A stretch of DNA of 64,000 bases, taken from IMG/VR virus record IMGVR_UViG_3300037245_003639; one strand, given 5' to 3'. Within the stretch, counting starts at the first letter, position 1. Each line of letters begins with the position of its first letter. Shown here piece after piece: positions 1 through 64,000 of the stretch. A program made the translations under genes and the position numbers. Below the pieces are notes generated by a model, which saw only the letters and a list, made by a program, of their open reading frames with translations, was not told where the DNA came from and did not search any database. This DNA comes from a virus.

Positions 1-329
1 ATCGGCATACAGAAATATTCGACGCAACAAAGCGGGTCTGTCACTCTATGCGCATCATGTCCAAACAGGGCCTCTTTGTACTTCGCAATGGTCGAACACA
101 GTACACCTGTATCCTGAATACATTCACATGCAGTCTTGAATCTATCCTCTATTTCGCAATAGGATGACCAGCAGTTGGTGCATACACATCCGACATCCAC
201 GTTTTCACCACATGGTTCTGTTCCATCCAGTTCAACGCATCGATATGGTTTGATGGGATCATCTGCCTGGATGAGTGCAACTGCCAGCAGAACAACAGAC
301 AATCCGATGAAAATCTTTCCAAACTTCAT
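1..329 (-). CDS. Partial CDS whose 3' end runs off the left edge of the window. Secreted Cys-rich protein, N-terminus MKFGKIFIGLSVVLLAVALIQA.
   Basis: ATG at 327-329 on the minus strand is preceded by AGAGGAG and a 5-nt spacer. The reading frame stays open for about 109 codons to position 1. The N-terminus is a signal-peptide-like hydrophobic stretch followed by many Cys. It is absent from the ORF track because there is no stop codon inside the window. Confidence 0.55.
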   Translation of the reverse strand, partial: MKFGKIFIGLSVVLLAVALIQADDPIKPYRCVELDGTEPCGENVDVGCVCTNCWSSYCEIEDRFKTACECIQDTGVLCSTIAKYKEALFGHDAHRVTDPLCCVEYFCMP

Positions 330-343
330 GTTTACTCCTCTAA

Positions 344-1663
344 TTAAATCGGTCCCCGTTTCTTCTGTTCACGCGTCAGAATGCTATCCAGTCTCGGCTT
401 GAGATAATTCTCGAAGATGTCGTCAATCGGCTTCCTGAGATTGTCCCGCCTTTCAAGTAACTGTGGGTTCTTTGCATCACTCGCTATCTGGGTATCAAGC
501 CGGACAATATCATCTGCTTTTTTCCGCAGATAATTTTGCGCTTGTTCTTTACAGCGACCGTGAACCTGCCATGCTTTCTGTTGTTGCTCATCGTCTAGTC
601 GGTAATGTCGGATAAAATTCGCAACGTATTTTTCCCACTCACTTAACGTCAACTTTTTCTTGACCGGTTCCATGCGGACGAGATGTTCCGTTCCGTGTTT
701 CCATGCATATTCAATAGATGGTCCCGGTTTCTTTATGCCCGATTTGACGGCAGCACTCCATTCCTCGGCTGTCACAATCTCCTGTCCGTCCCATATATGT
801 TCCCCGGTTGGAACGAAAATTATGGTGCCAGCTTCTATCCCAATATCGTTAGGTTTGATCTGTTTAAGTGTGGCATCATCGAATGTGGCGCTCTCAACTT
901 CGATGACCTTTTGGAGTTCACCACTTACGTAAAAAGAACACATTTTGGGAAACCATGTGCCGTTTGGACTTTGAGAAAGCTTGCTTATGACAGAAACTTC
1001 GTTGTCTTCGCCATATTCTATAGCGACCTTTTCTGGATTCCAACCCTTGTTTGGGTTGATATGCCACACCCAGGTCGGTCCTTCATCCTGCACAGCCCGA
1101 AGAACGTGAACACCGTCCTCATTGATTTCCTCTGTTATCTCCGTACCGATGAGACCGAATACGTCGTCAGTTCCCATGAACCGGTTTGATGGAAACTGAG
1201 TTATTAATCCTAACGAGCGAATATCATAAAAGCGACCAATGCGTAGCCGCCATTCTTCTACGTTTTGATCTTTCCAATGCTTGGCCACAAGCATGCCTTT
1301 GAGATGTGACCATACTTCGCCATTTTGCCTGATAAGACCGCCTCTTGTGGATGTGATCTGAGGAACGCCATCCTCATCGTACTGGAATACGCCTGACAAA
1401 TCCCCTCGATCGGTGTACGACATGTCACCATTCAACGCGTAGCGCGAACGATGCAGCCGCTCAACGGTCTCAGAAGTGCCTGCCCAGTTATTTCTTCGAT
1501 CCGTGGGATCTTTGTTGAATTCGATGGATTTCCAACGAATATCCGCTCCGGCGAGACTCTTGCGACTCTCCTCCGCCATCTGCAACGCCATAGGCATATC
1601 TCCGTGGGTCAAAGACGCACCAGAGATAATGATAATCAGCCCAACTAAAAACTTCCCAAGCAT
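344..1663 (-). CDS. Secreted or periplasmic protein of unknown function with an N-terminal signal peptide (439 aa)
   Basis: The ORF is 439 aa and starts MLGKFLVGLIIIISGASLTHG, a signal-peptide-like stretch. The RBS GAGGAG lies 8 nt upstream of the ATG. I recognise no catalytic motif. Confidence 0.6.
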   Translation of the reverse strand: MLGKFLVGLIIIISGASLTHGDMPMALQMAEESRKSLAGADIRWKSIEFNKDPTDRRNNWAGTSETVERLHRSRYALNGDMSYTDRGDLSGVFQYDEDGVPQITSTRGGLIRQNGEVWSHLKGMLVAKHWKDQNVEEWRLRIGRFYDIRSLGLITQFPSNRFMGTDDVFGLIGTEITEEINEDGVHVLRAVQDEGPTWVWHINPNKGWNPEKVAIEYGEDNEVSVISKLSQSPNGTWFPKMCSFYVSGELQKVIEVESATFDDATLKQIKPNDIGIEAGTIIFVPTGEHIWDGQEIVTAEEWSAAVKSGIKKPGPSIEYAWKHGTEHLVRMEPVKKKLTLSEWEKYVANFIRHYRLDDEQQQKAWQVHGRCKEQAQNYLRKKADDIVRLDTQIASDAKNPQLLERRDNLRKPIDDIFENYLKPRLDSILTREQKKRGPI

Positions 1664-1679
1664 TTCAAGTTCTCCTCTT

Positions 1680-2627
1680 CTAATGAACCATCACGCTGCC
1701 GCGTCTACCTTGAGAATCAGTTATTGATATTTTGACCGCTGACGCTATCTCCGTCTGTTTCGTAAGTAATAGCCCATCCTCAACGACCTTGGCTAGAACA
1801 GCGTCATCAGAATCAACAGTAACGATATCGACTGTTTCACCTTCAGTATCGAAAAATTGAACAGTATTCTGTGATCCTACAGGAAGGACCATGCGTGATG
1901 GAATTGCACGCAGTTCTTGAGAACCGACAGCTTTTACGAGAAGGACTTGTTTCGATACATTGTCGTCCGACGTGGTTATTCGCAAAGTCCCAACGTTGAT
2001 GCCAGGAGAAAGCCGATCCTTATCGATTTTCACAACAACGGCTGTTTGGCGCAGATCACCGTCATGCCTTTCTTCTTCGACGTATTCTGCAATCAACCAT
2101 GCCGAGTTGGTTTGAGGTTCACCGACCAAGAAAAGCGATTCACCTTCGAATATAACTGAATCGGAATATTCCGCATCGTCATTGAGCGGGATCTGACCAA
2201 AATCCATAACGCGTTTAGTCAAGGTATACGTGGGGACAACCGTAACGGTCATCTTACCTTCATGCTCCTGACCATCATCGGTTGTGATTTTAAGTCTCTT
2301 GACTGAACGTCCAGGAACTACCCCCACAGCGAAATTCAAATCTAATTCGATATATTCGCCGGGTCGTATCTCAGAACCCATGTATTTCTTGGCATTCATC
2401 CGGGTGCAGCCACAATCCTTGCCGATGCCGCTGATGGTAACTAGATGATCGGTGTTGTTGACGAACTTCCATGGAAAATTAACTTCGGATTTCCATGTTC
2501 GCTCTCCCAAATCAGTTATTGGGGGATCAAATCCAATAACTACACCGTTTTTTTGTGGTTCAGGATTCCACCAATAAAACCCCACAACGACCACAAGAAC
2601 AATAACAACAGAAATTAGTTTTGACAT
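1680..2627 (-). CDS. Membrane-anchored protein with two DUF1573-like repeats (DCGCT motif), about 315 aa
   Basis: The true start is the ATG at 2625-2627 (MSKLISVVIVLVVVVGFYWW), preceded by AAGGAGAGG and a 4-nt spacer. The extra N-terminus in the ORF track (MACHLPVTCLSPACHLPACHL) is a translation of the upstream tandem repeat. The sequences ISGIGKDCGCTRMN and MDFGQIPL resemble DUF1573 (FDFG..., SCGCT). One N-terminal TM helix is present. Confidence 0.65.
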   Translation of the reverse strand: MSKLISVVIVLVVVVGFYWWNPEPQKNGVVIGFDPPITDLGERTWKSEVNFPWKFVNNTDHLVTISGIGKDCGCTRMNAKKYMGSEIRPGEYIELDLNFAVGVVPGRSVKRLKITTDDGQEHEGKMTVTVVPTYTLTKRVMDFGQIPLNDDAEYSDSVIFEGESLFLVGEPQTNSAWLIAEYVEEERHDGDLRQTAVVVKIDKDRLSPGINVGTLRITTSDDNVSKQVLLVKAVGSQELRAIPSRMVLPVGSQNTVQFFDTEGETVDIVTVDSDDAVLAKVVEDGLLLTKQTEIASAVKISITDSQGRRGSVMVH

Positions 2628-2683
2628 GTAACCTCTCCTTTGACGAACCTGACATTCATCGTTTGTATATAAAGAGATGTGAA

Positions 2684-2720
2684 AAGTCAAATAAAAAGTC
2701 AAATAAAAATCAAATAAATG
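2684..2720 (-). repeat. Three tandem AT-rich 12-bp repeats, (A)GTCAAATAAAA. On the minus strand they read TTTTATTTGACT, each carrying a -35 like TTGAC.
   Basis: Direct repeats at 2684-2696, 2697-2708 and 2709-2720, about 60-95 nt upstream of the DUF1573 gene start. A TATATACA box follows downstream on the minus strand. Confidence 0.5.
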
Positions 2721-2775
2721 ACAGGCAGGCAGGTGACAGGCAGGTGACAGGCAGGTGACAGGCAGGTGACAGGCC
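2720..2775. repeat. About 4.5 copies of a tandem 11-bp GC-rich repeat, GACAGGCAGGT. An iteron or operator-like array.
   Basis: A perfect tandem array is visible. It is intergenic, upstream of gene 1680..2627. Confidence 0.7.
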
Positions 2776-2787
2776 AAAAGCGAGCCT

Positions 2788-2820
2788 CCTAAAAGGTGTC
2801 GGGCCTCACATTACCCCGAC
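2788..2820 (-). terminator. Possible intrinsic terminator: hairpin GTCGGG-N11-CCCGAC followed by a U-rich tract on the minus strand
   Basis: The inverted repeat is at 2798-2820. An A-run at 2788-2796 on the plus strand gives the U tract on the minus strand. It lies about 150 nt downstream of the gene 2974..3729 stop. Confidence 0.3.
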
Positions 2821-2973
2821 TGGGAGCGTTATAGCTATGGCTTAACTCGCTGCCCTCACGGCCTTATCCGTAAGCGTAGTCGCATTTGGTAGCGTGCATC
2901 ACGCTCGACTTGCCCATCACGACTCCAGAACAAGTCAACCCTTGGGTATGATGCAAATGTCATTTTTATCCCA

Positions 2974-3729
2974 TTACAAAGATAGGGCGTGAATAACACC
3001 AGTGCCAAACAGTCGTCTCTCCCAGCGCATTGCAGGCGTAATATGCTGGCATTGCCAATCCGCACAATCCATATCCTCATCAAAAACCGCTATTGTGTTC
3101 AAAATACAGTCCAATTCACCATGGCCATCACCCAATTCGATGGTTTGACTGCCGCTGGTCTTAGCTTTAACCCTTACTTTCGCGACCGTTACTGGACATG
3201 GCGGACTACCACTGCTACAGGTATTCTCGCACCAAACACACTCAACTACTCCATGTTCCTTATCGAACCTAATCACCATAAACGCGTAATACCCAGTAGT
3301 GTTATCCAAATACCAATTGGTGAAATTTAAATCGTCAAGGACGATCGTCGGCGGCCCGTCTTCAACCTCGAACAAATCTGGATCAAAATCCAAAACCGCC
3401 TGAACACCGTAACTTGCCTCGTTATCCGAATCGCCGTCATCACTCTCCCAGGCAACCGCTAACTCCACCCAAAACCACTGACCCACAGCAACCGATGAAG
3501 GAGCGGAAAGGGACAAGTAACTGCACGCATTTGTCTCGCATTCGTCTTCACAAGGAGCCCCACCATCCATCGCCGGCGTGCCCGTGCCTCCCCCATAGTT
3601 CAGGATATCGTAATATGGAAATTCCAAAACCATCGCAGCTTGCGCCTCAGGCGCGGGTGAATTAAATACGAACCATCCTCCTACAATAAGCAGGAATACA
3701 ATACAACCTAACATCTTTTTACTTCTCAT
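2974..3729 (-). CDS. Secreted Cys-rich protein of unknown function (251 aa)
   Basis: The N-terminus is signal-peptide-like: MRSKKMLGCIVFLLIVGGWFVFNSPAPEAQAA. The RBS AAAGGAGAAAGA precedes the ATG. There are many Cys and Asp residues. Confidence 0.6.
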   Translation of the reverse strand: MRSKKMLGCIVFLLIVGGWFVFNSPAPEAQAAMVLEFPYYDILNYGGGTGTPAMDGGAPCEDECETNACSYLSLSAPSSVAVGQWFWVELAVAWESDDGDSDNEASYGVQAVLDFDPDLFEVEDGPPTIVLDDLNFTNWYLDNTTGYYAFMVIRFDKEHGVVECVWCENTCSSGSPPCPVTVAKVRVKAKTSGSQTIELGDGHGELDCILNTIAVFDEDMDCADWQCQHITPAMRWERRLFGTGVIHALSL

Positions 3730-3755
3730 TCTTTCTCCTTTCAGAAAGAGTTAAA

Positions 3756-3768
3756 GGGCATAATGCCC
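3756..3768. promoter_or_regulatory. Perfect palindrome GGGCAT-A-ATGCCC between the -10 box and the RBS of gene 2974..3729. Candidate operator.
   Basis: A 6-bp inverted repeat with a 1-nt spacer sits in the 5' leader. Confidence 0.35.
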
Positions 3769-3775
3769 ATCTAAG

Positions 3776-3795
3776 CATTCATTATACACGCAGAA
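3776..3795 (-). promoter_or_regulatory. Sigma70-like -10 region, GCGTGTATAATGAA, first copy of the recurring (G/T)TGTATAATG motif
   Basis: TATAAT with an adjacent TG lies about 55 nt upstream of the ATG of gene 2974..3729. The same box recurs at 7319, 10529, 11967 and 53478. Confidence 0.5.
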
Positions 3796-3841
3796 AAGGA
3801 CGGACTCCGGAGAACCGGTGGTTGTATATACATGCCGCTTG

Positions 3842-4093
3842 TCATTTTTTATCCCAATTTATCTCTTTAGGCGTCCCATCTCCATAAAGAAAATACCGAG
3901 GCGGATGATCGCAGACATCATCGCACATGCAAGATGCTGTGCGAGCTACATGCCGCTTGTCATCATCACACCACCACGACGTGCATCCGTCATACTTCCA
4001 CTTGCCACCGAGGCGCTTTTCAAGATATTTGGTTTTGTTCTTGCAGTGGAAGTTTAAGTCCAGCTTTTTCACGTTGGTCCATCCATTTCTCAT
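3842..4093 (-). CDS. Small Cys-rich protein (83 aa)
   Basis: The ORF has about 9 Cys. It overlaps the 3' end of the HNH gene. Confidence 0.4.
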   Translation of the reverse strand: MRNGWTNVKKLDLNFHCKNKTKYLEKRLGGKWKYDGCTSWWCDDDKRHVARTASCMCDDVCDHPPRYFLYGDGTPKEINWDKK

Positions 4094-4403
4094 GTCGAGC
4101 TTTTACATCCCCATGCTTCTCCACAATCACAGAACATTCATATGCAAAATCCATAATGTTGTTAGTGGCTTTATGCCCCTTGATGCAATGATGAACGTTG
4201 AATTGGCTCTCATTCTCAATCAAATTGACTCGACTACAGGAATAGCACTCAAAACTGTCGCAACCCCATCGGTGATGGGGAAGAGAATTGTAACTTCCAC
4301 ATTGACACTGATACACCCACGTAAAATGTGTTCCGAAGTTATTATTCATACCCGCTAAGGGGACTATATCTCGTTTCTTTCGTTTAGTCAGGTCAACGAT
4401 CAT
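4020..4403 (-). CDS. HNH endonuclease (small, 127 aa)
   Basis: A Cys pair (CQCG ... CYSC) flanks the sequence VHHCIKGHKATNN, which fits the HNH H-N-H pattern. Confidence 0.55.
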   Translation of the reverse strand: MIVDLTKRKKRDIVPLAGMNNNFGTHFTWVYQCQCGSYNSLPHHRWGCDSFECYSCSRVNLIENESQFNVHHCIKGHKATNNIMDFAYECSVIVEKHGDVKARHEKWMDQREKAGLKLPLQEQNQIS

Positions 4404-4420
4404 TCTAATCTTTCTCAGGG

Positions 4421-4705
4421 TTATATATAACGGTCATCTGGAGGCTCAGCCCGAGAACCTGCTTCAGACCGCAATTTTCGCAGTTTGTTATACTCCACAT
4501 CAAATTCACGAAATAGGTCACGTAACGTTTGGAAGATATCATACGAAACACCACCAGCGTCACTAAATCGCACTGATTCCCGTAAAATATTTTTCATGCA
4601 TTTCTTTTCACATTCCTCAAGCATCATGTCTATCGCATCAGTCTCATGCTCATAAAGTTGACCATCAGGCGTCTTAAACGCGGTTATCTCTGTGGTGCAT
4701 CTCAT
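4421..4705 (-). CDS. Hypothetical protein. Corrected start at MRCTTEITAF.
   Basis: The ATG at 4703-4705 is preceded by TTTGGAGAAG. The ORF-track start at 4810 would overlap the upstream gene by 92 nt. Confidence 0.5.
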   Translation of the reverse strand: MRCTTEITAFKTPDGQLYEHETDAIDMMLEECEKKCMKNILRESVRFSDAGGVSYDIFQTLRDLFREFDVEYNKLRKLRSEAGSRAEPPDDRYI

Positions 4706-4718
4706 CGTCTTCTCCAAA

Positions 4719-4931
4719 TTAGGATTCAACATCCGGATTAAAAGGTGGAGGCCAATTCTTTTGAGTTTCTCTAATCCGTTCATAAAGAAAATCGCTTGCT
4801 TGCTCATCAAGAACTCGTTGCACTCGCAGAGCCACCGCTTTCCATTTCACAGGGCCAACTTGATCCAACAAACCAACAATATCATCTGCCGCTTGCTCTG
4901 CTTCAGGACTTATCTTTGTCGAATCTTGCAC
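4719..4931 (-). CDS. Hypothetical protein (70 aa, GTG start)
   Basis: GGAGATTGCA precedes the GTG at 4929-4931. Confidence 0.4.
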   Translation of the reverse strand: MQDSTKISPEAEQAADDIVGLLDQVGPVKWKAVALRVQRVLDEQASDFLYERIRETQKNWPPPFNPDVES

Positions 4932-5137
4932 TGCAATCTCCTAATTCCCGCCAACCGGCGAAATGGTTCCACCATTGCTTGAGAAAGAGCAACGCGACCT
5001 TCGTCGGTGTTCAATGTTTGTGCGATGATGTGATTCAAATCTACAGTACCACATTTTGGACAATAATTGAATTGTCTTTGGTCACCATGCTTGCATTTAC
5101 GACATCGCTGGAGATTATCCAGTTCCATTTTCGGCAT
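4910..5137 (-). CDS. Small protein with an N-terminal zinc ribbon. Its C-terminal half copies the capsid N-terminus.
   Basis: The N-terminus is CRKCKHG...CPKCG. The C-terminal half, IIAQTLNTDEGRVALSQAMVEP, matches residues 14-36 of the 289-aa capsid candidate. The DNA at 4981-5030 is about 48/49 identical to 15246-15296. Confidence 0.5.
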   Translation of the reverse strand: MPKMELDNLQRCRKCKHGDQRQFNYCPKCGTVDLNHIIAQTLNTDEGRVALSQAMVEPFRRLAGIRRLQCKIRQR

Positions 5138-5309
5138 CTTTAGTTTTTACTGTAGTTTGACAATCATCACAGATAAAAGAATCATCATCTTCATTTATGT
5201 ATTCATTGAGAACATTGTCACCACATTTATCACAAATAGAATGAGAAGTGCAATAAGTACAAGGCGGATTAATGTGACACGAACAACCTTCTGCTTCTTC
5301 AAATGCCAT
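5115..5309 (-). CDS. Cys-rich zinc-finger protein (64 aa)
   Basis: Motifs CSCH..CTYC...CDKCG...CDDC are present. The RBS is AAGGA. Confidence 0.5.
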   Translation of the reverse strand: MAFEEAEGCSCHINPPCTYCTSHSICDKCGDNVLNEYINEDDDSFICDDCQTTVKTKDAENGTG

Positions 5310-5314
5310 CTTAT

Positions 5315-5536
5315 TTAGTCCTTGGATCCAAACTTTACCGTCTTGGGATGTGAATATTGAGTGCCATGAACATGGATATGCTTATAACCCAATTCAAGAC
5401 CAACCACCTCTCCTTCATCATCATAGACAGGCTTGTGATCTTGTTTCAAATCAATATCACATGCATCCGCCATAAACTCGTGAGTGAGCCCTTTTCCGTC
5501 TTTATCAAAAAACTCAACAGTTATTTTTGCTTTCAT
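5315..5536 (-). CDS. Hypothetical protein. Corrected start at MKAKITVEF.
   Basis: AAAGGAGAAGTT precedes the ATG at 5534-5536. Confidence 0.5.
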   Translation of the reverse strand: MKAKITVEFFDKDGKGLTHEFMADACDIDLKQDHKPVYDDEGEVVGLELGYKHIHVHGTQYSHPKTVKFGSKD

Positions 5537-5546
5537 AACTTCTCCT

Positions 5547-5933
5547 TTATTCAGCAATTAAGCATGACTTGCAATACCACTGTTTGTTTATCCGTCGCCA
5601 TCCCGTCTTTTCGATGTCCATGACCGATACTCCCTCTTCAATACACTCAAACGAACCGTATTCATCAACTTGAAACACTGAGCATGCCTCATAAACACCA
5701 CAAGAACATTCAAATATGAGTTTCTCTGTACCAGGAATTGTGCTCATTCCAAATCTCTCAGAGAAAAATGTTAGAGCCCTTGTGAGCAAATGCTCTTTTG
5801 CCATTCGCAGATGCAATTCACATGCGTCCTCACAATGCTTGCTGGCAGGTTCGTCGCAGTATCGACATTTACCCATGGTTGTTCCTGTCATTACGAAACC
5901 AATATTAGTCATCTTCTTCTTTGAACTCATCAA
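5547..5933 (-). CDS. Cys-rich protein with CxxC motifs (about 120-128 aa)
   Basis: The sequence contains CRYCDEPASKHCEDAC ... CSCG ... CKSC. The start is ambiguous: 5933 or the ATG at 5912. Confidence 0.5.
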   Translation of the reverse strand: MMSSKKKMTNIGFVMTGTTMGKCRYCDEPASKHCEDACELHLRMAKEHLLTRALTFFSERFGMSTIPGTEKLIFECSCGVYEACSVFQVDEYGSFECIEEGVSVMDIEKTGWRRINKQWYCKSCLIAE

Positions 5934-6246
5934 CTAAACCCTCCAGCATCTCGTCATCCACATCTTTGTAGAACAACCTCAAACGCAAACTGCCATCCCA
6001 ATAAGGATAAAGTTGAACTCCATCATGCTCCCCAAAACCATAATCATAAACGTAAACATATTCCCATTGAGAAATGTGCAAAACCAACTCCTCAAAGGAC
6101 GAACATCCATCGAAGGAATAATCAAAAGACAACTCCAGGTCCAAATTCGAATCAGATGAATGATCTGCAATGACCCAGAGACAGTCTTTGCTGAGGTTGT
6201 CAATAAACTCTACGATACGCTTAAGCAAATCTTTACGAGAACTCAT
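5905..6246 (-). CDS. Hypothetical acidic protein (113 aa)
   Basis: The ORF is preceded by the GCTGCGGAGAAT motif. Confidence 0.45.
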   Translation of the reverse strand: MSSRKDLLKRIVEFIDNLSKDCLWVIADHSSDSNLDLELSFDYSFDGCSSFEELVLHISQWEYVYVYDYGFGEHDGVQLYPYWDGSLRLRLFYKDVDDEMLEGLVDEFKEEDD

Positions 6247-6275
6247 ATCACTCTATTCTCCGCAGCATCTTGGCC
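6247..6275 (-). promoter_or_regulatory. Conserved leader, GATGCTGCGGAGAAT-N-ATG, copy 1 of 2
   Basis: The plus-strand sequence attctccgcagcatc recurs at 6983-7010. Confidence 0.35.
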
Positions 6276-6283
6276 CACTCCAA

Positions 6284-6568
6284 TCAGTCATCGATGGTTT
6301 CAAAGAAGCCTTTGTATAGGATGAAACTGAGTGTTTCTTCGTCGGGATCTTCGTCGAAGACCTCATTCCAAACCTGTCCGATTTTGTCGATCAGGTCTGT
6401 ATTGTTCACAATCTCTTTGGTCGTATCCCCCTTATGAGCACAACAAATGACCCTGTACATCAATTTGGACATTGCCAAGCGAAAATTATCTTTGTTGACT
6501 TTGAACTCCAAAGTGGGCGGATAAAGAGACCGACATATTTGTTCAATATCGATACTTTGATCAGTCAT
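6284..6568 (-). CDS. Hypothetical protein (94 aa)
   Basis: The RBS is AATAGGAGTTGAA-ATG. Confidence 0.45.
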   Translation of the reverse strand: MTDQSIDIEQICRSLYPPTLEFKVNKDNFRLAMSKLMYRVICCAHKGDTTKEIVNNTDLIDKIGQVWNEVFDEDPDEETLSFILYKGFFETIDD

Positions 6569-6586
6569 TTCAACTCCTATTTCATA

Positions 6587-6982
6587 TTAGACAGGTTTCA
6601 CTTGGTCCTCTCGACCGTGCTGATCAATATTTTCAATTAGCACAATAGCGTAATCATAAGCTATTGTCGGAGTCCAGGCATGAACCTCGTAAGAGCCATT
6701 GTTCGTCTCAACTACAACTTTCCACCTAATGGATGAATACCCATCGTCATAAAATGGCTCTTCATGAATATCCTGAACTGTAACACCAAATTTTGCGTGG
6801 TACTTACGCAAGGTATCCTTTGCACTTTCAATGGACTTGTGTAAAAGTTCGCTGAAGTCTCCACCATTGCCAATCTGTGCAATTCTCCAATCAGAAGCTA
6901 CAAGACCAACATCTATATGTAGACCGGAACCTGTTGAGTCAAAGATAGTGTCAATTATCATGTCATTCTCCGCAGCATCCAC
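6587..6982 (-). CDS. Hypothetical protein (131 aa)
   Basis: The ORF is preceded by copy 2 of the GCTGCGGAGAAT motif. Confidence 0.45.
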   Translation of the reverse strand: MDAAENDMIIDTIFDSTGSGLHIDVGLVASDWRIAQIGNGGDFSELLHKSIESAKDTLRKYHAKFGVTVQDIHEEPFYDDGYSSIRWKVVVETNNGSYEVHAWTPTIAYDYAIVLIENIDQHGREDQVKPV

Positions 6983-7301
6983 TTGAGATCAGTGTGTCAC
7001 TAAGAACCTTGACCGCTTCATCCCAATCATCTAAGAGTATTTGCAGCGATTGAATATGAAGTCTAACAGGGTGGAATTTAGCCAAAGTCTTTTGCCCATC
7101 TTCGTCCATTCGCTGCAAGATGGGGATAGTTTGTTCTATCTCAGCTTTCGTGACATAGTGGCTCATACCGAGGCCGGGTTTAATGCACATTGCGATATTA
7201 GAGTTATTTAGATTGAGGTTATTCATGGTTGCTATCTGTTGACCATTTTCATCGAAAAACTCCACTGTTTTGTACGTCTGAGACTGAACTTGAATAGACA
7301 T
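6963..7301 (-). CDS. Hypothetical protein (112 aa)
   Basis: TGTATAAT and AAGGAGA lie upstream of the ATG. Confidence 0.45.
   Translation of the reverse strand: MSIQVQSQTYKTVEFFDENGQQIATMNNLNLNNSNIAMCIKPGLGMSHYVTKAEIEQTIPILQRMDEDGQKTLAKFHPVRLHIQSLQILLDDWDEAVKVLSDTLISSGCCGE
6983..7010 (-). promoter_or_regulatory. Conserved leader, GATGCTGCGGAGAAT-N-ATG, copy 2
   Basis: Same 15-nt core as at 6247-6275. Confidence 0.35.
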
Positions 7302-7318
7302 AATTGTCTCCTTACCTC

Positions 7319-7348
7319 AATTATACACTGGGCTTAGCTCCAGGCCCA
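7319..7348 (-). promoter_or_regulatory. Sigma70-like -10 box, CAGTGTATAATTGAGG, with an upstream imperfect hairpin. A degenerate copy of the 65-bp repeat.
   Basis: Compare with the repeats at 10529 and 11967. Confidence 0.4.
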
Positions 7349-7371
7349 CGTCAGCGGGATATGATCGAGAA

Positions 7372-7680
7372 TCACGCCTCAGCCCCACCAAATCCTCGAC
7401 AATAGAACTCTTTGTTACAGTGAGGACAGGTTATATCCTGCGGATGATCATCTGTCGGCTCTTTGCTGCAAAAAGGAAGGTTCTCCAGCCGATCATATTC
7501 AGCCTCTTCTGCGGCCTGGGCTTTCTCCCCTTCGGTCAGCTCCATAGGAAAACCATGGGCCAGCCGCAATGCCTTGTCAAAATCATATCCGGCTTCTTCA
7601 ACAAATCTTTTGCACTCTAATATAGGCAGAGCTGTCGCCTTACGCAATCTTACAATGACCGTATTTGGCAAAGAAAACAT
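7372..7680 (-). CDS. Hypothetical protein with a C-terminal CxxC motif. Corrected start at MFSLPNTVIV.
   Basis: The ATG at 7678-7680 is preceded by the conserved GGAGATTGAAG motif. Confidence 0.5.
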   Translation of the reverse strand: MFSLPNTVIVRLRKATALPILECKRFVEEAGYDFDKALRLAHGFPMELTEGEKAQAAEEAEYDRLENLPFCSKEPTDDHPQDITCPHCNKEFYCRGFGGAEA

Positions 7681-7715
7681 CTTCAATCTCCAGATACTTC
7701 GCGCTTTGCTAATTC
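7681..7715 (-). promoter_or_regulatory. Conserved promoter-like element a: GCGAAGTATCTGGAGATTGAAG-ATG
   Basis: One of eight copies of the 35-nt consensus. Confidence 0.5.
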
Positions 7716-7894
7716 TGCATGTACAAATAAGCGCAATCAATCCAGGTGCGCTCAAATTTCTTGTTCTGATCTTTCAATTTATGAGCTTCCCGTTTTGTTT
7801 TACATACGGCACGAATTACAGCATCGTGACTCACTAATTCATAAAGCACCCAAAATTTACTGCGAGTTTGCACAACCTTGGCAACCTTTGCCAT
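7709..7894 (-). CDS. Hypothetical protein. Corrected start at MAKVAKV.
   Basis: The ORF-track TTG start lies inside the motif. The ATG is at 7892-7894. Confidence 0.45.
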   Translation of the reverse strand: MAKVAKVVQTRSKFWVLYELVSHDAVIRAVCKTKREAHKLKDQNKKFERTWIDCAYLYMQN

Positions 7895-7928
7895 TTCAAT
7901 CTCCAAATATTTCTCTAATTGAAGAAGT
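7895..7928 (-). promoter_or_regulatory. Conserved promoter-like element b: GAGAAATATTTGGAGATTGAA-ATG
   Basis: Motif copy. Confidence 0.45.
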
Positions 7929-8283
7929 TCGTTGTTACATCAAGTAAGTTTGGAGCGACAAATGCACCACGATAAGAACTGTCGATTACTTCAAACAAAT
8001 GCAAATAACCTTTTTGCACTTGTAGCAGTTTGTCAATCTGATCTTCAAATACGGTATCAGTTATAGCATACGCAGGCACAAGAAAACATTCACCACAATC
8101 GATAATGTCAGGAGAACTTCGGTTAGCCATAACCACGACGCGCTTAGAATACCGATTAAAACAGATTGCTCTGTCTTGTGGCCACTTGTAATAGGATGCC
8201 TGGATAGTGTTATGGCTGGTTTTGATTGTTCCTATGGTATGCGTCCACCAGGCAATTGTTCTAACAGGCAACCAAATTATCAT
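7915..8283 (-). CDS. Hypothetical protein (122 aa)
   Basis: The RBS is AAAGGTGA. Confidence 0.45.
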   Translation of the reverse strand: MIIWLPVRTIAWWTHTIGTIKTSHNTIQASYYKWPQDRAICFNRYSKRVVVMANRSSPDIIDCGECFLVPAYAITDTVFEDQIDKLLQVQKGYLHLFEVIDSSYRGAFVAPNLLDVTTNFFN

Positions 8284-8474
8284 TGTTTATCACCTTTGAA
8301 ATACCGATACAATTCACCATCAGAAAATGTTCTCAACTCATCAGAATGATACAAACGAGGACGGATGGGTTCGGTCATCATGTAAACATATATGTTGTTT
8401 TCATAACGTGGATTGTTTTTAAGTTCATCACCAACTACTTGGTCATGTATGCGAGATGTTCTATTCTGTTTCAT
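8280..8474 (-). CDS. Hypothetical protein (64 aa)
   Basis: The ORF overlaps its neighbours by 4 nt. Confidence 0.4.
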   Translation of the reverse strand: MKQNRTSRIHDQVVGDELKNNPRYENNIYVYMMTEPIRPRLYHSDELRTFSDGELYRYFKGDKQ

Positions 8475-8989
8475 TGGTTGACTTCCAGAAGTGACAAAAT
8501 TTCATCCATTTTTATCTGCTTGATAATATCAGATGCTTCATCACGCATAGATAACTGAAGATCATAAACCTTCTTGTGCCAATCATAATGTATGTTAGGA
8601 CATTCATGCTCGTCCTGTTTTGTTGTTGGACTTCCAGCAGCAACATATTGCTTGTGAGAAACAGAACAACAACTACCCAAAACCTTGCGAACAACACTCC
8701 TGTTAACGTTCATCTTCGTATCACAAATGCCACAATAAACACTCTCATATTTATCCGGACTTGTTGATAGTTTGTCCTGAAAATGTGCATTAGGCTCTTT
8801 TGTCGAACGTTGAGGAAACATCTTCTGTTTGCCCGGGGGATAATAAGATCCTGGATTGGGAGCAAGCGGCAACTTGCCCGCATATACTCGTCTGTTGTTC
8901 TTATCCCTTATGACAACTTCAGCGTCACCAGCAGGATTTTCGTGAACTTGCACCAATTCAAAATCCGCGAATACTTCCTCATTCATCAT
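8471..8989 (-). CDS. Hypothetical protein (172 aa)
   Basis: The ORF is preceded by motif copy c. Confidence 0.5.
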   Translation of the reverse strand: MMNEEVFADFELVQVHENPAGDAEVVIRDKNNRRVYAGKLPLAPNPGSYYPPGKQKMFPQRSTKEPNAHFQDKLSTSPDKYESVYCGICDTKMNVNRSVVRKVLGSCCSVSHKQYVAAGSPTTKQDEHECPNIHYDWHKKVYDLQLSMRDEASDIIKQIKMDEILSLLEVNQ

Positions 8990-9272
8990 TCAAATCTCCA
9001 GATGCTTCTCTATCCGGTGAAAGTCTTCCGTTCTCTCTCTCGGATTCATAAAGTGAAAGCGCAACCTCTACCAACTTTTTCACCGCATTATCATATTCTT
9101 CGTTCATCCGAAGACCAGATCTCCAATTGTCCAAAGCGTGTTTCAAACTTCTTATATACAGATCATCTTGAAGAGGACAACCAGCACCAGTTGTACTCAT
9201 ATTCACTTTTTCGGCAATTGATAAGAGCCCTTCCATGTTATTAACACCAGGCCACCATTCAGGACGATACAT
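8979..9272 (-). CDS. Hypothetical protein. Corrected start at MYRPEWW.
   Basis: The ORF-track start is a TTG inside the motif. Confidence 0.45.
   Translation of the reverse strand: MYRPEWWPGVNNMEGLLSIAEKVNMSTTGAGCPLQDDLYIRSLKHALDNWRSGLRMNEEYDNAVKKLVEVALSLYESERENGRLSPDREASGDLNDE
8990..9030 (-). promoter_or_regulatory. Conserved promoter-like element c: CACCGGATAGAGAAGCATCTGGAGATTTGA-ATG
   Basis: Motif copy. Confidence 0.45.
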
Positions 9273-9318
9273 CTTCAATCTCCAAATACTTCGCTATGCG
9301 GTGAAAATCACTTTGTTC
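9273..9318 (-). promoter_or_regulatory. Conserved promoter-like element d, full consensus: TTCACCGCATAGCGAAGTATTTGGAGATTGAAG-ATG
   Basis: Motif copy. Confidence 0.5.
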
Positions 9319-9341
9319 AGCTTTATCTTCCATGTCGTTTT

Positions 9342-9683
9342 TTAGGGCAAAGGATCAACCATACCATGTTGACGCATAAATCTCCGACGTTCCATTTTAT
9401 CCTCAAATATTTTGTTCGGTGTTAACTCACGATCCCGTTTCTCAAGTTCCTCTTTAAGTGGAACTGTTTCTTCTTCTTCTTCTTCTTTTGCCCACTTTTT
9501 GCGGGCTTCTCTGGCTGTTTTCTCTCCCACTATGTTACATAGATAACCACCGCATGACCAACACTCCCATTCACAACATTCTTCAAGAGTGGGATCAACA
9601 ACGTTGACTTTCTCGCATTTAGAGCACACTTGAGATAATATATGCTTGTTATTTTCCGTTAACTTTTCGCCAATCTTTGTCAT
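9342..9683 (-). CDS. Zinc-ribbon protein with a Glu-rich tail. Corrected start at MTKIGEK.
   Basis: The sequence contains CSKCEK...CCEWECWSCGGYLC. The ATG is preceded by motif copy e. Confidence 0.5.
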   Translation of the reverse strand: MTKIGEKLTENNKHILSQVCSKCEKVNVVDPTLEECCEWECWSCGGYLCNIVGEKTAREARKKWAKEEEEEETVPLKEELEKRDRELTPNKIFEDKMERRRFMRQHGMVDPLP

Positions 9684-9915
9684 CTTCAATATCTCCAGAT
9701 ACATACTTGTCGCTATCGTCTTCTCTGGGTTCTGCCAGTCGAATGATTTCTTCCAAATGTTCAATTATAAATGGAGCAACAGTATACGTCTTCATGCCAC
9801 TTGAAAACATCCCTCCAAAATCATCCAAATCGTCTTTGTGTTCGCAAAGAAATCGCTCGATACGACCAATAGGATTGTTCTTAAATGTCACGGTTTTTAC
9901 TCGTCGCTCGGTCAT
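9649..9915 (-). CDS. Hypothetical protein. Corrected start at MTERRVKT.
   Basis: The ATG is preceded by motif copy f. Confidence 0.45.
   Translation of the reverse strand: MTERRVKTVTFKNNPIGRIERFLCEHKDDLDDFGGMFSSGMKTYTVAPFIIEHLEEIIRLAEPREDDSDKYVSGDIEDDKDWRKVNGK
9684..9722 (-). promoter_or_regulatory. Conserved promoter-like element e: CGATAGCGACAAGTATGTATCTGGAGATATTGAAG-ATG
   Basis: Motif copy. Confidence 0.45.
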
Positions 9916-9950
9916 CTTCAATCTCCAAATACTTCCGACAAACAAGCCCT
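9916..9950 (-). promoter_or_regulatory. Conserved promoter-like element f: GTCGGAAGTATTTGGAGATTGAAG-ATG
   Basis: Motif copy. Confidence 0.45.
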
Positions 9951-10524
9951 AAAATTTGTTGTCAGCTTTGGCAATTAGCTTGTCAAACGGAGCCAGTTTT
10001 TCTACAGGCACCGATAAACCTCTATGCCCTGTCCTGGGAATATTTCCAAGTTTACCATGCTTCTTTATAATCGATCCATTCGCAGAGCATATACCTGCAA
10101 TATGAACATGTGGTTCATTGGTTTCGTCCAAATGGACAAAGACCTGCATATAGCCAAACACGTTCGCTTTCTTTAGTTCTTCCTCTTTAACAAACAGATT
10201 CAGACCGCCTCTGAAAGGAGCATATTTGCTTGTTTTGATATTCCAAATAGTCGTCTTGCCAGAGATATCTATGTGGACATCCCCTTCATCCCCTTTACCA
10301 CAAACCAACTCCAACGAACAAATCTTCTTTGCTTTGCCAAGTTTATCAAAGACGATGAGACTACCCAACAAATCCAGAAAATCACCTTGCCCCCTAAACT
10401 GCTCTTCTATTTCGTTAAAACCGGATCTGCGTTGCTGAGGAACGAGGTTTTGATAGAAGTGCTCTGCAAAACTAAGCAAGGGCTGAGGGATGGCTATATA
10501 AAAGTCGTTTAATATTGCTTGCAT
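9949..10524 (-). CDS. Hypothetical protein (191 aa)
   Basis: The ATG lies immediately downstream of the 65-bp repeat with a TATAAT box. Confidence 0.5.
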   Translation of the reverse strand: MQAILNDFYIAIPQPLLSFAEHFYQNLVPQQRRSGFNEIEEQFRGQGDFLDLLGSLIVFDKLGKAKKICSLELVCGKGDEGDVHIDISGKTTIWNIKTSKYAPFRGGLNLFVKEEELKKANVFGYMQVFVHLDETNEPHVHIAGICSANGSIIKKHGKLGNIPRTGHRGLSVPVEKLAPFDKLIAKADNKF

Positions 10525-10528
10525 TTTT

Positions 10529-10595
10529 CATTATACACTGAGCTTGGCTTCAAGCTCGGCAATTTCAACCCATTATGAGAGACCACGCAGCATCT
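10529..10595 (-). repeat. 65-bp repeat, copy 1: hairpin GAGCTTG-AAGC-CAAGCTC followed by the -10 box AGTGTATAATG
   Basis: It is near-identical to 11967-12030. Its 3' part encodes the C-terminus AAWSLIMG of gene 10565..10783. Confidence 0.6.
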
Positions 10596-10783
10596 ATAAG
10601 TTCATCATCCCATGTCTCTACATATTCATAAGGCAATCCATGTTGAGCCGTCCGAGATGATATGACGTGAATCTGCAAATCTCGGAATTCTTCTTCAGAC
10701 ATGTCTACTGATTGGCCTGGAGCAACAGACCTATTATATAAGTTCATTTTTGTTGATTCGATGTTGGCGATTGTTGTGCTCAT
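10565..10783 (-). CDS. Hypothetical protein (72 aa)
   Basis: The ORF is preceded by motif copy g. Confidence 0.45.
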   Translation of the reverse strand: MSTTIANIESTKMNLYNRSVAPGQSVDMSEEEFRDLQIHVISSRTAQHGLPYEYVETWDDELIDAAWSLIMG

Positions 10784-10830
10784 TTCATCTCCAAATACTT
10801 CGCTATGCGGTGAAAATCACCCTTCTTGCA
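10784..10830 (-). promoter_or_regulatory. Conserved promoter-like element g: TTCACCGCATAGCGAAGTATTTGGAGATGAA-ATG
   Basis: Motif copy. Confidence 0.5.
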
Positions 10831-11026
10831 CCCACGAATTTGATACACCCATATAGTATATTCGTTCCAAAACGCGAGAAGCAAATCGACTGTCACATTT
10901 GGTACAAATCATCAATGGCTCACGCCCGCGATGTTTACCTCCATTCTCAAGATCTGCTAGGAACGCATTTTGGTTAGTTGTGCCACAATTCGGACATTCA
11001 AATTGGTAAACTCGTTTCTTACCCAT
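10817..11026 (-). CDS. Zinc-ribbon protein. Corrected start at MGKKRVY.
   Basis: The sequence contains CPNCG...CTKC. The ORF-track N-terminus is translated through motif copy h. Confidence 0.5.
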   Translation of the reverse strand: MGKKRVYQFECPNCGTTNQNAFLADLENGGKHRGREPLMICTKCDSRFASRVLERIYYMGVSNSWVQEG

Positions 11027-11072
11027 CTTTATCTCCAGATACTTTTCTATGCGGTGAAAGTCACCTATAGAT
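11027..11072 (-). promoter_or_regulatory. Conserved promoter-like element h: TTCACCGCATAGAAAAGTATCTGGAGATAAAG-ATG
   Basis: Motif copy. Confidence 0.5.
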
Positions 11073-11092
11073 TCAGGTTCTAATACTTGCAT

Positions 11093-11347
11093 TTACTTGA
11101 CCCAACTTAATGACCAACTGTCTCCAGGAGCACTATCAATACTGCCAAGCGGATGATGAAAATACAAAGGGTAGTCTTTCCCAAAACAACCGTTAGAACA
11201 GGTGCATTCTTTCCTTTGTGGGTGGTCAGCTTGGGCTGTGTGGTATTTCTCTATTTCCTCGTCACTCACAGCTTTCGTCCAGTCTATTTCTGGCGGTGGT
11301 GGCAAATCGTGGATTTCTAATTTATTTCCGCACACTGGACAGTACAT
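11093..11347 (-). CDS. Zinc-ribbon protein (84 aa)
   Basis: The sequence contains CPVCG ... CTCSNGC. The RBS is AAAGGTGAATC-ATG. Confidence 0.5.
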   Translation of the reverse strand: MYCPVCGNKLEIHDLPPPPEIDWTKAVSDEEIEKYHTAQADHPQRKECTCSNGCFGKDYPLYFHHPLGSIDSAPGDSWSLSWVK

Positions 11348-11374
11348 GATTCACCTTTACTTTCATGTTTTCTT

Positions 11375-11530
11375 TCAATCTGGCCATTTCATCAACTCGG
11401 GCAATGGGAGCGGCAACCATTCTCCGCTACATTTAGGACAACAGTGTTCATCTTTTTTTGAGGCGGGAATTTCTTCGCCGCAAAAAGGACATGTGAGAGT
11501 GACAAATTCGATGATGGTGATTTCAGTCAT
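11375..11530 (-). CDS. Micro-ORF (51 aa) encoding a zinc-ribbon protein that is missing from the ORF track
   Basis: The protein reads MTEITIIEFVTLTCPFCGEEIPASKKDEHCCPKCSGEWLPLPLPELMKWPD. Its ATG at 11530 overlaps the stop of the upstream gene (GATGACTGA), which suggests translational coupling. Confidence 0.45.
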   Translation of the reverse strand: MTEITIIEFVTLTCPFCGEEIPASKKDEHCCPKCSGEWLPLPLPELMKWPD

Positions 11531-11948
11531 CAATCATTCCCCATCCACCTTTGCGAGGCGGTGGACGACGTTCCACTTTTTTATCGTTAACAATACAAGA
11601 ACCATCTTTACTCAATTGGAGGCTCCCACTTAATCGCCCGTTGGCCAAATCAACCCACATGGTTTCTTCGACCTTCCCTGCATGAGTGGTGTCGTCTGTA
11701 TCCGAAATACAAGGGAATGCATACTTGAGTTTGTCCGCCAATGCTATCGTAAAATCTATTTCCCCCGATAAAAGCCCCTCCAGGGTATCCATGCTAATTC
11801 CAGCGTTTTCGCAAACTTGTTCGTTCGAAAGTTTAAAGAGTTTTATGTGCCCCAACAGTGTATCAGATACAGTTTTGCATTTCAGAGCATCTATATCTCG
11901 ATTTTCTATCCACTCCATGTTTTTCATATCATCTTCTATTAGATCCAT
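11523..11948 (-). CDS. Hypothetical protein (141 aa)
   Basis: CTCAGTGTATAATGAATCTGGAGATATGAGAC-ATG lies upstream, giving a -10 box plus an RBS. Confidence 0.5.
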   Translation of the reverse strand: MDLIEDDMKNMEWIENRDIDALKCKTVSDTLLGHIKLFKLSNEQVCENAGISMDTLEGLLSGEIDFTIALADKLKYAFPCISDTDDTTHAGKVEETMWVDLANGRLSGSLQLSKDGSCIVNDKKVERRPPPRKGGWGMIDD

Positions 11949-11966
11949 GTCTCATATCTCCAGATT

Positions 11967-12030
11967 CATTATACACTGAGTTTGGCTTCAAGCTCGGCAA
12001 TACTCAACCCATTATGAGAGACCACGCAGC
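11967..12030 (-). repeat. 65-bp repeat, copy 2: hairpin plus AGTGTATAATG. It carries a 27-aa gene-fragment paralog ending AAWSLIMG.
   Basis: About 90% identical to copy 1. Confidence 0.6.
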
Positions 12031-12121
12031 GACGATGGGCTCATATTTGTCACAATCACATTTCCAGATCCAATGTTGAGCATTCATATAGTTCTCGCCA
12101 ACGAGTACAATCCAAGATGAC

Positions 12122-13306
12122 TCAAAAATCACCCAAATCCAACCCTAGCTCTTTTAGTTCGTTAAAAATCCTTGCAGAATTTACATATGACTGAGTGTAA
12201 TTTGGCTCAGTGGCAATAGTTAGCAATTTGGATTGACGAAGTAAAAAATTGAGTAATGAGAAATCGTTCTTCTGGAATTGTCGAGAGAAATCTTCCTTAT
12301 CCCAGATTCTTGGATCAAAACCATCAATATCATGAACAGCAAAATCCAAATCAATATCAAACCACACAGGTACATCCCAATTTTGCAAAAGACCATGATC
12401 TTTTATAGCATTCTGGTCTAAATTTAATAATTCCCTTATTTCTTCCAATCTCTCATCTTCAGAGAGATCAGAGTGAAAATTTTCAAACAATCCCAAATAA
12501 TAATGAGGGACAGATCCATGTCTCTCTTTTTGTGGATAATTACCCTCGGCTGGGCAATCGGCAAAGAAGGTTATAACGCCTTTCACCATACCCATTTTTG
12601 CTGCCACATAAACCCATGAATCATCTAAAGGGGCTAATTTATTAGCAAATGAGAGGCATTCATCAACATCAGTTATATCATTCATTCCAAATGATCCAAG
12701 TGAATCATAATAATGATCAGGACAGGCATCATTATGTTTGTCAAATCGAATCAACACTGGTGGAGATGTAAATATTCCATCTTTGAATGCAGCCCATATT
12801 GCAGGAATCACCGCCCGATGATCTTCAATGAAAACATCCGTTCTTCCATCTATAGGATAACCTCTATTCACTCTGAAATTCATGCTTTGGTCAAGCCTGT
12901 CCATGTGACAATAACAATCACGATAAGAACTTTTGTCCAATTCAAGAATACCCGACAAGATGGAAACGAAATCGTCAATTTCCTCATCTGAGATACCGCC
13001 TGATTGTCCATCCATATCAAACCAGGCTAACTCAAAAACAACAACCGCGTTTCTGTTATAAATGCTAAACCCAATTATGTTCCCGCGTTTATTTTTAGCC
13101 TTATGAACATCTATGGCCCTCGAAATAGATTCCAAAGCATCCCAGGCGTCATCAGTGGGATTCACAACAAAATTAACATAAAATGCCCCATGCTCAACAT
13201 GCTCAGTATCAGGCTTTTTGTGACCACCGCATGAAGATGCTACCCGAACATCCGGAATTGAATTGAGCACCTCAATGAGTTTTTTAACTCTCTTTTCGAT
13301 CATCAA
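12122..13306 (-). CDS. Hypothetical protein (394 aa)
   Basis: This is a long ORF. It overlaps the LAGLIDADG gene by 4 nt (ATGA). Confidence 0.55.
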   Translation of the reverse strand: MMIEKRVKKLIEVLNSIPDVRVASSCGGHKKPDTEHVEHGAFYVNFVVNPTDDAWDALESISRAIDVHKAKNKRGNIIGFSIYNRNAVVVFELAWFDMDGQSGGISDEEIDDFVSILSGILELDKSSYRDCYCHMDRLDQSMNFRVNRGYPIDGRTDVFIEDHRAVIPAIWAAFKDGIFTSPPVLIRFDKHNDACPDHYYDSLGSFGMNDITDVDECLSFANKLAPLDDSWVYVAAKMGMVKGVITFFADCPAEGNYPQKERHGSVPHYYLGLFENFHSDLSEDERLEEIRELLNLDQNAIKDHGLLQNWDVPVWFDIDLDFAVHDIDGFDPRIWDKEDFSRQFQKNDFSLLNFLLRQSKLLTIATEPNYTQSYVNSARIFNELKELGLDLGDF

Positions 13307-14295
13307 TATAAGTCTCCAGCCATGATCAGTTTCTTTGCACTCTCAATATGCTCAGGCATCATCCTCGGCCTACCTTTAGCACTCGCTCGATAACACCCCA
13401 GCCGACCCGTCTTCACCAGATGACTTAATCTATTATACTGGACGCCAAGCTCATCAGCGACCTCTCGCAGGCGCTTAGCCTCAAATCTCCACTCTGGCAG
13501 GTCGAACTTATAGTCATAACATTTGATGGGAGATTGGCGACCTATAAAATCGAAGAAGGCAGGAATGCCTTTGGCTTTTATCCAGATGCGGTTGTCGTTA
13601 TTACGGTGACAGGCGATACCTTTCTCTCTCAGCTTTTCCGCGAGAAATTCGACATTCTCAGGTGTGAAACCATCAGTTGAAAGGCGGACAACGATAGCAT
13701 CACCAGTCTGAACCAGAGACCCATCACCGAGATACCACATCATAACTGACTTGGGGGTTATGCGCACATCTTCAGGAGGTTGCTTCTTGCCTCCGTCCGG
13801 ATACCAACGAAGATACTGTTTATGGAAATCAGGGTGCGTCTTCGTTTGCCCATTCCACCGAAACCCTGATTTCATACTTTGATCTCTATATTGTGCGGTT
13901 TTTGGCTTGTATCGATGGAAGGGAGTCATCATGTGGTAACAGAAGCCTTCGTGTTCTAAGCCGCATGTAAGCCTTGCGACTTCGGTTTTGCTTCTACTGT
14001 CTGTTGAGATACATCCATCTCCTAAAAGGAATCCATCTAACGCTTCGACGGTGGGTTCCGTCATGTATGAGATCTCATAATCCAGAGGATCAGGATCTCT
14101 TTCTCGTTTGGCTTCAGATCTTGTCCTCCCTATTCCATGTTTCTTAGCATACTTGAATAAAGTTCCGATTGAAATGTCTATACTTTGTTCAAGAAGCATC
14201 GCTCGGATCTTAGGATAAGACATCCTCGCTTCAACATAGTGAGTGACAAAAAACTCTTCAGTCAACAGATCAGAATAATGCGGTTGCTCTCTCAT
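13303..14295 (-). CDS. LAGLIDADG homing endonuclease with two motifs
   Basis: The motifs GFLLGDGCIS and MWYLGDGSLV are two LAGLIDADG-like dodecapeptides. The RBS is AAGGAGAT-CGAAA-ATG. Confidence 0.75.
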   Translation of the reverse strand: MREQPHYSDLLTEEFFVTHYVEARMSYPKIRAMLLEQSIDISIGTLFKYAKKHGIGRTRSEAKRERDPDPLDYEISYMTEPTVEALDGFLLGDGCISTDSRSKTEVARLTCGLEHEGFCYHMMTPFHRYKPKTAQYRDQSMKSGFRWNGQTKTHPDFHKQYLRWYPDGGKKQPPEDVRITPKSVMMWYLGDGSLVQTGDAIVVRLSTDGFTPENVEFLAEKLREKGIACHRNNDNRIWIKAKGIPAFFDFIGRQSPIKCYDYKFDLPEWRFEAKRLREVADELGVQYNRLSHLVKTGRLGCYRASAKGRPRMMPEHIESAKKLIMAGDLY

Positions 14296-14384
14296 TTTCG
14301 ATCTCCTTCGGTAGCATTATACACTTCTCGCTACAAGGTTACCGAAATCTCACTATAATTTTCGTCGCTTTTCATTTTCCACAA

Positions 14385-14424
14385 ATGAACATAAAGAAAG
14401 GAGCGACCCTTTCGGGCCGCTCCC
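14385..14424 (-). terminator. Rho-independent terminator after the capsid gene
   Basis: A GC-rich hairpin, GGAGCGGCCC-GAAA-GGGTCGCTCC, has 9 of 10 bp paired. On the minus strand it is followed by the U-rich tract CTTTCTTTATGTT. Confidence 0.55.
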
Positions 14425-14466
14425 TTGAATCTACTGAGTTGTCACGTAAGTCCTTATACTACAGGA

Positions 14467-15336
14467 CTATGTGCCACTCGTGACTTCGATTTTCGAGACC
14501 GCGTAATCGTTGATGATAACGATTCCTACCTCTTCATAAATTACCCAACCCAGTCTTAATTTTTTGGGGTCATCAGCGGGCAATACGGTGATATCCTGGC
14601 GAATCGGGAAAGCGCCGACGGTGTCGGGGCTCGCGACAATCAGGACAGTATCCGTATCCATCTTGGACGAGACGTGAATGTCAGCCGTCCAAAGGTGACC
14701 AAACAGACCACTGGTTAGGATCTCTCTGGTCGTGGCTTCGTCATAGAAGTCCTTGCCGAACACTCTGATGGCAGCATACTGGTTGGCGTGGACAACGATC
14801 TTGGTGGCAACGAGGTCGTGCTGCTCAATGAACCTAAACGCGGTGTTCAATGAAGCAGGAGACAGCGAGCCAACGTTGGTGACGATCTGGTCGCCACGGT
14901 TGTCAACAGCCGCAATAAGTGCATTAAAGATGTTCGCATCCTCTTCCTTCTGGATCGCTTCTTTGGCCTTGATCTGTGCGCGGTCTACGATGTAGAACCT
15001 ACGAGCTTTGATCTCGGACAAACGAACCTGTGGGTTCGCAGCGATTTCGAAAGTTGGGACAAGGATTTCTTCGCCTTCCTGAATTTGGTCAGGTACAGCA
15101 CCTCGGCGTGAGATGATGTGGGCGATTGCTGCAACGTCGCGCTCGTAACGAGCCAGTGCGCCTTGCGGAAGCTCGTCAACTAACAGGAGCTTACGGCCAA
15201 CGGCCTGGTATTCAAGCGAACGACGAATTGGCTCTACCATTGCCTGAGCGAGAGCAACGCGACCTTCGTCGGTGTTCAATGCTTGTGCGATGATGGCTTC
15301 TTTTTGTTCGTTCGTAAGTGAATTCTTATCAAACAT
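14467..15336 (-). CDS. Putative major capsid protein, HK97-fold and encapsulin-like (289 aa)
   Basis: The N-terminus LTNEQKEAI...QAVGRKLLLVDELPQGA resembles the encapsulin and HK97-like motif LTEKQ...YGRKFVDV. The gene is the last in the structural operon and is followed by a strong terminator. Part of its N-terminus is copied in ORF 4910..5137. Confidence 0.5.
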   Translation of the reverse strand: MFDKNSLTNEQKEAIIAQALNTDEGRVALAQAMVEPIRRSLEYQAVGRKLLLVDELPQGALARYERDVAAIAHIISRRGAVPDQIQEGEEILVPTFEIAANPQVRLSEIKARRFYIVDRAQIKAKEAIQKEEDANIFNALIAAVDNRGDQIVTNVGSLSPASLNTAFRFIEQHDLVATKIVVHANQYAAIRVFGKDFYDEATTREILTSGLFGHLWTADIHVSSKMDTDTVLIVASPDTVGAFPIRQDITVLPADDPKKLRLGWVIYEEVGIVIINDYAVSKIEVTSGT

Positions 15337-15399
15337 TTATATTTCTCCCTTGGTGTCAGCTAAGAGTCCTTCAACATATTAGCTGAACGAAGTTCAGAT

Positions 15400-16083
15400 T
15401 TAGTGATGCAGTTTGATGTGCAGGAACTGACCCCACTGGATCGAGTTAGCACCTTCTTGGCCACCGAGGCCAGAAGCGAAACCAACATCTGTGCCGGGAA
15501 CACCACTCGGATAGGCCAGCGGGCCATTGAGTGTGAGACCAGCAATCATATTAAACGGTGCAGTTCCTGGCTCTTCAGTAAAGCGACCAGCGCGAGCAAC
15601 AAGCTCACCTGTACCAACGGCTTCGCCGGCACCTGATGCATACAGAATAGATCCAGGATTAAACGCGTTGACGGTCGTGCCGTTCGCCCATGCGATTTCG
15701 TACTGGTCTGTCCAGAACTCACCACCTGAGTGATAGACTGTCATCTGCCCGGAGGCAAGAACTTCGTTGTAGTTATCTGCTATACGGTTCTGGGTAAAGC
15801 GAACGGACGCTCCCAGAGCCCCGAGGACCAACGCGCCCTCGAAAGGTGAAGAAGCCGGGTCACGGCTTTGTGCCGATCCCGATTCGGGTGTGTAACTTGT
15901 AATGCCGGTGGAGCGAGTATCACCTGCAATGCCGAGAGGATACATTGTATCACCATCGCACAAAGTAATCTGGCCGTTCGCCGGGTTTGGCGTGACCAGG
16001 CATCCCTGAGGAATGTTGGTCGTATCGTCGGCGTCGATTGGGTGATCGCTAGCAACGACATGAAATACTTCAATAAGTGCCAT
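15400..16083 (-). CDS. Gly-rich structural protein of 227 aa, possibly a decoration protein
   Basis: The ORF lies immediately upstream of the capsid candidate and has a Gly/Ala/Thr-rich composition. Confidence 0.45.
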   Translation of the reverse strand: MALIEVFHVVASDHPIDADDTTNIPQGCLVTPNPANGQITLCDGDTMYPLGIAGDTRSTGITSYTPESGSAQSRDPASSPFEGALVLGALGASVRFTQNRIADNYNEVLASGQMTVYHSGGEFWTDQYEIAWANGTTVNAFNPGSILYASGAGEAVGTGELVARAGRFTEEPGTAPFNMIAGLTLNGPLAYPSGVPGTDVGFASGLGGQEGANSIQWGQFLHIKLHH

Positions 16084-16147
16084 TGGGATTCTCCTTGGAT
16101 TCTATGGCTTCTATGCTTACTTGTTTATTGCCACAGCTTGTGGCAGT

Positions 16148-19100
16148 TTAGCGCCACAACTCGTGGCTTCCTTTGTCGTCTGATAGTTTTCGATAATCCT
16201 CATTACGCTTATCGAGCGTAAACATACTCTGGACTGTTTCTCTCAAATCACTTTTGTTGTCATCCTGTGTTCCAGAGGTTTTTAGGAGAAACGGTGTTTC
16301 AACTGAATCTTTCGATGCTTGCCGACGCAACCCCTTAGTTCCTAATGCTTTTGTAATCAACTTTTGATAGTCAGCTAACATTTCGGTAGATGCTTTGGAC
16401 AACTCTTTTACTTTTCCTGGTAGTTCGTCTATTGAGATTTCATTGAGTTTCAACAGTTGTCCAGCAATCTTGGTTGCTGTTTCTACTTTTGAGGCCATTG
16501 CGGCAATATCGTTTTCTTTGCCCAAAATCTGTTCCTGTTTCTCAGGATCGTATTTTTCTACTGTGTCGTATTCGGGATGGCTGCCTCCGCCCGCTGGGTA
16601 CTCAGGGCCATCCAACTCATTCGTGTATGTATGTTCACGGGCAAGTTGGCCGCCTTCTGGTGCCTCGGGGACGCTTGGTTCGCTCATCCCTTCACTCGGC
16701 TTCTTCTCGTCAACTCCCAGGCTGTGTGATTCGTCAGCGTGTGTCTTACCTTGACCTGGGCCAGAGCTTGGGTTTAGATCTGGATCGTCTTCTAACTTCC
16801 TTACGTTCTTCGTTGTAACTGTTTGGCTTTCCTTTATTTTCTTGTAATTTTGTGCTTTACGTCCACAGGTACATGGACACTTGTCACATTTTTCGCATAC
16901 TTGCTTATCTTCCATGGGTTTGAATTTGGCGATCAGGACGACGTTTTCGTTTTGATCTACATTGAGGTCATAGATCATGCCGTCTGTCAGTTTGACCTGT
17001 TCTTCACCTGCATCTGCCTTCTTCATAAAAGCCGCATAGAATTTGTGGTCTTTTGAGACAGTCCAGATGCGGGCCGTTTTGGTATTTGCCATATCGTTTC
17101 CTTCGCTAGTTGTAGCGGCAGTTTTGACTGGTTTCTTCGACGCAGCCGCCGAAGTCATTGGCCCACCGCCCTGGTTTCCATCAACCACATTGCCTTTTTC
17201 TGGCTTGAAATGTTGCTCACCAGCCATGAGAGGCGAGCCATGCGGGACAGTAGGCAGATCGCCAGTCTCGCTAATAGTAATATCTGCTGTTTCATCACCC
17301 AGCGTGGCTTGTGCCCGTGGGACATCTGGTTTCGACTTTACATCGGTGGTAAATGAATCTTCATGGCCCATACTCCCACCGTCTTTTATTTTTCCAATCC
17401 CGTCAGTTTCTTGGACAGGAGTTGCTTTGATCTTTTCGCCTTCACTGGCGCCTTTGTACTCCATCTTTTTGACATCGCCGTCCGACTTAGCCGCAGTTTT
17501 CTGAGCAGCAGCTTCGGCTTGGGCCAAAAGACCTCCAAAAACGCTATCGAGAGAGTTTTGGTAAGTCTTGATGGTGCCGCGCTTCATGCCGTATAGCTCG
17601 TCGTCAAGACTTGCTTCTTTTACTTGCCCCTCGGTTTCTGCGAAGGGGAGTCTAGATTCTGGCTTTGGTTTTGACTGGATTTCTGGTTTGGATTCCATTG
17701 GCATTGGTTTGGCTTTTGCTTCTGGAGCTTCCATTTCCATTTCCTTGTCTTCGCCAGTAGTATGCTTCTCTAGCATCTCCTTTTCTTCGGGCTCTTCAAA
17801 GGGATTTCCTTCAGCCTCGGGTTCTCCTTCGGGCTCTTCTTCAACCAGCCCTGGAATCCCCTCTTCGCTTTCTTCCATTCCTGGAATTCCCTCTTCGTCT
17901 TCACCCTCTTCCACGGTATCTTCGGTGATATCTCCGACATCGAGTATGTCATCACCTGTCTCATCAATCATGCCTTCGCCAAGTTGTCCCTGGAGAGCAT
18001 CAAAGAGTACTTGAAGGGCTTCCATGGCATCTGGAGGGAGCTGAATCGTGATACCTTCGTCACCGAGACCAATGAGATCATCGTTGGCCATTTCATCGAA
18101 ACCGCCATCCATGTCATCGAAACCGCCATCCATTTCAATGCTCATGTCCATCTCGGTACCGTTGTCTTCAGCCATATCCATACCCATCTCATCGGTATTG
18201 GTTATGACATCATCCATTGGCTGAGGAATGTCAGGCATTTGTTTCATGCCGCCTGGTTCACCCATCGGATCTCCTAGCGGAGAGCCGCCCATTGGACCCG
18301 CCGATGGATCTGCCATAGGATCTGCTGCTCCCGGCTCAGCCATTGGCTTGGGCATAGGAGAAAGCATCTGATCTGCTGGGGCAGCGCCCATTCCTGGAGC
18401 GCCCATTGGTTTCGGTGCCATTCCTGGAGCGCCCATTCCTGGAGCGCCCATTCCTGGAGCTTCCATTGGCTTCGGTGCCATGCCTGGAGCGCCTATTGGG
18501 TCTGTCGGAGGAGCCATCATTGGCTTGGCCTGACCGCCACCTGGTAGCTTCGGCGTCTTAGTTGCCGGGTCCATTGCTCCACTTGGAGCAGGCATTGGTT
18601 TGGCATGCATTGGTTTGGCACGCATTGGCTTCATCTGAAGTGGATTGATCTGAGCAATAGATTCGATGACCAATTCTTCAGCAGAAGCATATGCTGCTCG
18701 GAGAGAGTCACAGACCGTGCAAGCATCGCCCACGTCCATGTTGTTATCACGGACGAGCATAGCCACGCAGGTCTTCATTGGGCTACTGACCATGGGGTTC
18801 TTGTTGGCTTGCATCGAAGCAACCTTCGCTGCCAAGCCATCGGAATAGATACCCATCGAAGAAAGCTGACCACAAACGCAATTAGCTAAAGGTTTGCCTT
18901 CACATGGACCGCTCATTGCCGTGGCATTTTCACCAAAGCGGCGAGCGATACGTTCCATGCAACTGGCGGATGGGAATTTATCAAATTTATCGTAACCCTT
19001 CCAACGTGCGGAAGCGGCAATCTTCTTCAACGGTAGAGGCTCTTGCATTGCAGCCTCAAGGTCGAGTGTACCAGCCTTGGCCATCTTCAAGATGATTTCA

Positions 19101-21583
19101 CCCTGCTCTGCTGCGCCACGAAGTTGACCAAATTCACCCCAAGACATGCCGTAATCGTTCAGCGAAGTGATAAACGCCGTGCGAAGACGATTACAACCAG
19201 AGCAAGATGCTTCGCTTGTCATGGGTTGCCAAATATACTGGCCATAGAGACGATTCTTTTTGCCTTTGGCCATTTTGACTTGGACGTTGAATTCTTGCAT
19301 ACATTCCCAACAGATTCCATCGTTGCCTTTATGTGTAGCAGACTTATCTATTTCAGTGTCGCTGCTACCACAACTGGGGCATACTTTACCAAATTGAACT
19401 TCTTGAGATGCAAGTTTCTCAAGAATTCGTGGGGTCAGGCGGAAACTGGCTGCGACGGGGACATTAGGAAGTGTCGTGCCACCTTCTTCTATGCCTGCTT
19501 CCATGCCAGCCTCTTCGGCTCCGATGCCCATGCCTTCTTCTTCTCCAAGCCCAAATCCGCCTTGTTCCTCGTCGCCTGTCTCTTGAATGGTTTCAGGCCA
19601 CTTGGCGACATCGAGTTTGACACTAATATTACCTTCGGCTCCACAGTTATTACAGCGGAACTCACCATTATCTACGTCAACGTCTTCACCGCCACATGCT
19701 GGACAAACGGAACCTGGTGGTTTAGGTTCACTTCCGCCAAGTCCCTCTTCCTCTCCCATCATAGGATCTTGTGATAGTGCTTCACCGGCAGGAGGTTGAC
19801 CCATATCTCCGCCGCCGGGTGGAGGTGCTGGATTGGCCATGTCTGGTCCTGCTGCTGGCGGCATGCCGCCTGCTCCACCCATTTGAGCGGTTTTGACTGT
19901 TTCTGGGTTAGAAGTCCTTCGAAAGAGATTTACTCCACTACCTTCTCTTGCTTTCCTTTCCTCTTCTTCTGCTGCTTTTTCTGCTGCTTCTTTTTCTCTT
20001 CTTGCTAGCGTAGCTGCGCTCGGAGCATTTGCTTCTTCCTCGGGTGTTTCTTCTGCTTCTTTAGCCAGTTTTCGACGATTCTCTGCTCGCTTGGAGAGTT
20101 CTTTCTCGTGTCTACTGGCTTCGATGAATTGAATCTCAAAAGCCCCCTTTTCAGTATTGACATCGAGCATATTGGGGACAAGTTCTATTTTCTTTCCTAC
20201 TTTGGCTAAGATCTTCTCAGAAGCAAATTGAGCTGCTGCTTTAGCAAACTCATCTTTGTCTTCAACTTTCACACCAGTTGCTTCTACTACTTCTTCAACT
20301 GGGCCAGCGTAGGCATAACGGCCATCCGAATCATCGCCTTCGACGATATCTTCTCTTCCTGCCAGAACTTGCTGGAAGACTGAAGTATTCTCTGATTCTT
20401 TGACGTTGCTATCAGAGTTTGCAAGCACTTGGTCTGATGCATCGTTGATGCGGTCAGCAAATGTTGCATCAGCGGCCATTGCGACGAGACCCTCAACAAT
20501 ATGGCGAGGGTCATAAGCGATTTTGGCTAATTGACGAATAAGGACATCTGCGGCCAAGAATTCTGACCACTCGGTACCAGTGTTCGCTGTCTTGCCGAAG
20601 TGTCTGGCTTTTGCGATCTTCTTATTAATGACAGAAACGTCATGCTCAGCATAACGTTTCAGGGTATCAGCCAGAACTCTGTATTTTGTTTCATCCGATA
20701 CAAGCCGACTGGCAATGCCTGCCAATTCTTGAGGGGTAATACCTACGGAGATAACTGTCTTGCCGAAAGCATCCAGAGCCTCTTTGATAATCTTCCCAGC
20801 AATTTCAGCCGTCAATCTGGCGAGTTCGCCGTCTTGCTGAGGGAGCTGGTCTTTACCTTCGGTGACTGTTAGAGGTTCGGTCCATTTATGGTGACGCAGC
20901 AACTCCATGAGTTGCTTCTCGCCGGTTTGTTTGTGTTGTTTCTCTAGACCGCCGTCATATTTCGATCCGATTTCGCCACGCTCTGAAGCTCCAACGTCGG
21001 TATAGTCATCGACGCCTTGGTTGAATTGATCTTCGGTGACAGTGTTGCGGTCTTCTTGCTTCCAATCACCAGCGGTTCGGTCAACCCCATAAAAAGTAGT
21101 CCGCTCATCGCGGAATTGACCTTGGGTGATAATGTCGTAGGTTCCAGGGCGCTGGCCATGTTCTGGAAGTTGTCTCTGAGTAATATTAGTATAGTAGTCT
21201 TCCCAACGAGGGTGAAGACTGGTTTTCTGGTCGTCAAACTGTTTTTGGGTAATCTTGTCAGAGGTGTCAGTGTCAAGAGTGGCATGCGCTGCCTCTTTTT
21301 CCATCTCTTCTGCATCAAAGCTCGCTACAAATTCACCTAAAATTTCTTGTGCTGCGTCCTGAGGATCTGAATTTATGAGTTCGACAAGACTGTCATCTAG
21401 TTCCGCAACCCTTATTGCAGCAATTTTCTCTCCATCGAAAAAATGATCGATGCTGGTTTTGGAAATGATGATTTTGTATTGGCCTTTCTCGGCCTCTACT
21501 TTGGTGGATACGTTAGAACTCGCTTGCTTGATCCGGTTTCGGAGCTTGTGGACGAGTTCTTGACGTTTGGCTGTATCTAACAT
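16148..21583 (-). CDS. Giant acidic protein of about 1811 aa with Pro/Met/Gly repeats and two Zn-ribbon modules. Likely an internal virion protein.
   Basis: The corrected start is MLDTAKRQ, preceded by TAGGAGCC and a 6-nt spacer. It contains (GAPGM)n repeats, the motifs CPACGG...CNNCG and CPSCGSS...CWEC, and long Asp/Glu-rich tracts. Confidence 0.6.
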   Translation of the reverse strand: MLDTAKRQELVHKLRNRIKQASSNVSTKVEAEKGQYKIIISKTSIDHFFDGEKIAAIRVAELDDSLVELINSDPQDAAQEILGEFVASFDAEEMEKEAAHATLDTDTSDKITQKQFDDQKTSLHPRWEDYYTNITQRQLPEHGQRPGTYDIITQGQFRDERTTFYGVDRTAGDWKQEDRNTVTEDQFNQGVDDYTDVGASERGEIGSKYDGGLEKQHKQTGEKQLMELLRHHKWTEPLTVTEGKDQLPQQDGELARLTAEIAGKIIKEALDAFGKTVISVGITPQELAGIASRLVSDETKYRVLADTLKRYAEHDVSVINKKIAKARHFGKTANTGTEWSEFLAADVLIRQLAKIAYDPRHIVEGLVAMAADATFADRINDASDQVLANSDSNVKESENTSVFQQVLAGREDIVEGDDSDGRYAYAGPVEEVVEATGVKVEDKDEFAKAAAQFASEKILAKVGKKIELVPNMLDVNTEKGAFEIQFIEASRHEKELSKRAENRRKLAKEAEETPEEEANAPSAATLARREKEAAEKAAEEEERKAREGSGVNLFRRTSNPETVKTAQMGGAGGMPPAAGPDMANPAPPPGGGDMGQPPAGEALSQDPMMGEEEGLGGSEPKPPGSVCPACGGEDVDVDNGEFRCNNCGAEGNISVKLDVAKWPETIQETGDEEQGGFGLGEEEGMGIGAEEAGMEAGIEEGGTTLPNVPVAASFRLTPRILEKLASQEVQFGKVCPSCGSSDTEIDKSATHKGNDGICWECMQEFNVQVKMAKGKKNRLYGQYIWQPMTSEASCSGCNRLRTAFITSLNDYGMSWGEFGQLRGAAEQGEIILKMAKAGTLDLEAAMQEPLPLKKIAASARWKGYDKFDKFPSASCMERIARRFGENATAMSGPCEGKPLANCVCGQLSSMGIYSDGLAAKVASMQANKNPMVSSPMKTCVAMLVRDNNMDVGDACTVCDSLRAAYASAEELVIESIAQINPLQMKPMRAKPMHAKPMPAPSGAMDPATKTPKLPGGGQAKPMMAPPTDPIGAPGMAPKPMEAPGMGAPGMGAPGMAPKPMGAPGMGAAPADQMLSPMPKPMAEPGAADPMADPSAGPMGGSPLGDPMGEPGGMKQMPDIPQPMDDVITNTDEMGMDMAEDNGTEMDMSIEMDGGFDDMDGGFDEMANDDLIGLGDEGITIQLPPDAMEALQVLFDALQGQLGEGMIDETGDDILDVGDITEDTVEEGEDEEGIPGMEESEEGIPGLVEEEPEGEPEAEGNPFEEPEEKEMLEKHTTGEDKEMEMEAPEAKAKPMPMESKPEIQSKPKPESRLPFAETEGQVKEASLDDELYGMKRGTIKTYQNSLDSVFGGLLAQAEAAAQKTAAKSDGDVKKMEYKGASEGEKIKATPVQETDGIGKIKDGGSMGHEDSFTTDVKSKPDVPRAQATLGDETADITISETGDLPTVPHGSPLMAGEQHFKPEKGNVVDGNQGGGPMTSAAASKKPVKTAATTSEGNDMANTKTARIWTVSKDHKFYAAFMKKADAGEEQVKLTDGMIYDLNVDQNENVVLIAKFKPMEDKQVCEKCDKCPCTCGRKAQNYKKIKESQTVTTKNVRKLEDDPDLNPSSGPGQGKTHADESHSLGVDEKKPSEGMSEPSVPEAPEGGQLAREHTYTNELDGPEYPAGGGSHPEYDTVEKYDPEKQEQILGKENDIAAMASKVETATKIAGQLLKLNEISIDELPGKVKELSKASTEMLADYQKLITKALGTKGLRRQASKDSVETPFLLKTSGTQDDNKSDLRETVQSMFTLDKRNEDYRKLSDDKGSHELWR
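18384..18500. repeat. In-frame tandem repeats, cattcctggagcgcc units, encoding (GAPGM)n in the giant protein
   Basis: Direct repeats of 15 to 30 bp are visible. Confidence 0.6.
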
Positions 21584-21674
21584 ATTTTTGGCTCCTATTA
21601 GTATGCACAATAGGTAGACAATACCCCATAGGCATTGAATTTTCTTTCAAATTCTGGCACAGATTTCCTTTGTA

Positions 21675-21705
21675 TTTTTATCAAAACCCGTGTCGAAGTG
21701 TCAAA
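21675..21705 (-). promoter_or_regulatory. Candidate sigma70-like promoter upstream of the giant gene: TTGACA-N17-ATAAAA with TG
   Basis: The minus-strand sequence TTGACACTTCGACACGGGTTTTGATAAAAAT lies about 100 nt upstream of ATG 21583. Confidence 0.3.
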
Positions 21706-23116
21706 TCTGGAATGGTAACTGAAGTTTTTTCTTCGGTTTTATTTCTAGTTCTAACCTTAAGAGTTTTTCCCTGGTAAAGTTCAAGTCAGTCTTTAGGTCC
21801 AATTCCTTTTCCTTTCGAATCAACTGGCTAGACAACTTATCAAAGTTTATTCTTCTTGTAGTTGCTTGTGGAGAAGTAATAGTCCCCACCTGACCTGCTG
21901 GTCCTGACTTTATTCCACCTCCAGGAGCAACTGAGTGAGTAGGAGGTTGATCACCCATTTCCGGCGTAGGGGGTTGCCCTGGAACTTCAGCCTCTGGTTG
22001 TCCTGTTTCTGGTGGAGATTGAAGGCGCCCATAACCCTGTTGCGTCAATTCATCCGTCACGGTTTGAAGATCAGCCAGAACTTTTACTAAATCGCTCAAA
22101 AACTCCAGATCAAGTTGGTCTTTTTGTGCCAACATAGATTGGGACACAGAAGTTATAGCGTCCAATGCGTCCTGTAATTTCTGAATCTCATTTTGCCCAG
22201 CCAATTTCATGCAGCCTTGATCTGAGCACATGACATCAGTCTCAGCCGCAATTCTTAGCAATTTCGGTAGCCGCTGTCCTATATCAGCCACTTTTGCAAG
22301 AAAGTCCTGGGGATCTATTACTTCTGTGACACCGCAATCTGAGCAAGCCGGGTTGACAACGAAACTGTTCTCGATGAACTTGATGCCGTAGTTGTATTCA
22401 TAGGCTTTATCACTGACTGCATAAGTATTTGTTTCACCTTTTTTACACTGACAGAGAGGACATTCATCTTCATCGCCATGTTCATGGTATTTGCATTTCT
22501 GTTTCTTGGCTTCGATCTGCCGAGTTTTTCTCTCTCGAATATGCTCACAATACTGGTCAGGAGTCTCTGCTTTATTGTGGCAGATAGAGCAGATAGAATA
22601 CTTGACTTGGCATCCCATTGAAGTTCCCATGATATATTCTTCTTTGATACCACGGGCCAATTGGGGATAGGCTTCGGCATCCACCCGAGCAATAATCATG
22701 ATGCCTTTACGATTTTCATCCCACCAAGAATGAACGACTTTACCTCGGGCAGCTTCGGCATCAGCGTTATTGTGGTTTGTGAAAACCGGAACTCCTACAA
22801 ATGTAGATGTGGCTTCCTTTAGTTCGGTATATCCAAACCAGTCACCGTTATCGTTCATCTCATCTGCTTTGATGGCAAAGCATTTGACGAATAGAGAGTC
22901 AGGGTGAGATTTGATTTCTGCTTCAAGATCGAAACGAGTAGCGTCACTATCCGTTCCCATCTCAGCCTCTTTATTGGATGCCGTGATTATCCGCAATGTA
23001 GCAGCTAGAGCTTCCTTATCCGCTTCAACTGCCTGATCTTTGAAAAACGAATATCTTGTCGGCGTATTGAGGAGCTTTGGTTCTATGAATATGAATTGGG
23101 CTATTTTTTCGAACAT
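21701..23116 (-). CDS. Cys-rich protein in the structural operon, function unknown (471 aa)
   Basis: It carries a cluster of at least ten Cys residues with CxxC spacing (CSICHNKAETPDQYC, ECPLCQC, ACSDCG and others). The C-terminus is Pro/Gln-rich. Confidence 0.55.
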   Translation of the reverse strand: MFEKIAQFIFIEPKLLNTPTRYSFFKDQAVEADKEALAATLRIITASNKEAEMGTDSDATRFDLEAEIKSHPDSLFVKCFAIKADEMNDNGDWFGYTELKEATSTFVGVPVFTNHNNADAEAARGKVVHSWWDENRKGIMIIARVDAEAYPQLARGIKEEYIMGTSMGCQVKYSICSICHNKAETPDQYCEHIRERKTRQIEAKKQKCKYHEHGDEDECPLCQCKKGETNTYAVSDKAYEYNYGIKFIENSFVVNPACSDCGVTEVIDPQDFLAKVADIGQRLPKLLRIAAETDVMCSDQGCMKLAGQNEIQKLQDALDAITSVSQSMLAQKDQLDLEFLSDLVKVLADLQTVTDELTQQGYGRLQSPPETGQPEAEVPGQPPTPEMGDQPPTHSVAPGGGIKSGPAGQVGTITSPQATTRRINFDKLSSQLIRKEKELDLKTDLNFTREKLLRLELEIKPKKKLQLPFQI

Positions 23117-23117
23117 A

Positions 23118-26100
23118 TTACTCCTCGTTTAGGACTTGTAGCAAAACATCTAGTTTGTCTGCTAGTTTAGTCTGCCCTTGTTTATCCAGTTTGTTTGCCA
23201 AACTAAGCAGAACATTTTCTTTAGATGAGTGCCGCAATTTAGCTAGCATAGGATCTGGACCTTTACGCACAAGCGGCTTCATCTTTTTTCGTCTACCAAT
23301 ATAACCAGGCTCTGACATGGGGAATTCTTTGGGCGCCGTTGGCATAGCTTTTGGCATAGCATTGGGTTCTTCCTCTTCCTGCCCTGGAGGAAAAGCGATC
23401 CCGGGTTGGCCCGGAGGTATCTGTTCTTCCGGTAATCCTGGTATCTGTGGTGCGAGTTGTCCAGGAGTAGGCTGTTCCACTGGAGGAACTTCTTGTATTG
23501 CTGGAACTATCTCTTCTGGCTGTTGCGGTGGCGCTTGCTCATAACCTGCTCCAGGGGGAGCCGCCATAGGTTGCTCTTGCACGTTAGCCGCGGTCTCATC
23601 ACCCGCTGCCATAATATCTTCTAAAACTGCTGCTGCTCCCAAATCTTGAGAATCAACGATGCGAGACCTATTCATTGGGTCAGTAATAGCGATGTCCAGA
23701 TCAACTCCCATTTGTACAAGTTCTTCTTTCACTTTGACCATGGTTTTGTCCATGGCTTGCTTGAGTTTTTCAATATTCAAACTTATAGGAACAAAAATGA
23801 TTGCCAAGTCTTCCTTGAGTTGAGGATAGAGTCTTTCCAGCTCAGCTAAGGCATCTTGGTATGAATACGTATTCGGCAATCGGACAGAGAATGACTCTTT
23901 GGTCTCTTTACCGCGCAGAGTTCGCGCGAAACCAGATCCGGAACTTTTTAGCCCTATCCAGAATGTCATATCTTCCATCACTCGGACAATCCCATGCGGA
24001 CGTTCTGGCTGGAAGACTTCTTCTCTTTCTATTCCTTGTTGAGGATGCTGTGTCACACGTCCTGCTGCCGGATCTGGAGCCCCTTCGGGAGCAGTGTAAA
24101 GCCCGGGCTCTGCCGCGCTTCTTCCGGGTCTTGCTGCGCGGGGCCTTCTGCGATGTTTACTCGAAAGTTCTGACAATAATGGATCGTTCGAACCCTCCGG
24201 TGAAGTGAAAGCATATTTGATACCGAAGGTGATTTTACCACCATCATTTTTGCCTGTGGTTGAAGAATAGCTTCTTCCAAATGATAGATGATGAGCTTCG
24301 TCATCCGCAGTACGCTTTTCTTTAGGTACTGCGGCCATATCCAAGGGCTTCAGCCCCGCAGCTTCTCGTTTGGCATTTTTTTGTTCAATTATTTTCTGAG
24401 CAGCATCAGGATCGTATTTTTGGACAATACGTTCTTCACAAGCTCTTACCATCAGAGCATGTAAGAAGTCCATCATCTTAGATACTGCATATCCGTTTTG
24501 ATGAAGTTGCTGGTACAGGTTGTCAGAAATTCCAGTGCTCTTCGCCTTTTGCGGTTTTCTGCCACTGGCTTTCAAAGTGCTCAACAGAGCTTTCTCTTCT
24601 TTGCTCTCACCTCCTGGCCGCATACTGTTTAGTCTTTGTAATCCTTCAGGGTCAGATTGAATGAGTCTGATGAGTTCGGTGGATTCTGCCTTATCAGAGA
24701 AATTTACATCTTGAACCTTGTTAGTAAAAAATGCTGCAATTCTTTCTCCGTCACGCAGATGTTCTAGCCAACCTGAATTTAATATCTGTTCAGCTTTTTT
24801 GCTGACTATCGCTTTATTCCACTCTGACGCGTAAGACATCTGAAGATATTGCTCCAACTCATCTTTGCTTCTGGGTTGCCCTGTGGCCGAATCGTAGAGA
24901 AGATTTTCCTGGAAAGATTCGGCGCTAGTGCGATTTCCAAGGCTATTTTGTCTCTGGTACTTTCGATCCAGTTCTTCTTGAGCTAAGTCCAATTCTTCTT
25001 GGGTTCTGGGCCGTCCAGTGGACGGATTATTTGGCTCCACTTCAGTGCGCTGTCCCACTGTACCAATGTATTTGGACCAAACATCCATTGCTCCCCCGAT
25101 GTCCTGGCCTCGTCGAGCTTTGTCGAAAAGCTTTTGGACATTTTTGCCAGAAGCTTGGCGTGTTCTCTGCCTGCCAAATTGTCTTCGACCTGTATATTCT
25201 GGGTTTGGCTCTTGTAATGTTGCTAACGCTTTAGTGGCCCACTCCCCCACTCTTGGGTCAGCGAAGAATTTCTCTACTAATTCGTTGCCGGTATTGACCA
25301 AAACGCTTCTGCATAAATTCCCCTGATCAGTGTTATATGTAACTCCTTCACCCATATGCTTGGGTAAAGATATCACTGGAGGAAGCACCATCATCTGAGG
25401 AGCTAACATGCCTGGCGAGACTAACGACGGATCAGAATCAAACCCATTGGATGTATAAGTCATGCTGTAACCAGGGACAATAAATCCACCCTTTTGGGGA
25501 ATATTCTTCGTGGTTGTATTCAGCTTCGCTCTCTGGACTTCACCGGGTTCATGCTTTTGTAAAGCATACAACAGATACTGAAGCTCTTTGTTATTCAAAT
25601 CAAGACAATAAGAGTTTTTAGTTAGTCCTTTACCCTTTAGAGCATTTGTTCTAAACCCTCGCATGGGTTGTCCTTGTGAGTCAGTCCCGAAATTAGCCAT
25701 TTGAACGTTCATTTGTTCGGGTTGCCAGTTTCCGTCTGGACTTAGTCGCAATACCTCTCTTTGTATGTCTGCCTGAGTCGGAGCAGAGATGGATTTCTCA
25801 TATTGCTCGATAATCTTTGCTTCTTGTTGTTTTGCTGCGTGACGTAAAGTCTCGTAGCGTATTCCTTTGTCCTGTGATTCTGATGCTCTGCTGGCCGTAA
25901 TGGCTTGATCAATATCTTTACGGATAACCTGACGCAGCAATCTCGGGTCCATTCGAAAGCCCTGGTAAATCTTCGTTTGTATAGCCCGCAATAGATATGT
26001 AGGATATGTGATTTTGAAGACAGCATCGGGACCGAACTCTCGGTCGTTACTGTTTTGGTAAGTGGCTTTAGGTACACCTTGATCTGGTTTGTTCATGCGA

Positions 26101-26834
26101 TTTGCATGTTGAGTCCAGAATTTGGTAAGAGGGATTTGTCCTGCTGATGTCGGAATAGCATGTCCAGCAACGCCTCTTTCGGTTTCGCTTTCCACAAACG
26201 TCCTTAGTTGCTTTTCGGTTGGCCTGCCATATTGCAGATTCGCCGTATATCCTGGGACCAGTGGTACTCGATGCTCATTTACTGCATTCACAAAATCCTT
26301 GAATCCAGGAACTGCTTCATCTATAAGACTGACACTGTTTTCGGCTGCTTTGGCAAAATCACCAACAACAGGGACTACTAGTCTTTGGAATTCGAATTCC
26401 ATACGCAGTGTGGAGCCCTCTTCTTCCTCAGATATGTTGACTTCTTCATTCCCCGGGAAATATGCGTTCAAAGCCCTGTCAAGATTCTGGCCCTGACTGA
26501 GTTGATTTTTAAGATTTGGAATATCGCGAAGAAGAGGCCTAAAATAAGGCTCGAAAGCTTGAACCAACTCACCTTCAATTTGTTTGATGCGCTCAGTCTT
26601 AGGAGGAATAGTCCATTTCGTGTTAGCCCGAGCGTTTTTCAGTTCTTTGTTCGACCATTGAGCCATTGCTTCTTTGCGAAGCGCTGCTTCTTTAATTCGA
26701 TATAGCCGCGTCTCCGCTTCTTTTATCAATATGGCCGTAATAGAGGCGTCCCCGCTGGCAGTTTTTTGAACGCCATGCAGCTTCCCGTTAGCTTCCTGAA
26801 GCAATTCTTTTTTGAATTCTGCTAGGTCGATCAT
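23118..26834 (-). CDS. Large virion-module protein of 1238 aa with a Pro/Gln-rich N-terminal region
   Basis: The ORF is tightly coupled to its neighbours. I recognise no motifs. Confidence 0.55.
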   Translation of the reverse strand: MIDLAEFKKELLQEANGKLHGVQKTASGDASITAILIKEAETRLYRIKEAALRKEAMAQWSNKELKNARANTKWTIPPKTERIKQIEGELVQAFEPYFRPLLRDIPNLKNQLSQGQNLDRALNAYFPGNEEVNISEEEEGSTLRMEFEFQRLVVPVVGDFAKAAENSVSLIDEAVPGFKDFVNAVNEHRVPLVPGYTANLQYGRPTEKQLRTFVESETERGVAGHAIPTSAGQIPLTKFWTQHANRMNKPDQGVPKATYQNSNDREFGPDAVFKITYPTYLLRAIQTKIYQGFRMDPRLLRQVIRKDIDQAITASRASESQDKGIRYETLRHAAKQQEAKIIEQYEKSISAPTQADIQREVLRLSPDGNWQPEQMNVQMANFGTDSQGQPMRGFRTNALKGKGLTKNSYCLDLNNKELQYLLYALQKHEPGEVQRAKLNTTTKNIPQKGGFIVPGYSMTYTSNGFDSDPSLVSPGMLAPQMMVLPPVISLPKHMGEGVTYNTDQGNLCRSVLVNTGNELVEKFFADPRVGEWATKALATLQEPNPEYTGRRQFGRQRTRQASGKNVQKLFDKARRGQDIGGAMDVWSKYIGTVGQRTEVEPNNPSTGRPRTQEELDLAQEELDRKYQRQNSLGNRTSAESFQENLLYDSATGQPRSKDELEQYLQMSYASEWNKAIVSKKAEQILNSGWLEHLRDGERIAAFFTNKVQDVNFSDKAESTELIRLIQSDPEGLQRLNSMRPGGESKEEKALLSTLKASGRKPQKAKSTGISDNLYQQLHQNGYAVSKMMDFLHALMVRACEERIVQKYDPDAAQKIIEQKNAKREAAGLKPLDMAAVPKEKRTADDEAHHLSFGRSYSSTTGKNDGGKITFGIKYAFTSPEGSNDPLLSELSSKHRRRPRAARPGRSAAEPGLYTAPEGAPDPAAGRVTQHPQQGIEREEVFQPERPHGIVRVMEDMTFWIGLKSSGSGFARTLRGKETKESFSVRLPNTYSYQDALAELERLYPQLKEDLAIIFVPISLNIEKLKQAMDKTMVKVKEELVQMGVDLDIAITDPMNRSRIVDSQDLGAAAVLEDIMAAGDETAANVQEQPMAAPPGAGYEQAPPQQPEEIVPAIQEVPPVEQPTPGQLAPQIPGLPEEQIPPGQPGIAFPPGQEEEEPNAMPKAMPTAPKEFPMSEPGYIGRRKKMKPLVRKGPDPMLAKLRHSSKENVLLSLANKLDKQGQTKLADKLDVLLQVLNEE

Positions 26835-26835
26835 G

Positions 26836-27243
26836 TTAGCCCTTTACATGCTTAGGTATATCTATTCCCATTAGCTCGTTCTTTTGGTAGTTTCCTGCAT
26901 TCTTCGGCATTGGGACGCCCCACATATCTGTGGCGTGAGAAAGAGCACCCTTCAATGATTCAAAATACTTACCTGACGGGGAATAGGCTTTCTTCTTGGG
27001 GTCTTTCGGCATTCGCTTAACCCCAGCAAAAAAAGATTTTCCATAACGCTTGGAAACAGCAGGGCCAACCACTACGTAATAGGGATGGCCTGACTCGTGA
27101 TCAAAACCTTCCCATCTGAAATAAGAACCAGGTAAAATCTTCTCGAATTTTACTTTTGCATCTTTAGATTTCTTGCCGTATCGTTCTTCCCAACGAATAT
27201 GTCTTTCTTTTAGCCGTCGCCGGCCCGCGATGATAGTTTTCAT
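26836..27243 (-). CDS. Small basic protein (135 aa)
   Basis: The RBS is GAGGGTG. It overlaps the upstream gene in an ATGA arrangement. Confidence 0.5.
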   Translation of the reverse strand: MKTIIAGRRRLKERHIRWEERYGKKSKDAKVKFEKILPGSYFRWEGFDHESGHPYYVVVGPAVSKRYGKSFFAGVKRMPKDPKKKAYSPSGKYFESLKGALSHATDMWGVPMPKNAGNYQKNELMGIDIPKHVKG

Positions 27244-29675
27244 TGTTGAAACACCCTCGAAGATGCTTGTTTGTTGTATTCGGTCACCGAGAAATCACCG
27301 GGAGTCTGCCCAAAGCTTTGTCCCAGATACGACTTAAGTCGTCCGAAATATTTCCCGTAATCGCGGTGACAGTTTTTTAGTCTTCCTTCCTCGTCAACCG
27401 AGAAGAGATAGACATTATGTCTGTGTCCATTACCATTAGAAGATGCGTGTTTCTGTGGCCCTTTCATCAAAGTTTGGGTATAACTAGATACAGTCTGCTT
27501 CACTGCCTGTGGAGATTCCTCAATAGCTTTATCATCAAACCTCAATACGCTCCATCCTCGTTGAGCTAACAAATTGTCTCTTTCCTGATCGTCTAGCTGT
27601 TGCTCTGGCTGTCCGTGCCAAATCTCGCCATCACATTCAATCGCTAATTTGATTGGAGGTATGGCGAAATCCAGCAAGAAGGGTTTGCCTCCCTTGGGAT
27701 TCTCTATGGGAAACTGGGCTTTGATAACTTGTTGAGCGTTGATACCAAGATTAGACATCACATCAGTTAGCATGCCAGCCATGGACTGTTCGATACGGGT
27801 TAGCTTGACCATGGGACTCATGGCTGCCATTTCCTCTGGGTCCATTTCCTGACCTTTGCCACCTTTGCCCTTTTTCATTACCTTGCCACCTTCAGCAGCC
27901 GGTGACATTGGCATTCCTCCGCCCATGCCCATATCTCCGCCAGGCATTCCTCCGCCCATGCCCATATCTCCACCAGGCATTCCACCTGGGGCCATGCCAC
28001 CCATCTCGCCACCAGCGCCACCGGCCATTCCACCAGCACCCATTCCGCCCATGCCGCCCATGGCTCCTGCTCCTGCTCCGCCAAGCATGCCACCTGCCGG
28101 ACCCATCTGAATCTGTTCATAACGCTGACGTTTAACTTCCTGGTCATAGTCTAGATCCATTTCCTCCATGAGTGTTTGGGTAGAAATGACTTGTTTATCG
28201 TGAAGTTGCATCAACTTCTCATACCATTGATTCTTGTCTTTCAGTTGCAAGTCATTCCATTTGATAGTCGGATACAAGAAGACCGGCTCGCCAACTTCAG
28301 CGCTGGCTTCTTCGTCGATGAAACCTTGCATTTCCGCGATAGGTTTGAAGATGTTCTCTTCTGCCCATTCGGCCAAAGTATGACGCCAAGACTCGATACG
28401 ACGGATAAGTGTTTCGACGCCAACCTGAGCACTTTGATATCCAGACATCTCGCCGTTGAGCAAAGACTGGTTCAACATAAAGCCATCAAGAATCTCTTTG
28501 CCAACGTATTCCATTTCCTGAGTGACCTGTAGAATCTTGCCAGTTGCCCCATACCACTCGTATTCAAAGTTATGGTGTGTAACAATGGTAAGATTCGGGT
28601 CGTTAGCAGTTGCTGCCAATTGCTGTTGGACATCAGCAATGTCCGCGCTGGTGGCAGGACGGTTATCGCTACCAATCTTGACAACTCTCACTGGAATAAT
28701 CAGTCTCTCAGCGACAATCCAGTTAGCAGTCATGATTTTGGTTTTGTATGCCAGAGTCGTAAACAAACGACGAATCAACGACGATCCATAAGTGCCATAA
28801 GGAACTGGCATATGTCGGAGGTGAGAAACTGTCCTGTTCGATAGCGGAATTGGTTTATTCTGTAAGACCAGACTTTTGACATAATCTGGGATGCGGTCAT
28901 AGACTACCTTGGGTTGCTTGTAAAAGACAATTCGCTTCAGTTCTTCGTCGGGAACCAGGACTACTGCGGGCTCATCCGCTAAGACCGACTGCTGAACTTC
29001 AATCCAGTCAGGATTAAGAACAATCAATCGTTTGAATGAGCCACCCGGATGGTCGCATTGCTCACCAGAATCGGGGTCAACACCTCTGCCCTCACAAACT
29101 GGACATTCCACGTCAGTATGGATAAAGACATCTCCGAGCATGAAATATTCAGAGGCAATCATCTTGAATTTCTCATTAAGTTTAAGACGTTTGACTACGT
29201 GATGTTCAAAGAACTTCAGGACTTTACGACTGGTACATTCTAACTTGAAGCCATTCATAGGGAAGCGACTGTAGAAGTCGATGGCAGCAGCAACTTTAGG
29301 TTCATTTTCGTAGAAGAAACGACACCATTGATAGATTTCACGTCTACGGGATGCAATTTGCCAGTTCTGGGGAGTATGTAATGGAGAGAACCACATAGGG
29401 TTCGTCATCATATTACTAACGCCAGAAGCCTGAGCCATTTTTACCCAGGCATCGGGAGCCATTGCATATTGAGTGCTAGCGTATTTGAAATTGGGATCGT
29501 AATATGGGAAAAGAGCTTGGCTGTCTACAGCTCGCTCAGCATCAAGTTGTCTAATGCGATGTTCCGAAGCCATCTTTGGTGGCATGGCATTGGGATCTTT
29601 ATATGTATCTCCCATCACGATTGGCTGATGCCATTCGGGATCATCGGGAAGAAGTATATTGCGGCCTTGTAGCAT
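27240..29675 (-). CDS. Large structural protein (811 aa), portal-like by size and position (hypothesis). It has a Gly/Met-rich linker and a C-terminal DUF559/Vsr-like endonuclease domain.
   Basis: The C-terminal region PFLLDFAIPPIKLAIECDGEIWHGQPEQQLDDQERDNLLAQRGWSVLRFDDKAIEE matches the DUF559 or very-short-patch-repair-like PD-(D/E)xK fold pattern (VDF...IEVDG..H.......D..R...L...GW.VLRF). A (GGM)n linker precedes it. There is a CPVCEGRG...C zinc knuckle mid-protein. Confidence 0.6.
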   Translation of the reverse strand: MLQGRNILLPDDPEWHQPIVMGDTYKDPNAMPPKMASEHRIRQLDAERAVDSQALFPYYDPNFKYASTQYAMAPDAWVKMAQASGVSNMMTNPMWFSPLHTPQNWQIASRRREIYQWCRFFYENEPKVAAAIDFYSRFPMNGFKLECTSRKVLKFFEHHVVKRLKLNEKFKMIASEYFMLGDVFIHTDVECPVCEGRGVDPDSGEQCDHPGGSFKRLIVLNPDWIEVQQSVLADEPAVVLVPDEELKRIVFYKQPKVVYDRIPDYVKSLVLQNKPIPLSNRTVSHLRHMPVPYGTYGSSLIRRLFTTLAYKTKIMTANWIVAERLIIPVRVVKIGSDNRPATSADIADVQQQLAATANDPNLTIVTHHNFEYEWYGATGKILQVTQEMEYVGKEILDGFMLNQSLLNGEMSGYQSAQVGVETLIRRIESWRHTLAEWAEENIFKPIAEMQGFIDEEASAEVGEPVFLYPTIKWNDLQLKDKNQWYEKLMQLHDKQVISTQTLMEEMDLDYDQEVKRQRYEQIQMGPAGGMLGGAGAGAMGGMGGMGAGGMAGGAGGEMGGMAPGGMPGGDMGMGGGMPGGDMGMGGGMPMSPAAEGGKVMKKGKGGKGQEMDPEEMAAMSPMVKLTRIEQSMAGMLTDVMSNLGINAQQVIKAQFPIENPKGGKPFLLDFAIPPIKLAIECDGEIWHGQPEQQLDDQERDNLLAQRGWSVLRFDDKAIEESPQAVKQTVSSYTQTLMKGPQKHASSNGNGHRHNVYLFSVDEEGRLKNCHRDYGKYFGRLKSYLGQSFGQTPGDFSVTEYNKQASSRVFQQ
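27911..27990. repeat. 33-bp in-frame tandem repeat, 2.3 copies, encoding GGDMGMGGGMP
   Basis: The sequence gcattcctccgcccatgcccatatctccgccag is directly repeated. Confidence 0.6.
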
Positions 29676-29688
29676 AATGTAACCTCAC

Positions 29689-32613
29689 TCAGCCGTCCAT
29701 TTCTAGGTCTTTACTTGTCTCATCAACATCGTCCTGGACGCGTTTGACGATTTTAATCAGCACCTGACTATCAGGGGCGCTGTCAATTATACCTCTTTCA
29801 TGTTCATCGCAACTATCTAAGAAGTTATGGATGTCATCTTCATCCCTATTAAAGAGATCCAGCAACTCGGGCCGGAGTCTTATCGTTGGGGTTTCTTTAT
29901 GTAATAGAGGTTTTGCTCTATTGTAAGGAAGTGATCTGCGTATAGGTTCTACCGTTGGTCGTCCTATAGGAGGATCGGTTTGCTCTCTGCTTAGATATGC
30001 TTCTCTGAAGGCGTCGAAATGGCCTTTGTCTGCTGCGGATGCTCTTTCATTCCACGTTAGCTTTTTTTTTTTAGGTTCTACGTCCTCGGGCTCTATGTCT
30101 TTGGGCTCAGGGAATCCACAGAATCCACACGCTTGTTTGTAATTCCAAGAAGATGCTTTGCGACAGTCTTTGTCTTTCTTTTTGTCTTTCTTTTTGTCTT
30201 TCTTGTCGTCTTTCTCTCGGTCTTGCTCTTTCACATGCTGGACGCAGCGTTCGAATTTTGCTTCACCTTCGTCTTTGCCACCGGTGGATTTATTGCAAAC
30301 AGCCCAAGGGTTGTATTCAAAATGTTCACCCTTATAGGTGACACCTTTCTCTTTCTTCGCCTGTTTGTCATGAGATTGACATTTTTGATTGAAGCAGCCT
30401 CCCTTTCCCATCTTTGAGCCACATCTCCGACAGGTGGGCACATCAAATGGTTCTGTGCTAAGCCGTCCGTCAGGGCTACGTCGGCCTCCATCTGCAAACC
30501 CAGTAGACAGGTTGCCTCCTTGGGCAAATCTGTTCATATCGAAAGATATTTTGCGAGTGTTGGTTCTGCTGGCAACTGGGCCTACTCCGTTATGCTGTTT
30601 TTTGGGGACTAACCATAAGGCCGGTCCTGAAGCAGTTGAAACGGCATAATCTGACAGGTGATAATATGCTTTGCGACTTTTTTGAGAAGGATAGACTACA
30701 ATTCCTCCTGCTTGTGATTGTATTGAATCTCCCGTAGCATTTATTAGCTCTTGTAGTGTTTTGGATTGTCTCTCTTGGTCTATCAGATCCATTTCTTCGT
30801 TAGTATACGGTTCTCCCCCATCAGCATATCCGTCATCAGGTATGATCTGAGCAAATCTTTTCATATTGAAAGATGCCTGGCGTTTGCCATTACCGTTGTT
30901 GACAATGACCGCCTTATCTCGGATCTTCTTTAGCCTATCAATCTGCTTAGGATCTGTTTCCTCGGGAGCAGGTAGTGTCATATTGTTTTCGTCCACTATG
31001 GATTGTAGTCTATTATAAGGTGCTTTAATATCACCCATTTCTACATCTGCTGTTTTGAGACTAGATAGGTTGAAACCCTTCTTTGCTATTTTGGGTTGGT
31101 TTTCTTGTTTTGTTTTGTTGGTATACTGAACTGTTTGATGACCACTGGCCTCTTCTCGATTGTCACGAGTTGACTGGGGCTGTTGGACATTATTCTGGTC
31201 TACATCCGTATTCCATTGGAATGGGTCGCCCGTGTTAGTGTCTGGACGATAGCCCCGGTCTTTGCCCTCTGCTTTACGCATGGCTTGCATACGGGATTCA
31301 GTATTGCCCCATGCCGGTGGACGAGCTTTTCTGGTCTCGCCTGGCTTGAGCCGCATTTTGTTTTCTTCAGGGACATTGCGGTTGATTTCAAATCGTTTGT
31401 TGAGATAACCGCCTTTGATATTGCCATCTGCATCAACGTATTCACGGGAGAATTTATCCATGGCGTCAGCTCGCCATAGGGCTTCGCCACAGATGGTCTT
31501 ATTGTCATCGATTACGATTGCATCATGGCAATGGTGCCGACAGATATACTCAGAGACAACATCTCCTGAGCCGGATGGTCCACCTCCTTTACCTCGAAGT
31601 TTCGGACAGATGCGTTTCTCAGTCGGACCATATAGAAGATATTGCTGCCCGAATTGATCCGCAGCCGTTTTTATCACCGTATGGCTATTATTCAAGACCT
31701 GTTCAGACAGGTTGAATTTGATAATACCCTTCGGGTTTTTGTTATCGCTCATTACTGGCTCCATAGGTTGAGGCTCGGGCTGCATAGGTTGAGGCTCGGG
31801 CTGCATCTGGCTTTCGACAGCCGCAGGAGCAATCCAGTTATCGAAGATATATGCCAGATATTGCTCTGCTTCCTGCTTGTCTATTTGTGATGAAAGCCCC
31901 TGAATCTTCTCAAGAGGGCTATTGACCTCCTCATGAGCAGCGGGGCTGACCATTCCCATGATCTCGTTTTTGGCCTGTTCTGATATAGCGTCTTCTCGCC
32001 CCTTTTTACTGTCGTAAGCAAGCAAAGCATCAACGTAGCGTTCTATAAATAGCCCTTTATCAGCAACGTTAGTTTCCAGCGGTTGCACTTGAGCCATTTT
32101 TCTTGATGCTGCCACGGGCATCATCATTTCATTGCCCTGCTGATCTCTTTGAATTCTCAGTAGATTTTGAATCGTCTGACCCAACGGGCCATTCATGACC
32201 ACTTGCTCTGCCTTCTGTAAAAGTTGCGGCTCCAGTGACATCAACTGGGGTTCAGTAGTAATTTGGTCAGATATGTCTCGGTACCTGGCATCATTTGCTA
32301 CGTCTTGAGCAGCAAGTTCGTTAATCAATTGATACCAAACTGTGCGTCCCTCTTGCCCTTGGTTGAATAGATATTCCTGGGCCTGTTTGAGTGTAAAATC
32401 ATCCACAAGCATATCTGCTTGTTCTGCCAATTGTCTATCTTGCAAATCCTCAGATTCAAACTCTTGTTCTGATTGACCTCTATCAACAGCTATTTCATCT
32501 TGACCCTGTTCATTTAACTGATCTGCGATATCATCTAAACGACCGGCCTGCCACATATCTGTGACAGCACCGCCGCTGGGAATATCATCCGCAAACTTCG
32601 AGAAATTGAACAC
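29689..32613 (-). CDS. Large protein of 974 aa with an internal duplicated segment, a Cys cluster and a (DKKK)n tract
   Basis: The internal repeats are ASFNMKRFAQIIPDDGYADGG and ISFDMNRFAQGGNLSTGFADGG. DNA tandem repeats lie at 30167-30216 and 31762-31806. Confidence 0.55.
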   Translation of the reverse strand: MFNFSKFADDIPSGGAVTDMWQAGRLDDIADQLNEQGQDEIAVDRGQSEQEFESEDLQDRQLAEQADMLVDDFTLKQAQEYLFNQGQEGRTVWYQLINELAAQDVANDARYRDISDQITTEPQLMSLEPQLLQKAEQVVMNGPLGQTIQNLLRIQRDQQGNEMMMPVAASRKMAQVQPLETNVADKGLFIERYVDALLAYDSKKGREDAISEQAKNEIMGMVSPAAHEEVNSPLEKIQGLSSQIDKQEAEQYLAYIFDNWIAPAAVESQMQPEPQPMQPEPQPMEPVMSDNKNPKGIIKFNLSEQVLNNSHTVIKTAADQFGQQYLLYGPTEKRICPKLRGKGGGPSGSGDVVSEYICRHHCHDAIVIDDNKTICGEALWRADAMDKFSREYVDADGNIKGGYLNKRFEINRNVPEENKMRLKPGETRKARPPAWGNTESRMQAMRKAEGKDRGYRPDTNTGDPFQWNTDVDQNNVQQPQSTRDNREEASGHQTVQYTNKTKQENQPKIAKKGFNLSSLKTADVEMGDIKAPYNRLQSIVDENNMTLPAPEETDPKQIDRLKKIRDKAVIVNNGNGKRQASFNMKRFAQIIPDDGYADGGEPYTNEEMDLIDQERQSKTLQELINATGDSIQSQAGGIVVYPSQKSRKAYYHLSDYAVSTASGPALWLVPKKQHNGVGPVASRTNTRKISFDMNRFAQGGNLSTGFADGGRRSPDGRLSTEPFDVPTCRRCGSKMGKGGCFNQKCQSHDKQAKKEKGVTYKGEHFEYNPWAVCNKSTGGKDEGEAKFERCVQHVKEQDREKDDKKDKKKDKKKDKDCRKASSWNYKQACGFCGFPEPKDIEPEDVEPKKKKLTWNERASAADKGHFDAFREAYLSREQTDPPIGRPTVEPIRRSLPYNRAKPLLHKETPTIRLRPELLDLFNRDEDDIHNFLDSCDEHERGIIDSAPDSQVLIKIVKRVQDDVDETSKDLEMDG

Positions 32614-32614
32614 A

Positions 32615-33631
32615 TTAAGTATCCTTCTTCTCCATTACATCGGCCAAGCCCTCAAACAACTTATCTACCGATGACCGATGTAAAGACGTTCGATGACCGT
32701 CATTGGGTAATTCTACTTCAGGGTCACCGAAAACAAAATTGCCCGTGTTGTCGGCTTTCTTCGTTGCCACAGTCTTATGCCATTCTTCTCTGGCCTGAGC
32801 TTTCTTTTCTGCTCTTTGTTCTACTTGTTGTCTAAGAACCTCGCCAGCCGTTTCTGAGGGGAGATTTTCAAAATCCCGATCATCGCTAAACATGCTCATT
32901 GCATTTTTGGGAATATTGGGATTGAAATCACTTGAAGCCTGAGTATGAATAGGAGTTATTCCATCGTGGAGATTCTGTGGGTCAGACAGTTTATCTTGTA
33001 GTGACTGCCAGAATTGAGACTTCTGGTCGTGAGCATAATCCTTTTGAGCTTGCTTACTGACTGCAATCTGCTCATCACCCATTTTGTCTTGATGCTCTTC
33101 GGGCTCTTGGGCCATCTTATGGAGAGACTCGGAATCCCAAATCGTATTGGGGTTCTTTGACATGCCCATAAAGCCGCCTTTGTGACCTTGGTTATTTTCG
33201 CCGCCACGCACATCCATCGGGAGAATCGTGCTTGCTCCAGCTTGACGAATCAAAGTCTCGGCATCTATTCTCATAGTTCCTTGAGGAGGAGTAACTTCTC
33301 TTTGTAGATCGCAACAGTAACGACGGGCTGCCCGTTCAAGACCTTTGCCACGTAGACTTTCGTGTTTGGCCTGATGAGCAAATACTCGCAGATCATCACC
33401 GGTTACATCGACGCTGGCTTGTTTAGCAGCAAACAGTAGTTCGTTTGCAATGAAACGAAGCTCCTCCGACAAGACGCCCCTGAAGGTATCTTCGGTTACT
33501 GTCGTAAAGTTGAAGTCCACCTTTGGAGCGGCTTTCTTCTGGGCTTCTTTCTTGAGGACGACATCACCCTTGAGACCGTCGAGCAAGCTCGCAAAGATGT
33601 CGTTATCGTAGTTATGTCCTGAGAGCTTCAT
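32615..33631 (-). CDS. Hypothetical protein (338 aa)
   Basis: ORF in the structural operon. Confidence 0.5.
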   Translation of the reverse strand: MKLSGHNYDNDIFASLLDGLKGDVVLKKEAQKKAAPKVDFNFTTVTEDTFRGVLSEELRFIANELLFAAKQASVDVTGDDLRVFAHQAKHESLRGKGLERAARRYCCDLQREVTPPQGTMRIDAETLIRQAGASTILPMDVRGGENNQGHKGGFMGMSKNPNTIWDSESLHKMAQEPEEHQDKMGDEQIAVSKQAQKDYAHDQKSQFWQSLQDKLSDPQNLHDGITPIHTQASSDFNPNIPKNAMSMFSDDRDFENLPSETAGEVLRQQVEQRAEKKAQAREEWHKTVATKKADNTGNFVFGDPEVELPNDGHRTSLHRSSVDKLFEGLADVMEKKDT

Positions 33632-33642
33632 TGTTTTCTCCG

Positions 33643-34296
33643 TTAATTTTTCCCTGGCGGTTTAATTCTGTTAGGAGCACCCATGCCTTGCGGAGTGTAT
33701 TCCAGAGTCATAGGACCACCTGTGGAAGCGGCAGGGGTTTCCTCCCCCTTCCAGGCACCACCGACATGCTGTTGTAAACCTTCCAAAAGCCCGCCAATAT
33801 CAACAGGTTGACCTTGTGGAGGTATAACAACCACTTTCATAGAGCCATCGGTGCCTGGGCTCATTTTTACGCCATAATTCTGGTAACCCAAGAATTGTCG
33901 AATCCTCTGTCTTTCCTCGGCAAACCCGTCTACAGGGTTTTGATCTTCGACTGGCGCAGGTCCAAGGAACTGATCCGCGGGAGCACTACCTTGGCTACCA
34001 GCAGGGGCAACCCCATCGTTACCCAGACCAGTATCTTCTTGAGATCGTAAATCTCCCATTTGAGGAGGAGCATTACCTGAGATACCGGGAGAGTTACTTC
34101 CTGGGCCGAGTGCTTGATCAAGACCACGACGTAAATTACTCTTGTCAGCATCTGGCGCCGTAGGGGCTCCGAGAGATCCACCTGGAGGGCCTTCTACCGC
34201 GATAGCCACCTTCTCAAACAGCTTGTCGAAGATGCTCTCGTTTTGACATGGCCCCTGAGCGACCTGTTTGCGTCTTTTACCCGAAGGTACAATCAT
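33643..34296 (-). CDS. Gly/Pro-rich protein (217 aa)
   Basis: Low-complexity ORF. Confidence 0.45.
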   Translation of the reverse strand: MIVPSGKRRKQVAQGPCQNESIFDKLFEKVAIAVEGPPGGSLGAPTAPDADKSNLRRGLDQALGPGSNSPGISGNAPPQMGDLRSQEDTGLGNDGVAPAGSQGSAPADQFLGPAPVEDQNPVDGFAEERQRIRQFLGYQNYGVKMSPGTDGSMKVVVIPPQGQPVDIGGLLEGLQQHVGGAWKGEETPAASTGGPMTLEYTPQGMGAPNRIKPPGKN

Positions 34297-34310
34297 AATA
34301 AACTCCAGAA

Positions 34311-35150
34311 TTAGCGATCAGCGACCATCTCTTCAACGTAACTCTCTGGATAAAGAACGTTCCAAAATGCTCGGAACCACTCTTTCTCGTCATCCTGCAT
34401 GTTGGCATAGGTCTCACCAACCATTGCCTCGACATAAGCGAGCGATGGCTTGCGGGTTGTACCTTCAGCAGTCTTCTGAGGAAGATGAGTGTTTGACTTC
34501 TGAGCAGAGAGGTAAGCGAAGAGTTGAAGTTTCTTCTTACGATTTAATGATGCAATCTTCTCAAACTTAGCTACAGCAGATGAAGATTTGCCGGCAACCG
34601 GTTCACCCGGTTGTTTCTTGGAATCGCCCTTTGCCTTGGCAGGATCGGTGGATTCACCTTTCTGGTAATTCGGGTCATTGTTGATTAGGATCTTGGGTTC
34701 TGGATTCTCATCATCCCCCGGACCTGCCTCAGTGTGGTCTTCGGTGACTTTGCCCGCATCATCGGACCCGCCCATCTCCTTACCACATGTGGCCTCAACG
34801 ACCTTTTCGACAGACACTGCGCCCTTGTCGGTTTGCTTCTCTGGCTCATCGCCAGTATCAGTCTTGCCGCCCTTATCTTTTCGAGCATTTCCGCCCTGGT
34901 CGTTTTTACCATCAACGGATTCGCCTTCTTGATAACTATGGGCACCTTCCTCGTTGTCATTATTGATCACTTGACCACGTTGCTGACCGCGAGGTTCGTT
35001 GCCTGTGTCCTGGCCCAACCCAGGCTTTGCCTCAGAAGCTACTTTCTCTTCCTGAGAGGCGTGCTTGGTAAGGAATTCAGCGAGCCATTCATCGAATGAT
35101 GCGCCGCCATCCCCTGCCGGGTTCACAATTTTATGCGTGAAGAAATTCAT
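34311..35150 (-). CDS. Gly/Asp/Lys-rich protein (279 aa)
   Basis: Low-complexity ORF. Confidence 0.45.
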   Translation of the reverse strand: MNFFTHKIVNPAGDGGASFDEWLAEFLTKHASQEEKVASEAKPGLGQDTGNEPRGQQRGQVINNDNEEGAHSYQEGESVDGKNDQGGNARKDKGGKTDTGDEPEKQTDKGAVSVEKVVEATCGKEMGGSDDAGKVTEDHTEAGPGDDENPEPKILINNDPNYQKGESTDPAKAKGDSKKQPGEPVAGKSSSAVAKFEKIASLNRKKKLQLFAYLSAQKSNTHLPQKTAEGTTRKPSLAYVEAMVGETYANMQDDEKEWFRAFWNVLYPESYVEEMVADR

Positions 35151-35227
35151 GAGTCTCTCCTAATTTGCCTCTTCTATGTTGGACACCGTTATTTGGCGTT
35201 CCTCCCTTAAATTATGTTATTCTTCTA

Positions 35228-37084
35228 TCAAACTTGTAGTTCCTTTACTGGAACGCTGAATTCCGGAAACGTCAAGTCGATAATGGGCTTTTTATACTCT
35301 TTAATGAACTCGTCTAATATATCGGCTACATCCCCATCGATTTCATCAACTATGTCAGCGATTTTCACTAAATCACTCATCTTGATGATACTGTTGTCAA
35401 ATCTAAAACTTTCTGTCCCCATCAATTCTTCTAACATACGATCTGCGGCAGTCTCATCTCCAATATCTTCGCTAGCATCTTCGGTTGGAGCTACTGTAGT
35501 TTCTTCACCAACCTGAGGAGTTCCTACCATTTGTTTTTGCTTCTCGATGGCTTCAACAAAATCTCTGATTGTTTTCTGAGCCTCACCTTTGAAAATAAAG
35601 GACATCCAACTCAAAATCTTAATCACATCATCATATTTGAAAGATTCTCTGTTCATATCTGGGAGAAGACCATCATATAACTGTCCGAGAGCTTTGTCGT
35701 TGACAACCTCCTCAGCGACGGCTTCGGGAGGTTGTTCTTCGTCTGGCAGCCCTTGATCATATTTATCACCATATTCTTGCGGACCAGCGGCTGGAGTCTG
35801 GAGCCAACTTTGCATGCCTTCATCAGATTCTCTATTGATGTAGCGAAGTTTATCCCATAAACGCCCATGAGCCTTTTGAGCATACCATTGGGCTTTAGAG
35901 TTCATGGGATTCTGGTAAAGACGTTCTAATATCTCCTGGAGAGTAGCGTATTCCTCTGCCGGCGAACCCTGAGCGAAGGGATTTCTGCGGCCCTGCTCTG
36001 TAAGTCCAACATCTCTACCGAGAATTGGTTGACGAGTTCTGAGATCTTGCATACTCTCTTGAATGGAGTTGATATGTGCATATACTGTTTCCATAGATGA
36101 GAATATCTGGTCTATCGATTTTTCAGCCCGTCCAAAAATTTGTTGGTTGTATTCATTCTGAACTGGAGTATTATCTAATAGATGTTTTAACTGTTGCAGG
36201 ACTAAAGCGCTGCGATTCCAGTCATCTAACTCCACTCCTCTTATTGTTTGAACTACATTTTGAAGAACGTCAACATCTTCTTGGGCTGGCTGTTGAGTCC
36301 ATGGCAATTCTCTTCCCGAACCAGCAGTATATCCCTCAGCTTCAGCTTTAAGCCGGGATATCTGCGTTTTGATTTGCTGGGTGATTCGAGTGATCGATGA
36401 TAAATCGTTGAGAATTGCATCAAGTTCTTGGATGGCATCTAAATCTTGACCGCGCTCCCGGGCGTCTCTGGACCAACGACGTGGATTAAAGGCGCTCCAA
36501 AAGCTGCCTTTATCACTTGGGTTCCAAAAACGCGACCACCATCCTCTGCGGGGCGCGGCTAACTTAAAATTTGAGTGAGTTTCCGAATCTTTTGATAGAA
36601 GGTTACCCAATGTTCCAAGGTGACCTAAGATCGAAGCGAAAACCTCCTCTTCGATTCCGTTGTCTTCGAGCATCACTGCAACCTTTTCTACCTTCTCGAT
36701 ATGCTCGCTGATTTTTCCTTCATCACCGACCGTGGACAAGAAGAAGAGATGGGCCACATCGAATTGCTGAGGCTCATGTTGAATCACCTGAGCATATTTT
36801 GAGGTCCACTCAGTATCATGGTAATCCTGTCCATCTTGGTATTCTTTCAAGCAATCCAGAACAACTTCTTGCATAGGAGATTGTGAACCCGCTCTCTTCT
36901 TGCGGATACAATTACCCATTGCTCGGTTTTGCTTGAGAACGTATCCAATTACCCCAACATATTGAGCCAACTTTTGCAATGATGCTGTTTTGACTAAATC
37001 GTCCACAGCATCAGCACAAATTTGTTTGCCCTGCTTGTCGAGGCGGTCAGATAGTTCAAGTAAATAGCTCTGCAAACTACCCAT
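35228..37084 (-). CDS. Hypothetical protein (618 aa)
   Basis: Long ORF. Confidence 0.55.
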   Translation of the reverse strand: MGSLQSYLLELSDRLDKQGKQICADAVDDLVKTASLQKLAQYVGVIGYVLKQNRAMGNCIRKKRAGSQSPMQEVVLDCLKEYQDGQDYHDTEWTSKYAQVIQHEPQQFDVAHLFFLSTVGDEGKISEHIEKVEKVAVMLEDNGIEEEVFASILGHLGTLGNLLSKDSETHSNFKLAAPRRGWWSRFWNPSDKGSFWSAFNPRRWSRDARERGQDLDAIQELDAILNDLSSITRITQQIKTQISRLKAEAEGYTAGSGRELPWTQQPAQEDVDVLQNVVQTIRGVELDDWNRSALVLQQLKHLLDNTPVQNEYNQQIFGRAEKSIDQIFSSMETVYAHINSIQESMQDLRTRQPILGRDVGLTEQGRRNPFAQGSPAEEYATLQEILERLYQNPMNSKAQWYAQKAHGRLWDKLRYINRESDEGMQSWLQTPAAGPQEYGDKYDQGLPDEEQPPEAVAEEVVNDKALGQLYDGLLPDMNRESFKYDDVIKILSWMSFIFKGEAQKTIRDFVEAIEKQKQMVGTPQVGEETTVAPTEDASEDIGDETAADRMLEELMGTESFRFDNSIIKMSDLVKIADIVDEIDGDVADILDEFIKEYKKPIIDLTFPEFSVPVKELQV

Positions 37085-37093
37085 TTCGTTCTC

Positions 37094-37669
37094 CTATGTT
37101 ACTCCCCTCATAATCTCATCCAGGGGTGTAAAGACTACCTTCTCATATCTTACGCCCCCTGGATGGATGTTTCCTATAATAAACGCACGGATATCATTCA
37201 CATCTCTATCCAAGGTTACTATTACTTCATTGCCCGTTGTAGGCGCCACAAATGCATAGTGTGGTTCTACAGTGCGGCGGCCTGCATAGTAGCCATGTCG
37301 ATTTGTATATTCGAAGGAAACCACTTCTGCTTTATCCATGGCATCGTACAGAAGTTCTTGAGATGACTGGTACTGGATCTCACGAGTTCCTTCTGGAATG
37401 CCTAATAACTCGCTTCCAGTGGGAATTTCCTCTCGCATTTCATCGATCTCAGTAGGAACCGGGTGTCTTCCTTTTGGAGTTTTAGGTTCTTCATCTGGTT
37501 TCTCTACCTCATCCACCAAATAATCATTCAGATTATCCTCATTGACGATCCCGGGTGTATCCGGCGTATCAAATGTGCTGGGTTCATCATTCCCCCAATC
37601 CACATTCCGGATTTCATCCCTCCAATATTGCGATCGCTTACGAAGTTGTGGACTGCGTAGTTTGAGCAT
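37094..37669 (-). CDS. Hypothetical protein (191 aa)
   Basis: ORF. Confidence 0.5.
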   Translation of the reverse strand: MLKLRSPQLRKRSQYWRDEIRNVDWGNDEPSTFDTPDTPGIVNEDNLNDYLVDEVEKPDEEPKTPKGRHPVPTEIDEMREEIPTGSELLGIPEGTREIQYQSSQELLYDAMDKAEVVSFEYTNRHGYYAGRRTVEPHYAFVAPTTGNEVIVTLDRDVNDIRAFIIGNIHPGGVRYEKVVFTPLDEIMRGVT

Positions 37670-37671
37670 TA

Positions 37672-38040
37672 TTACACCTTGAAAATTACCTCTATCTCTT
37701 TGCCGTCCTTATCTGTTATAAACTCTATTTTGTGTCCAACTCGTATATTGTTCTTGTTAAAAAACCCCGCATTAGCTTCCACTGCCATAATACAGTCACC
37801 GTTGCTACGAACAACCCTGGTAGACATGGGGACAATCGGTTTGATCGCGGTAATCTCATTCTGGTTATTTACAAACGCCACATCCAATGGGATATAAGTG
37901 TTTTTCCCCCAAAAGTTGGCTTCCAAAATCCTTGGAAACTTAAACAGCATGCCTTTATTCTTAGGAAGTTCATTCCTATACATTAGCCCTTGGGCCAAAG
38001 CCGAAGGGGTTTCTGCTACTTCTATCGAAAGTTTGGCCAT
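37672..38040 (-). CDS. DUF192-like protein (122 aa)
   Basis: The sequence GLMYRNELPKNKGMLFKF...NTYIPLDVAFVN...G fits the DUF192 pattern (GLM.R..L....GMLF.F....M.NT.IPLDI.F.D). Confidence 0.55.
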   Translation of the reverse strand: MAKLSIEVAETPSALAQGLMYRNELPKNKGMLFKFPRILEANFWGKNTYIPLDVAFVNNQNEITAIKPIVPMSTRVVRSNGDCIMAVEANAGFFNKNNIRVGHKIEFITDKDGKEIEVIFKV

Positions 38041-38390
38041 TAATCACCCTCCCAGTCGAAAAGAATGTTTTTAGTGTAGAGTTCTCTTGTTACATCATCG
38101 AACTCACCCGCTGGGACATCTATCATAACAAAATGACTTTTCGCGGAACTCAGAATAGGAAAACCGCTGTTTTCCACCCAGTCGGTTATTTTTTCATAGT
38201 TGTTTTCTGTAATCCATTCTTCGGCATCTACAACGTAAGGAACGCTTCGTTTGAGAGCCGGATTATAACGAAATCGCATCTCTCCTCCACGGCCTCGCAG
38301 AACTTTCTGCGTATGAGTGTCATACCACTGAAAGTCCTGAATAACTTTCTGCTTGACGCGTTTGTTTGTGGCTCTAAGTAGAATTTCCAT
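38040..38390 (-). CDS. Hypothetical protein. Corrected start at MEILLRATNKR.
   Basis: The ATG overlaps the upstream stop (ATGGAAATTCTACTTAG). The ORF-track start would overlap by 134 nt. Confidence 0.4.
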   Translation of the reverse strand: MEILLRATNKRVKQKVIQDFQWYDTHTQKVLRGRGGEMRFRYNPALKRSVPYVVDAEEWITENNYEKITDWVENSGFPILSSAKSHFVMIDVPAGEFDDVTRELYTKNILFDWEGD

Positions 38391-38841
38391 ATCTAAAAGC
38401 TCGTTGTACCCAGTTATTGTATTCTCTATCTGCCAAAGTAAATGCCACTTTACCTTCATGCTGTGAGGCTCTGTGAATAAACTCATAGTTGAAATCAAAG
38501 TCGTCATCTTCGAACGATGATTTTTCAGAATGCAAGATGATATTCCGGATAATCGTTTTCCCTTTGTCAGTTATCTCCACAGTTCTGACGGGTATTCCTT
38601 CCGCCCCTACTCGACTCATGGGTTTATTCTTCACCATGCCCTTCGATGTCAGAGATGCTATAACCATTGGGTCCACATCTTCTGGGACCACCAGATAACC
38701 ATATGAATCCTTTTCTCCCCGCCAAACAGAAAAAAGTGCTTTCGCTTCCTTGTCGGTGATAGGTGAACGAGGAATGATCTGAATTGATTGAAGTGGAAAA
38801 ACGTTAATAAAGTCAAGCAGCGACTGTGCTTTCTTCTTCAT
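38374..38841 (-). CDS. Hypothetical protein (155 aa)
   Basis: ORF. Confidence 0.45.
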   Translation of the reverse strand: MKKKAQSLLDFINVFPLQSIQIIPRSPITDKEAKALFSVWRGEKDSYGYLVVPEDVDPMVIASLTSKGMVKNKPMSRVGAEGIPVRTVEITDKGKTIIRNIILHSEKSSFEDDDFDFNYEFIHRASQHEGKVAFTLADREYNNWVQRAFRYGNST

Positions 38842-39643
38842 CTTTGGCTCCTAACTCTAGAAAATTCTCTACCTCTTCATTCATCAGTAATTTCCCAAGC
38901 CGAAATCTCTTAAACATATCAAGAGCTTTCACAGCATCTATCTTCAAAATACGCACCATTTCCTTGACGATCCTTTCATGAGTAATCATCTCAGGAAGGA
39001 GATGTAAATTCTTTTTCATTTCATTACGCAGATTGGCCTCGATAAAGAAGTCATAAGTAACAGCAAAGCGAATCGCACGCAGGATTGCTAATGGGTTATA
39101 TTTGATAAGCATGTCCGGCGGCAGTACAGAAATAATCCGTTTGCGTTTCAGGTCTCTAACAGCTTTACCCAGCGGATCCAATAGTTCATCTTTGACAGGC
39201 GAGTAAATCAAAGTGTTGATTGTAAAATCACGACCATAAATATTGTTCATCAAAGGAACATCGTCTACGTTTGACTGATGGAGATAATCCTTCACTTCTT
39301 GATTGTACATATAGGATTGGGCGCTTTTGCCTTGAAATTCTACTTTAATGGAACCCTGCTCGGACTTATACTCCAACACTGCTGTGCCAGTTCTTTGATA
39401 GAACTTCGGCATAGTATTCAATTCTTCTGATGCAAACAAACCGCCCAACTGAATGGCCTGCTCATGATATGCTGAAGCAACATCAATATCATTTGTTTCC
39501 CAACGGCGACCCATAGCCACAGAACGACAATAACCACCGACTATGAACAACGAATCTATACCATACAACTGAGTGAAGTGCCGCAGATGAGCAATCACTT
39601 CATCGATTAGAATCTCTTTGTTGATAATTTCTTCTTTGGTCAT
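38813..39643 (-). CDS. tRNA nucleotidyltransferase or poly(A) polymerase family protein. A minimal head-domain enzyme that may add CCA.
   Basis: GGYCRSVAMGRRWETNDIDVAS resembles the GGxVRDxLLG...DxD nucleotidyltransferase motif. GRDFTINTLIY resembles the RRDFTINA motif of class II CCA-adding enzymes. The protein is only 276 aa. Confidence 0.7.
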   Translation of the reverse strand: MTKEEIINKEILIDEVIAHLRHFTQLYGIDSLFIVGGYCRSVAMGRRWETNDIDVASAYHEQAIQLGGLFASEELNTMPKFYQRTGTAVLEYKSEQGSIKVEFQGKSAQSYMYNQEVKDYLHQSNVDDVPLMNNIYGRDFTINTLIYSPVKDELLDPLGKAVRDLKRKRIISVLPPDMLIKYNPLAILRAIRFAVTYDFFIEANLRNEMKKNLHLLPEMITHERIVKEMVRILKIDAVKALDMFKRFRLGKLLMNEEVENFLELGAKDEEESTVAA

Positions 39644-40419
39644 TATGGTATCGTAAGCAAGTGCCGCGATTTGTACGGCGAATCCGTCTTCATATCATTG
39701 AAACTGTAAGGATCACGATTCAAATCTTGCCAAACGTAGTAATATCCCTGAGCGTCATATTCAGGGTTGTACCGAGTTTGGTTGCGCTTAGACCTGCCTC
39801 GCATATCAAAATACTCCTGATCCTCCTCCCATTCCCAGACCCGCTCTTTCATGGGTAAATCAAGGTTGGCCCATGGACCTGAAATCTGAGCCATCTTATG
39901 GACTTTCATATAACGGCCCAAAACTTTGGAACGATATATTTCTCTCATTATCAGATGATGCAATAAACGAATCTCGATATATTTCCTATTGAACTTGGCA
40001 ATCAGTTTCTCATGGACTTCGGCTGCATCAATATGAAAAAGAGCCTGAAGATCGTCGGTGATTTCATTTAGGTCACTGAAATTACGTGAAAACAGATAAG
40101 ACTTCTTAACGGCATTTAAGAACAATAAGTTATCAAGACCTCCGTTATTCCCTGCTCCGTTCTCTACAATGACAACTGCCAGACGACCAAGGTCAATCCA
40201 GTCTTCCCATAGATGCTCTTTTAATTCAGATAAAGCTGCTTCGATATGCTCTTTACATTCTTGAGGAGAGTGTGATGAAATTTGTTCATCCCCAATATCC
40301 ATAAACCATTCATCCATACGATGTTGGATATCGAGGGCTCTAAGCTCTTGTAGCAACAGGTCTTGTGGGGATGCCTGGCGACTTTCTTGTTTCACCTGAG
40401 ATTTTTGCATGTTGAACAT
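39643..40419 (-). CDS. Hypothetical protein (258 aa)
   Basis: Strong RBS: AGAGGA plus a 6-nt spacer. Confidence 0.5.
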   Translation of the reverse strand: MFNMQKSQVKQESRQASPQDLLLQELRALDIQHRMDEWFMDIGDEQISSHSPQECKEHIEAALSELKEHLWEDWIDLGRLAVVIVENGAGNNGGLDNLLFLNAVKKSYLFSRNFSDLNEITDDLQALFHIDAAEVHEKLIAKFNRKYIEIRLLHHLIMREIYRSKVLGRYMKVHKMAQISGPWANLDLPMKERVWEWEEDQEYFDMRGRSKRNQTRYNPEYDAQGYYYVWQDLNRDPYSFNDMKTDSPYKSRHLLTIP

Positions 40420-40562
40420 TTGAGTCCTCTAACGCAGCTACGAGCTTTCGTACATACTCCCTGGGGTATATACTTCTGAAATAACGCTTCAAACTCCTGG
40501 AATTTTCAGGAGACAAGCTGGCGTAGAGACAAACCCAGTGTTCATCCGACAATGAAATGAAT

Positions 40563-41495
40563 TTATTCAATAGGCTCTACCTCGTTATCGTCCTCTCCTA
40601 TAATGGGAAGATTCGGATTCCGCCTCCTGCCCACATCCTCTAGATTCAATAGTTCTAAGTCCTCAGCTTGTTCTTGAGGTTTCAATGTAGGATGTTGTTC
40701 AATTCGTTCCTGAGTCTGCTCTTGGTCTACGAAGGCGATTCCTCTATTTGTCTTGGGTATCGTTACCGATGCGTTTTTCATAATTCTAAGAGGCTTGGCA
40801 CCTGTGGGATTGAAGATCACAGATTTCCCTAAAGCGTCTGGAATGTCCGATGTTTCAATTGGAGGCGGATTCTCTGTGTCGATAATTCTATTTGGTTCTA
40901 CTATCTTCGTAGGAGCAGAAATCTCTTCGTTGGTATCCAGCTTTGGTGGTTTCTCTGCTGTGGTTTCTTTAGCCTTCTGGGCAGCGAGCAAAAGGGATCG
41001 CTGGGCAGGACTTAGGTTTTTCAAGAACTCTTCAGATGGAGGCTGCGAAATATCTGGGACGGGAGCCTCAGTGGGAACACTGGGAGCCTCTCCAAGTTTG
41101 ATGAAGCCTTCTTCTTCTTCGTTGGCTACATCGACGGAACTTATAACTCCAATGATACCCTTCGCTATCGCGCTACGAATATCCATATTTTGTAATTCGG
41201 ATTCTCGAAGTGTGAATTGAGCGCCAGCAGAAATTGAGTCAGTTCTGCCAGGAAGATTTAGAGGAGTTTTATGCTTATTGACAAGTTTGATAACTCGTTC
41301 AACTTCTCCATCTGCATCCGGAAACTGTATAACATCACCAGTTGCGGTCAGATATCCCATCTTGAGAGCTATTTGAACGTCAGAACTCCAGAATTCAACA
41401 TCACTCAGGGGAACACTGTCGTCTTTACCAAGCTGTTTTTTGATATTAGGTAGGTCAAGCACGCCTCGAATACGAGGAGTTCCTTTGATAATCAC
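40563..41495 (-). CDS. Hypothetical protein (310 aa)
   Basis: ORF. Confidence 0.5.
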   Translation of the reverse strand: MIIKGTPRIRGVLDLPNIKKQLGKDDSVPLSDVEFWSSDVQIALKMGYLTATGDVIQFPDADGEVERVIKLVNKHKTPLNLPGRTDSISAGAQFTLRESELQNMDIRSAIAKGIIGVISSVDVANEEEEGFIKLGEAPSVPTEAPVPDISQPPSEEFLKNLSPAQRSLLLAAQKAKETTAEKPPKLDTNEEISAPTKIVEPNRIIDTENPPPIETSDIPDALGKSVIFNPTGAKPLRIMKNASVTIPKTNRGIAFVDQEQTQERIEQHPTLKPQEQAEDLELLNLEDVGRRRNPNLPIIGEDDNEVEPIE

Positions 41496-41516
41496 TTCAA
41501 GCTCCTTATCTCAGCT

Positions 41517-42005
41517 TTAATTCACAGGGTAACGTTTGTGAATTCGAGCGGGTTTCTGATTCATAACCTTGTTCAGATGATCTTGAATTCGTTTCTCTGT
41601 GTACGGGTTTGGAGACTCTTTCATGGCCAAATCTAGGAATAACTCATTATGATGTCCAGAATATGGCTCAACTAACTTTGGTGCAAATCCTGGTCCCGCT
41701 TCTTTCTCGTCCTGTTGAACGGCTGAATCGCCATCATTATACCCAGAACCTATTCCTCTGTGGGATTCTTCTTCATTCTTTTGTTCGGGACTCATGCCAG
41801 CCCCCGGATTGTTTTCGCGCCATTGCGAACCCATCCCCGGGTATAGCATAACGTTTTTTCGATGTGATCCACTATCTTCTTTGGTCCGGTAGCGGGGGTT
41901 TGTACCCCATAGACCTTCCTCCAGTTCCTTCCAAAAGTTGTCCTGGAGCAATTGTCCACCCGGCCAAAGAGCTACTTTGATGTTTGGACTGATTATTCGT
42001 TTCAT
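41517..42005 (-). CDS. Hypothetical protein (162 aa)
   Basis: ORF. Confidence 0.45.
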   Translation of the reverse strand: MKRIISPNIKVALWPGGQLLQDNFWKELEEGLWGTNPRYRTKEDSGSHRKNVMLYPGMGSQWRENNPGAGMSPEQKNEEESHRGIGSGYNDGDSAVQQDEKEAGPGFAPKLVEPYSGHHNELFLDLAMKESPNPYTEKRIQDHLNKVMNQKPARIHKRYPVN

Positions 42006-42709
42006 TTTGATAAGAGGTCTTTTGTCCTTGCAATCTTGAGATCGACAACCGCCCTACGTTCTACTGGGCTCAATTCTCGCTTCTCGGCGTATGCCTGTTT
42101 AAGAATAGCGATGATTGCAGTATCGAAGTCCACGGCTTCACCTGTTTTGATGCCGATGATCACCCTGTCTATATCAGCCGTCGTAATATCGCCAATAAGC
42201 GGTTTTACATCCCCTCCCGTTAGTTGGGTATCATTGGCTTTGAGACTGCTAAAGCGATCTGGGTCATTCTCAAGAACTATCTTGCCATGCTGCGGAGCAT
42301 TTTTCGGCCATTTGGGCAGAGTCCCTTGCTGGGTCTTATGTTCTGAACCTTGGCTCCAATGCTTTTCTTTTTTGACTTCCCAGTCTTTGTCGAAACGGGC
42401 TTGTCGCATTTTTTCCACAAGGGCTGACATTGGCGGAACTTTTAGCCAGGTCGTGTCGCTACGATGATCAACATATTTGCCGGCAGTTTCATTCAAAGCT
42501 TTTTCGATTATGGGAATATCGAGAGAGTCAGTATCTGCCTGAGCGTTTATTTGGTCCTCAGTGATTGTTTGTTCAAATCCATCGCGATGGGGAAGGCGCT
42601 TCTCATGAATGGGCTCATCTTCTCCACCTTTAGGTCCGACATTCTCGTCTCTAAGGTATTTCTCTTGAGGCTTAATGGCTATTTTCTCTAATTTTTTCCA
42701 GTTGAACAT
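42002..42709 (-). CDS. Hypothetical protein (235 aa)
   Basis: ORF immediately downstream of the large terminase gene. Confidence 0.5.
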   Translation of the reverse strand: MFNWKKLEKIAIKPQEKYLRDENVGPKGGEDEPIHEKRLPHRDGFEQTITEDQINAQADTDSLDIPIIEKALNETAGKYVDHRSDTTWLKVPPMSALVEKMRQARFDKDWEVKKEKHWSQGSEHKTQQGTLPKWPKNAPQHGKIVLENDPDRFSSLKANDTQLTGGDVKPLIGDITTADIDRVIIGIKTGEAVDFDTAIIAILKQAYAEKRELSPVERRAVVDLKIARTKDLLSK

Positions 42710-42758
42710 CGTTTATCTCCGTTTGCACAGATTTATACAAGAAAAAGGTTTACAACTC

Positions 42759-44669
42759 CTATCCTATTTTGCCGAACTTGCGATTTAAGAACTGCCATTG
42801 TTGAGGAGCATATTGTCCCCTGCCAATGTTCCAACTCTGTCCACCCACCGCTGCATCTCTACTTTGTGGCATATTGACTACGCCTCCTTTAGCGTAACCA
42901 GCATAATGTTGCTCCATTGCAACTCCACAGGCCCCTGCCAATGAGTCACAGCAGTCATCCGTGGTTGCAAGGGCATCGTCATCAGGTTGAATTTTAAAGC
43001 CCAAAGGTCCGTAAACACGCTTTAGACACTTTAATTCCATTGCCATCAATTCAGCATCGTGGCCTTTGTAAGGTAAAGCAAGCTGATGGTTTACCAGTAA
43101 GTGTTCAAGATGATTGTAAATCTGTATTTTGTATTGCTTGCGGAAGGGCGTCATCCGAGTTGGAATTCCCTTCGATCTTAACTTTTGAATACTCGCCATG
43201 GAATTCCAACTATCGTAAGTTACCAAAGCAAATCGGAACCGTTTTGCTAAATCTATGACATATTCGTCTACCTCGTGAACACTAATAGATCTGTCAGGAT
43301 AAGGATGCCATACTTTCACATGATCAACAACAAACAGTTTGAATTTCTCTTTTTTGGGAGGCCCGATTTCACTTTGGTTTGTTCTGATACGTTCCTCGAC
43401 ATGCAGAACGGTTAAAGCGTAATTATGTGAAGTAGCGGCCGGGTCCAAGTGAGCAAAATAGACCACTCCAGGGATGCCCTGGATATGCGCTCCACTATTA
43501 AGCCTGCGACCCATTTCAACTGCTTCTTCTATATAAATGTCTGGAATGAACTTCTCTCCTGCCGTTCCCGAAAATTCTGCTCCAAATTCCATCAAGAACT
43601 CATTAGGGTTCATGAATTTGAATTCTGAGCGTAAAGAAATTTCGCTAAACATCTGGTTTACTTTCCAGGTTGGCAGTTGGTAAGCGAGACGGTTGTGGTT
43701 TTTTGGAGCCGTATTGTATAGATGGAAAAGCATACCCTCTTCACCACGGGGCGATGAAATACTGATGATTTTACTATCCAAGAGAGGAACATCTTCACCG
43801 TTCTCATCTTTGTAAGTTTTGGTCGGATGCTTGAAGTCTGCGGTGGCGGGAGTTAGAGCAGAATAAATACGGTCACCAGATGTGGCTCCACCAGTCGTCT
43901 TAAATGATGCTACTTCGTCCAGCAACAAACAATAGATACGTTTACCCAGCAGACCTTCGCTGTTAGAGTGACCAGACATAATACAAATAGAACCCGGCGT
44001 TTGAGCCGTGGGTAATCCTTGCTTCACCAAATCAGCGTTATTCTTCTTATCTTCAGGGGTTAAGAACCACAATCTGTCAGCCTCAACTTTGCCTATTTTG
44101 CTCTTGAAATATTCCGAACCTTGCATTCGTGATTTAATTTCGTTGTACAAAATTCGCGCCTGATCTGCCGATGTAGCAACTGTGATGATGTAGATGGGAT
44201 TACCCGGAGCCAAACCGTAATAGCCAAAGGGACTTCCACTGGGACATTCCAATAGTTTCATGCACTCATAGAGAGCAATCATAGATGTCATAAAGTCCTT
44301 GCCAGAACGACGACCCAGGACCAGAACAAGCTCTCTAAACAATGCATTCGAGTGATATTTATCAAGAACTAACTGCATTTTGTTGGTAAACAACATCTCG
44401 ATTTCTTCCGGAGTCAATTTGATATGTTCATTTCCTGATTGCCCTCGGTAGAAAGATTTCAGGATAATCTGTTGCATTGGAAAGAGGTTAATTGGCCTGA
44501 CTCCAACCTTCCCGATGGCTTTCATATTGAGGTATTTCTTTGAATAGCAGAATTCAATAATATCAGGAATGTATGGTTCTGATGTGTCAGATGAGGAGAG
44601 GGCTACCTGCTCCTTTATCTTAGATACAACTTCACTTATACTAATTGCACTATCTTCGTCTTTTGACAT
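42759..44669 (-). CDS. terL: Terminase large subunit
   Basis: Walker A-like VLGRRSGKD and Walker B-like CLLLDEV are present. The C-terminal nuclease has the acidic residues FAHLDPAATS, VVDHV and DDCCDSLAG. The size is 636 aa. Confidence 0.75.
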   Translation of the reverse strand: MSKDEDSAISISEVVSKIKEQVALSSSDTSEPYIPDIIEFCYSKKYLNMKAIGKVGVRPINLFPMQQIILKSFYRGQSGNEHIKLTPEEIEMLFTNKMQLVLDKYHSNALFRELVLVLGRRSGKDFMTSMIALYECMKLLECPSGSPFGYYGLAPGNPIYIITVATSADQARILYNEIKSRMQGSEYFKSKIGKVEADRLWFLTPEDKKNNADLVKQGLPTAQTPGSICIMSGHSNSEGLLGKRIYCLLLDEVASFKTTGGATSGDRIYSALTPATADFKHPTKTYKDENGEDVPLLDSKIISISSPRGEEGMLFHLYNTAPKNHNRLAYQLPTWKVNQMFSEISLRSEFKFMNPNEFLMEFGAEFSGTAGEKFIPDIYIEEAVEMGRRLNSGAHIQGIPGVVYFAHLDPAATSHNYALTVLHVEERIRTNQSEIGPPKKEKFKLFVVDHVKVWHPYPDRSISVHEVDEYVIDLAKRFRFALVTYDSWNSMASIQKLRSKGIPTRMTPFRKQYKIQIYNHLEHLLVNHQLALPYKGHDAELMAMELKCLKRVYGPLGFKIQPDDDALATTDDCCDSLAGACGVAMEQHYAGYAKGGVVNMPQSRDAAVGGQSWNIGRGQYAPQQWQFLNRKFGKIG

Positions 44670-44735
44670 TTTAGTCTCCTTTGACTTTCAAGTATCCAAT
44701 TCAGTGTCTTCAATTTTCTGGACACATAATCCTGC

Positions 44736-45155
44736 TTATGGAGCACAAACTACTGGATCTCCATAATCTCGGATGTTAGCGGGTTCAATTGTTTCACCAA
44801 AAAGATTAGACAGAGAAGCGTATGTAGGAAGAACCTTTATTCCAAAATGCTCGACAAACGCGTTGACACTTTCATATCCTTCTATTCGACGAATGTGACG
44901 AGCCAATGATGTAAACGAATTCTCCATCGGCCTGGTAGAACTCATATTAGTGAAGACCACTTCATAAGCTGTTCGTATACCGAAATCCAAATCATCACGA
45001 GCCGTTTGGGCATCTTGGAAAATATCGAATGTCAGAATATCTATTTGCTGTATTGGGGATATGGCTCCGAACAGAGCTTGAGCTGCATGAATGCCTGCTT
45101 GAGCGATATAGGCATAGTAATCAGCATAAAATGTGAAATCACATGGATCTTGCAT
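44736..45155 (-). CDS. Hypothetical protein (139 aa)
   Basis: ORF upstream of the large terminase gene. It could be the small terminase subunit, but I recognise no motif. Confidence 0.45.
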   Translation of the reverse strand: MQDPCDFTFYADYYAYIAQAGIHAAQALFGAISPIQQIDILTFDIFQDAQTARDDLDFGIRTAYEVVFTNMSSTRPMENSFTSLARHIRRIEGYESVNAFVEHFGIKVLPTYASLSNLFGETIEPANIRDYGDPVVCAP

Positions 45156-45157
45156 TA

Positions 45158-47008
45158 CTATCTCTTAATGAGCAACTTCTGAGGATCTGTTGTCCAATTG
45201 CTAATAGCTGAACCTAATGAATCTAAAATTCTCCACCGAATGAAGTAAGTCTCTGTTCTAGTTAAATAATTGGCTTCAGGAGCCTGAAATCTAATACGTC
45301 GTCCACTAAAACTTGAAGAAAGTCCTTCACTGATAATTTGAACAAATCTATTGGTTTCTTGTTCGAATTTCCAACCTGTGTTGTCCGTGAAACTTGAACT
45401 ATCGACCGCCAAAACGGTGAATGCATTATTAGCTGCCACCTGTAATTCGAAGAAGACGTTTTCGTATCTCTGTCTAGGATGAATATAAGTAAACTCATAC
45501 TGCCAGCTTCCCTCTTCATAAATCAAAGATGTGGCAATTGAGGCAGTCGGTATCCCAGCGGTAATTAGATCGTTCAGGAACTCTGTTGTCTTTTCATTAT
45601 GAGCTTCTAGCCAATCAGCAAATTCCAAACCGGTAGTCAGGGGAATATAACGGATAAGTGCTTGCACCGCAGACGTAAACAGGCTATATTGTGACTGGTC
45701 ACTCCTGAGTGTTCTCCACTGATTAATGGGATAAAGAAGATCTATCTCTTCCCAGACTTCCTGTTGTAGATAAGCAAAGTCCAAAAGATTGCCTGCCAGT
45801 CGGGATTGACGCATCGCATAACCCACCGCTTCTTCGATGGCTTCCTTGGCTAAACGAATACCTTCGTCATTAGAAATTAACGAGTAACTCGGGTCATCTT
45901 CGTTTGGAATATCTACGGGGAAGTTAACAACCATCAGTGGGTCACCGATGAGAATTATCTTCCAATCGACGACAGGAGAAGCATATAAAAAGGCTTCACC
46001 AATGGACGCTCCCTGATGCAAAGCTGCAAAGAAAACTCTTGGTCGCAGATAGTTGGCTTCTCCAGGAGCATCTACTGCTCCAGCGCAACATGCGTAACCA
46101 GGTTCAGCATGAATAGCGACATTACACCATGGGTCACTTCCCTGGGAACTAAGTTCTTCAGTTATCGCTGATGCAGCATCCTCATCTGCGTTGTAGAGAA
46201 AGACTCGTCTCTGATTTTGATTCAGAAATAGACCGGTGGTATATCGTGGTGTAAACCATCCCCAGTAAAAAGAATCATATCTGAAATACCCCACCAGAGG
46301 ATCACTGCCATCTATAGGAAGAACGGTAATTTGGGGTTCCAACCCGAGGTCAGTAAGCCCATTGTTCACAAAATAAAGGATGTCATCACGGTAATCTTCT
46401 TGATCAGATGTAGCTTGCAGACCGTAGGGATCGAGATATACTTGTCCCGAAACAAAATGTTGATTATCGACATCGATAGCTCGGTCGATTAGTGTTAAAG
46501 CATCATCCTTGGTTGGGCCGTTGATAACAGCCGTCATATATAATCCGATTGAGTCTTCCTCGTCGAAATATTTGAAGACCTGCCTATCATAGAGATAGTT
46601 GGCAAATTGGTCTTCTTCTGTGAAGCCGAGACGATGCAAACGACTGGCTACTGCTTTGGTTGCTCCTGAGTAATAGGGGTCATATGGATCTTCTTCCAAA
46701 TAAGCCACAGGAACATTGTAACCAAGGATAATTACCCAAATCTCTCTTGCTCCACTGGAAGATAAATTGTCATCCAGGACAGCAATGGCAGTTGCCAGAG
46801 GTTGTTCAATGGTTGAGATGTAATCTGCGTAAGATATAATCTCATCGGATGCACAAGGAAGTGCAATTAAATTAGAAGCAGGTATGCCTCGAAGACTGCG
46901 GTAGTATTGGGCGACTTCCAGAGAATCTGCGTCACCCTGCCGGTAGGCAAAAACCACTCGGTCGGGCGTAACATTGTGTTGTACAGGAACATATTCAGTT
47001 ACTGGCAT
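45158..47008 (-). CDS. Hypothetical protein (616 aa)
   Basis: ORF. Confidence 0.5.
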   Translation of the reverse strand: MPVTEYVPVQHNVTPDRVVFAYRQGDADSLEVAQYYRSLRGIPASNLIALPCASDEIISYADYISTIEQPLATAIAVLDDNLSSSGAREIWVIILGYNVPVAYLEEDPYDPYYSGATKAVASRLHRLGFTEEDQFANYLYDRQVFKYFDEEDSIGLYMTAVINGPTKDDALTLIDRAIDVDNQHFVSGQVYLDPYGLQATSDQEDYRDDILYFVNNGLTDLGLEPQITVLPIDGSDPLVGYFRYDSFYWGWFTPRYTTGLFLNQNQRRVFLYNADEDAASAITEELSSQGSDPWCNVAIHAEPGYACCAGAVDAPGEANYLRPRVFFAALHQGASIGEAFLYASPVVDWKIILIGDPLMVVNFPVDIPNEDDPSYSLISNDEGIRLAKEAIEEAVGYAMRQSRLAGNLLDFAYLQQEVWEEIDLLYPINQWRTLRSDQSQYSLFTSAVQALIRYIPLTTGLEFADWLEAHNEKTTEFLNDLITAGIPTASIATSLIYEEGSWQYEFTYIHPRQRYENVFFELQVAANNAFTVLAVDSSSFTDNTGWKFEQETNRFVQIISEGLSSSFSGRRIRFQAPEANYLTRTETYFIRWRILDSLGSAISNWTTDPQKLLIKR

Positions 47009-47011
47009 AGA

Positions 47012-50000
47012 TTATCGCCTCGGGGGCTGCCGCCAAAGCTCGTCTAATTCCTCCGCAGGAGGAATAGCTACATCTTCTTCATATCCTTGTCGGCGGAGGC
47101 GTTCCTCCGTAGTTCCGGGATCATACACTCCTCCTTCGAACATCGCTTCAAGTTCTTCAGGGGAAACATCGCCTTCATCAGGTTCGCTGGGTTGCAATCC
47201 GGCAAATTCTCCAGGCCCCTCCTCCTCGAATGGATCGAAATTTTGGGTGTTAATTACATGCTGCCTGACCACAGATTTAGCCGCGGATCTCAAATCTCCG
47301 GTTTCATCGAACAGGAATGATAAATCATGAACTGCATTTTTCATCCATTCTGCGAAAATGTTACGGTTGTTTTCGTTTTGTTCCCAACCTCCGTTTTCTG
47401 TTTCAAATTCAGGCCCTCGTAACTCTGGGCTTTCTCTTCGCATTACTTCGAAGAACTTATCCAGACTGGTATGTAACATAAGAGCTTGGGAACCTGTTAG
47501 CGGAGTTTCCGCGTCGGGAGCGGCACGTTCGGCTCCAAGGCTGTGTTTTTCAGTAGCGTATTGTCTGGCCATATCTTCAAATCCAGGGGGCATTTTATCT
47601 CTTGCGATCTCAGCCCATAGATTAAAGATCTCTTCATCGCTATGCGTTCCTGCTGGTCTTAACTCATTGAAATACGCATCCAAAGTTGTCTGCCATATCG
47701 GAGAGTTACTACGAGGGTCTATGCCCTCCCATTCAGTGGCCTCTTTATAGAATGCTCGTTTTACCCAATTGTCCATAGTTTGCTTCCTCGATGCGTAACG
47801 CAGGTCTTCCCCGCCTAAGTCGATTTCGTACCAATTGCGGTTATACGCTTTCGCTGAACTAGCGCCATATTGTTGCGCAGTGCGATTATATATTCGTTCA
47901 AAAAGTTGTTTCTTTTCAGGGCCTCCAAATTCAGCCCAAATCTTCATAAGCTCATCTGCTGTAATAATTCGGACTTTCTCAAACCCTCTCCCCTTTGCCT
48001 CTCGGATAGCCACATTAAAAAACAATGGAATCCAATCTTTGAAGCGATTTTCCAGTTTGGACCGCCAATCATGCCATTTACCAGGATCTTTGCTTGTGTA
48101 CAGGTCCGTGTCGGTCTGAACACCCGATTCCATTTTGTTACGGGCATCTCGAAGTTGCTCCTCTAAACCCTCAAGTTCCATCGCGCTCTTAGACCGTCGT
48201 ATGGAATCATCAGCCCCTTCGGGCATCTGAGATAACTGTCCCTGAAGCTTTTCCAGCAGAACCTGGTTTTTCTGGAACTGAGTATCTTGCGGCTGGCCCA
48301 TTCTGGACATATATGTAAGTTGTTCTTGTTCCTTGTTTATAGCATCAATTTTTTGTTGGAGTTTGTCTCTAGGGCTGACTATCGGTTCTTCCATTTTCGA
48401 TCGGATTCTGTGAACCCGATCTTGAAGACGAGCAACCTCACCTTCCCAAAATTTAGTTACTTTCTTGGGATCTCGCATATAAGGAGTGCGTTGCATAATA
48501 TCACTCTGCACTTCTGTGATATACATCACTTTCTCACTATAATCGGCATAACCCCCAATCCAACCCAATGGGGGCACACCTTCCGTCTTCTGAACAGTGT
48601 GGAAAGGCAATTCGGTCATTAACTCACGCGGAATGCGGTCTTGTTCCTTTTCATTTGTCTCTCTCCCCTGAATCATTTCAGATCCAGGTGAAACAGAAAT
48701 CTGGAACGGCTCCAAGAAATCAGGCATCCCTCCGTGTCCCGAGCCAGGATAAGAACCACGCTGAAGACTATATTGATGTGGAAATGGTCTTTGAGATATC
48801 CCAAGTTCTTTCAGTTTTTGCAATTCCTCTGGAGAAAGTTGTTCCGCTCCCGGATTAAGCATATGATGATATTTCTCTTGTTCCGCTGCTTGTTGTTGTT
48901 GCTGCTGTAGGTAGAGTTGCCTGGCTTGTTCTTGACGTTCTGCATCTTGTTCTCGTTGAAGCATAACAGCCTGAATAGCATCATTGGCTCGAATGGATTC
49001 GGGAATAACCACATCACTTTTACCAATGGCTTCTTCAACCCCTCGTAATACTGCCCGAGGATCTGGGGCCAAACGGTTTATTTCGTTTGAGAACAACTGT
49101 TTCAAAGTATCATTGGAACTAATGATATCTTTAATGCCCTGGGTATACATGGACGTTGTGCCAACCACCTTGTATACACTGGATGCTATGCTCCCAGCTT
49201 CTTCCATCGCATTTAGAGCCGAAAGGATTTTAGATATGCTCATGTCTTTGCGTTCATCGTCTTCCTCTTCAGGCATGATATCGCGGTAATATTCATCTTT
49301 GAATAATTCGTAGGGATCGAATCCTAATCGATGATTCATTTCCCTGGCATGTTCCTTAGAATATTCAGTATCACTGTCGGATATACTTTGCTCCGCGTTC
49401 TCTTTGAGATCTGCTCCATGATACTCCGTGTACCAATCAGATACTGTGCTATCACGGTCAAAGGTATCATCAGCTTTGTCCCTCAACTGTGCATCATCAA
49501 CCCACTCGACATCTCCTGGTATCTCTTTTCGATCCCAAGAATTCATTTCATTATTCGACCAGATTTCTGAGAATAGTTCCGCAGTGAATTTAGCCATTGT
49601 TTCATAGAACTCTTCCATCGGCCTGACATTATCAGGGTCTTCCGCAGCCGTTTGGTAAGCTGCTTGAATGTCCGCAACTGATATATCTAACGGGATGCCC
49701 TGATTGGTAAAAGCTTGTTCATACTCTGTCATTTTCTCCCATAACCCTTGAAGTGCTTCGGGAGCGGGAAGATCGCGCTTACCTAATGTTTCTTCGTAGT
49801 AGTCTTTTAAAAGTTGTGGAAGGTTCGTGTCGTCATCAATGTATTTGAGAAAACTTTCCCATTGGTCTTCTTTAAGGCGAGTGAAGTCCAAATCAGCCAC
49901 GTACATATCAGCGTATGTGCCTATCTCATCTTTTACTCGTTCTTCATCTGGCTCATAATCAGGTCGAGGATAGTTGGTATAGTATGTGTCGTATACAGGA

Positions 50001-50299
50001 ATTCCCTGTTCATTTTTGATTATCTGTCTATTCTCGTCATATCGATATTGTCTCTGAGATTCTTGTTCTATTTCGATATCTTCATACAGAGTCTCAAAAA
50101 TGGTATGAAAATATTCCAAAGCAGTTGTCACTACATCTTTGAATTGGGCCGCACTACGCATTTGACGCAAATCAGCTACCCCCGGTCCTTCAAACAGATA
50201 GCCCTGACCTAACTGTTCAGGTGGTATCTCCAGGATTTGCTGTAAGCCATTGACTGATAATGGCACTATATGTTGTGAGAATTTGATAAGCCAGTTCAT
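47012..50299 (-). CDS. Large protein of about 1095 aa, paralog A of the 59025..61814 gene
   Basis: The corrected start is MNWLIKFSQ, preceded by GAGGCTATCC-ATG. The ORF-track TTG extension is removed. Shared blocks with paralog B are GWIGGYADYS..YITEVQSDIMQRTPYMRD and WHDWRSKLENRFKDWIPLFFNVAIREAK. Confidence 0.6.
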   Translation of the reverse strand: MNWLIKFSQHIVPLSVNGLQQILEIPPEQLGQGYLFEGPGVADLRQMRSAAQFKDVVTTALEYFHTIFETLYEDIEIEQESQRQYRYDENRQIIKNEQGIPVYDTYYTNYPRPDYEPDEERVKDEIGTYADMYVADLDFTRLKEDQWESFLKYIDDDTNLPQLLKDYYEETLGKRDLPAPEALQGLWEKMTEYEQAFTNQGIPLDISVADIQAAYQTAAEDPDNVRPMEEFYETMAKFTAELFSEIWSNNEMNSWDRKEIPGDVEWVDDAQLRDKADDTFDRDSTVSDWYTEYHGADLKENAEQSISDSDTEYSKEHAREMNHRLGFDPYELFKDEYYRDIMPEEEDDERKDMSISKILSALNAMEEAGSIASSVYKVVGTTSMYTQGIKDIISSNDTLKQLFSNEINRLAPDPRAVLRGVEEAIGKSDVVIPESIRANDAIQAVMLQREQDAERQEQARQLYLQQQQQQAAEQEKYHHMLNPGAEQLSPEELQKLKELGISQRPFPHQYSLQRGSYPGSGHGGMPDFLEPFQISVSPGSEMIQGRETNEKEQDRIPRELMTELPFHTVQKTEGVPPLGWIGGYADYSEKVMYITEVQSDIMQRTPYMRDPKKVTKFWEGEVARLQDRVHRIRSKMEEPIVSPRDKLQQKIDAINKEQEQLTYMSRMGQPQDTQFQKNQVLLEKLQGQLSQMPEGADDSIRRSKSAMELEGLEEQLRDARNKMESGVQTDTDLYTSKDPGKWHDWRSKLENRFKDWIPLFFNVAIREAKGRGFEKVRIITADELMKIWAEFGGPEKKQLFERIYNRTAQQYGASSAKAYNRNWYEIDLGGEDLRYASRKQTMDNWVKRAFYKEATEWEGIDPRSNSPIWQTTLDAYFNELRPAGTHSDEEIFNLWAEIARDKMPPGFEDMARQYATEKHSLGAERAAPDAETPLTGSQALMLHTSLDKFFEVMRRESPELRGPEFETENGGWEQNENNRNIFAEWMKNAVHDLSFLFDETGDLRSAAKSVVRQHVINTQNFDPFEEEGPGEFAGLQPSEPDEGDVSPEELEAMFEGGVYDPGTTEERLRRQGYEEDVAIPPAEELDELWRQPPRR

Positions 50300-50327
50300 G
50301 GATAGCCTCAACTATCCTATTTTACAC

Positions 50328-50358
50328 AAAAAAGGCCCCCATTCCTTGCAGAAAGGGG
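50328..50358 (-). terminator. Rho-independent terminator downstream of the RNR gene
   Basis: The minus strand reads GAGTCCCCTTTCTGCAAGGAATGGGGGCC followed by TTTTTT. Confidence 0.5.
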
Positions 50359-50382
50359 ACTCATTTAAGATAGAAACCAGAC

Positions 50383-52635
50383 TTATCCGCAGCGAGAGTG
50401 CAGACAGACAGGACACTTCAGACAAGCCGCATCTGATTGCATCTCCGTCTTCTTGCCCTTCTTAGCACATTTCTCGCAATAACGGTCCTCGGAAACAGCC
50501 AGAATCTCATCCACGGTCAAATAGTGTTTCTTAAGAATCCGTCCAACGGCTTTCGAAAAACTGGTCAATTTGTCGCTGCTCTTATCGATTTGCTGCACAA
50601 TATACTTCGGGAGGATGCCATGACGAAGCTCCAGACTGAAGCGCCGAGTCTCCAAGCCCAATCTGGGGTCAATTTCTTCTTCAACTATGTTTAGATTATC
50701 AATCAGAATCTCACCAGATTCGTCCAGAAGCGAGTAATGTCTTTTTTTCCTCTTCATTACCTGGCCTTGTGACGGCAGATTTTCGTAACCACCATTAACA
50801 GCAAAAATTTCATAAGGCTGGTTGTTCTCAAGTCCTACGATAATATGCCACTGCATGCCCTCGGCCGTCGTTCTGTAAATATCACAGGCAACAGTTCTGG
50901 GTCGAGGTCGAGAGAGATTAGCTCCATAGTTAGTGTTGGTTTTGTCGTCCGACGTAAGCACTTGAGATGTTTTGCACTCGTCTCGATAAATGGTGATTCC
51001 TTTACAACCTTTTTTCCAAGCCCGAAAATAAGCTTCAGCGATATTTTTCTTAGTCGCATTGTTAGGCATGTTGATTGTTTTGGAGATTCCCGAATCGACG
51101 TTCTTTTGGAATGCTGACTGCATATCTACATGCTGTTTCCAATCAACTTCTCGGGCTCCATCCCGATCTTTGTCTATGGCACATCTGAAATACATTTCAT
51201 CTGCTTGCGGATGCGACATCTTGTAATTACCAGTGTTATCTGAGCGATATGTAGTAGGGGCATAGATGGGTTCAGCCGAACTGGAACATCCTGCTATAAT
51301 GGCAATTGAACCTGTGGGCGCCAGCGAGAGGGTTGTGGCATTGCGACGGTAATCCAATTCTCGATACTTACAAGATTTTGGAGTGCCACGTTCTTCAGCC
51401 AACTCAACCGATTTCTCGTGAGTTACATCTTTGAAGAATTTAGACATCTTTTCCGCATAAACGATAGAAGGTTCTTCTCCATAAGCCATATGCTTCTTCA
51501 ACAATAGATCTGCCCAACCCATGATGCCCAAACCCACGGGGCGGTTGTCCTGAGCCCATTGCTTAAATTCTTCGGTGGGGAATTGATTCTTGTCGATAAC
51601 GTTGTCCAAAAACTGGAAAGATGCGCGAATGTCATCCCTTAGTTCATTCCAATTTACGTCATCAAAATCAGGAATGTAATATTTTGAGACATCGATAGAA
51701 CCTAAATTACACGATCCCCATTGCGGTAGCATTTGTTCTCCGCAGGGGTTTGTGGCCGTAAGCTCTTGTCCACTATGTTTGTAAGGCCCATTGTTAATGG
51801 CGTTGTAGAACAATATTCCTGGGTCACCATTGTTCCAGGAATTTGCTACAATTAGATCAAACACGTCATGAGCTTTGATGCTTTCGTAAACTTCGCCGCC
51901 GAAGCGTAAATCAAAAAGACCATCCTTTTCAACGGCCTGCATAAACTCATCAGTTATTAGAACAGAGATATTGAAATTGGATATAAACTTATCCAACATA
52001 ATGTTTGCATGTTCATGAGTATGACCGTTCAGTTTGTCGAAGTGATTGAAGAAATCTTCTTTGAGTTGGTATTTCAGGGCGAACTCGCGTTGTTTACAGG
52101 TAATGAATGTATGAATGTCAGGATGATCTACCCGCAGCACGCCCATATTAGCCATGCCTCGAAATCCCGCTTGAGTAATCGAATTCATAGCCTCAGATAC
52201 AACAATCATATGACGAACGGGGCCGCACGCTTTATAGTGAGTAGAGCCAAATACTCTATCGCCTGAAGGTCTGATTTGCGAGAAGTCAACTCCGCATCCG
52301 CCCCCACGGCGGGCAATATGCCCAAAGTTGGCTATGTTTTCACACATACCAATCCAACTATCTTCTGGGCTTTTGGTTACAAAACACGCCAGCAATCCAC
52401 CAACTGGATTGCCAGCGTTTACAAGACAAGGGGAGTTTGGAAGAAACCTGGTGGAGTAAAGCAGTTTCGAGATTTTCTTTTTGAACTCTTGGGATTCGTG
52501 GCCACAAACTGCCTTCGTTACCCTTTGAACTAACCCATCCCAGTCTTCAATGTTATTGCCATCATCATCCTTACGATAATATCGCGTGGCGGCGACGTTA
52601 CGCGCCGCGGCGTTGAGTGGACACTCTTTTCCCAT
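50383..52635 (-). CDS. nrdJ: Ribonucleotide reductase, class II type (NrdJ-like)
   Basis: The active-site motifs are NPCGEQMLPQWGSCNLGSIDVS and LAPTGSIAIIAGCSSSAEP. The C-terminal Zn ribbon is CEKC...CLKCPVC. The corrected start is MGKECPLN, preceded by GAGGAGA and a 7-nt spacer. Confidence 0.8.
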   Translation of the reverse strand: MGKECPLNAAARNVAATRYYRKDDDGNNIEDWDGLVQRVTKAVCGHESQEFKKKISKLLYSTRFLPNSPCLVNAGNPVGGLLACFVTKSPEDSWIGMCENIANFGHIARRGGGCGVDFSQIRPSGDRVFGSTHYKACGPVRHMIVVSEAMNSITQAGFRGMANMGVLRVDHPDIHTFITCKQREFALKYQLKEDFFNHFDKLNGHTHEHANIMLDKFISNFNISVLITDEFMQAVEKDGLFDLRFGGEVYESIKAHDVFDLIVANSWNNGDPGILFYNAINNGPYKHSGQELTATNPCGEQMLPQWGSCNLGSIDVSKYYIPDFDDVNWNELRDDIRASFQFLDNVIDKNQFPTEEFKQWAQDNRPVGLGIMGWADLLLKKHMAYGEEPSIVYAEKMSKFFKDVTHEKSVELAEERGTPKSCKYRELDYRRNATTLSLAPTGSIAIIAGCSSSAEPIYAPTTYRSDNTGNYKMSHPQADEMYFRCAIDKDRDGAREVDWKQHVDMQSAFQKNVDSGISKTINMPNNATKKNIAEAYFRAWKKGCKGITIYRDECKTSQVLTSDDKTNTNYGANLSRPRPRTVACDIYRTTAEGMQWHIIVGLENNQPYEIFAVNGGYENLPSQGQVMKRKKRHYSLLDESGEILIDNLNIVEEEIDPRLGLETRRFSLELRHGILPKYIVQQIDKSSDKLTSFSKAVGRILKKHYLTVDEILAVSEDRYCEKCAKKGKKTEMQSDAACLKCPVCLHSRCG

Positions 52636-52732
52636 GCTTACATTCTCCTCAATTCCATATAACGGTGAAGGCAATATTCACAAATTCAATCTCAGTTCCT
52701 TCACCGATTTTCAAAGGGACATAGAGCGTGGA

Positions 52733-53461
52733 CTATACTGCTGGATCGAAGAGACCTTCCTGTTGGGCTTTGTATTTTTCTTTGATTTCGACACGTTTTT
52801 GTTCGCGCTTTCTGGCCTTCCGGGTTTGCTGTTTTGCTTTCTTTAGCTCTTTCTGCGATTTCGGTTTCTTTGCACTGATGTTGGTTGTGCCGGTCGCTTG
52901 TAATCGCTTTCTTGCTTGTCTCTTGGCATGAATTTTGGCTTTACGCTTGTCGTTGCGTTCCTGCATTTTTTCTTGAGTTGATTGAACGGTAGGCAAATCG
53001 ACAAGTAATTTGCCCTCTAAATGGTCGTATTCATGTTGAACGATGACAGCCTCTGTCCAATTCAATTCTAAAGGACCATCGACATCACTCAGGAAAAAAC
53101 CATTTTGATCTTCGGATAATTCGACGATGCGATCCGCATCAATGACAACGCAAGCACACCTTTCAACAGTCCGCATGACGCCTGGAAGAGAAAGACAACC
53201 TTCAGTGGAAGGAGTTGTATTCTCACCCATCTCTTCAAACCTGGGATTTACAAAACCGTATCTGCGGTTCAAAGCAGGCAACCAGGCGATAAAGACCCTT
53301 TGTAATGTGTTTATTTGGGGTGCAGAAAGACCCAACTGTCTGTCAGGCAAGGAGTCGCATAAGTCATGGAGTAAATTGAGAGTTTCTGCTGATTTGGGAT
53401 CAACTGGTTCTGATTTTTGATGCAGCAACTCTCGGTCAGTAATGATAGTTCGCTTAGCCAT
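52733..53461 (-). CDS. def: Peptide deformylase with a long Lys/Arg-rich C-terminal extension
   Basis: The three PDF motifs are GLSAPQI, EGCLSLPG and QHEYDHLEG. The basic tail is about 80 aa long. Confidence 0.85.
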   Translation of the reverse strand: MAKRTIITDRELLHQKSEPVDPKSAETLNLLHDLCDSLPDRQLGLSAPQINTLQRVFIAWLPALNRRYGFVNPRFEEMGENTTPSTEGCLSLPGVMRTVERCACVVIDADRIVELSEDQNGFFLSDVDGPLELNWTEAVIVQHEYDHLEGKLLVDLPTVQSTQEKMQERNDKRKAKIHAKRQARKRLQATGTTNISAKKPKSQKELKKAKQQTRKARKREQKRVEIKEKYKAQQEGLFDPAV

Positions 53462-53477
53462 AGTAGTCCTCTTAGAC

Positions 53478-53492
53478 TACATTATACAACGA
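53478..53492 (-). promoter_or_regulatory. -10 like box TTGTATAATG upstream of the PDF gene
   Basis: The minus strand reads TCGTTGTATAATGTAGTCTAAGAGGACTACTA-ATG. Confidence 0.45.
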
Positions 53493-53738
53493 CTAAGCTT
53501 TGCGAAAGACGTTTATAGGATTGATCGCCCACAGGAATTTGTTGGACTTTGCTTGCGACTTCGCGTCCATTGCAACAATCTTTTTCTTATCGACCTGAAT
53601 CCTGCGATAAGTGTTAAAGATGATAACCAACAATTCACCGAGCGTCGCGGCGGCTCCAGCCAATATGACTTTGTGAGACGCTAAATATTCTATGAGTTCA
53701 CTTAGCATGGCCCCCTCCAAAAAAGAAACCAGCCCCAC
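53493..53738 (-). CDS. Small membrane protein of 81 aa with one TM helix. It is holin-like, but this is speculative.
   Basis: VILAGAAATLGELLVIIF is a hydrophobic helix. The C-terminus is basic. Confidence 0.4.
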   Translation of the reverse strand: MGLVSFLEGAMLSELIEYLASHKVILAGAAATLGELLVIIFNTYRRIQVDKKKIVAMDAKSQAKSNKFLWAINPINVFRKA

Positions 53739-53760
53739 AGTAGCGAGGCTGGCTCTTTGG

Positions 53761-54444
53761 TTAGTCCTCTAATTCTACGTTCCAGTATAGTTCGTCGTTC
53801 TGGACTTTCAAGAACTGAGCCCAGGACTTCGGGAACCGTTGGAAACGTCGAATAGAATAAATCGGGCTCCAGCATGGAGCTTTCGGACGTTCGTAGTATT
53901 TCGGTCGCAGGTGACCGTTTTTCTCGATCATCTGACGCAGAGTCATGCCTGCTTGCTCCGGGGTTCGGTTATCCTTGTGCTTGTTGCAACTGACACAAGC
54001 CAAAACGCAGTTCTCGAAGCAGGTCACGCTTTTGTCGTGCTGCTGTCGATTCCAGATCGCCTTCGGGACAACGTGGTCCACAGAGATCTCATCATGTCGT
54101 GGACGCTTACCACAATACTGGCAGCGGAAACGGTCCCGCTTCCATAGGTTGCGGCGAGAGAATACCACAGTACGACGAGGCACTTTGTCGTAGTGATTGA
54201 CTACGACTTCGGGAACCAGAATACGCTGACGAGCCGCTTGGATGAAACGACCGTCTCCGACTTCTTGCTCCATCCATCCTTCCATGTCATGGAGCGTAAA
54301 CGACTGCGGATGGACCACTCGCGCTTTTTCAGCCATTACGTCTGTAATGGCCTCACGCGCAGTTGTCGCATCAATTGCGAACCATCCCTTGTTCAAAACA
54401 AGGACTGGGCTATCCAGGGCTGTCGTTTCTAAAGTCGCTACCAT
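53761..54444 (-). CDS. HNH endonuclease
   Basis: CQYCGKRPRHDEISVDHVVPKAIWN...NCVLACVSCNKHKDNRT fits the HNH pattern C..C..H.....DH..P.....N...C..CN..K. Confidence 0.75.
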   Translation of the reverse strand: MVATLETTALDSPVLVLNKGWFAIDATTAREAITDVMAEKARVVHPQSFTLHDMEGWMEQEVGDGRFIQAARQRILVPEVVVNHYDKVPRRTVVFSRRNLWKRDRFRCQYCGKRPRHDEISVDHVVPKAIWNRQQHDKSVTCFENCVLACVSCNKHKDNRTPEQAGMTLRQMIEKNGHLRPKYYERPKAPCWSPIYSIRRFQRFPKSWAQFLKVQNDELYWNVELED

Positions 54445-54453
54445 AACATCACC

Positions 54454-54642
54454 TCACTCATACAACTCCATTTTTTTCTTACGTCCCTTGCCAACACATT
54501 TAGCTTGGAGCCGCTTTTGATGCGCCTCCCGGGCCTTTACGTCCTCGATAGTGGGGGAGAAATGCGAAAAATGCAGTCTCATCCACGCTTCGGAGGGAGC
54601 TTTAGCCATATTATAATGGATTAGTGCTTCTGTCAACCTCAT
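54454..54642 (-). CDS. Small basic protein (62 aa)
   Basis: The ORF overlaps the DHH gene stop by 4 nt. Confidence 0.4.
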   Translation of the reverse strand: MRLTEALIHYNMAKAPSEAWMRLHFSHFSPTIEDVKAREAHQKRLQAKCVGKGRKKKMELYE

Positions 54643-55763
54643 TTTTCAGTTATTTTCTGGAATTTCCGCTCGATATTCGTCTTTACCAAGTCCCAGAGGC
54701 CCGACATCTCGTCGGCTGGCATCGATGATACGTCAAAAACGTTGATCTGGACCTTGGCCCCTCCGATACCATGTTTGGCTCCACCGTTACCCTGACCGAA
54801 GAGTTCGTCCAAAAGATTCTGAGCATCCAGAGTTGAACTTGAAGTTCGCACACTTCCTCGCACAGCACCTTCCACAATAGCATATACCACAACTGTCTGA
54901 ATGCCCTGCAATCTCATGAACTTATCTGCCAAATAAGGAATACAATCGCTCTTGGAATCTTCCAAGAACCCTAAACCCGCAATCAAACTTGGGGGTTGAT
55001 AACTTTTGTTCTCCCAGGCGGTACGTTCCGCATCAAACACGTAAGGTGATAGTTCATAATTGACGATTTTATGGAATTTTTCGTCACTAAAATGACGGCT
55101 CAAAACTTTGTATGCCTGAAAATCATCATCTGTCGTGTTTTCTGTCAAAAAGTCCAGTGTGTCTGTTTTGATACCAACTGCTAAAGATGTGGCAATCTCT
55201 CTCATGTTGTCTGCATCAGGATCGAAACACTGAATTTGCTCATCCTCCACTTGTATGCAAAGCGAAAGCATCAGATCAACAATCAGGGTCGCACATGCTC
55301 CAATTTCATCATGAATCGAGAGGACGCCTCTGGCCGGGACATTTTTGTGATGATCCACCACAATATCAGGATCAAATGGAATGCTCATGTTATTTTGGCC
55401 GCCAACACAATCTACGAAAACAACAACTGGTTTCTCTTTGGCGTTGATGAACTCATTCTCGATGGTTTTTGTCCAAGGGTTGATCGGAATCTTCAAGACG
55501 GTTTTCATCGCTCGATTTTGTGGGTGAGAGATTTCTCCGCAGTAATACATTTTGATCGATTCTGCGCCCAAGAACGATAGAATATGGAACATTCCATACG
55601 CAGAAGCCAGTGAATCAGGATCGGGATTATCATGCGAACAAACTATAAACTGTCTATGTCGTTGCTCTTCAATAAATTTGCAAAAGGCATCTTTCTTGGC
55701 TTTGACCTTTTTGTTGCCAATTGGGGCGATTAGATTTTTGTGTTCTTTATTACTATCGGACAT
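54639..55763 (-). CDS. DHH-DHHA1 family phosphoesterase, NrnA or RecJ-core like
   Basis: Motifs present: VCSHDNPDPDSLASA (DHH motif I), VFVDCVGG, VVDHHKN (DHH), and Gly-rich GNGGAKHGIGGAK (DHHA1 GGGH-like). Confidence 0.7.
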   Translation of the reverse strand: MSDSNKEHKNLIAPIGNKKVKAKKDAFCKFIEEQRHRQFIVCSHDNPDPDSLASAYGMFHILSFLGAESIKMYYCGEISHPQNRAMKTVLKIPINPWTKTIENEFINAKEKPVVVFVDCVGGQNNMSIPFDPDIVVDHHKNVPARGVLSIHDEIGACATLIVDLMLSLCIQVEDEQIQCFDPDADNMREIATSLAVGIKTDTLDFLTENTTDDDFQAYKVLSRHFSDEKFHKIVNYELSPYVFDAERTAWENKSYQPPSLIAGLGFLEDSKSDCIPYLADKFMRLQGIQTVVVYAIVEGAVRGSVRTSSSTLDAQNLLDELFGQGNGGAKHGIGGAKVQINVFDVSSMPADEMSGLWDLVKTNIERKFQKITEK

Positions 55764-55772
55764 GACTGCTTT

Positions 55773-56201
55773 CTAGATGTTGCGGATGGCTTTGCGGGCG
55801 ATATCCATATGAGTCGAGAGATATTCGTTCACTATTGTACAACAAGTCTCCTCGATAATTTCAAAATCGCGTAAATCAAGTCCTTCCGAACTCTGAAGTC
55901 TTTTTCTTTGGGCGTCAATTAAATCAGATAGTTTGGTTTCATCCACGATAGCGCTAACCACCTGAAGCCAAGTTTCCCCATTGTCAAACGCAGCGTTGAT
56001 TTCGTCGTCGGAGGCTTCACCGAATAAATCAGCCAAACATTCGACATAACCGGTCTGGCACCCATCTTGTTGCTCCATGTCCAAACCAACGAGTTTTTTG
56101 GTTTCCCATTTGACTAAACTGGAGAATATCGTGACAATGAAATCATCTGTCAATGATGGTTCAAGTATATACACTGCCATATCAGTATTTTCCTTGGACA
56201 A
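55773..56201 (-). CDS. Hypothetical acidic protein (142 aa) within the RNA-repair operon
   Basis: The ORF is tightly packed between the HD-Pnk and DHH genes. Confidence 0.5.
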   Translation of the reverse strand: MSKENTDMAVYILEPSLTDDFIVTIFSSLVKWETKKLVGLDMEQQDGCQTGYVECLADLFGEASDDEINAAFDNGETWLQVVSAIVDETKLSDLIDAQRKRLQSSEGLDLRDFEIIEETCCTIVNEYLSTHMDIARKAIRNI

Positions 56202-57269
56202 TTATACATAGATGACCTCGTGGGCCTCGGTTAGATCAGGGACTTCCCATTTATTCAATAGCTTGTTGATAACGGTTTCGGGGACTGCATTTTTTCGGGC
56301 TTTGTTTTGCTTCCATAGGTTATCGTGATCGGTTTCAACATAGACTATACAGATACGGGCTCCGTACTGCCGAAGCAACGTGAGACATTTATTACGAACC
56401 ATTTTGCTTACGTTAGTAGCATTCCAAACAAAATCCCGCCTGGCACCCAATAGACGTTTCGCTTCATCCTTGGCCTGCCGGATGACCTTTGACTGATTAT
56501 CCGCAGGTCGGACTCGCAGACTCTCTCTGATTGCGTCAAGAGAAACAACTGGTAGACCATCACAGTTGGCATGGATATAATGGCTTTTCCCTGAGCCCGG
56601 TAATCCTGACATAACTATCACTGTCGGTCTAAGCGGCGGACGAGCTTGGCTGCGGATATCTTGGCCCAGGTTGAAATGAGCAACCCGGGCATGATCAGAA
56701 GCAAATGGGTAAGAAGCTCCCCAGCAACCAATCTCCTGACAGAATTTCCGGAATATATGAACTTTCTCAACACTTTCGCCCCCATCAGATAGACAATGCC
56801 GACCTTCCGCATCCGCCTCAGCCAATATAGCCAGCAAGTCAGTTCTGACGGACAAACTGATTTGTGCCACGTAACTTTCCATGTCAGATGCATCCAACAG
56901 ATGCAAAGGGCGCATATGATATTTGACCAGATTGCAAACATCTTCGCGGGCTCTGAAGTCGGCTCCGGCTTCCCAAAGAATGCGACGAGCCTTTATAGTC
57001 CCTTTGAGAGCATGGTTTTTGCTGGTAATGCGCCCATCAACAACATCGAATACGTCAGGCTTGGCACAGTCATGCAAGATTGCTGCCGTTAGGAGAATAT
57101 CCTGAATCTCATTTGGTTGTGCCTGATAAGCGCGGAGTCCACGTAGAGCCGAGCATACTAACTGCGTATGAACCCAAACATCGCCTTCTCCGTGATATTC
57201 GGGACTTTGCTCACATTGACGCATCGCATCAACCCAGGGAGCATCCAGATTATTCGGGTCGAGCAACAT
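56202..57269 (-). CDS. HD-Pnk: an N-terminal HD phosphohydrolase fused to a C-terminal P-loop polynucleotide kinase
   Basis: The HD motifs are HGEGDVWVH, ILHDCAKP, KYHMRP and EADAEGRH. The Walker A motif is VMSGLPGSGKSH. Confidence 0.75.
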   Translation of the reverse strand: MLLDPNNLDAPWVDAMRQCEQSPEYHGEGDVWVHTQLVCSALRGLRAYQAQPNEIQDILLTAAILHDCAKPDVFDVVDGRITSKNHALKGTIKARRILWEAGADFRAREDVCNLVKYHMRPLHLLDASDMESYVAQISLSVRTDLLAILAEADAEGRHCLSDGGESVEKVHIFRKFCQEIGCWGASYPFASDHARVAHFNLGQDIRSQARPPLRPTVIVMSGLPGSGKSHYIHANCDGLPVVSLDAIRESLRVRPADNQSKVIRQAKDEAKRLLGARRDFVWNATNVSKMVRNKCLTLLRQYGARICIVYVETDHDNLWKQNKARKNAVPETVINKLLNKWEVPDLTEAHEVIYV

Positions 57270-57978
57270 TACATTTGCATCCTTCGTTTATCTGGGTCTC
57301 GATACGTCTAATCTGCGAAGTCCAACAATCGATAGCCAAATAGCCACTTAGCGCATCAGCCTCGACTAACAGTTTGATTACTTCGATGGCTTGCATGCTA
57401 CCGACCATGCCAACCGCTGCTCCTAATACTCCTCGCTCAACATCTGGAGTACCGCAGACGCTGGCCTCAAATATGCACCACAAACAAGCTGTCTGGCCCG
57501 GGACAATAGCCCAGACTCTTCCTTCTGTTTCTGTCACTCCGCCGTAAACCCAGGGTTTGCGGAGTTTGATGGCCCAATCGTTGATGATAAAACGACTATC
57601 CATATTGTCTGTGCAATCGGCAATTACATCTGCATCCGCCAGCAACTCCTCTGCGTTGCCATCTGTCAGTCGTTTAGATTCCAATCGCAGCCGAATCGTT
57701 GGGTTAATTCTTAATAAACGAACTCCTGCTCGTTCAACTTTGAATTTACCCACGTCAACGCTGTCGTAAAGAACTTGACGAGGCAAATTGCTTGATGCAA
57801 CTCGGTCATCGTCAATGAGTGTTACGTTGACGCCTGAGCGAACCAAAGACGAGCTAACTACGCAGCCCATTCCTCCGCAACCAACGATGGCTACTCGTTT
57901 TTCACGCAGTTTAGTATGACGCTTCGCTCCCAGAAGAGCTATTTGCCGATTGTATCGGTCATCGGTTATGCGGCCCAT
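57250..57978 (-). CDS. E1-like adenylyltransferase of the ThiF/MoeB family
   Basis: Motifs present: RYNRQI, VAIVGCGGMGC, DDDRVASSNLPRQ, DCTDNMDSRF, plus the Zn motif CLWC...GCKC. The RBS is AGGAG with an 8-nt spacer. Confidence 0.75.
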   Translation of the reverse strand: MGRITDDRYNRQIALLGAKRHTKLREKRVAIVGCGGMGCVVSSSLVRSGVNVTLIDDDRVASSNLPRQVLYDSVDVGKFKVERAGVRLLRINPTIRLRLESKRLTDGNAEELLADADVIADCTDNMDSRFIINDWAIKLRKPWVYGGVTETEGRVWAIVPGQTACLWCIFEASVCGTPDVERGVLGAAVGMVGSMQAIEVIKLLVEADALSGYLAIDCWTSQIRRIETQINEGCKCNVARPE

Positions 57979-58754
57979 ATATCAACTCCTGGAGCCAGTT
58001 GATTTTCTACAATTGGTCGTTCCATCCAATGAGAGCCCGAATCAAGCAACTGCTGTACGAAACTGTGTCGCACAAACTTTAGTCGCTCACTGACAACTCC
58101 GTCTTCTTCCACTTTGATATATAGGCCCTCGGAGAGCCTGCTCATATCCGTCTCTGCTTTCGTGGCGTCAAACTCATGTTTGGCAGCTTCGGCTGCAAGT
58201 TCCAGGGCTAATTCCCAATCCTCACTTTTGTACAGAGAAGTTCCTACCAGCGAAAGCAGATGATCATAATCTTCGGCGGTTCCTGACCACAAAACAGGCA
58301 CGGAGATCACTGGCAATTTCTCCAGCATCGCATAACGCCGTGGAGTATCCAAAAAGACTTCTGTTTCTTTGTCGAAAATATCGAACTCCATGAAGAGATG
58401 CGGGAGCATGTCATAAAACTCGGTATGCTTAGCCTGCATCCATTCGCCGTACATAATATAGCGATTACCTAGCACCTTCCAGAAACTGTCTGCATGGCAT
58501 GGAGCCCAAGCTTTCAGCCTCGTGAAGTGGCGCTCGCGTGGACCTCCCCGCAACGCATGGCCTCGACTTTGAAGCAACAAATCACCTTTGCCATGAAAAC
58601 TGACAGCGCAATTGGCCCCGTCGAGTTTCTCTTCCACGACGATATGACGACCCTTCAAATCCACGAACGGAACCTGTGTCAGGTCTTCATCGCCTTGTTG
58701 AAGACGAGAACCTTTCAAGTGACGAGTCCTGGGATATTTGTAGAAGTCTTTCAT
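57966..58754 (-). CDS. ATP-dependent RNA ligase, Rnl2-like nucleotidyltransferase
   Basis: The N-terminal KYPRTRHL is followed by motif I EEKLDGAN (KxDGxN). The likely true start is MKDFYKYPRTRHL. The ORF-track start at 58781 is a GTG. Confidence 0.65.
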   Translation of the reverse strand: MKDFYKYPRTRHLKGSRLQQGDEDLTQVPFVDLKGRHIVVEEKLDGANCAVSFHGKGDLLLQSRGHALRGGPRERHFTRLKAWAPCHADSFWKVLGNRYIMYGEWMQAKHTEFYDMLPHLFMEFDIFDKETEVFLDTPRRYAMLEKLPVISVPVLWSGTAEDYDHLLSLVGTSLYKSEDWELALELAAEAAKHEFDATKAETDMSRLSEGLYIKVEEDGVVSERLKFVRHSFVQQLLDSGSHWMERPIVENQLAPGVDIWAA

Positions 58755-59024
58755 AATTTCATCAACCCTATAGCGTAACACTGCGGAGCCAATTTGTCAA
58801 GGTTTTTTGGCAGAACAAAAATAACGGCAACTGCCGCCAGGGTATAAAACTCAAAATTATATGGTCTTTCCTGGAATGATGACAAAAAAAGTCACCATCC
58901 GCCTCTCCAGTATTGGAATTAGACGATTTCAATGCAAGGATTTTCCTCTCACGGGCCGTAAATAAGATAACAGGACAATATCCATATAATGGTGTAAATA
59001 TTTTTCGGACTATAAGGCACAAAT

Positions 59025-61814
59025 ATGAACTGGTTATTTCGCTTCAAAAAACTGGCTCAACAAACCATTCCACTTAACATGAAGAGTCTGATGGAACTCG
59101 GTGAGAGTCCATATGCCGAGACTGCTGCTAGTCTTCTACGCATGTTTGATAAGATGTTTACCCAAATTCCTCAGCTTCTCACAAACGAACCAATACTCAC
59201 AGACGTTGATGCCAGCAATCTCGGTAACGAAATATTCATTGCAGTAAAAGAAAATGATGATCTTCAGTTCGACGATTGGGATGATACATGGAATTTTATT
59301 ACGACTGTTGAGAGTGAAAGAGAACATCTTAGATCTAAATCAGAACTAAGGACAAGTTTCCATATTGATGGCTTAACCTATTCAGAAGAACCAGGCGCTT
59401 ATGGACCGATGATTAACGGAATTGCACTTCGCCAGGCAGATCCTGCTACACTTAGCGAGTTTGTTAACAAAATAAGAAAACTTGGCGAATATATCGAAGA
59501 AGCTAAAGATATGGTTGCAGGCGAACCCGAAGAGGCAGGTGGAGACTGGAACTCAGAAATGATGGTGGGCAGTGGCTGGTGGGAAGGCAAAGAAGTCAGA
59601 CAGTTCTACGACCAGTATAAAGCTGGTCTAGAACAAATACAACTTGTTATTCAGCAAAATCCCGGCTGGCAAAATAATTTCAATGAGTTGGTGGATAGCG
59701 TCACTGAATTGTCTATTACCTTCCTGTCTTTAATGCGAAAAAGCGAAACAGGGGAAACTGTCCCTCCGCCACAACTTCCCTGGATTGATGCCGAATTATT
59801 CAAAAGAAGCATCAAGGCAAATAACATCAACAAATCCACCGAATGGTTTATGAACAAAAATCCTGAATTCAAAGCAGGACTTCTAGCAGATGCTCAACGG
59901 CGGCACAGAGATGCTCAAGTTGCTGCATTGGAAGATAGCAAAATCCAATTTGATCATGCCCACGGCATGGCAGACACCCCTGTAGGAGAGACTAGCTGGT
60001 TGAATGCCCTGAGGATGCCATTCAATGGTCTTGATGAAGGTGATCCTCGTCTTTCATTGGACGCTAAAACTCTTTCCACTATGTCTGGTCGTATAGCCGC
60101 ATTACAAGTGCGGGGAGCAAACGAGACAAGTCAAGTCATTGCACTCTACGTTGTTGCCATTCAAATGAAAGCCATGAGTGATCCCAACCTTACTGACGCA
60201 TTCGGTAATAGTTTGGAATACGCTCCTGACAGAGATCGAGCGCGAGCAGGAGCCATGGCAGCGGAAGGAACCTACACATTACCTGAAGTTTTCCAAGGCA
60301 GGAGTGTTCGAGAAATCAGCGGATCGATTGAAACGCACTTCAGTGAAATGAGAGATTTCTTCGAGAATATCAAACGAATTGTCAAAACCCGAAATTACGA
60401 ATATTCAGAAGCAGAAGCTGTTCGCCTAAGAGAACTGGGGATTTTGAGCAAACCGATGCCGGGTATAAAATATCGAGTCCAGGAAGAACGTTTTCCAGGC
60501 ATGGGTTATCTGGAGGGTGAAGAAGTTGGTCGCGTTGGAACTAACTTCCAAATTGCTATCGCTCCTACTGCGGAATACTTGCAACAGAAAGGTTTACCCG
60601 AGAAAATCTTCTCCAAATATGACGCCCGCGACAGCCAAAAAGGTATGCACCTGCACGGATCTGCTCGCGACATAGATGGATTAGCTCCTATCGGATGGGT
60701 CGGTGGTTGGGTTGATCCTGAAACCAGGGAAATGTTCGTATTCGAAACTCAAAGTGACATAATGCAGCGCTCCGGGTTCATGAGAGATTCAGTTAAACTT
60801 GAGGACGAACGAAAAGCCAGGGCATTCCAATTAGAAGCAGACATGACTGCCGTGCAACAACAGATTACGGATCTGCAAACAGGAGCCACTCAACCTAAGA
60901 AGAAAAAAGGTCCAAAAGACGCTATCCGGGCCAATATCCGACGCATCAGAGCAGATATAGAACAGGCTAAGGCCGATTTAGATCAATTATCTCAGCAAAA
61001 TCAAGCAATGGAACAGCAGGCAGACTTCGATCCTAACCACCCAGGTTACTTGCATAATAAACAAGTCATAGACACCAAACTAAAAGCAATCTCCAAATTT
61101 ACTCAACAACTCCAGAGGATGGAGGAAAACCTGGCTCGCATTCCCGATCCTGTCGAGCCCGAACTCGCGCCCGAGATTCAGCAGCCCGAGGGACAGCCCG
61201 TTGCACCTGAAGGACAACCTGTTGCACCTGAAGGACAACCTGTTGCACCTGAAGGACAACCAGTCCCTGAGTTGCCGCAACAACTTCAACAGAAAATAAA
61301 TAAACTGCAAAACAAACTACAGAATCTGGAAGTGGAGTTGATTGAATCTAAAAAGCCAGTTCAACCACTTACGGGTTCATACGTTTGGCCACATTGGCAC
61401 GACTATCGTTCTAAGTTAGAGACGGCTTTCAAAGACTGGATTCCGATCTTCTGGAATACAGCCGTTAGAGAAGCCAAGCAGATGGGTATTGTCAGTCTCT
61501 ATATCGTCCACTCAGACGAACTTATGAAGATATGGGCGGGCGTTCTTAGAGGCAAAACCGCTGAAGAAAAAGAACTTGTCAGAGGTTTGTACAAAAGGGT
61601 CTACGATAAAATTGCAGAGGGCTATGGTGCAACAGAAGTCAATTATAGGGGCAGAAAATTCTTCCGAATTGACATCAACGATCCAAACCTGCGATTTGCG
61701 TCTAATTGGTTTATGAGAGCCCCTTACGACTCTCCGTATGCCCGTCTGGTCAAAATCAACTGGCCTAAATCACACGGGTTACCCAACACAACAGGATTGG
61801 TTCGTAGATCCTAA
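59025..61814 (+). CDS. Large protein of 929 aa, paralog B. It is the only plus-strand gene and carries a (PEGQPVA)n repeat.
   Basis: It shares N-terminus MNWLFRF with paralog A, along with GWVGGWVDPETREMFVFETQSDIMQRSGFMRD and WHDYRSKLETAFKDWIPIFWNTAVREAK. Confidence 0.6.
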   Translation: MNWLFRFKKLAQQTIPLNMKSLMELGESPYAETAASLLRMFDKMFTQIPQLLTNEPILTDVDASNLGNEIFIAVKENDDLQFDDWDDTWNFITTVESEREHLRSKSELRTSFHIDGLTYSEEPGAYGPMINGIALRQADPATLSEFVNKIRKLGEYIEEAKDMVAGEPEEAGGDWNSEMMVGSGWWEGKEVRQFYDQYKAGLEQIQLVIQQNPGWQNNFNELVDSVTELSITFLSLMRKSETGETVPPPQLPWIDAELFKRSIKANNINKSTEWFMNKNPEFKAGLLADAQRRHRDAQVAALEDSKIQFDHAHGMADTPVGETSWLNALRMPFNGLDEGDPRLSLDAKTLSTMSGRIAALQVRGANETSQVIALYVVAIQMKAMSDPNLTDAFGNSLEYAPDRDRARAGAMAAEGTYTLPEVFQGRSVREISGSIETHFSEMRDFFENIKRIVKTRNYEYSEAEAVRLRELGILSKPMPGIKYRVQEERFPGMGYLEGEEVGRVGTNFQIAIAPTAEYLQQKGLPEKIFSKYDARDSQKGMHLHGSARDIDGLAPIGWVGGWVDPETREMFVFETQSDIMQRSGFMRDSVKLEDERKARAFQLEADMTAVQQQITDLQTGATQPKKKKGPKDAIRANIRRIRADIEQAKADLDQLSQQNQAMEQQADFDPNHPGYLHNKQVIDTKLKAISKFTQQLQRMEENLARIPDPVEPELAPEIQQPEGQPVAPEGQPVAPEGQPVAPEGQPVPELPQQLQQKINKLQNKLQNLEVELIESKKPVQPLTGSYVWPHWHDYRSKLETAFKDWIPIFWNTAVREAKQMGIVSLYIVHSDELMKIWAGVLRGKTAEEKELVRGLYKRVYDKIAEGYGATEVNYRGRKFFRIDINDPNLRFASNWFMRAPYDSPYARLVKINWPKSHGLPNTTGLVRRS
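61188..61270. repeat. 21-bp in-frame tandem repeat, about 3.5 copies, encoding PEGQPVA
   Basis: The sequence cctgaaggacaacctgttgca is directly repeated. Confidence 0.6.
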
Positions 61815-62064
61815 ACTGCCAACAATCTTTGTCCCATCGATTGCAGATGTTACGCTTGAATCCATCGTCGGGGTCATACCAGACCCGGAGAACGACATCT
61901 CCAAATCTGGCAGCAATTTCCTGGGAATCCGTCAGGTAGGTGCAGCGATTCGGGGCGAAACGGGCATACTCCGGTCCGCAGTCGCGTTTACCCCACAACA
62001 CGCCCTCCTGCTGAATGGCGTCCCACGCAGCAGGAGAGGTGCCATGGAAGAATCGCTGCATCAT
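61765..62064 (-). CDS. Hypothetical protein (99 aa) that converges on and overlaps paralog B
   Basis: The ORF overlaps the plus-strand gene by 50 nt. Confidence 0.35.
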   Translation of the reverse strand: MMQRFFHGTSPAAWDAIQQEGVLWGKRDCGPEYARFAPNRCTYLTDSQEIAARFGDVVLRVWYDPDDGFKRNICNRWDKDCWQFRIYEPILLCWVTRVI

Positions 62065-62495
62065 TCGGCGTTATCCTTCTTGCCATCATCATCGGAGCCA
62101 CCCTTCTGCCATTTCTGAAGAGCGTCATAATCGGCCTTGTTGATGCATTTGTCGATGGCCTTGTCGCATTTGTCGAGTCTTTCCTTGGCCTTTTTGAGGG
62201 TGTCAGCTTGTTTCTTCGAGAACAACTCAGCCTGTTTTTCTCCGTGTGCATTGTAAGTCACATTGTCAGGCTTGATTTTGTTCACCTCACGAGCTAGGTC
62301 TTCACGAGTGGCCAGAGCTTTGGCCAGCATTTCAGCGCGACGTTGGATTTCCTTTTCTACTAACTGATTTTTCACTCGTCCGCGGATTTCACCACGATCT
62401 TGCAATTCTTCAACCGCGGTTTTAACATCTTTTCGCAATTGTACGGCAGCCGGGATTCTGTTGGCATCTACTTCGACAGTTGCACTATCAGTCAT
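62061..62495 (-). CDS. Coiled-coil Lys/Glu-rich protein (144 aa)
   Basis: ORF. Confidence 0.45.
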   Translation of the reverse strand: MTDSATVEVDANRIPAAVQLRKDVKTAVEELQDRGEIRGRVKNQLVEKEIQRRAEMLAKALATREDLAREVNKIKPDNVTYNAHGEKQAELFSKKQADTLKKAKERLDKCDKAIDKCINKADYDALQKWQKGGSDDDGKKDNAE

Positions 62496-62910
62496 CTAAA
62501 AACTCCTTTGCAACATTTGTGGGGAAACGTTTCGGAAGAAACTTGAAACTGCGGCGTTGACGAGCGGTTGGGTTAAACCGCTTCGTACAGTGTTCACATG
62601 GCCAGATTGAATGAAGCAATTGCCTCAGAGTATTAGCATTTCTCTGAGCTTCATACAATAGTGGGCCATGGACGGACAAAGCGGTATGTTCTCGCCAATA
62701 GGGGGGATCATATCTAACGCTATGGTAGTGTTCTGCTACTCGTGTGTTAGCATACTGCCTTAGCAACTGCTCAAAATCCAATGCATTCTGAGGGTAGTCG
62801 CAATGGGGGCATCTAAGACCACGCGAACGGAAAGCCTTCTGGATGACTTCGGCGTTACGCCAATCGGCATCTTCAAATGCTTCGGCTAAAATGTCAGTAG
62901 CAACGCTCAT
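62488..62910 (-). CDS. Zinc-finger protein (140 aa)
   Basis: The sequence contains CPHCDYP...CEHCTKRF. Confidence 0.5.
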   Translation of the reverse strand: MSVATDILAEAFEDADWRNAEVIQKAFRSRGLRCPHCDYPQNALDFEQLLRQYANTRVAEHYHSVRYDPPYWREHTALSVHGPLLYEAQRNANTLRQLLHSIWPCEHCTKRFNPTARQRRSFKFLPKRFPTNVAKEFLDD

Positions 62911-62941
62911 TTTTGATGGAAATCTGATTCCAGCAGGAAGT

Positions 62942-63226
62942 TTAGTCTTCTTGTACTTTCTTCATATCTTCGAGAACAGCAACAATCTCGTTGCCATTCC
63001 CGAACCATTTGGCGATTTTGTGCTGCATCTCACCCGGCGCTTTCGACAGAATTTCAGCGAAGGCGACCGAGACGCCAAATGAGATGTAGCGTTTGAGCAT
63101 CGCCAAAGCAGTGAAGAGAGCAACCCAGAAAATCACTTGGCCAATCAGACCAACCACCAGTTTTGCACCGAAGTCTTCCATGTTATACTCGCTGGGATAT
63201 GACGACTTCCTCTCGCTGTCCGACAT
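62942..63226 (-). CDS. Small membrane protein. Corrected start at MSDSERK.
   Basis: The RBS is GAGGAAG with a 7-nt spacer. There is one TM helix. Confidence 0.4.
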   Translation of the reverse strand: MSDSERKSSYPSEYNMEDFGAKLVVGLIGQVIFWVALFTALAMLKRYISFGVSVAFAEILSKAPGEMQHKIAKWFGNGNEIVAVLEDMKKVQED

Positions 63227-63419
63227 GGGCAGCTTCCTCAATTACGGCTGCATCAGTCGTCATCTCAACGCAACCGGATTCTAGTAACTCAAAACGAGGC
63301 AGCGTTAAATTCGCTGCCTGTTGATAACCGACTGTATGGCCGAGCCGATACGCAATAGCAACAATGGCCAGCGTAGCTCCAAGGCACATGAACACCCAAA
63401 ATAAGGTTTCTGGCGGCAT
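63183..63419 (-). CDS. Small membrane protein (78 aa)
   Basis: The N-terminal TM helix is FWVFMCLGATLAIVAIAY. Confidence 0.4.
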   Translation of the reverse strand: MPPETLFWVFMCLGATLAIVAIAYRLGHTVGYQQAANLTLPRFELLESGCVEMTTDAAVIEEAAHVGQREEVVISQRV

Positions 63420-63428
63420 GGTCTATCC

Positions 63429-63665
63429 TTACGATTCATGGCTGCGTTTCCGCTCAGGTATAGCGATGAGACGCTGGCCAGAAGCTAACTCAATAACACC
63501 GTTAGTGTTATCATTGCATAACTCTTGAAGAAAAGCAAGCAATTTTGTCTGGCCTTCGCGGATGTCGAAATGAGGGAGACTGGCAGTGAGTTGTTTATCA
63601 TTGCACTTCAAACATATACCTGCTACCAAGCAAGTGACTTCCTGTTTACACTTGGAACATTTCAT
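63429..63665 (-). CDS. Zinc-ribbon protein (78 aa)
   Basis: The sequence contains CSKCKQ...CLKCNDK. Confidence 0.45.
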   Translation of the reverse strand: MKCSKCKQEVTCLVAGICLKCNDKQLTASLPHFDIREGQTKLLAFLQELCNDNTNGVIELASGQRLIAIPERKRSHES

Positions 63666-63676
63666 TTCCGCACCAT

Positions 63677-64000
63677 CTATGGCCTTTTATCGTTGCGCTT
63701 TCGAGAACTGGGTCTGACAGTATTGTCGAGCCAATCCGCGAAATCCTCCTGACAGGCGGGTTTGTTACAACAGGTTTCTTTATCGTCTTTAGCAGGCGTC
63801 GAGATTTCTTCACCACAAATTTTGCACTTCATCACAGACCTCTTTGTCGTCGATTTATTATGGTGACCAGTATAAGCAGGAAGATGCAAATTGTCAAGAC
63901 TTCTATCGAGATCTTCGCTACCAAATCCAAGAAATTTGAAAACACTCACTGTTTCCTTCCATTGGGCCAAACCATCAGCATTTCTTCCGCTGTTGGATCG
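63677..64000 (-). CDS. Zinc-finger protein. The start may lie beyond the right edge of the window.
   Basis: The sequence contains CKICGEE...CCNKPAC. The frame is open to position 64000, and the ORF-track start is a TTG. Confidence 0.35.
   Translation of the reverse strand, partial: RSNSGRNADGLAQWKETVSVFKFLGFGSEDLDRSLDNLHLPAYTGHHNKSTTKRSVMKCKICGEEISTPAKDDKETCCNKPACQEDFADWLDNTVRPSSRKRNDKRP

Follow-up and report, generated by a model that had tools for sequence, protein, structure and literature searches.

Repeated elements before small genes of a huge-phage array as probable ribosome-binding junctions with endonuclease-gene remnants

The closest analogues of the repeats described here are the start-associated sequences (SASs) of mycobacteriophages and the promoter-early stem-loops (PeSLs) of T4-type phages. 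In Cluster K mycobacteriophages, SASs are short asymmetric repeats that contain a Shine–Dalgarno (SD) sequence and lie a few nucleotides upstream of mostly ATG starts; their function is unproven and is thought to be translational (Pope et al. 2011, PMC3203893). PeSLs are homology patches for the insertion, deletion and exchange of gene cassettes (Arbiol et al. 2010, PMC2839356; PMC4122927).

We analysed a 64,000-nt stretch of DNA (the window), a fragment of an uncultivated huge phage with about 30 metagenomic relatives, in which eight small genes each follow a copy of one repeat (Table 1). Like SASs, these repeats have a single orientation, contain an SD, stand before genes of unrelated families and are restricted to the genome's non-structural part, and in about half of them a further conserved extension lies upstream (ESAS in the mycobacteriophages). 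They differ from SASs in sequence (GGGATAGGAGCCC there, TTTGGAGATTGAAG here), in host and phage lineage, in distribution, which is cluster-wide for SASs and patchy among the relatives here, and in the nature of the extension, which in ESAS is a pair of 17-bp inverted repeats and here reads as a visibly decaying endonuclease coding tail. With PeSLs they share a position at the gene junctions of hyperplastic regions rich in small ORFans, each repeat having the next gene's SD and start codon at its end. However, both the sigma-70 promoter and the stem-loop are missing from the eight-copy motif; the PeSL-like elements that the window contains are separate stem-loop and TGTATAAT repeats at 12001, 10563 and 7353. 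The recombination role that has been shown for PeSLs is putative for the motif.

Free-standing homing endonucleases of phages, such as T4 seg and mob, pass through a cycle of invasion, decay and loss. As in T4, an endonuclease gene here lies between conserved genes, beside a highly conserved target (the major head gene), the site is held alternately by different endonuclease families, and pseudogene fragments remain. Unlike in T4, the remnants comprise only the last 11–25 codons and occur many times within one array, where their SD for the following gene would have kept them from being lost, and the endonuclease resembles DUF559/Vsr enzymes, not GIY-YIG or HNH ones. From sequence comparison, and with a probability of roughly 0.6, we take the repeats to be ribosome-binding junctions of small gene cassettes, extended by the 3′ remnant of an endonuclease gene, and not promoters.

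Copies of the repeat and their geometry

Scanning the window for the core GAAGTATYTGGAGAT with up to two mismatches returned eight matches between 7686 and 11045, all on the minus strand and each before a small gene, in agreement with the preliminary description; the only match outside the array at this threshold, at 62869, lacks GGAG and lies within a gene. With up to three mismatches there are 20 matches, against 4.7 ± 2.3 in shuffled sequences. The extended 5′ part that had been reported for four copies was recovered at all four, as TTCACCGCATAG at 9010, 9294, 10803 and 11047 (copies c, d, g and h of that description; 6, 5, 2 and 1 in Table 1). The eight copies have no more than about 15 nt in common, a block with the SD at its end. 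GGAGAT ends 3–7 nt before the ATG in every copy, which places GGAG 5–9 nt from each start codon, the proper distance for the SD that it had been taken to be; the spacer length differs among copies through indels. Copy 3 starts 14 nt past the stop codon of the upstream gene. GGAG(A)-type SDs are also typical of most other genes in the window, and the products of the eight small genes are unrelated to one another rather than paralogues. Five of these genes had been begun, in a mechanical ORF list, at a TTG within or upstream of the motif, giving false N termini (MEIEM, MKM and MFVGSIWRLKM), which had rightly been flagged as artefacts.

Each copy would form the translation-initiation junction of one small gene, composed of the SD, the spacer and the ATG, within polycistronic transcripts of the hyperplastic array, and would act as its ribosome-binding site in vivo.

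Table 1. Repeat copies and neighbouring features in the window
Feature	Position	Strand	Core	Sequence before start	Context
Major head protein gene, 289 aa	14467..15336	-			Conserved anchor; the endonuclease site and the small-gene array lie downstream
Strong terminator	14397-14426				After the major head gene
LAGLIDADG endonuclease gene	13303..14295	-			Site directly after the major head gene
Stem-loop (GAGCTTG-AAGC-CAAACTC) and TGTATAAT extended -10 promoter, family D3	11965..12001	-			
Copy 9, weak, family D4	11946..11975	-	11956-11970	TGTATAATGAATCTGGAGATATGAGAC-ATG	Precedes 141-aa gene (11523-11948)
Copy 1, long form	11024..11065	-	11031-11045	GGTGACTTTCACCGCATAGAAAAGTATCTGGAGATAAAG-ATG	Precedes 69-aa zinc-ribbon gene (10817-11026)
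Copy 2, long form	10781..10821	-	10787-10801		Precedes 72-aa gene (10565-10783)
Second stem-loop and TGTATAAT promoter, 97% identical, family D3	10527..10563	-			
Copy 3, short form	9913..9935	-	9921-9935	GAAGTATTTGGAGATTGAAG-ATG	Precedes 88-aa gene (9649-9915)
Copy 4, short and degenerate	9681..9705	-	9691-9705	GTATCTGGAGATATTGAAG-ATG	Precedes 113-aa gene (9342-9683)
Copy 5, long form	9270..9333	-	9278-9292		Precedes 97-aa gene (8979-9272)
Copy 6, long form, diverged	8987..9025	-	8994-9008	GACTTTCACCGGATAGAGAAGCATCTGGAGATTTGA-ATG	Precedes 172-aa gene (8471-8989)
Copy 7, short form	7892..7913	-	7899-7913	GAAATATTTGGAGATTGAA-ATG	Precedes 61-aa gene (7709-7894)
Copy 8, short form	7678..7700	-	7686-7700	GAAGTATCTGGAGATTGAAG-ATG	Precedes 102-aa gene (7372-7680)
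Third, weaker stem-loop and TGTATAAT promoter, family D3	7317..7353	-			Downstream end of the motif-bearing array

Endonuclease tail in the 5′ extension

Translated, the 5′ extension (GGTGAYTTTCACCGCATAG...) reads G-D-F-H-R-I-x-K-Y-L-E, the conserved C terminus of a DUF559/Vsr-type homing endonuclease, to which it is homologous. The endonuclease of the relative L110, 309 aa long, has GDFHRIRKYLNV directly before its stop codon, and that of the relative L113, 310 aa long, has GDFHRIEKYLE there. Across 26 aligned, diverse members of the family, D301, F302, H303, R304 and L309 do not vary. When an HMM of the family was run against 4164 six-frame fragments, the motif copies ranked top, all aligned to the last ~20 HMM positions. 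The E value was 3.7e-8 for L162 and 0.022, 0.022, 0.052 and 0.38 for copies 5, 2, 1 and 6 of the window; these marginal values for single window copies (0.02–0.4) count against reading them as relics.

Differences between copies are biased towards synonymous ones in the tail frame (0.55 synonymous; the other two frames give 0.35 and 0.03) and include CGC versus AGA for arginine. In this frame copy 1 reads GDFHRIEKYLEIK; copy 2 reads GDFHRIAKYLEMK, its TGA stop codon overlapping the ATG of the downstream gene; and copy 5, which has an extra, decayed 5′ part, reads MEDKAEQSDFHRIAKYLEIED. The extent of erosion varies: copy 5 keeps about 21 tail codons, copies 1, 2 and 6 keep about 11, and copies 3, 7 and 8 only about 2–3 (xKY). 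Intermediate relics occur in L162: one that is longer than those of the window, WECETEQGDFHRIEKYLEIEE, with a stop codon that overlaps the next ATG, and another that reads CENELGDFYRIERYLEIED. None of the intact endonucleases sampled ends exactly in KYLEIED followed by ATG; the nearest ends before the stop codon are YLE, YLDI, YLNI and YLSNGD with TGGAGATT.

An intact DUF559/Vsr endonuclease gene, with a tail that matches the motif, stands in six relatives at the site that the LAGLIDADG gene holds in the window, just after the major head gene and heading the same array. All six loci have it at this one site and never inside an array, so several relics within one array require events that were not observed. 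We propose that the sequence 5′ of GGAG is no signal in itself and would be the fossil 3′ end of such a gene, the ancestral protein having had a tail of the form WECEAxxGDFHRIxKYLE and the last endonuclease codons bearing the SD of the next gene. Being the ribosome-binding site, the 3′ part, TTGGAGATTGAAG-ATG, would be kept by selection, and the 5′ part of the tail would erode to a differing extent copy by copy. We infer that the short core, too, descends from the endonuclease tail.

Cassette turnover and the conserved spacer

Genes of the array turn over rapidly. The window has no small array gene in common with L110, its closest relative sampled, and only one (69 and 58 aa) in common with L162; this gene has relics on both flanks in both genomes, and they keep different parts of the tail in the two. 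In two of the relatives, L113 and L162, an identical 3′ part, TTGGAGATTGAAGATG, precedes small genes of their own, and TTTGGAGATTGAAGATG, exact or with one mismatch, stands before unrelated genes at five places in L113 and at several in L162. Because the same junction lies beside unrelated genes, it is probably a homology patch for the gain, loss and exchange of cassettes between related phages, and the junctions would double as recombination linkers. L112, L160, L161, L168 and L171 have comparable arrays that lack the motif; in L170 another junction, TTTAGCCGCAGGGGAGAGCG-ATG, is present in 12 copies or more, and the window itself carries a second junction family, GATGCTGCGGAGAATG.

Across relatives, the head gene has 95–96% protein identity but only 76–82% nucleotide identity, placing synonymous sites near saturation, and among some 20 copies from three genomes, about half keep the spacer exactly. 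Exact identity of ATTGAAG across such saturated genomes goes beyond the ordinary need of a ribosome-binding site, and requires an extra sequence-specific constraint or recent horizontal spread with homogenisation; it counts against a plain ribosome-binding-site explanation.

A constraint of this kind would arise if the SD–spacer–AUG block UUUGGAGAUUGAAGAUG were bound or cleaved by a phage or host factor that switches the whole array together, for instance a translational repressor like RegA, an RNase that, like RegB, cuts at the SD, or a small RNA. This possibility, which we regard as unlikely, is compatible with a relic origin of the 5′ extension and would explain why the spacer is conserved beyond what an SD needs; the unexplained conservation that flanks the SD of mycobacteriophage SASs is similar, and such a factor was proposed there (PMC3203893). 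However, the window yielded no candidate RNA-binding regulator, no sequence complementary to the motif on either strand and no Rfam match for it. Nor is an RNA structure conserved, the fold energies of most copies being near those of shuffles (z of about -1.8 to +1.0), with the lowest in copy 1 (-12.3 versus -8.2 ± 2.3). A common switch also fits poorly with the spacer indels or substitutions in half of the copies, with the relatives that lack the motif and with the quite different junction of L170.

The motif and the 3′ end of the endonuclease gene are physically continuous, and the ~20-bp junction might instead be what the DUF559/Vsr endonuclease, or the LAGLIDADG enzyme that at present fills its site, recognises or cleaves, with copies marking past invasions and double-strand breaks at them driving cassette exchange. 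Homing elements are abundant in the clade, TTTTGGAGATTGAA-ATG precedes the endonuclease gene of L170, and the motif downstream of intact alleles is altered (...TATCTGAATGTG in L110 and ...TACTTAGAATAG in L113), as self-immunity predicts. We nonetheless hold this to be quite improbable, given that intact genes are confined to one locus, that a simple homing cycle does not predict intact motifs joined to tail relics in one genome, and that the cleavage specificity is putative.

Transcription of the array

Transcription of the array most likely comes from the three stem-loop and TGTATAAT promoters and not from the ribosome-binding junctions. TGTATAAT occurs seven times in the window, versus 1.6 expected; the three sites with a conserved stem-loop bracket the array, and no terminator-like site was found on the coding strand from 12000 to 7300. 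In the predicted operon structure, the first promoter probably starts an operon with copies 9, 1 and 2, the core of copy 9 (AATGAATCTGGAGAT) lying directly after it, and the second probably starts one with copies 3–8.

The preliminary description had read the element itself as a promoter for a single-subunit phage RNA polymerase, or as a phage sigma or activator site, that defines a second temporal class. T7-type promoters have a 23-bp block that does not vary between -17 and +6, and the SD lies tens of nucleotides downstream. The conserved block that runs into GGAGA is superficially of this type, and the copies share one orientation, with one for each gene or gene group; but the block is shorter, in relatives beginning only about 3 nt upstream of GGAG (TTTGGAGATTGAAG-ATG), and its GGAG is itself the SD, the variable spacing to the ATG being that of an SD, so that a promoter would have no space upstream if the SD is still to be part of the transcript. 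Copy 4 (9691) lies wholly within the 3′ end of the upstream gene and copy 6 (8994) wholly within its upstream gene, the 5′ extension has the frame-aware substitutions of a decaying coding tail, and no sigma-70-like hexamer pair has been reported at the motif. With the array already served by three promoters, and a domain search of the window returning no RNA polymerase or sigma domain, we consider a promoter function, and with it a second temporal class, highly improbable.

The array genes without the motif either overlap the upstream stop codon as ATGA (8474 and 8283) or follow TGTATAAT directly: the ATG of a 191-aa gene (9949-10524) lies 5 nt past the second promoter, which would make this gene leaderless.

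A probable ribosome-binding junction before unrelated genes

Scanning the window for GAAGTATYTGGAGAT with up to two mismatches recovers eight copies, all on the minus strand, and in all eight a GGAG Shine–Dalgarno (SD) sequence stands 5–9 nt before an ATG that opens a small open reading frame (ORF) of 61–172 amino acids. The preliminary description had reported these eight repeats, the SD and a 5′ extension in a subset of copies, and each point is borne out; the extension TTCACCGCATAG, written in short as CACCGCATAG, occurs in four (copies 1, 2, 5 and 6, the long copies). It was also right about false N-terminal extensions, because the mechanical ORF list starts five of the motif-bearing genes at upstream TTG codons; these five start-codon calls are now corrected. 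With up to three mismatches, the core gives 20 matches in the 64-kb window versus 4.7 ± 2.3 in shuffled sequences. Outside the array, the hyperplastic stretch of small genes downstream of the major head gene, the single match at up to two mismatches is intragenic and lacks GGAG, and the same scan of the window places no copy in the structural module. All-against-all BLASTP detects no paralogy among the motif-bearing genes, ruling out paralogous downstream genes as the cause of the shared upstream sequence.

It is very probable that the junction serves as a ribosome-binding site. Its 3′ part, TTGGAGATTGAAG-ATG, is kept and is identical in many copies of the window and of two related metagenomic contigs, L113 and L162, although between these genomes the synonymous sites of the head gene are saturated. 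The exact spacer could in addition be read by a regulator; among the eight copies, indels make the distance between GGAGAT and ATG vary over 3–7 nt.

The motif had also been proposed to be a promoter of a T7-like or phage-sigma type, an interpretation that is not supported. What all eight copies share is an SD-ending stretch of about 15 nt, copies 4 and 6 lie wholly within the upstream ORF, and the spacing to the ATG is variable. No T7-type block, which would be some 20 bp or longer and run across the start site, is common to all copies: the eight have only GAAGTATYTGGAGAT in common, and the relatives only TTTGGAGATTGAAG-ATG. For a transcript containing the SD of TTTGGAGATTGAAG-ATG, a promoter inside the conserved block is excluded. 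None of the motif copies coincides with a sigma-70-type site in a consensus scan, inspection by eye finds no hexamer in the motif with A at position 2, T at position 6 and a TG extension, and the extended −10 sites TGTATAAT (TGnTATAAT) are located elsewhere. Pfam, PHROGs and PDB-sequence searches with the window's larger ORFs, several large ones of which have no assignment, found no RNA polymerase or sigma domain, in a phage whose relatives reach 326–557 kb. At the RNA level, most copies have minimum free energies near those of shuffled sequences (z about −1.8 to +1.0), conservation of the hairpin GGUGAnnnUCACC is lacking, and there is neither an Rfam family nor a tRNA. A leaderless-promoter reading, with GGAGAT-N5-ATG in the register of TATAAT-N5-ATG, fails on the 3–7-nt spacing and on the lack of the key −10 bases in GGAGAT. 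An attractive but unsupported promoter call gives way to a testable account of the extended start region shared by unrelated small phage genes, and annotators are warned against calling such repeats promoters.

The 5′ extension as a probable endonuclease-gene tail

Translated in one of the frames, the long copies give (G/S/E)DFHRI(A/E)K(Y/H)LE(I/M). Directly after its head gene, L110, the closest relative sampled, has a 309-amino-acid gene with the C terminus ...WECEADAGDFHRIRKYLNV before the stop, and L113 has a 310-amino-acid homologue, 48% identical, that ends in ...WECEAELGDFHRIEKYLE. For both proteins, the family matches are to DUF559/Vsr and to phage endonucleases, and both carry N-terminal zinc-finger repeats. 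A database search gathers 32 clusters of this family, nearly all ending in GWKWAxVWECEAxxGDFHR(I/L)xxYL plus 0–10 variable residues; an alignment of 26 members shows no variation at D301, F302, H303, R304 and L309. When a family HMM was run on all six-frame fragments of the window and of L162, the motif copies ranked first, all on the last ~20 model positions (E = 3.7e-8 in L162; 0.022, 0.022, 0.052 and 0.38 for window copies 5, 2, 1 and 6, respectively).

The substitutions point the same way as would be expected if the copies diverged under protein-coding constraint: in a small sample, the tail frame gives a synonymous fraction of 0.55 among copies, the other two frames give 0.35 and 0.03, and the Arg codon is CGC, CGG or CGT in the window and L110 versus AGA in L162 and L113. 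Because the sample is small, homology is the stronger argument. With the C-terminal D-F-H-R, L homology, the frame-aware substitutions and the intermediates in relatives, the extension has the marks of a DUF559/Vsr-like endonuclease remnant, and we put the probability that it derives from the endonuclease tail at about 0.85. Searches of the window (tblastn, HMM) for an intact endonuclease ORF, with the nuclease domain belonging to this tail, return its last 11–21 codons only; the window tails are relics, not genes. Erosion has gone to different lengths: copy 5 keeps about 21 codons, copies 1, 2 and 6 keep about 11, and copies 3, 7 and 8 about 2–3. The apparent palindrome GGTGAnnnTCACC, broken in L110, L113 and L162, is a by-product of the G-D-F-H codons.

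Longer relics are found in L162, which was retrieved by scanning JGI metagenomes with a back-translated DFHRIxKYLE pattern and is syntenic with the window, with a head protein 95% identical. Its relics extend to WANVWECE..., with various internal deletions, and include WECETEQGDFHRIEKYLEIEE with a stop codon, TGA, that overlaps the next ATG; CENELGDFYRIERYLEIED followed by ATG; RRRIEKYLETKR; WANVWECEAEL-IKE and SNVWECETEQNNA, each closed by a stop; and several short forms, the exact TTGGAGATTGAAGATG among them. Between the two stop-closed relics WANVWECEAEL-IKE and SNVWECETEQNNA lies the homologue of a 69-amino-acid window gene that is itself located between copies 1 and 2; it is the sole array gene common to the two genomes, and its neighbours differ. 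As both genomes keep different tail pieces at these orthologous junctions, a longer ancestral repeat, of no fewer than about 25 codons, would have flanked this gene on either side.

In L113, the ORFs of three upstream genes (17158–17835, 18341–18541 and 19875–20066) continue across the junction in the frame of the endonuclease tail, ending in ...YLEIEDEYN, ...RYLEIEDGTIH and ...LSLEIEDD; here the relic became the C terminus of the upstream gene.

The SD may itself belong to the tail. That GGAG sits in its Leu-Glu codons is made plausible by the family's C-terminal pattern, KYL(E/D/N)(I/L/V), and by the L171 allele ...KYLSNGD, which contains TGGAGATTAG. Provided that GGAG lies in those codons, the endonuclease gene would carry the SD of the gene behind it; as no sampled allele of an intact endonuclease has KYLEIED-ATG as its exact end, we infer this as plausible. 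For the short core, the chances that it has the same endonuclease-tail origin are about even. A start-associated repeat gains a concrete origin, since part of it can be followed back to the 3′ terminus of a mobile endonuclease gene that would carry the next gene's SD.

Parallels with known junction repeats

In Cluster K mycobacteriophages, the start-associated sequences (SAS) and extended SAS (ESAS) are repeats that contain an SD and stand before non-structural genes of unrelated families; half of them are extended upstream, and their function was unknown when they were described (PMC3203893). Like SAS, the motif is asymmetric, contains an SD, has one orientation, lies at the SAS distance (3–8 nt before the start) and precedes unrelated families outside the structural module, but it matches neither the SAS consensus GGGATAGGAGCCC nor the 17-bp inverted repeats of ESAS. 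By its sequence, it is an analogue of SAS, not a member. To our knowledge, the function of SAS is still unexplained.

In phage T4, PeSL cassettes have junction repeats that end in SD plus ATG and provide homology for shuffling ORFans (PMC2839356). The motif likewise flanks ORFans in a hyperplastic region, with SD and ATG at its 3′ end, but the strong sigma-70-like promoter and stem-loop of PeSL are absent from the eight-copy motif and present instead in separate repeats, termed D3. The element is akin to known kinds (SAS-like, PeSL-like and endonuclease remnants); the description that suits it best is a junction repeat of the start-associated type, the extended part of which is the tail of a homing-endonuclease gene.

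Intact endonuclease genes lie at a single site after the head gene in six of six cases, and no endonuclease copy was found inside an array in the relatives' contigs examined. That site, after the head gene and a strong terminator, always holds an endonuclease-type gene (in the window and in L110–L115, L160–L162, L168, L170 and L171), and looks like a contested homing site. The junction could also be an endonuclease target. Its use as a recombination linker is a tentative proposal, and a fuller scheme is, in our view, unlikely: the tail repeats, ancestrally about 75 nt (...WANVWECEAxxGDFHRIxKYLEIED-ATG), would link the cassettes of an integron-like system in a clade of huge phages. Repeats would bound every small gene, supplying both a ribosome-binding site and homology for insertion, excision and exchange, and turnover would be driven by double-strand breaks made by homing endonucleases competing for the head-gene-adjacent site. 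In a stronger form of this scheme, the conserved SD-spacer-AUG could also be read by a phage factor co-regulating the array. The endonuclease-tail origin suggests a second use for the debris of homing endonucleases, as junctions for expression and recombination in the hyperplastic parts of huge-phage genomes.

Array organization and phage clade

On the coding strand of the window, TGTATAAT occurs seven times versus 1.6 expected, and three of the seven sites bracket the array as D3, a repeated PeSL-like unit of a 7-bp stem-loop (GAGCTTG-AAGC-CAAGCTC) with the TGTATAAT box immediately after it. Two D3 copies are 97% identical, and each of these two is preceded by a 41-nt coding repeat, 85% identical between its occurrences and ending in ...AAWSLIMG before the stop; the third copy is weaker. 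Genes with an ATG exactly 5 nt after TGTATAAT and no SD, an arrangement frequent in the window and its relatives, apparently form a leaderless class in the clade, endonuclease genes included. No terminator-like site was found on the coding strand inside the array. Its motif-less genes either overlap the upstream stop as ATGA (8474, 8283) or are leaderless (10524); on this pattern, the array would form two operons, with the same ribosome-binding junction before each independently initiated cistron.

Features of the window and of related contigs (positions in the window unless a contig is named)
Feature	Position	Strand	Remark
Eight motif copies	11065–7678	minus	motif scan, up to 2 mismatches
Weaker ninth copy	11956–11970		after TGTATAAT box
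D3 stem-loop + TGTATAAT	11965–12001, 10527–10563, 7317–7353	minus	repeat search
41-nt coding repeat	10565–10605, 12004–12044
TGTATAAT-5 nt-ATG	10524–10537; L110 17089, 20735; L113 14326; L112 16032, 19171; L168 8001, 9880		window gene at 10524
Junction family GATGCTGCGGAGAATG	6254–6268, 6964–6978, 11418–11432		three copies
Major head protein	14467–15336		phrog_2522, E=4e-67
LAGLIDADG at site after head gene	13303–14295; L112 (twice), L162
DUF559/Vsr at site after head gene	L110, L111, L113, L168, L170, L171
DUF7487 protein at site after head gene	L114/L115, L160
Mu-type portal	27240–29675		DUF559/MTES_1575 insert
Large terminase	window
Ribonucleotide reductase	window
LAGLIDADG and HNH endonucleases	window
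RNA ligase, CCA-adding enzyme head domain, peptide deformylase	window
Head-gene fragment duplications	4955–5029; L110 21177–21419, 24593–24958; L170 12000–12296

Between conserved flanks, the arrays of L110 and L162 have almost completely different genes from those of the window. Other junction families exist: GATGCTGCGGAGAATG is a second one in the window, and a junction repeat of this kind, with a sequence of its own, occurs in L170, a relative of 557 kb, as at least 12 copies of TTTAGCCGCAGGGGAGAGCG-ATG (ATGATA) within 9.4–14.6 kb. Several of the L170 copies are followed by a shared N terminus, MIIDTT, and the window gene at 6961 also starts with MIID; the start of the L170 endonuclease gene is preceded by TTTTGGAGATTGAA-ATG. 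A public Logan contig, L108, is 100% identical to window positions 9282–10816 and ends inside copies 2 and 5, two identical 34-nt long copies; this one contig suggests that short-read assemblies of this phage may break at the repeats.

Nearly all genes of the window, a fragment from a tailed phage that is uncultivated, lie on the minus strand. A search with an 1811-amino-acid protein found about 30 relatives at 40–69% identity on contigs of up to 326–557 kb, some carrying Cas3/Cas7; these relatives are huge phages. No member of the clade is present in INPHARED or IMG/VR: BLASTN with the array and with 24 kb of the structural module had no match among INPHARED phages, three motif patterns run over IMG/VR had single chance matches only, and protein-based scans of IMG/VR (a 1820-amino-acid protein; the endonuclease alignment) gave nothing. 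Scanning GTDB genomes with a 17-mer gave single matches only, among the matches listed, and PDB sequence searches found no relative of three large ORFs among solved structures.

The head protein (289 amino acids) is 87–99% identical among relatives, versus 44–78% for neighbouring proteins; between the window, L113 and L162 it is 95–99% identical in protein versus 76–82% in nucleotide sequence, with saturated synonymous divergence. Nucleotide identity among relatives is only 73–82%, so the protein identity reflects purifying selection of unusual strength and not a recent transfer, and co-conversion driven by the endonuclease is ruled out as the cause.

Inteins with LAGLIDADG domains occur in portal and adjacent genes of relatives (in the set L110, L111, L114 and L159–L161). 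With the endonuclease insert in the window's portal, they give the structural module a very heavy load of homing elements. Near the same module, genes for a Cas3-like helicase and Cas7 lie at 20827–25391 in L114 and 17797–22361 in L115. Finally, small array ORFs contain short duplications from the major head gene, some of its N-terminal part (...LTNEQKEAIIAQA...) and others of its C-terminal part.

Follow-up and report, generated by a model that had tools for sequence, protein, structure and literature searches.

A portal protein of uncultivated huge phages that continues into a leash and a Vsr-like nuclease domain

The 64,000-nucleotide stretch of viral DNA analyzed here (hereafter the window; IMG/VR record IMGVR_UViG_3300037245_003639) encodes an 811-aa protein that is, with very little room for doubt, the portal of an uncultivated huge-phage lineage, continuing past the portal body into a leash, a Lys-rich patch, and a complete nuclease domain of the Vsr/EDxHD type. 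Portals are regarded as passive or allosteric rings that serve as channel, headful sensor, and docking site, and DNA cutting is all assigned to terminase or to separate accessory nucleases. Neither a paper nor a catalogued virus that would share the portal–nuclease architecture was found. Its lineage-wide fusion with an intact active site would imply either enzymatic handling of DNA inside the head or use of the portal as a nuclease delivery vehicle; both readings bear on how half-megabase genomes are packaged and ejected and on how enzymes are loaded into capsids, and, if true, a leashed active nuclease would be a new catalytic component of the classical terminase–portal packaging machine. 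The features discussed are listed below by window position, each with the evidence on which it was delimited.

27240..29675, minus strand: whole coding sequence of the portal–linker–nuclease fusion, 811 aa plus stop (ORF list, translation)
28107..29393, minus strand: portal body, conserved core at aa ~95-523, with wing, stem, clip, and crown (PHROG, Pfam, phage G gp14, Foldseek)
29049..29105, minus strand: CCCH zinc knuckle, C191-x2-C194...C207-x-H209, inserted in the portal body (conservation in relatives)
27885..28106, minus strand: flexible Gly/Ala/Met/Pro linker, aa ~524-597, including GGDMGMGGGMP twice (pLDDT, tandem repeat, composition)
27855..27884, minus strand: Lys-rich patch K598-K607, KVMKKGKGGK (conserved at the linker/domain junction across the family)
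27465..27812, minus strand: DUF559/Vsr-like (EDxHD-type) PD-(D/E)xK nuclease domain, aa ~622-737 (Pfam, AF2, Foldseek, profile)
27630..27638, minus strand: catalytic motif E680-C681-D682, followed by G683 and W686-H687 (E680, D682, G683, and H687 invariant in 38 diverse sequences)
27243..27464, minus strand: variable C-terminal tail, aa 738-811 (low pairwise identity)
26836..27243, minus strand: basic 135-aa protein, translationally coupled, a possible partner (ATGA overlap with the portal stop)
21701..23116, minus strand: prohead maturation protease in the same operon as the portal (PHROG 18299, E 1.8e-10; phage G gp19, 34% identity, E 4e-35)

The ORF list and the translation place the gene on the minus strand (27240-29675), the plus-strand translation of the region being full of stops; a sequence-only reading had delimited the 811-aa ORF and its coordinates correctly, but the direction of the gene needs correcting to the minus strand. 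The flanking ORFs are those it named, of 974 aa (29689-32613, minus strand) and 135 aa (26836-27243, minus strand), and the stop of the portal gene overlaps the start of the latter as ATGA. Plus-strand ORFs within the region, such as 28176-28532, lie antisense to this strongly conserved gene and are mechanical. The protein is identical to an 811-aa portal (P0001) found on a 403,172-bp JGI contig, and a second identical copy occurs in an independent Logan assembly. Homologs of the 135-aa protein lie directly downstream of DUF559-portals on contigs L004 and L010, and on L009 the homolog is fused to the next large ORF, which encodes a large structural-module protein; none was found beside sister-clade portals in the loci examined.

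The window holds a head-morphogenesis module that includes the protease (21701-23116), the major capsid protein (14467-15336; PHROG 2522, E 4e-67), and the large terminase subunit TerL (42759-44669). The protease resembles phage G gp19, which has been named head maturation protease (bioRxiv 10.1101/2024.12.16.628780), and had no matches in PDB or Pfam; a cleavage consensus was not derivable. On the Tara contig L004 the gene order from portal to major capsid protein is kept; on L010 the genes that directly follow the portal are kept. Searches with TerL (636 aa) against Pfam and PDB sequences were uninformative, but it aligns with other terminases over aa 113-613, so that the usual nuclease region appears to be present and the portal nuclease would be an addition rather than a replacement. 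The idea that the portal domain substitutes for a missing terminase nuclease is not supported, given that this alignment runs through aa 613.

Portal identity, which the sequence-only reading had guessed, is borne out by profile matches, similarity to the portal of Bacillus phage G, and the predicted fold. The protein matches PHROG 16240 (E 7.9e-40), PHROG 2833 (E 3.5e-14), and Pfam Portal_Mu (PF06074; E 4.4e-7, 30.0 bits against a cut-off of 23.9), and is 31% identical to phage G gp14 over aa 79-521 (E 2e-69). When the full-length protein is modeled by AF2, pLDDT exceeds 90 over most of aa 110-310 and 430-520, and a Foldseek search with this model gave 134 PDB matches at E<=1e-3; every one of the 50 best, which were listed, is a portal, among them T4 gp20, lambda gpB, HK97, and HFTV1. 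A PDB sequence search with the full-length protein returned only low-complexity noise from the linker. The body ends at about aa 523 and not at ~550 as had been proposed, and its N-terminal ~95 aa (29394-29675) show little conservation and are modeled at low confidence. What had been described as a Cys4 knuckle is really CCCH, each Cys being conserved in 80 of 84 relatives and the His in all 84. Homology and the T4 literature suggest that the protein would form a dodecamer at one capsid vertex with its C-terminus inside (PMC9958956).

Beyond the body, the Gly/Met-rich flexible linker that had been recognized earlier was confirmed and contains an exact duplication of GGDMGMGGGMP, encoded within a 33-bp tandem unit (2.2 copies at 27910-27983, 97% matches; TRF). 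The AF2 model predicts disorder, with pLDDT below 50 across aa 530-612. Across 112 relatives the linker measures 84±8 aa and is composed largely of Gly (46.5%), Ala (14.5%), Met (14.2%), and Pro (11.1%), and in 108 of them it has no Lys or Arg at all. It then gives way to the Lys-rich patch, which in the family takes the form GK[IV]xK[KR]GK upstream of the nuclease domain (the first 14 residues being 32% Lys); a second conserved motif, K-x-A-S, follows the domain. The tail behind it has a mean pairwise identity of 14%, against 39% for the nuclease domain, and includes a subclade-specific beta-hairpin and helix (aa ~755-787) with pLDDT above 90 in a domain-only model and lower values in the full-length model.

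The assignment of the C-terminal domain to the DUF559/Vsr fold likewise held, on the evidence of Pfam, the AF2 model, Foldseek, and profile searches. The motif FLLDFAIPPIKLAIECDGEIWHG...RGWSVLRF, on which the assignment had been based, corresponds to aa 666-714, and Pfam DUF559 (PF04480) matches aa 666-729 (E 8.3e-8, 32.5 bits against a gathering cut-off of 20.6); a match to REase_MTES_1575 (34.5 bits) lies under the cut-off of that family (38.2). Modeled with AF2 as aa 607-811, the domain reaches block-mean pLDDT values of 95-98 along most of its length, with 87 at aa ~677-696. Its top Foldseek matches are Vsr (1cw0 and 1vsr), I-Bth0305I (3r3p, TM 0.81), and NGO0050 (3hrl, TM 0.85), and a profile search of PDB sequences retrieved 3hrl (E 6.9e-8) and 3r3p (E 6.5e-6). 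Foldseek also matches chains of the Toxoplasma gondii mitoribosome, which we take to be RAP-domain RNA-binding proteins, with the fold of the nuclease domain.

The active-site residues E25, D51, position F62, H64, H69, and D97 of Vsr correspond to E170, D196, E, N208, H213, and D222 of I-Bth0305I (PMC3239194). Carried over through the profile alignment to 3r3p and the H-to-D spacing, their equivalents in the 811-aa protein are E629, D669, E680, D682, H687, and D696. The first five are invariant and D696 is conserved at >=90% among 38-60 sequences that are only 24-70% identical. All six Vsr/EDxHD positions are conserved, and the DNA-cutting domain is apparently active. The portal nuclease shares these positions, the fold, and profile similarity with Vsr, I-Bth0305I, and DUF559 proteins such as NGO0050 (3hrl), and its Trp-His pair aligns with W68-H69 of Vsr. 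It is nonetheless not Vsr proper, the very short patch repair endonuclease: among NCBIfam models there was no match to the Vsr family, the sole hit being to a DUF559 model, and a weak one at 14.4 bits (cut-off 218), and no Cys or His ligands for the Vsr zinc site follow W686-H687.

The fusion is a property of the lineage. Precomputed assignments place PF04480 in 118 of the 120 closest homologs, and among the 150 best 50%-identity cluster representatives the domain is present in 114; of the remaining 36, 26 were judged to be fragmentary or frameshifted in the linker and 10 to be complete sister portals with identities of <=39%. Every complete portal with at least ~40% body identity has the nuclease domain, and phage G and the sister portals lack it. 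The architecture recurs in more than 100 diverged homologs, which is far beyond chance. Identity of the nuclease domain tracks that of the portal body, although the domain evolves faster (mean pairwise identity 39% versus 55%). Presence in all complete portals of the clade together with absence from the sister clades points to one ancient acquisition, inherited vertically with the portal body, rather than to sporadic presence. A stand-alone Vsr-like gene adjoining sister-clade portals, which would be 'Rosetta stone' evidence of the fusion, was not found in L001, L002, or L006-L008. The lineage has hundreds of members in marine and other environmental metagenomes, with contigs reaching 0.4-0.57 Mb (up to 568 kb), and its closest cultivated relative is Bacillus phage G.

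The true mobile elements of this gene family are inteins. They occupy six or more sites, with up to about five per gene, and 107 of 116 long relatives carry one to four or more; the window copy has no in-frame Hint or LAGLIDADG insertion. Ten relatives have an intein (Cys-Leu-... to ...His-Asn) placed precisely between the E and the CDG of the catalytic motif, a site (E680/C681) that is unoccupied in the window copy. Inteins typically persist in conserved, indispensable motifs, and their persistence in the catalytic motif argues that the motif is needed.

What such a domain does at a portal is a matter on which we lean, tentatively and at somewhat less than even confidence, toward tethered nucleases that act inside the capsid, at the portal's inner mouth, on DNA of the phage itself. 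In T4 the capsid encloses the crown, gp20 tolerates GFP fused to its C-terminus, and the gp49 resolvase is portal-bound (PMC9958956). The portal fold would place the nuclease domain in the interior: the C-terminal crown faces the capsid interior in all solved portals, and twelve nuclease domains per virion would accordingly lie within the head, each with a reach from the inner mouth of the channel of roughly 6-8 nm on a random-coil leash and of ~30 nm at most on a fully stretched one. Remaining tethered, they could work on DNA passing the inner mouth: the entering end might be nicked, trimmed, or gripped, or aberrant structures might be cleared or relieved while a genome of ~0.5 Mb is packaged. 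The domain has no DNA-recognition module of its own, and targeting would therefore come from the tether. It would then be a fixed, vertically inherited part of the packaging vertex rather than a mobile element, a covalent, interior counterpart of the portal-bound endonuclease VII of T4, and the constrained length of the linker argues that the domain works while attached. In its strongest form, which we hold to be possible yet doubtful, the portal is itself an enzyme whose twelve active endonuclease domains, leashed inside the capsid, carry out a packaging or ejection step that no characterized phage needs, such as nicking to release torsional stress, processing or clamping of the leading end, or destruction of unmodified, non-phage DNA that enters the head.

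Several observations count against the tethered role. An active nuclease beside the packaged genome would be hazardous unless it is specific for a structure or modification or is inhibited; T4 endonuclease VII acts outside the capsid, which makes the analogy topologically imperfect; and the nuclease domain changes more quickly in sequence than the body does. Phage G and nuclease-free sister portals likewise have low-complexity C-terminal tails, so the properties of the linker may be selected for another reason. The prohead protease encoded in the operon could, moreover, cut at the Lys-rich patch or at Ala-Ser motifs flanking the domain, which would favor release.

Release leads to a close rival, a nuclease delivered by the capsid, and an injected nuclease and a packaging or end-processing role, both raised in the sequence-only reading, are the two highest-ranked readings of the domain. 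The prohead protease would cut in or near the linker, and twelve copies of a freed ~22-kDa nuclease would be ejected with the DNA to attack that of the host or of competitors, the phage genome being protected by modification or by the specificity of the enzyme; we regard this as possible, if on balance unlikely. Cargo packaged at or near the portal and injected has precedents in the Alt and IP proteins of T4, the ejection proteins of P22, the vRNAP of N4, and MuF-fused polymorphic toxins, nucleases included. The protease shares the operon, the conserved flanks GK[IV]xK[KR]GK and K-x-A-S could be processing sites, and a conserved, translationally coupled small gene sits where an immunity gene would. 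However, a protease recognition motif could not be established, a mere cleavable spacer needs no fixed length, and close relatives typically exchange their arms-race effectors and polymorphic toxins, whereas this domain is invariant in kind and vertical across the whole clade. DNase immunity proteins are typically acidic, whereas the 135-aa protein is strongly basic, and with its fusion to a large protein in L009 we lean against a role in immunity. MuF-domain polymorphic toxins do share with the 811-aa system a head-internal, portal-associated carrier, a nuclease-type domain at the C-terminus, and a small gene directly after it. Those toxins ride on a minor head protein, and their toxin domain differs from one close relative to the next; here the portal itself serves as carrier and all members have one type of domain.

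The other explanations are less probable. That the nuclease fold and Lys-rich patch only bind DNA, for instance to clamp the first-packaged end or to organize the genome spool, is improbable: the cation-free leash that passes abruptly into a Lys-rich patch does look like a DNA-repelling tether with a DNA-binding head, and the mitoribosome matches indicate that the fold is not always catalytic, but pure binding would not require six (nearly) invariant catalytic positions that include metal ligands and the general-base His. Much less credible still is the idea, also raised in the sequence-only reading, of an EDxHD/Vsr-like homing endonuclease that joined the portal gene in frame and travels with it. 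Vsr-like nucleases serve as homing enzymes in phages and mirusviruses (PMC3239194; PMC12768974), and with I-Bth0305I among its closest solved relatives the domain could have originated as one. Sporadic presence among orthologs had been proposed as the mark of such an element, and the outcome was the opposite: the domain is in every complete portal of the clade, absent from sister clades, and co-diverges with the body, which rules out homing as its present-day function. There is, moreover, no DNA-binding domain between body and nuclease by Pfam, the intervening stretch being disordered linker, and the nuclease domain is itself the target of an intein with its own endonuclease. The chance that the fusion is an artefact, with the repetitive, GGN-rich DNA of the linker frameshifted or misassembled so as to join the portal gene to a separate downstream DUF559 gene, is negligible. 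A few relatives, such as P0172 and P0194, do look frameshifted within this repetitive linker, but one continuous frame runs through more than 100 independent assemblies (JGI, ENA, NCBI, Logan, and Tara), and the protein recurs unchanged in the independent Logan assembly, which refutes such an origin.

Compared with known systems, the nuclease-bearing portals have a body homologous to phage G gp14 (Donellivirus) and other tailed-phage portals, with the fold of solved portals, and as in phage G the gene has its place in a head module alongside protease, major capsid protein, and terminase. A Gly-rich, low-complexity C-terminal tail is shared with gp14, but gp14 (648 aa) and the sister portals end in a low-complexity tail, in some cases followed by a short helix, with no nuclease domain, and they lack the CCCH knuckle. 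No solved portal, and no portal in the phage collection, has an enzymatic C-terminal domain matching that of the 811-aa protein. On the nuclease side, Vsr differs in having the zinc site and the NCBIfam Vsr match, and I-Bth0305I in having NUMOD/HTH DNA-binding modules (PMC3239194). Unlike EDxHD homing enzymes, the portal nuclease is neither free-standing nor housed in an intron or intein but is fused to a structural protein and fixed in the clade. Nucleases at the portal or packaging vertex serve DNA packaging or head completion (PMC9958956; PMC7824862), and T4 endonuclease VII (gp49) on gp20, T4 gp4, a head-completion REase-fold nuclease, and HK97-type HNH nucleases resemble the present case in that association. 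They are separate polypeptides of other folds or families and act on the portal's outside, whereas here the nuclease is covalently fused at the interior-facing end.

The view that a structural protein with a tethered nuclease is unusual was upheld by searches of three kinds: the C-terminal part of the protein had no match in the phage collection, none of the top 50 matches among BFVD viral structures is long enough for a portal fusion, and no description of the architecture was found in literature on portal and DUF559, on portal, Vsr, and intein, or on nuclease domains of jumbo-phage portals. The moraphage paper concerns a lineage different from the nuclease-portal phages. As leads, the system could offer a naturally validated site and linker for display of cargo inside capsids, a compact Vsr-type nuclease module that would take its targeting from a tether, and an exceptionally intein-rich portal gene for studies of intein homing. 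It also allows database names to be corrected, since members are labelled 'very-short-patch-repair endonuclease' or put in archaeal or bacterial MAGs. Current database records place lineage members in MAGs of both kinds, and the JGI label 'very-short-patch-repair endonuclease' for nuclease-portals is automatic.

The protein encoded at 27240-29675 is a portal protein with a nuclease-family domain tethered to its C-terminus, and this was the sound part of the sequence-only reading; confidence in what the protein is stands high, and in how it works moderate to low. The size and place proposed for its 811-aa ORF were borne out but the strand was not, the ORF lying on the minus strand (translation of the plus-strand frame gives many stops), and its position between a 974-aa and a 135-aa gene was confirmed. 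The gene is placed in a head module with prohead protease, major capsid protein, and large terminase genes, of which the elements relevant here are:

14467-15336, minus strand, major capsid protein
16148-21610, minus strand, very large ORF (1,820 aa)
21701-23116, minus strand, prohead protease, 34% identical to phage G gp19
23118-26834, minus strand, very large ORF (1,238 aa)
26836-27243, minus strand, 135-aa ORF downstream of the portal gene, its ATG overlapping the portal stop as ATGA
27240-29675, minus strand, 811-aa portal-nuclease protein, a single ORF filling the region
29049-29105, minus strand, CCCH zinc knuckle in the portal body (aa 191-209; C191, C194, C207, H209)
29689-32613, minus strand, very large ORF (974 aa) upstream of the portal gene
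42759-44669, large terminase

The three very large ORFs matched nothing in Pfam or PHROG; a counterpart of about 1,900 aa is syntenic in two other loci with DUF559-portals (L004 and L010), and an internal or scaffolding role is possible for them.

That the N-terminal body is a portal, as had been proposed, is established by several lines of evidence. It matches PHROG 16240 'portal protein' (E 7.9e-40) and exceeds the family cut-off of Pfam Portal_Mu, and a tblastn search of 50,697 phage records matched 21, nearly all of the matches falling under annotated portal genes. The best was Bacillus phage G gp14 (31% identity over aa 79-521, E 2e-69), a protein found in phage G virions by proteomics and cryo-EM (bioRxiv 10.1101/2024.12.16.628780). 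A full-length AlphaFold2 model based on 60 family members had pLDDT >90 over most of aa 110-310 and 430-520; Foldseek searches with the portal model returned 134 PDB chains at E<=1e-3, and the best 50 of the 134 were all portals, including those of Pakpunavirus, HFTV1, T4 (gp20), lambda (gpB), and HK97. The body does contain a zinc knuckle, although of CCCH rather than the Cys4 type originally suggested; its residues are kept in 80-84 of 84 relatives, and it is present throughout the clade of nuclease-bearing portals but absent from phage G gp14.

The assignment of the C-terminal motif to DUF559 was likewise upheld, its Pfam score (E 8.3e-8, 32.5 bits) exceeding the gathering threshold of 20.6, with a REase_MTES_1575 match slightly under that family's threshold. 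A model of aa 607-811 averaged pLDDT 83; in most of the domain core the block means were 95-98, falling to 87 at aa ~677-696. Its best PDB matches were Vsr (1cw0, 1vsr), NGO0050 (3hrl, TM 0.85), a DUF559 protein, and the catalytic domain of I-Bth0305I (3r3p, TM 0.81), a phage homing endonuclease. From sequence alone, the family profile also recovered 3hrl (E 6.9e-8) and 3r3p (E 6.5e-6). Vsr active-site residues have been mapped onto I-Bth0305I (PMC3239194), and this mapping was extended to the window protein through profile alignment to 3r3p and H-to-D spacing.

Corresponding active-site positions in Vsr, I-Bth0305I, and the window protein
Vsr E25; I-Bth0305I E170; window protein E629
Vsr D51; I-Bth0305I D196; window protein D669
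Vsr F62 position; I-Bth0305I acidic (E); window protein E680
Vsr H64; I-Bth0305I N208; window protein D682
Vsr H69; I-Bth0305I H213; window protein H687
Vsr D97; I-Bth0305I D222; window protein D696

Two alignments, of 38 and of 60 relatives that share only 24-70% identity overall, show no variation at E629, D669, E680, D682, or H687 and at least 90% conservation of D696. Judged from sequence and predicted structure, this is a complete Vsr/EDxHD-type nuclease domain with predicted activity. Identification as a Vsr orthologue was rejected, since no NCBIfam Vsr model matched the domain and the zinc ligands of Vsr are missing from it. No DNA-recognition module was found beside the domain.

Fusion of portal and nuclease is fixed throughout a large clade. 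PF04480 was present in 118 of the 120 best database homologs, which were drawn from JGI, ENA, NCBI, Logan, and Tara assemblies on contigs of up to 568 kb; the two exceptions were a fragment and an unannotated entry. When the portal body alone was searched against 1.84 billion cluster representatives, 1,469 matches were obtained (329 at E<=1e-30), and an HMM of the nuclease core placed the domain at the C-terminus of 114 of the best 150. Among the 36 lacking it, 26 were, by our count, fragments or frameshifted within the linker, and 10 were complete sister portals with body identity of <=39% and low-complexity C-terminal tails, several followed by a short helix. Orthologs carry the domain in frame, which rules out a frameshift or artefact. 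The suggestion that it is a homing element proved wrong: it is fixed clade-wide, and its identity follows that of the portal body (paired values of, e.g., 0.84/0.61, 0.63/0.37, and 0.44/0.28), indicating one ancient acquisition and then vertical descent, with the domain evolving faster (mean pairwise identity 39% vs 55% for the body). Public names of members are automatic and misleading; two of them, P0026 (on a 557-kb contig) and P0099, are binned in NCBI as 'Promethearchaeota archaeon' and 'Petrotogales bacterium' MAGs and are probably on mis-binned huge-phage contigs.

Both parts belong to known families, and it is their combination, with an enzymatic module fixed at the C-terminus of a portal, that appears to be new. 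No record in the phage genome collection matched aa 522-811, and the architecture was found neither among solved structures nor among the top BFVD viral structure matches, whose targets were free-standing or homing-type nucleases of <=624 aa. Nor was it found in a comparative review of jumbo phages (PMC7824862), and no paper in the literature retrieved describes a portal with such a nuclease.

Body and domain are joined by a Gly/Met-rich linker (aa ~524-597, minus strand) that is as genuine as had been claimed, the GGDMGMGGGMP duplication within it being a 33-bp tandem repeat (2.2 copies, 97% matches, 27910-27983); aa 530-612 are disordered in the full-length model. Across 112 relatives the linker measures 84±8 residues (G 46.5%, A 14.5%, M 14.2%, P 11.1%), contains about 3.6 acidic residues, and in 108 wholly lacks Lys and Arg. 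Length and composition are conserved but sequence is not, the pattern expected of a functional tether. Directly after it comes an abrupt switch to a Lys-rich patch, GK[IV]xK[KR]GK (32% Lys); residues that are acidic or rich in Pro separate this patch from the T-x-x-E helix with which the nuclease domain starts. This charge pattern suggests a DNA-repelling leash that would end in a DNA-binding head. Phage G gp14 (L001 5839-7785) has a Gly/Pro-rich tail only, with no nuclease; in it and the sister portals P0244, P0251, P0253, P0258, P0247, and P0264 the low-complexity tails are Q/M-, G- or G/P-rich, and several nuclease-less portals end in a short amphipathic helix (…RPPIAA…KEIxxIKxQI…). Because nuclease-less relatives share the tail, the design of leash plus terminal module appears older than acquisition of the nuclease.

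The clade's portal gene is an extreme intein hot spot, and inteins are its real mobile elements. Many relatives reach 1,100-3,003 aa (the longest being P0126) and contain Hint, LAGLIDADG, and intein Pfam domains; 107 of 116 proteins of >=1000 aa carry at least one large in-frame insert, with up to four per gene by BLAST, and counts of matched stretches suggest up to about five. On the window protein, whose own gene is intein-free, the sites fall approximately at ~117/118 (QW|C), ~135, ~194, ~373-378, ~410-414, and 680|681. In ten representatives (P0121, P0123, P0125, P0126, P0138, P0141, P0159, P0168, P0170, and P0171) an intein beginning with Cys and ending in His-Asn (…E | C-L-H/L-P … S/T-H-N | C-D-G…) lies exactly between E680 and C-D-G and splits the catalytic E-x-D motif, for which E-C-D-G in the window protein (27630-27638, minus strand) is the empty site. 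Since conserved motifs that a protein cannot do without are where inteins typically persist, this location argues indirectly that the active site of the nuclease is important to the phage. Elsewhere in the window there is a free-standing homing endonuclease gene, adjoining the major capsid protein gene on its downstream side and overlapping an ORF at 12122-13306 (minus strand):

13303-14295, minus strand, LAGLIDADG homing endonuclease (Pfam PF03161, E 6e-19)

In established portal structures the C-terminal crown faces the capsid interior (PMC9958956), so that here twelve nuclease domains would be suspended close to where the DNA channel opens into the head. The preferred reading, held tentatively, is that they stay tethered and act on phage DNA there during packaging or ejection. 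Such a nuclease would be a covalent counterpart of the T4 portal-bound endonuclease VII, and may be likened to T4 gp4 and other packaging-vertex nucleases (PMC7824862); the T4 portal accepts GFP artificially fused to its C-terminus in as many as about half of the twelve subunits (PMC9958956). The terminase appears to retain its own nuclease region, which makes the portal nuclease an addition and not a replacement.

A close rival, only slightly less likely, is that the prohead protease frees the domain, which would then be injected as an effector. An anchor role, in which the domain would bind DNA and not cut it, seems improbable; it agrees with a clamp that may hold the end packaged first at the T4 portal, yet is at odds with the conserved catalytic residues.

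The 135-aa protein, very basic and translationally coupled to the portal through the ATGA overlap, has homologs after the portal in other DUF559-portal loci (L004 12250-12693, L010 8246-8659, L009 8326-8655), and in L009 the next protein, of ~1,200 aa, carries the homolog fused at its N-terminus; none was found beside nuclease-less sister portals. The window also encodes peptide deformylase, ribonucleotide reductase, and RNA-repair-like genes, a content in keeping with a huge phage that infects bacteria. Four minus-strand intervals (56202-58781, 38813-39643, 52733-53461, and 53761-54444) hold an RNA-repair-like cluster (RNA ligase, HD + P-loop kinase protein, ThiF-family protein) together with a CCA/poly(A) polymerase head-domain protein, the peptide deformylase, and an HNH endonuclease. 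Minus-strand genes account for most of the window's sizeable ORFs, and every 2-kb bin has a negative GC skew, consistent with one long co-oriented gene block.

Follow-up and report, generated by a model that had tools for sequence, protein, structure and literature searches.

[quoted passage not shown] When the human enzyme was put under in vivo selection with Asn and Ala allowed at the templating positions, only Asp and Arg were recovered (PMC11784652). In the E. coli CCA enzyme, mutation of the templating Arg to Ala leaves accurate CCA synthesis in vitro, which persists by a tRNA-dependent backup (PMC2532741). Residues D31 and D33 of the Aquifex aeolicus A-adding enzyme have been named as catalytic, and the body and tail domains of class II enzymes bind the acceptor and T-arm of tRNA (PMC3925840). 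CCA-adding enzymes have also been described in jumbo and huge phages (PMC7824862, PMC7162821).

The window, which here means the whole 64-kb stretch of phage DNA that was analysed, belongs to a contig of 403 kb and encodes a nucleotidyltransferase (NTase) of 276 aa (Table 1). A preliminary description, made from the letters alone, had given this reading frame without its strand and had called the product a minimal CCA-type tRNA nucleotidyltransferase with the head motifs GGxxR...DxD and RDFTIN. The frame runs from ATG to stop on the minus strand, and the motifs agree with the DNA; the resemblance greatly exceeds what chance would give. The Pfam head-domain family PF01743 (PolyA_pol) matches residues 32–170 with 47.7 bits (cutoff 23, E 2.4e-12), which establishes class II membership, and PF12627 reaches 16.9 bits, below its cutoff of 22. 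PHROG tRNA-nucleotidyltransferase families match at E 9e-20 and, for phrog_24229, 2e-15. The AF2 model has a pLDDT of 90.1 and a pTM of 0.85, and class II A-/CCA-adding enzymes come out as the best folds in Foldseek (E about 1e-11, TMq 0.63–0.68); all 46 PDB matches at E ≤ 1e-3 are class II CCA-, CC- or A-adding enzymes or bacterial PAP, in keeping with a fold of head plus neck. The protein is thus a class II (CCA/poly(A)-type) nucleotidyltransferase that consists of the head and neck domains only.

The contrary case raised in advance, membership of an MNT or antitoxin-type family, came out negative, given PF01743 in Pfam, the class II folds and no match in PADLOC. More broadly, an MNT, MenT or AbiEii assignment was ruled out, as no such Pfam or PADLOC family matched and MenT1 was met only at a Foldseek E of 0.15 and a TM of 0.24; a PADLOC search of the protein for any defence or toxin family found none. 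RlaP (PF10127) was likewise rejected, since Pfam at E ≤ 1 yields PF01743 and PF12627 alone and the RNA ligase lies 18 kb off. The curated NCBIfam cutoffs for CCA equivalogs are missed widely (62.9 versus 290 bits for NF009814, 42.4 versus 438.8 for TIGR02692 and 28 versus 451 for NF008137), as are those for PcnB (62.7 versus 305.65 bits for TIGR01942 and 30 versus 702 for NF008634).

At E ≤ 1e-3 the protein has 138 homologues, 47–100% identical among the matches listed, and its own family comprises about 120 homologues of 253–293 aa. They were found only on phage contigs, of up to 580 kb; a close member is absent from 185,579 species-representative cellular genomes, in which the best full-length identity is 30%. 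On these sequence comparisons the family is a phage-specific lineage, for which we coined the name N-type. Its marks are all found in the window: the motif x-N-P-L-(A/V/I/S)-I-L-R-A, nothing beyond the neck, a DUF192 gene less than 3 kb away, and a W-x-N-L-D-L-P ... R-Y-N-P-E segment that is encoded directly upstream or is fused N-terminally. A literature search for a characterised truncated phage class II NTase found no paper.

Table 1. Positions of the genes and motifs discussed in the text, numbered along the 64-kb window
Feature	Position	Strand	Basis
WYL-like protein, 191 aa (weak assignment)	37094..37669	minus	Pfam WYL E 0.0014 (below cutoff); PADLOC WYL E 2e-4
DUF192 protein, 122 aa	37672..38040	minus	PF02643 E 3.5e-27
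Conserved small gene, ORF 155 aa, homology from about residue 36–40	38040..38507	minus	Syntenic in L001, L003, L010–L013
Conserved downstream gene, 155 aa, overlaps NTase 3′ end by 29 nt	38374..38841	minus	Synteny
N-type minimal class II nucleotidyltransferase, head + neck only, 276 aa	38813..39643	minus	ORF call, PF01743, AF2, Foldseek
Motif D variant K181-Y182-N183-P-L-A186-I-L-R-A-I-R-F (for x-E-D-P-x-R-x-L-R-A-x-R-F)	39065..39103	minus	Alignments
Motif B, G137-R138-D139-F-T-I-N143 (canonical RRDFTIN minus first Arg)	39215..39235	minus	Family alignment
E102, third catalytic carboxylate, in conserved EFQG	39338..39340	minus	Aligns to E74 of 1VFG
Motif A (NTP/metal binding), G36 G37 x x R40 ... 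D52 x D54	39482..39538	minus	Alignment to 1VFG
D52-I-D54	39482..39490	minus	DNA check
G36-G37-Y-C-R40	39524..39538	minus	DNA check
Partner gene, 258 aa	39643..40419	minus	165 homologues on same contigs; stop TAA shares one base with NTase ATG
Partner residues 176–251, most conserved segment: W183-x-N-x-D-L-P ... R216-Y-N-P-E220 ... W230 ... Y249	39667..39894	minus	Invariant columns
HD-Pnk	56202..57269		HD + AAA_33
RNA ligase	57966..58781		PF09414 E 4e-30

The catalytic machinery is well preserved. D52 and D54 align with D31 and D33, which are catalytic in the A-adding enzyme from A. aeolicus (1VFG), and within the EFQG stretch E102 is nearly invariant across the family while F103 and Q104 are invariant. 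The GG pair and the three carboxylates are intact in 116 of the 119 members of the window's own family. In motif B, R138, D139, F140, T141 and N143 do not vary; the part from R138 to N143 (nt 39215–39232) reads CGT GAT TTT ACA ATC AAC on the reverse complement. The GRD that stands here in place of RRD is also carried by 80 cellular enzymes that are of full length and keep D..R; it is therefore not discriminating and was dropped as an argument against CCA function. D52, D54 and E102, the GG..R40 and R138-D139 are the residues needed for nucleotide transfer to a 3′-OH, and with this two-metal centre and its surroundings kept, the NTase is predicted to be catalytically competent.

Motif D, which holds the template, is a different matter. 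In pairwise and profile alignments to 1VFG, 4WBY, 9NS2, 9KMA and 6IBP, N183 is matched to the Asp, and A186 to the Arg, of the template. Of 197 variant relatives, 180 have Asn where the Asp would stand, and none has Arg at the Arg position; in the family of the window's enzyme the replacement of the EDxxR Asp and Arg by Asn183 and Ala186 is conserved across about 120 homologues. The controls all keep Asp..Arg together with about 200 C-terminal residues (80/80 cellular enzymes and 36/36 full-length viral relatives). The altered specificity that the preliminary description had suspected thus becomes more plausible, the change of both templating residues being family-wide. Loss of the template alone does not exclude CCA addition, however, because the E. 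coli Arg-to-Ala mutant still makes CCA in vitro.

The other departure is at the C-terminus. Past the shared region, a median of 4 residues follows in the window's lineage versus 212 in canonical relatives. [quoted passage not shown] The shortfall of about 130 residues noticed earlier was accordingly sound (about 130–200 residues are lacking). The missing part had been described as an anticodon and body-binding tail; body and tail are indeed gone, but anticodon binding is not a property of class II enzymes, and the part lost is the one that anchors the acceptor and T-arm (PMC3925840).

The gene directly upstream of the NTase encodes a protein of 258 aa, here called the partner, and occupies the same position in L001, L003, L010, L011 and L013. 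The C-terminal part of the partner has its match in about 30 fusion proteins, 460–1250 aa long, where the matching segment stands before the NTase domain (phmmer E 8e-16 to 2e-4; profile E 1.3e-23), and these fusions fill the same syntenic slot as the separate partner and NTase genes. The segment common to the partner and the fusion proteins is residues 176–251, which are predicted to be disordered when the partner is modelled alone (pLDDT < 55), residues 18–175 being modelled with confidence. HEAxH is conserved in 20 of the 20 fusion proteins examined, and the HExxH of the partner is degenerate. Neither a family in Pfam, PHROG, NCBIfam or PADLOC nor a PDB fold in Foldseek (best E 0.6) was found for the partner; in the fusion proteins Pfam detects the NTase head domain only, and their names in the source databases are uninformative, at most ‘hypothetical protein’. 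The earlier view of a stand-alone enzyme does not fit these observations, given the translational coupling to the partner gene by a one-base overlap, the fusion of the two in related phages and the DUF192 gene nearby. Rather, the NTase is one half of a two-gene unit; that the two proteins interact physically is suggested by the fusion and the overlap, and by these only.

The DUF192 protein matches the structural-genomics entries 3PJY and 3M7A. Among the IMG/VR loci, a DUF192 gene lies within 3 kb and on the same strand at all 10 N-type loci, at none of 36 canonical ones and at 2 of 38 with other NTases, both of which simply adjoin an N-type. It is likewise found near the N-type gene in the window, in L001, L003 and L004 and on the P0159 contig, so that every N-type enzyme examined (15/15) has this neighbour. 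Nothing usable was found in the literature on DUF192, COG1430 or UPF0127. Syntenic homologues of the gene that overlaps the NTase 3′ end come directly after the NTase in L001, L002, L003, L010, L011 and L012, and the gene that follows the fusion NTase of L004 is weakly similar (E 0.002, in a small database). Both this gene and the small one next to it lack a family match in Pfam, PHROG, NCBIfam and PADLOC. The WYL-like gene is syntenic in L001, L003 and L010–L013, with a precomputed weak WYL match for the L003 homologue. A C-terminal WYL-like extension of the L004 DUF192 protein, homologous to this gene, was considered and set aside, as BLAST gave no confirmation.

The NTase block occurs as a conserved insert that separates the terminase gene from the portal gene in a clade of phages of 400–580 kb. 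It is missing between these two genes in the stretch read of LR745208.1, a 485-kb uncultured phage with a 27% identical TerL, and the block is therefore clade-specific. The terminase–portal position has no obvious tie to RNA metabolism, which we count against our best explanation. The RNA ligase and HD-Pnk that had been grouped with the NTase into one tRNA repair set do exist in the window, but the grouping does not hold, since the NTase belongs to the terminase–portal block and their cluster is about 17 kb away. A search for phage-encoded tRNAs, proposed as a check at the outset, gave none: ARAGORN detected no tRNA gene in the 64-kb window, in L001, L003 and L004 or in any N-type IMG/VR locus, and Rfam at gathering thresholds found nothing across the window. 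In IMG/VR, tRNA arrays within 10 kb occur only beside canonical-type enzymes (L031, L034 and L065). In L021 and L037, the pair of DUF192 and N-type adjoins a canonical CCA-type NTase plus HD protein, whose C-terminus in L021 shares the HEAxH segment of the fusion proteins. This arrangement may link the N-type block to RNA-end metabolism, and the presence of an N-type beside a canonical enzyme argues for non-redundant roles of the two.

What, then, does the N-type enzyme do? We propose that the NTase of the window is most likely a partner-dependent RNA 3′-end nucleotidyltransferase, a stripped-down class II enzyme of the N-type whose product need not be CCA, and we give this reading a probability of roughly 0.55. 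The domains that hold tRNA and the residues that select C and A have been lost, and the partner and DUF192 are constant companions, which together suggest that the protein is probably not an ordinary CCA adder. The enzyme would add untemplated nucleotides to the 3′ end of an RNA. The choice of substrate might be supplied in trans by the partner, possibly with the DUF192 and WYL-like neighbours, in replacement of the built-in tRNA ruler. The choice of nucleotide would be set by the redesigned pocket, so the product would not have to be CCA.

An alternative interpretation is that the NTase is still an ordinary enzyme of tRNA CCA addition or repair, rebuilding the damaged CCA termini of tRNAs from host or phage, with the C-C-A order enforced by the tRNA primer or the partner, and working alongside the RNA ligase and HD-Pnk. 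We hold this to be rather unlikely, though not negligible. Its nearest sequence and fold relatives are CCA- and A-adding enzymes and PHROG labels it a tRNA nucleotidyltransferase, yet it scores far under the curated CCA equivalog cutoffs and has neither body nor tail for holding a tRNA. The E. coli template mutant, still CCA-adding in vitro (PMC2532741), speaks for such an activity; here, however, both templating residues are changed lineage-wide, all cellular enzymes checked keep them, and the substitutes were never accepted in the in vivo selection (PMC11784652). The genomic evidence is similarly divided. A healing and sealing set of RNA ligase and HD-Pnk lies in the same window, HD-Pnk and bacterial CCA enzymes have similar HD domains, and jumbo and huge phages are known to carry CCA-adding enzymes; against this, neither the window nor any N-type locus contains a tRNA gene, tRNA arrays are seen only beside canonical-type enzymes, and in L021 and L037 the N-type adjoins a canonical enzyme. 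The first reading of the gene as a CCA or tRNA repair enzyme is thus right as to its class II CCA/poly(A)-type; given the lost templating residues and tRNA anchor and the missed cutoffs, CCA repair is possible but no longer the best reading.

Two further explanations have to be weighed. The protein might be largely non-catalytic, its NTase fold serving in the terminase–portal block as a binding or scaffold module (for instance a subunit that binds RNA or nucleotides, or a protein associated with the head) with vestigial catalysis. The location between terminase and portal would suit such a role, and in the partner itself the HEAxH domain of the fusion proteins seems to recur in degenerate form. 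Among short sister relatives, the GG and three carboxylates are kept in only 9 of 32 clusters, with the length and the fold-defining motifs retained, and in L013 the site is dead (GT; K, E, Q) and yet the partner, DUF192 and synteny are kept; what is conserved may therefore be a role other than catalysis. Within the family of the window's enzyme, however, the 116 of 119 members with every catalytic residue and the invariant motif B are hard to explain without selection for catalysis, and the site is also intact in 35 of the 46 long variant-type relatives (≥320 aa), which are mostly C-terminal fusions, so that we regard a non-catalytic role as improbable. Still less probable, in our judgement, is an offensive effector, namely an enzyme, packaged or made early, that extends the 3′ ends of host tRNA or other RNA with nucleotides other than CCA in a MenT-like or poly(A)-polymerase-like manner, leading to translation shut-off or RNA decay. 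MenT toxins reportedly block aminoacylation by extending tRNA 3′ ends, and a redesigned base pocket would permit tails other than C and A; the fold, however, bears no likeness to MenT (Foldseek E 0.15) and no defence or toxin family matches. Related phages carry the domain at the C-terminus of proteins of 800–1250 aa in the head-gene region, beside a trypsin-like protease, which recalls head-packaged multidomain proteins, but the window encodes the enzyme as a small protein of its own, and there is no evidence of packaging.

Beyond the partner-dependent nucleotidyltransferase that we favour, a bolder idea can be put forward tentatively, one that we think less probable than its negation. The N-type enzyme, the fused or adjacent partner and DUF192 might together constitute an unrecognised phage system on the scaffold of a CCA enzyme, with an Asn/aliphatic pocket and substrate recognition in trans, that writes a non-CCA RNA 3′ end, for example to inactivate host tRNAs or to protect or mark phage RNAs. 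Capsid delivery of such a system is conceivable because of the terminase–portal position and the giant fusion forms. If the N-type does write a non-CCA tail, it would be a new RNA-manipulating tool of phages and possibly a reagent for labelling RNA 3′ ends. In any event, this is a natural and conserved lineage in which the catalytic machinery has been kept, both templating residues replaced and the tRNA anchor discarded, and it offers a ready test of how the choice of nucleotide and substrate can be rebuilt on a class II scaffold. DUF192, with its two orphan crystal structures, gains a first specific genomic partner, and caution is advisable in labelling short phage “tRNA nucleotidyltransferases” as CCA repair enzymes.

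Compared with the class II CCA-, CC- and A-adding enzymes (A. aeolicus 1VFG/4WBY, T. maritima 3H37 and B. stearothermophilus 1MIV), the NTase of the window shares the head and neck fold (Foldseek E about 1e-11 to 1e-10, TMq 0.57–0.68), motif A, the third carboxylate, the R-D of motif B, the motif C region and the LRAxRF helix of motif D. It differs from them in having no body or tail, in Asn183 and Ala186 for the templating Asp and Arg, in scoring 63 bits against curated cutoffs of 290–440, and in its dedicated partner gene and DUF192 neighbour. Bacterial poly(A) polymerase I (PcnB; 3AQK–3AQN) is alike in superfamily and head/neck fold; PAP retains EDxxR and a C-terminal RNA-binding region, whereas motif D of the window enzyme is altered. 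The MenT, AbiEii and MNT NTases also have a small Pol-beta fold, and some of them extend tRNA 3′ ends, but they form a different family from PF01743.

The full-length phage CCA-adding enzymes (Erwinia phage phiEa21-4 gp79, the Lak megaphage enzyme and those of jumbo phages in PMC7824862) are phage-borne class II NTases too and are 26–31% identical to the window protein. Unlike it, they are 417–475 aa long and have RRD and (E/D)DPLR, as in the GenBank entries for phiEa21-4 gp79, Lak-C1 and MT835510, all of full length, and none has a DUF192 neighbour. Short viral class II NTases with S-R-D and x-D..R (about 250–270 aa, the size of PHROG 24229) are found at more than 30 of 80 IMG/VR loci and are uncharacterised to our knowledge; they consist of head and neck only as well, but keep the templating Asp and Arg and have no association with DUF192 or the partner. 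Also comparable are the C-terminal N-type fusion proteins of related large phages (P0155, P0159, P0161 and others; 460–1250 aa), which share x-R-D-F-T-I-N, x-N-P-L-x-I-L-R-A, the absence of body and tail, the genomic slot and the downstream DUF192 gene. In these the HEAxH and W-x-N-L-D-L-P...R-Y-N-P-E elements belong to a single polypeptide with the NTase, whereas the window has a separate 258-aa protein with a degenerate HExxH.

The preliminary description had recognised a short CCA-type nucleotidyltransferase (NTase) by its head-domain motifs, and the ORF, motifs and family were all confirmed by the ORF listing of the window, by codons read on the DNA, and by Pfam and PHROGs. The PolyA_pol head domain (PF01743) covers residues 32–170 (E = 2.4e-12; 47.7 bits against a cutoff of 23), a sub-threshold PolyA_pol_RNAbd match follows at residues 198–252, and two PHROGs families named "tRNA nucleotidyltransferase" match the protein. 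No curated NCBI model was reached (CCA NF009814, 62.9 against 290 bits; PcnB TIGR01942, 62.7 against 305.65). An AlphaFold2 model built with 38 homologues as input is confident (pLDDT 90.1, pTM 0.85), with disorder confined to residues 267–276. At E ≤ 1e-3 its PDB matches are, in 46 of 46 cases, class II CCA-, CC- or A-adding enzymes or E. coli poly(A) polymerase, aligned over about 240–264 columns with TM-scores of 0.57–0.68 on the query and 0.37–0.54 on the targets. The low values on the targets indicate that the NTase spans just the head and neck of CCA-type enzymes. Sequence alignments end around residue 222–233 of the 404-residue B. stearothermophilus enzyme; the tail suspected to be missing is thus indeed absent, but the part lost is the tRNA anchor rather than an anticodon reader.

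Coordinates of the features in the window
Feature	Position (nt)	Strand	Remark
NTase	38813..39643	-	276 aa, ATG start
R138-D-F-T-I-N143	39215-39232	-	reverse complement CGT GAT TTT ACA ATC AAC, checked by hand
E102	39338-39340	-	GAA, checked on DNA
N183	39095-39097	-	AAC, checked on DNA
A186	39086-39088	-	GCA, checked on DNA
Partner	39643..40419	-	258 aa
Two 155-aa ORFs	38040-38841		134-nt overlap (38374..38507)
DUF192 protein	37672..38040		PF02643, E 3.5e-27
WYL-like gene	37094..37669		two weak WYL matches
Portal	27240..29675	-	phrog_16240, E 8e-40, residues 97-454
Protease-like gene	21701..23116
Terminase	42759..44669
Ribonucleotide reductase, peptide deformylase	50383-53461		763 aa, PF02867, E 3e-91; 242 aa, PF01327, E 5e-23
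RNA ligase/HD-Pnk cluster	54639-58781	-	overlapping gene ends
RNA ligase	57966..58781	-	PF09414, E 4e-30
ThiF/MoeB-type E1-like adenylyltransferase	57250..57978	-	PF00899, E 2e-60
HD-Pnk	56202..57269	-	HD + AAA_33
142-aa ORF	between HD-Pnk and DHH gene	-
DHH phosphoesterase	54639..55763	-
LAGLIDADG endonuclease	13303-14295		PF03161, E 6e-19
HNH endonuclease	53761-54444

D52, D54 and E102 align with D31, D33 and E74, named as the catalytic carboxylates of the A. aeolicus A-adding enzyme (PMC3925840). Among 38 diverse family members G36, R40, R138, D139, F140, T141 and N143 show no variation and G37, D52, D54 and E102 almost none, and the GG together with the three carboxylates is kept in 116 of the 119 alignable close homologues. 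Such retention across the family is a signature of selection for catalysis. In motif D, K181-Y-N-P-L-A-I-L-R-A-I-R-F falls on x-E-D-P-x-R-x-L-R-A-x-R-F in all pairwise and profile alignments (references 1VFG, 4WBY, 9NS2, 9KMA, 9NS4 and 6IBP), which places Asn183 and Ala186 at the templating Asp and Arg, the residues that make Watson-Crick-like bonds with CTP and ATP (PMC2532741). Of 197 variant-type relatives, 180 have Asn in place of the Asp, and in all of them the Arg is replaced, by A, V, I, S, L, T or M; the 55 canonical relatives from that search retain RRD and DxxR, followed by a median of 212 more residues. For a cellular control, 80 enzymes with G-R-D in motif B were chosen from a scan that took one genome for each bacterial or archaeal species, and all 80 keep D..R and have 185–325 C-terminal residues. 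These full-length CCA-type enzymes, from metagenome-assembled genomes (L090-L169) mostly of Chloroflexota/Anaerolineae and Bdellovibrionota, carry G-R-D for R-R-D, while the Glu position of EDxxR varies (D, E, A, N, S, H). Because G-R-D also occurs in these enzymes, the missing first Arg of RRD was dropped as an argument on function.

A word-indexed search returned 138 NTase homologues; the 120 listed have 253–293 aa and 47–100% identity, several on contigs of 400–580 kb, and the identical sequence is present on a 403,172-bp JGI contig. An exhaustive representative search gave 7,844 matches at E ≤ 1e-3 and just 33 at E ≤ 1e-30. Close members are absent from 185,579 species-representative cellular genomes, where the best full-length identity is 30%. 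The 80 class II loci from IMG/VR sort into three groups: full-length enzymes of 430–510 aa that have RRD and (E/D)D..R; a short and very common form of about 250–270 aa, head and neck only, with GG, D-D-D, S-R-D and an intact x-D..R; and the N-type, the phage lineage with both templating residues replaced, which comprises the window family and 348-aa forms. The second group (L019, L020, L022, L025, L026, L029, L035, L036, L039-L041, L044, L051, L054, L057-L060, L062, L063 and others) keeps both templating residues, Asp and Arg, and lacks a neighbouring DUF192 gene; no characterisation of it was found in the literature. Judged from these sequences, shortness is common among phage NTases, and it is the absence of Asp and Arg that is unusual. 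Within 10 kb of the NTase, tRNA genes occur in 3 of the first 60 loci (12, 2 and 7 genes), all beside RRD/D..R enzymes. One viral contig (L038, 1-11152) carries three class II paralogues within 11 kb: an ORF of at least 1873 aa running off the locus start (RRD/DD..R) and N-type proteins of 245 and 407 aa with a DUF192 gene between them.

The preliminary description had taken the NTase for a stand-alone enzyme, which no longer holds. The TAA stop of the partner gene overlaps the NTase ATG by one base, its final A serving as the first base of the start codon, and the 165 homologues of the partner are located on the same contigs as the NTase family. Residues 18–175 of the partner form a confident helical domain in AlphaFold, for which a PDB fold search returned no counterpart. 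Its most conserved part, segment 176–251 (W183, N185, D187, L188, E192, R193, R216-Y-N218, E220, W230, Y249), is disordered when the partner is modelled alone. This segment recurs 130–230 residues upstream of the N-type domain in about 30 proteins of 460–1250 aa (phmmer E down to 8e-16; profile E 1.3e-23), one of which, P0161, is a single uninterrupted ORF. Two fusion proteins placed on contigs occupy the same slot as partner and NTase, with a trypsin-like protease before and DUF192 after; on the P0159 contig the terminase lies further upstream. A segment that is fused in some phages and separate in others is a classic fusion/fission pattern, which argues for joint action of partner and NTase. 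In each of the 20 fusion proteins examined, a conserved HEAxH lies about 230 residues ahead of the partner-like segment; the window partner reads V-H-E-K-L-I there, without the second His, and its family does not conserve the HE.

DUF192, a domain of unknown function with two structural-genomics structures, was located by a profile search from the window protein and counted within 3 kb on the NTase strand. In IMG/VR loci it accompanies 10 of 10 N-type NTases, 0 of 36 canonical ones and 2 of 38 others, both of which adjoin an N-type enzyme; with the window, L001, L003, L004 and the P0159 contig added, it stands beside 15 of 15 N-type NTases. From ribonucleotide reductase through terminase to portal the window is collinear gene for gene with four relatives (L001, L003, L010, L011), and the terminase, portal and protease-like gene confirm a phage. 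Ribonucleotide reductase and peptide deformylase adjoin the terminase block on its upstream side, and L001 and L003 share this synteny. A 155-aa downstream protein is weakly similar to counterparts in distant loci; homology of the second 155-aa ORF begins at about residue 36–40, which makes an internal true start probable. In L021 a 239-aa protein is followed in order by DUF192, the N-type NTase, a 180-aa protein, a canonical head/neck ORF (382 aa; RRDFTIN, EDPLRVLRG), a 300-aa ORF and a 625-aa HD-domain ORF, the last three at 11490-15446. The HD protein ends in a HEAxHAxGAxxEG segment (HEAEHAHGAEGEG) in common with the fusion proteins (E 1.6e-10). The canonical enzyme appears to be split, possibly by a mobile gene. 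The N-type module is thus repeatedly linked to canonical CCA-type and HD enzymes, and the layout argues that it is not redundant with them.

The RNA ligase and HD-Pnk, to which the NTase had been tied, form a separate, tightly packed cluster 17 kb upstream and are not specifically linked to it. The cluster makes an RNA-repair lifestyle plausible; its HD-Pnk HD domain resembles that of bacterial CCA enzymes (TIGR02692 positions 242-348), and it is unusual to find an E1-like enzyme flanked by an RNA ligase and an end-healing enzyme. Elsewhere in the window, the portal has an HNH-endonuclease-like stretch at residues 618–743 and its L003 homologue has DUF559/MTES_1575 matches; an endonuclease domain may be inserted in or fused to the portal gene. 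In L011 the LAGLIDADG homologue lies elsewhere (18041-18754, between a 974-aa gene and the portal), as expected of mobile homing endonucleases. Very large ORFs (1820, 1238 and 974 aa) at 16148-32613 had no family match, and AT skew there is strongly negative (-0.18 to -0.25; outside this region, about -0.01 to -0.16 in the window).

On sequence grounds, the class II NTase is real, conserved and specific to phages; its predicted catalytic centre is intact, it has neither tRNA anchor nor Asp/Arg template, and it comes with an obligate partner gene and an obligate DUF192 neighbour within the terminase-portal block. We propose, with a probability of about 0.55 for the whole, that it would transfer nucleotides to an RNA 3′-OH, that partner or neighbour proteins would supply substrate recognition, and that its nucleotide choice would differ from that of CCA-adding enzymes or at least not be enforced their way. 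Transfer to RNA is suggested because the whole superfamily does so and because the module associates with CCA-type and HD enzymes. Ordinary CCA repair is unlikely, and the literature on replacing the templating residues cuts both ways: the E. coli CCA enzyme with its Arg changed to Ala can still synthesise CCA in vitro, using a backup that depends on the tRNA, the identical substitution in poly(A) polymerase makes incorporation random (PMC2532741), and when the human enzyme was put under in vivo selection with codons permitting Asn and Ala at both positions, solely Asp and Arg were recovered (PMC11784652).

A mainly non-catalytic role is less likely still. Only 9 of 32 short sister clusters have GG and all three carboxylates; in the others GD or GE typically stands in place of GG, and K, R or N in place of the first Asp. 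L013 has a degenerate site (GT; K, E, Q), yet retains partner, DUF192 and gene order, so the role of the module can survive catalytic loss in some lineages. Unlike these sisters, the window family clearly has its predicted catalytic residues intact. An injected or early offensive tailing enzyme seems improbable, and what probability remains falls to other, unconsidered substrates.

No description was found in the literature of the conserved double replacement, the partner/fusion relationship or the DUF192 linkage, and an N-type NTase as proposed here would interest workers on template-independent polymerases and phage RNA biology. CCA-adding enzymes of phages and jumbo phages have already been described (PMC7824862; PMC7162821), and short phage homologues are already catalogued in PHROGs. 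The GenBank phage enzyme phiEa21-4 gp79, annotated as a tRNA nucleotidyltransferase, has 422 aa and is full length and canonical, as are the unannotated matches in Lak-C1 and MT835510, unlike the NTase of the window.
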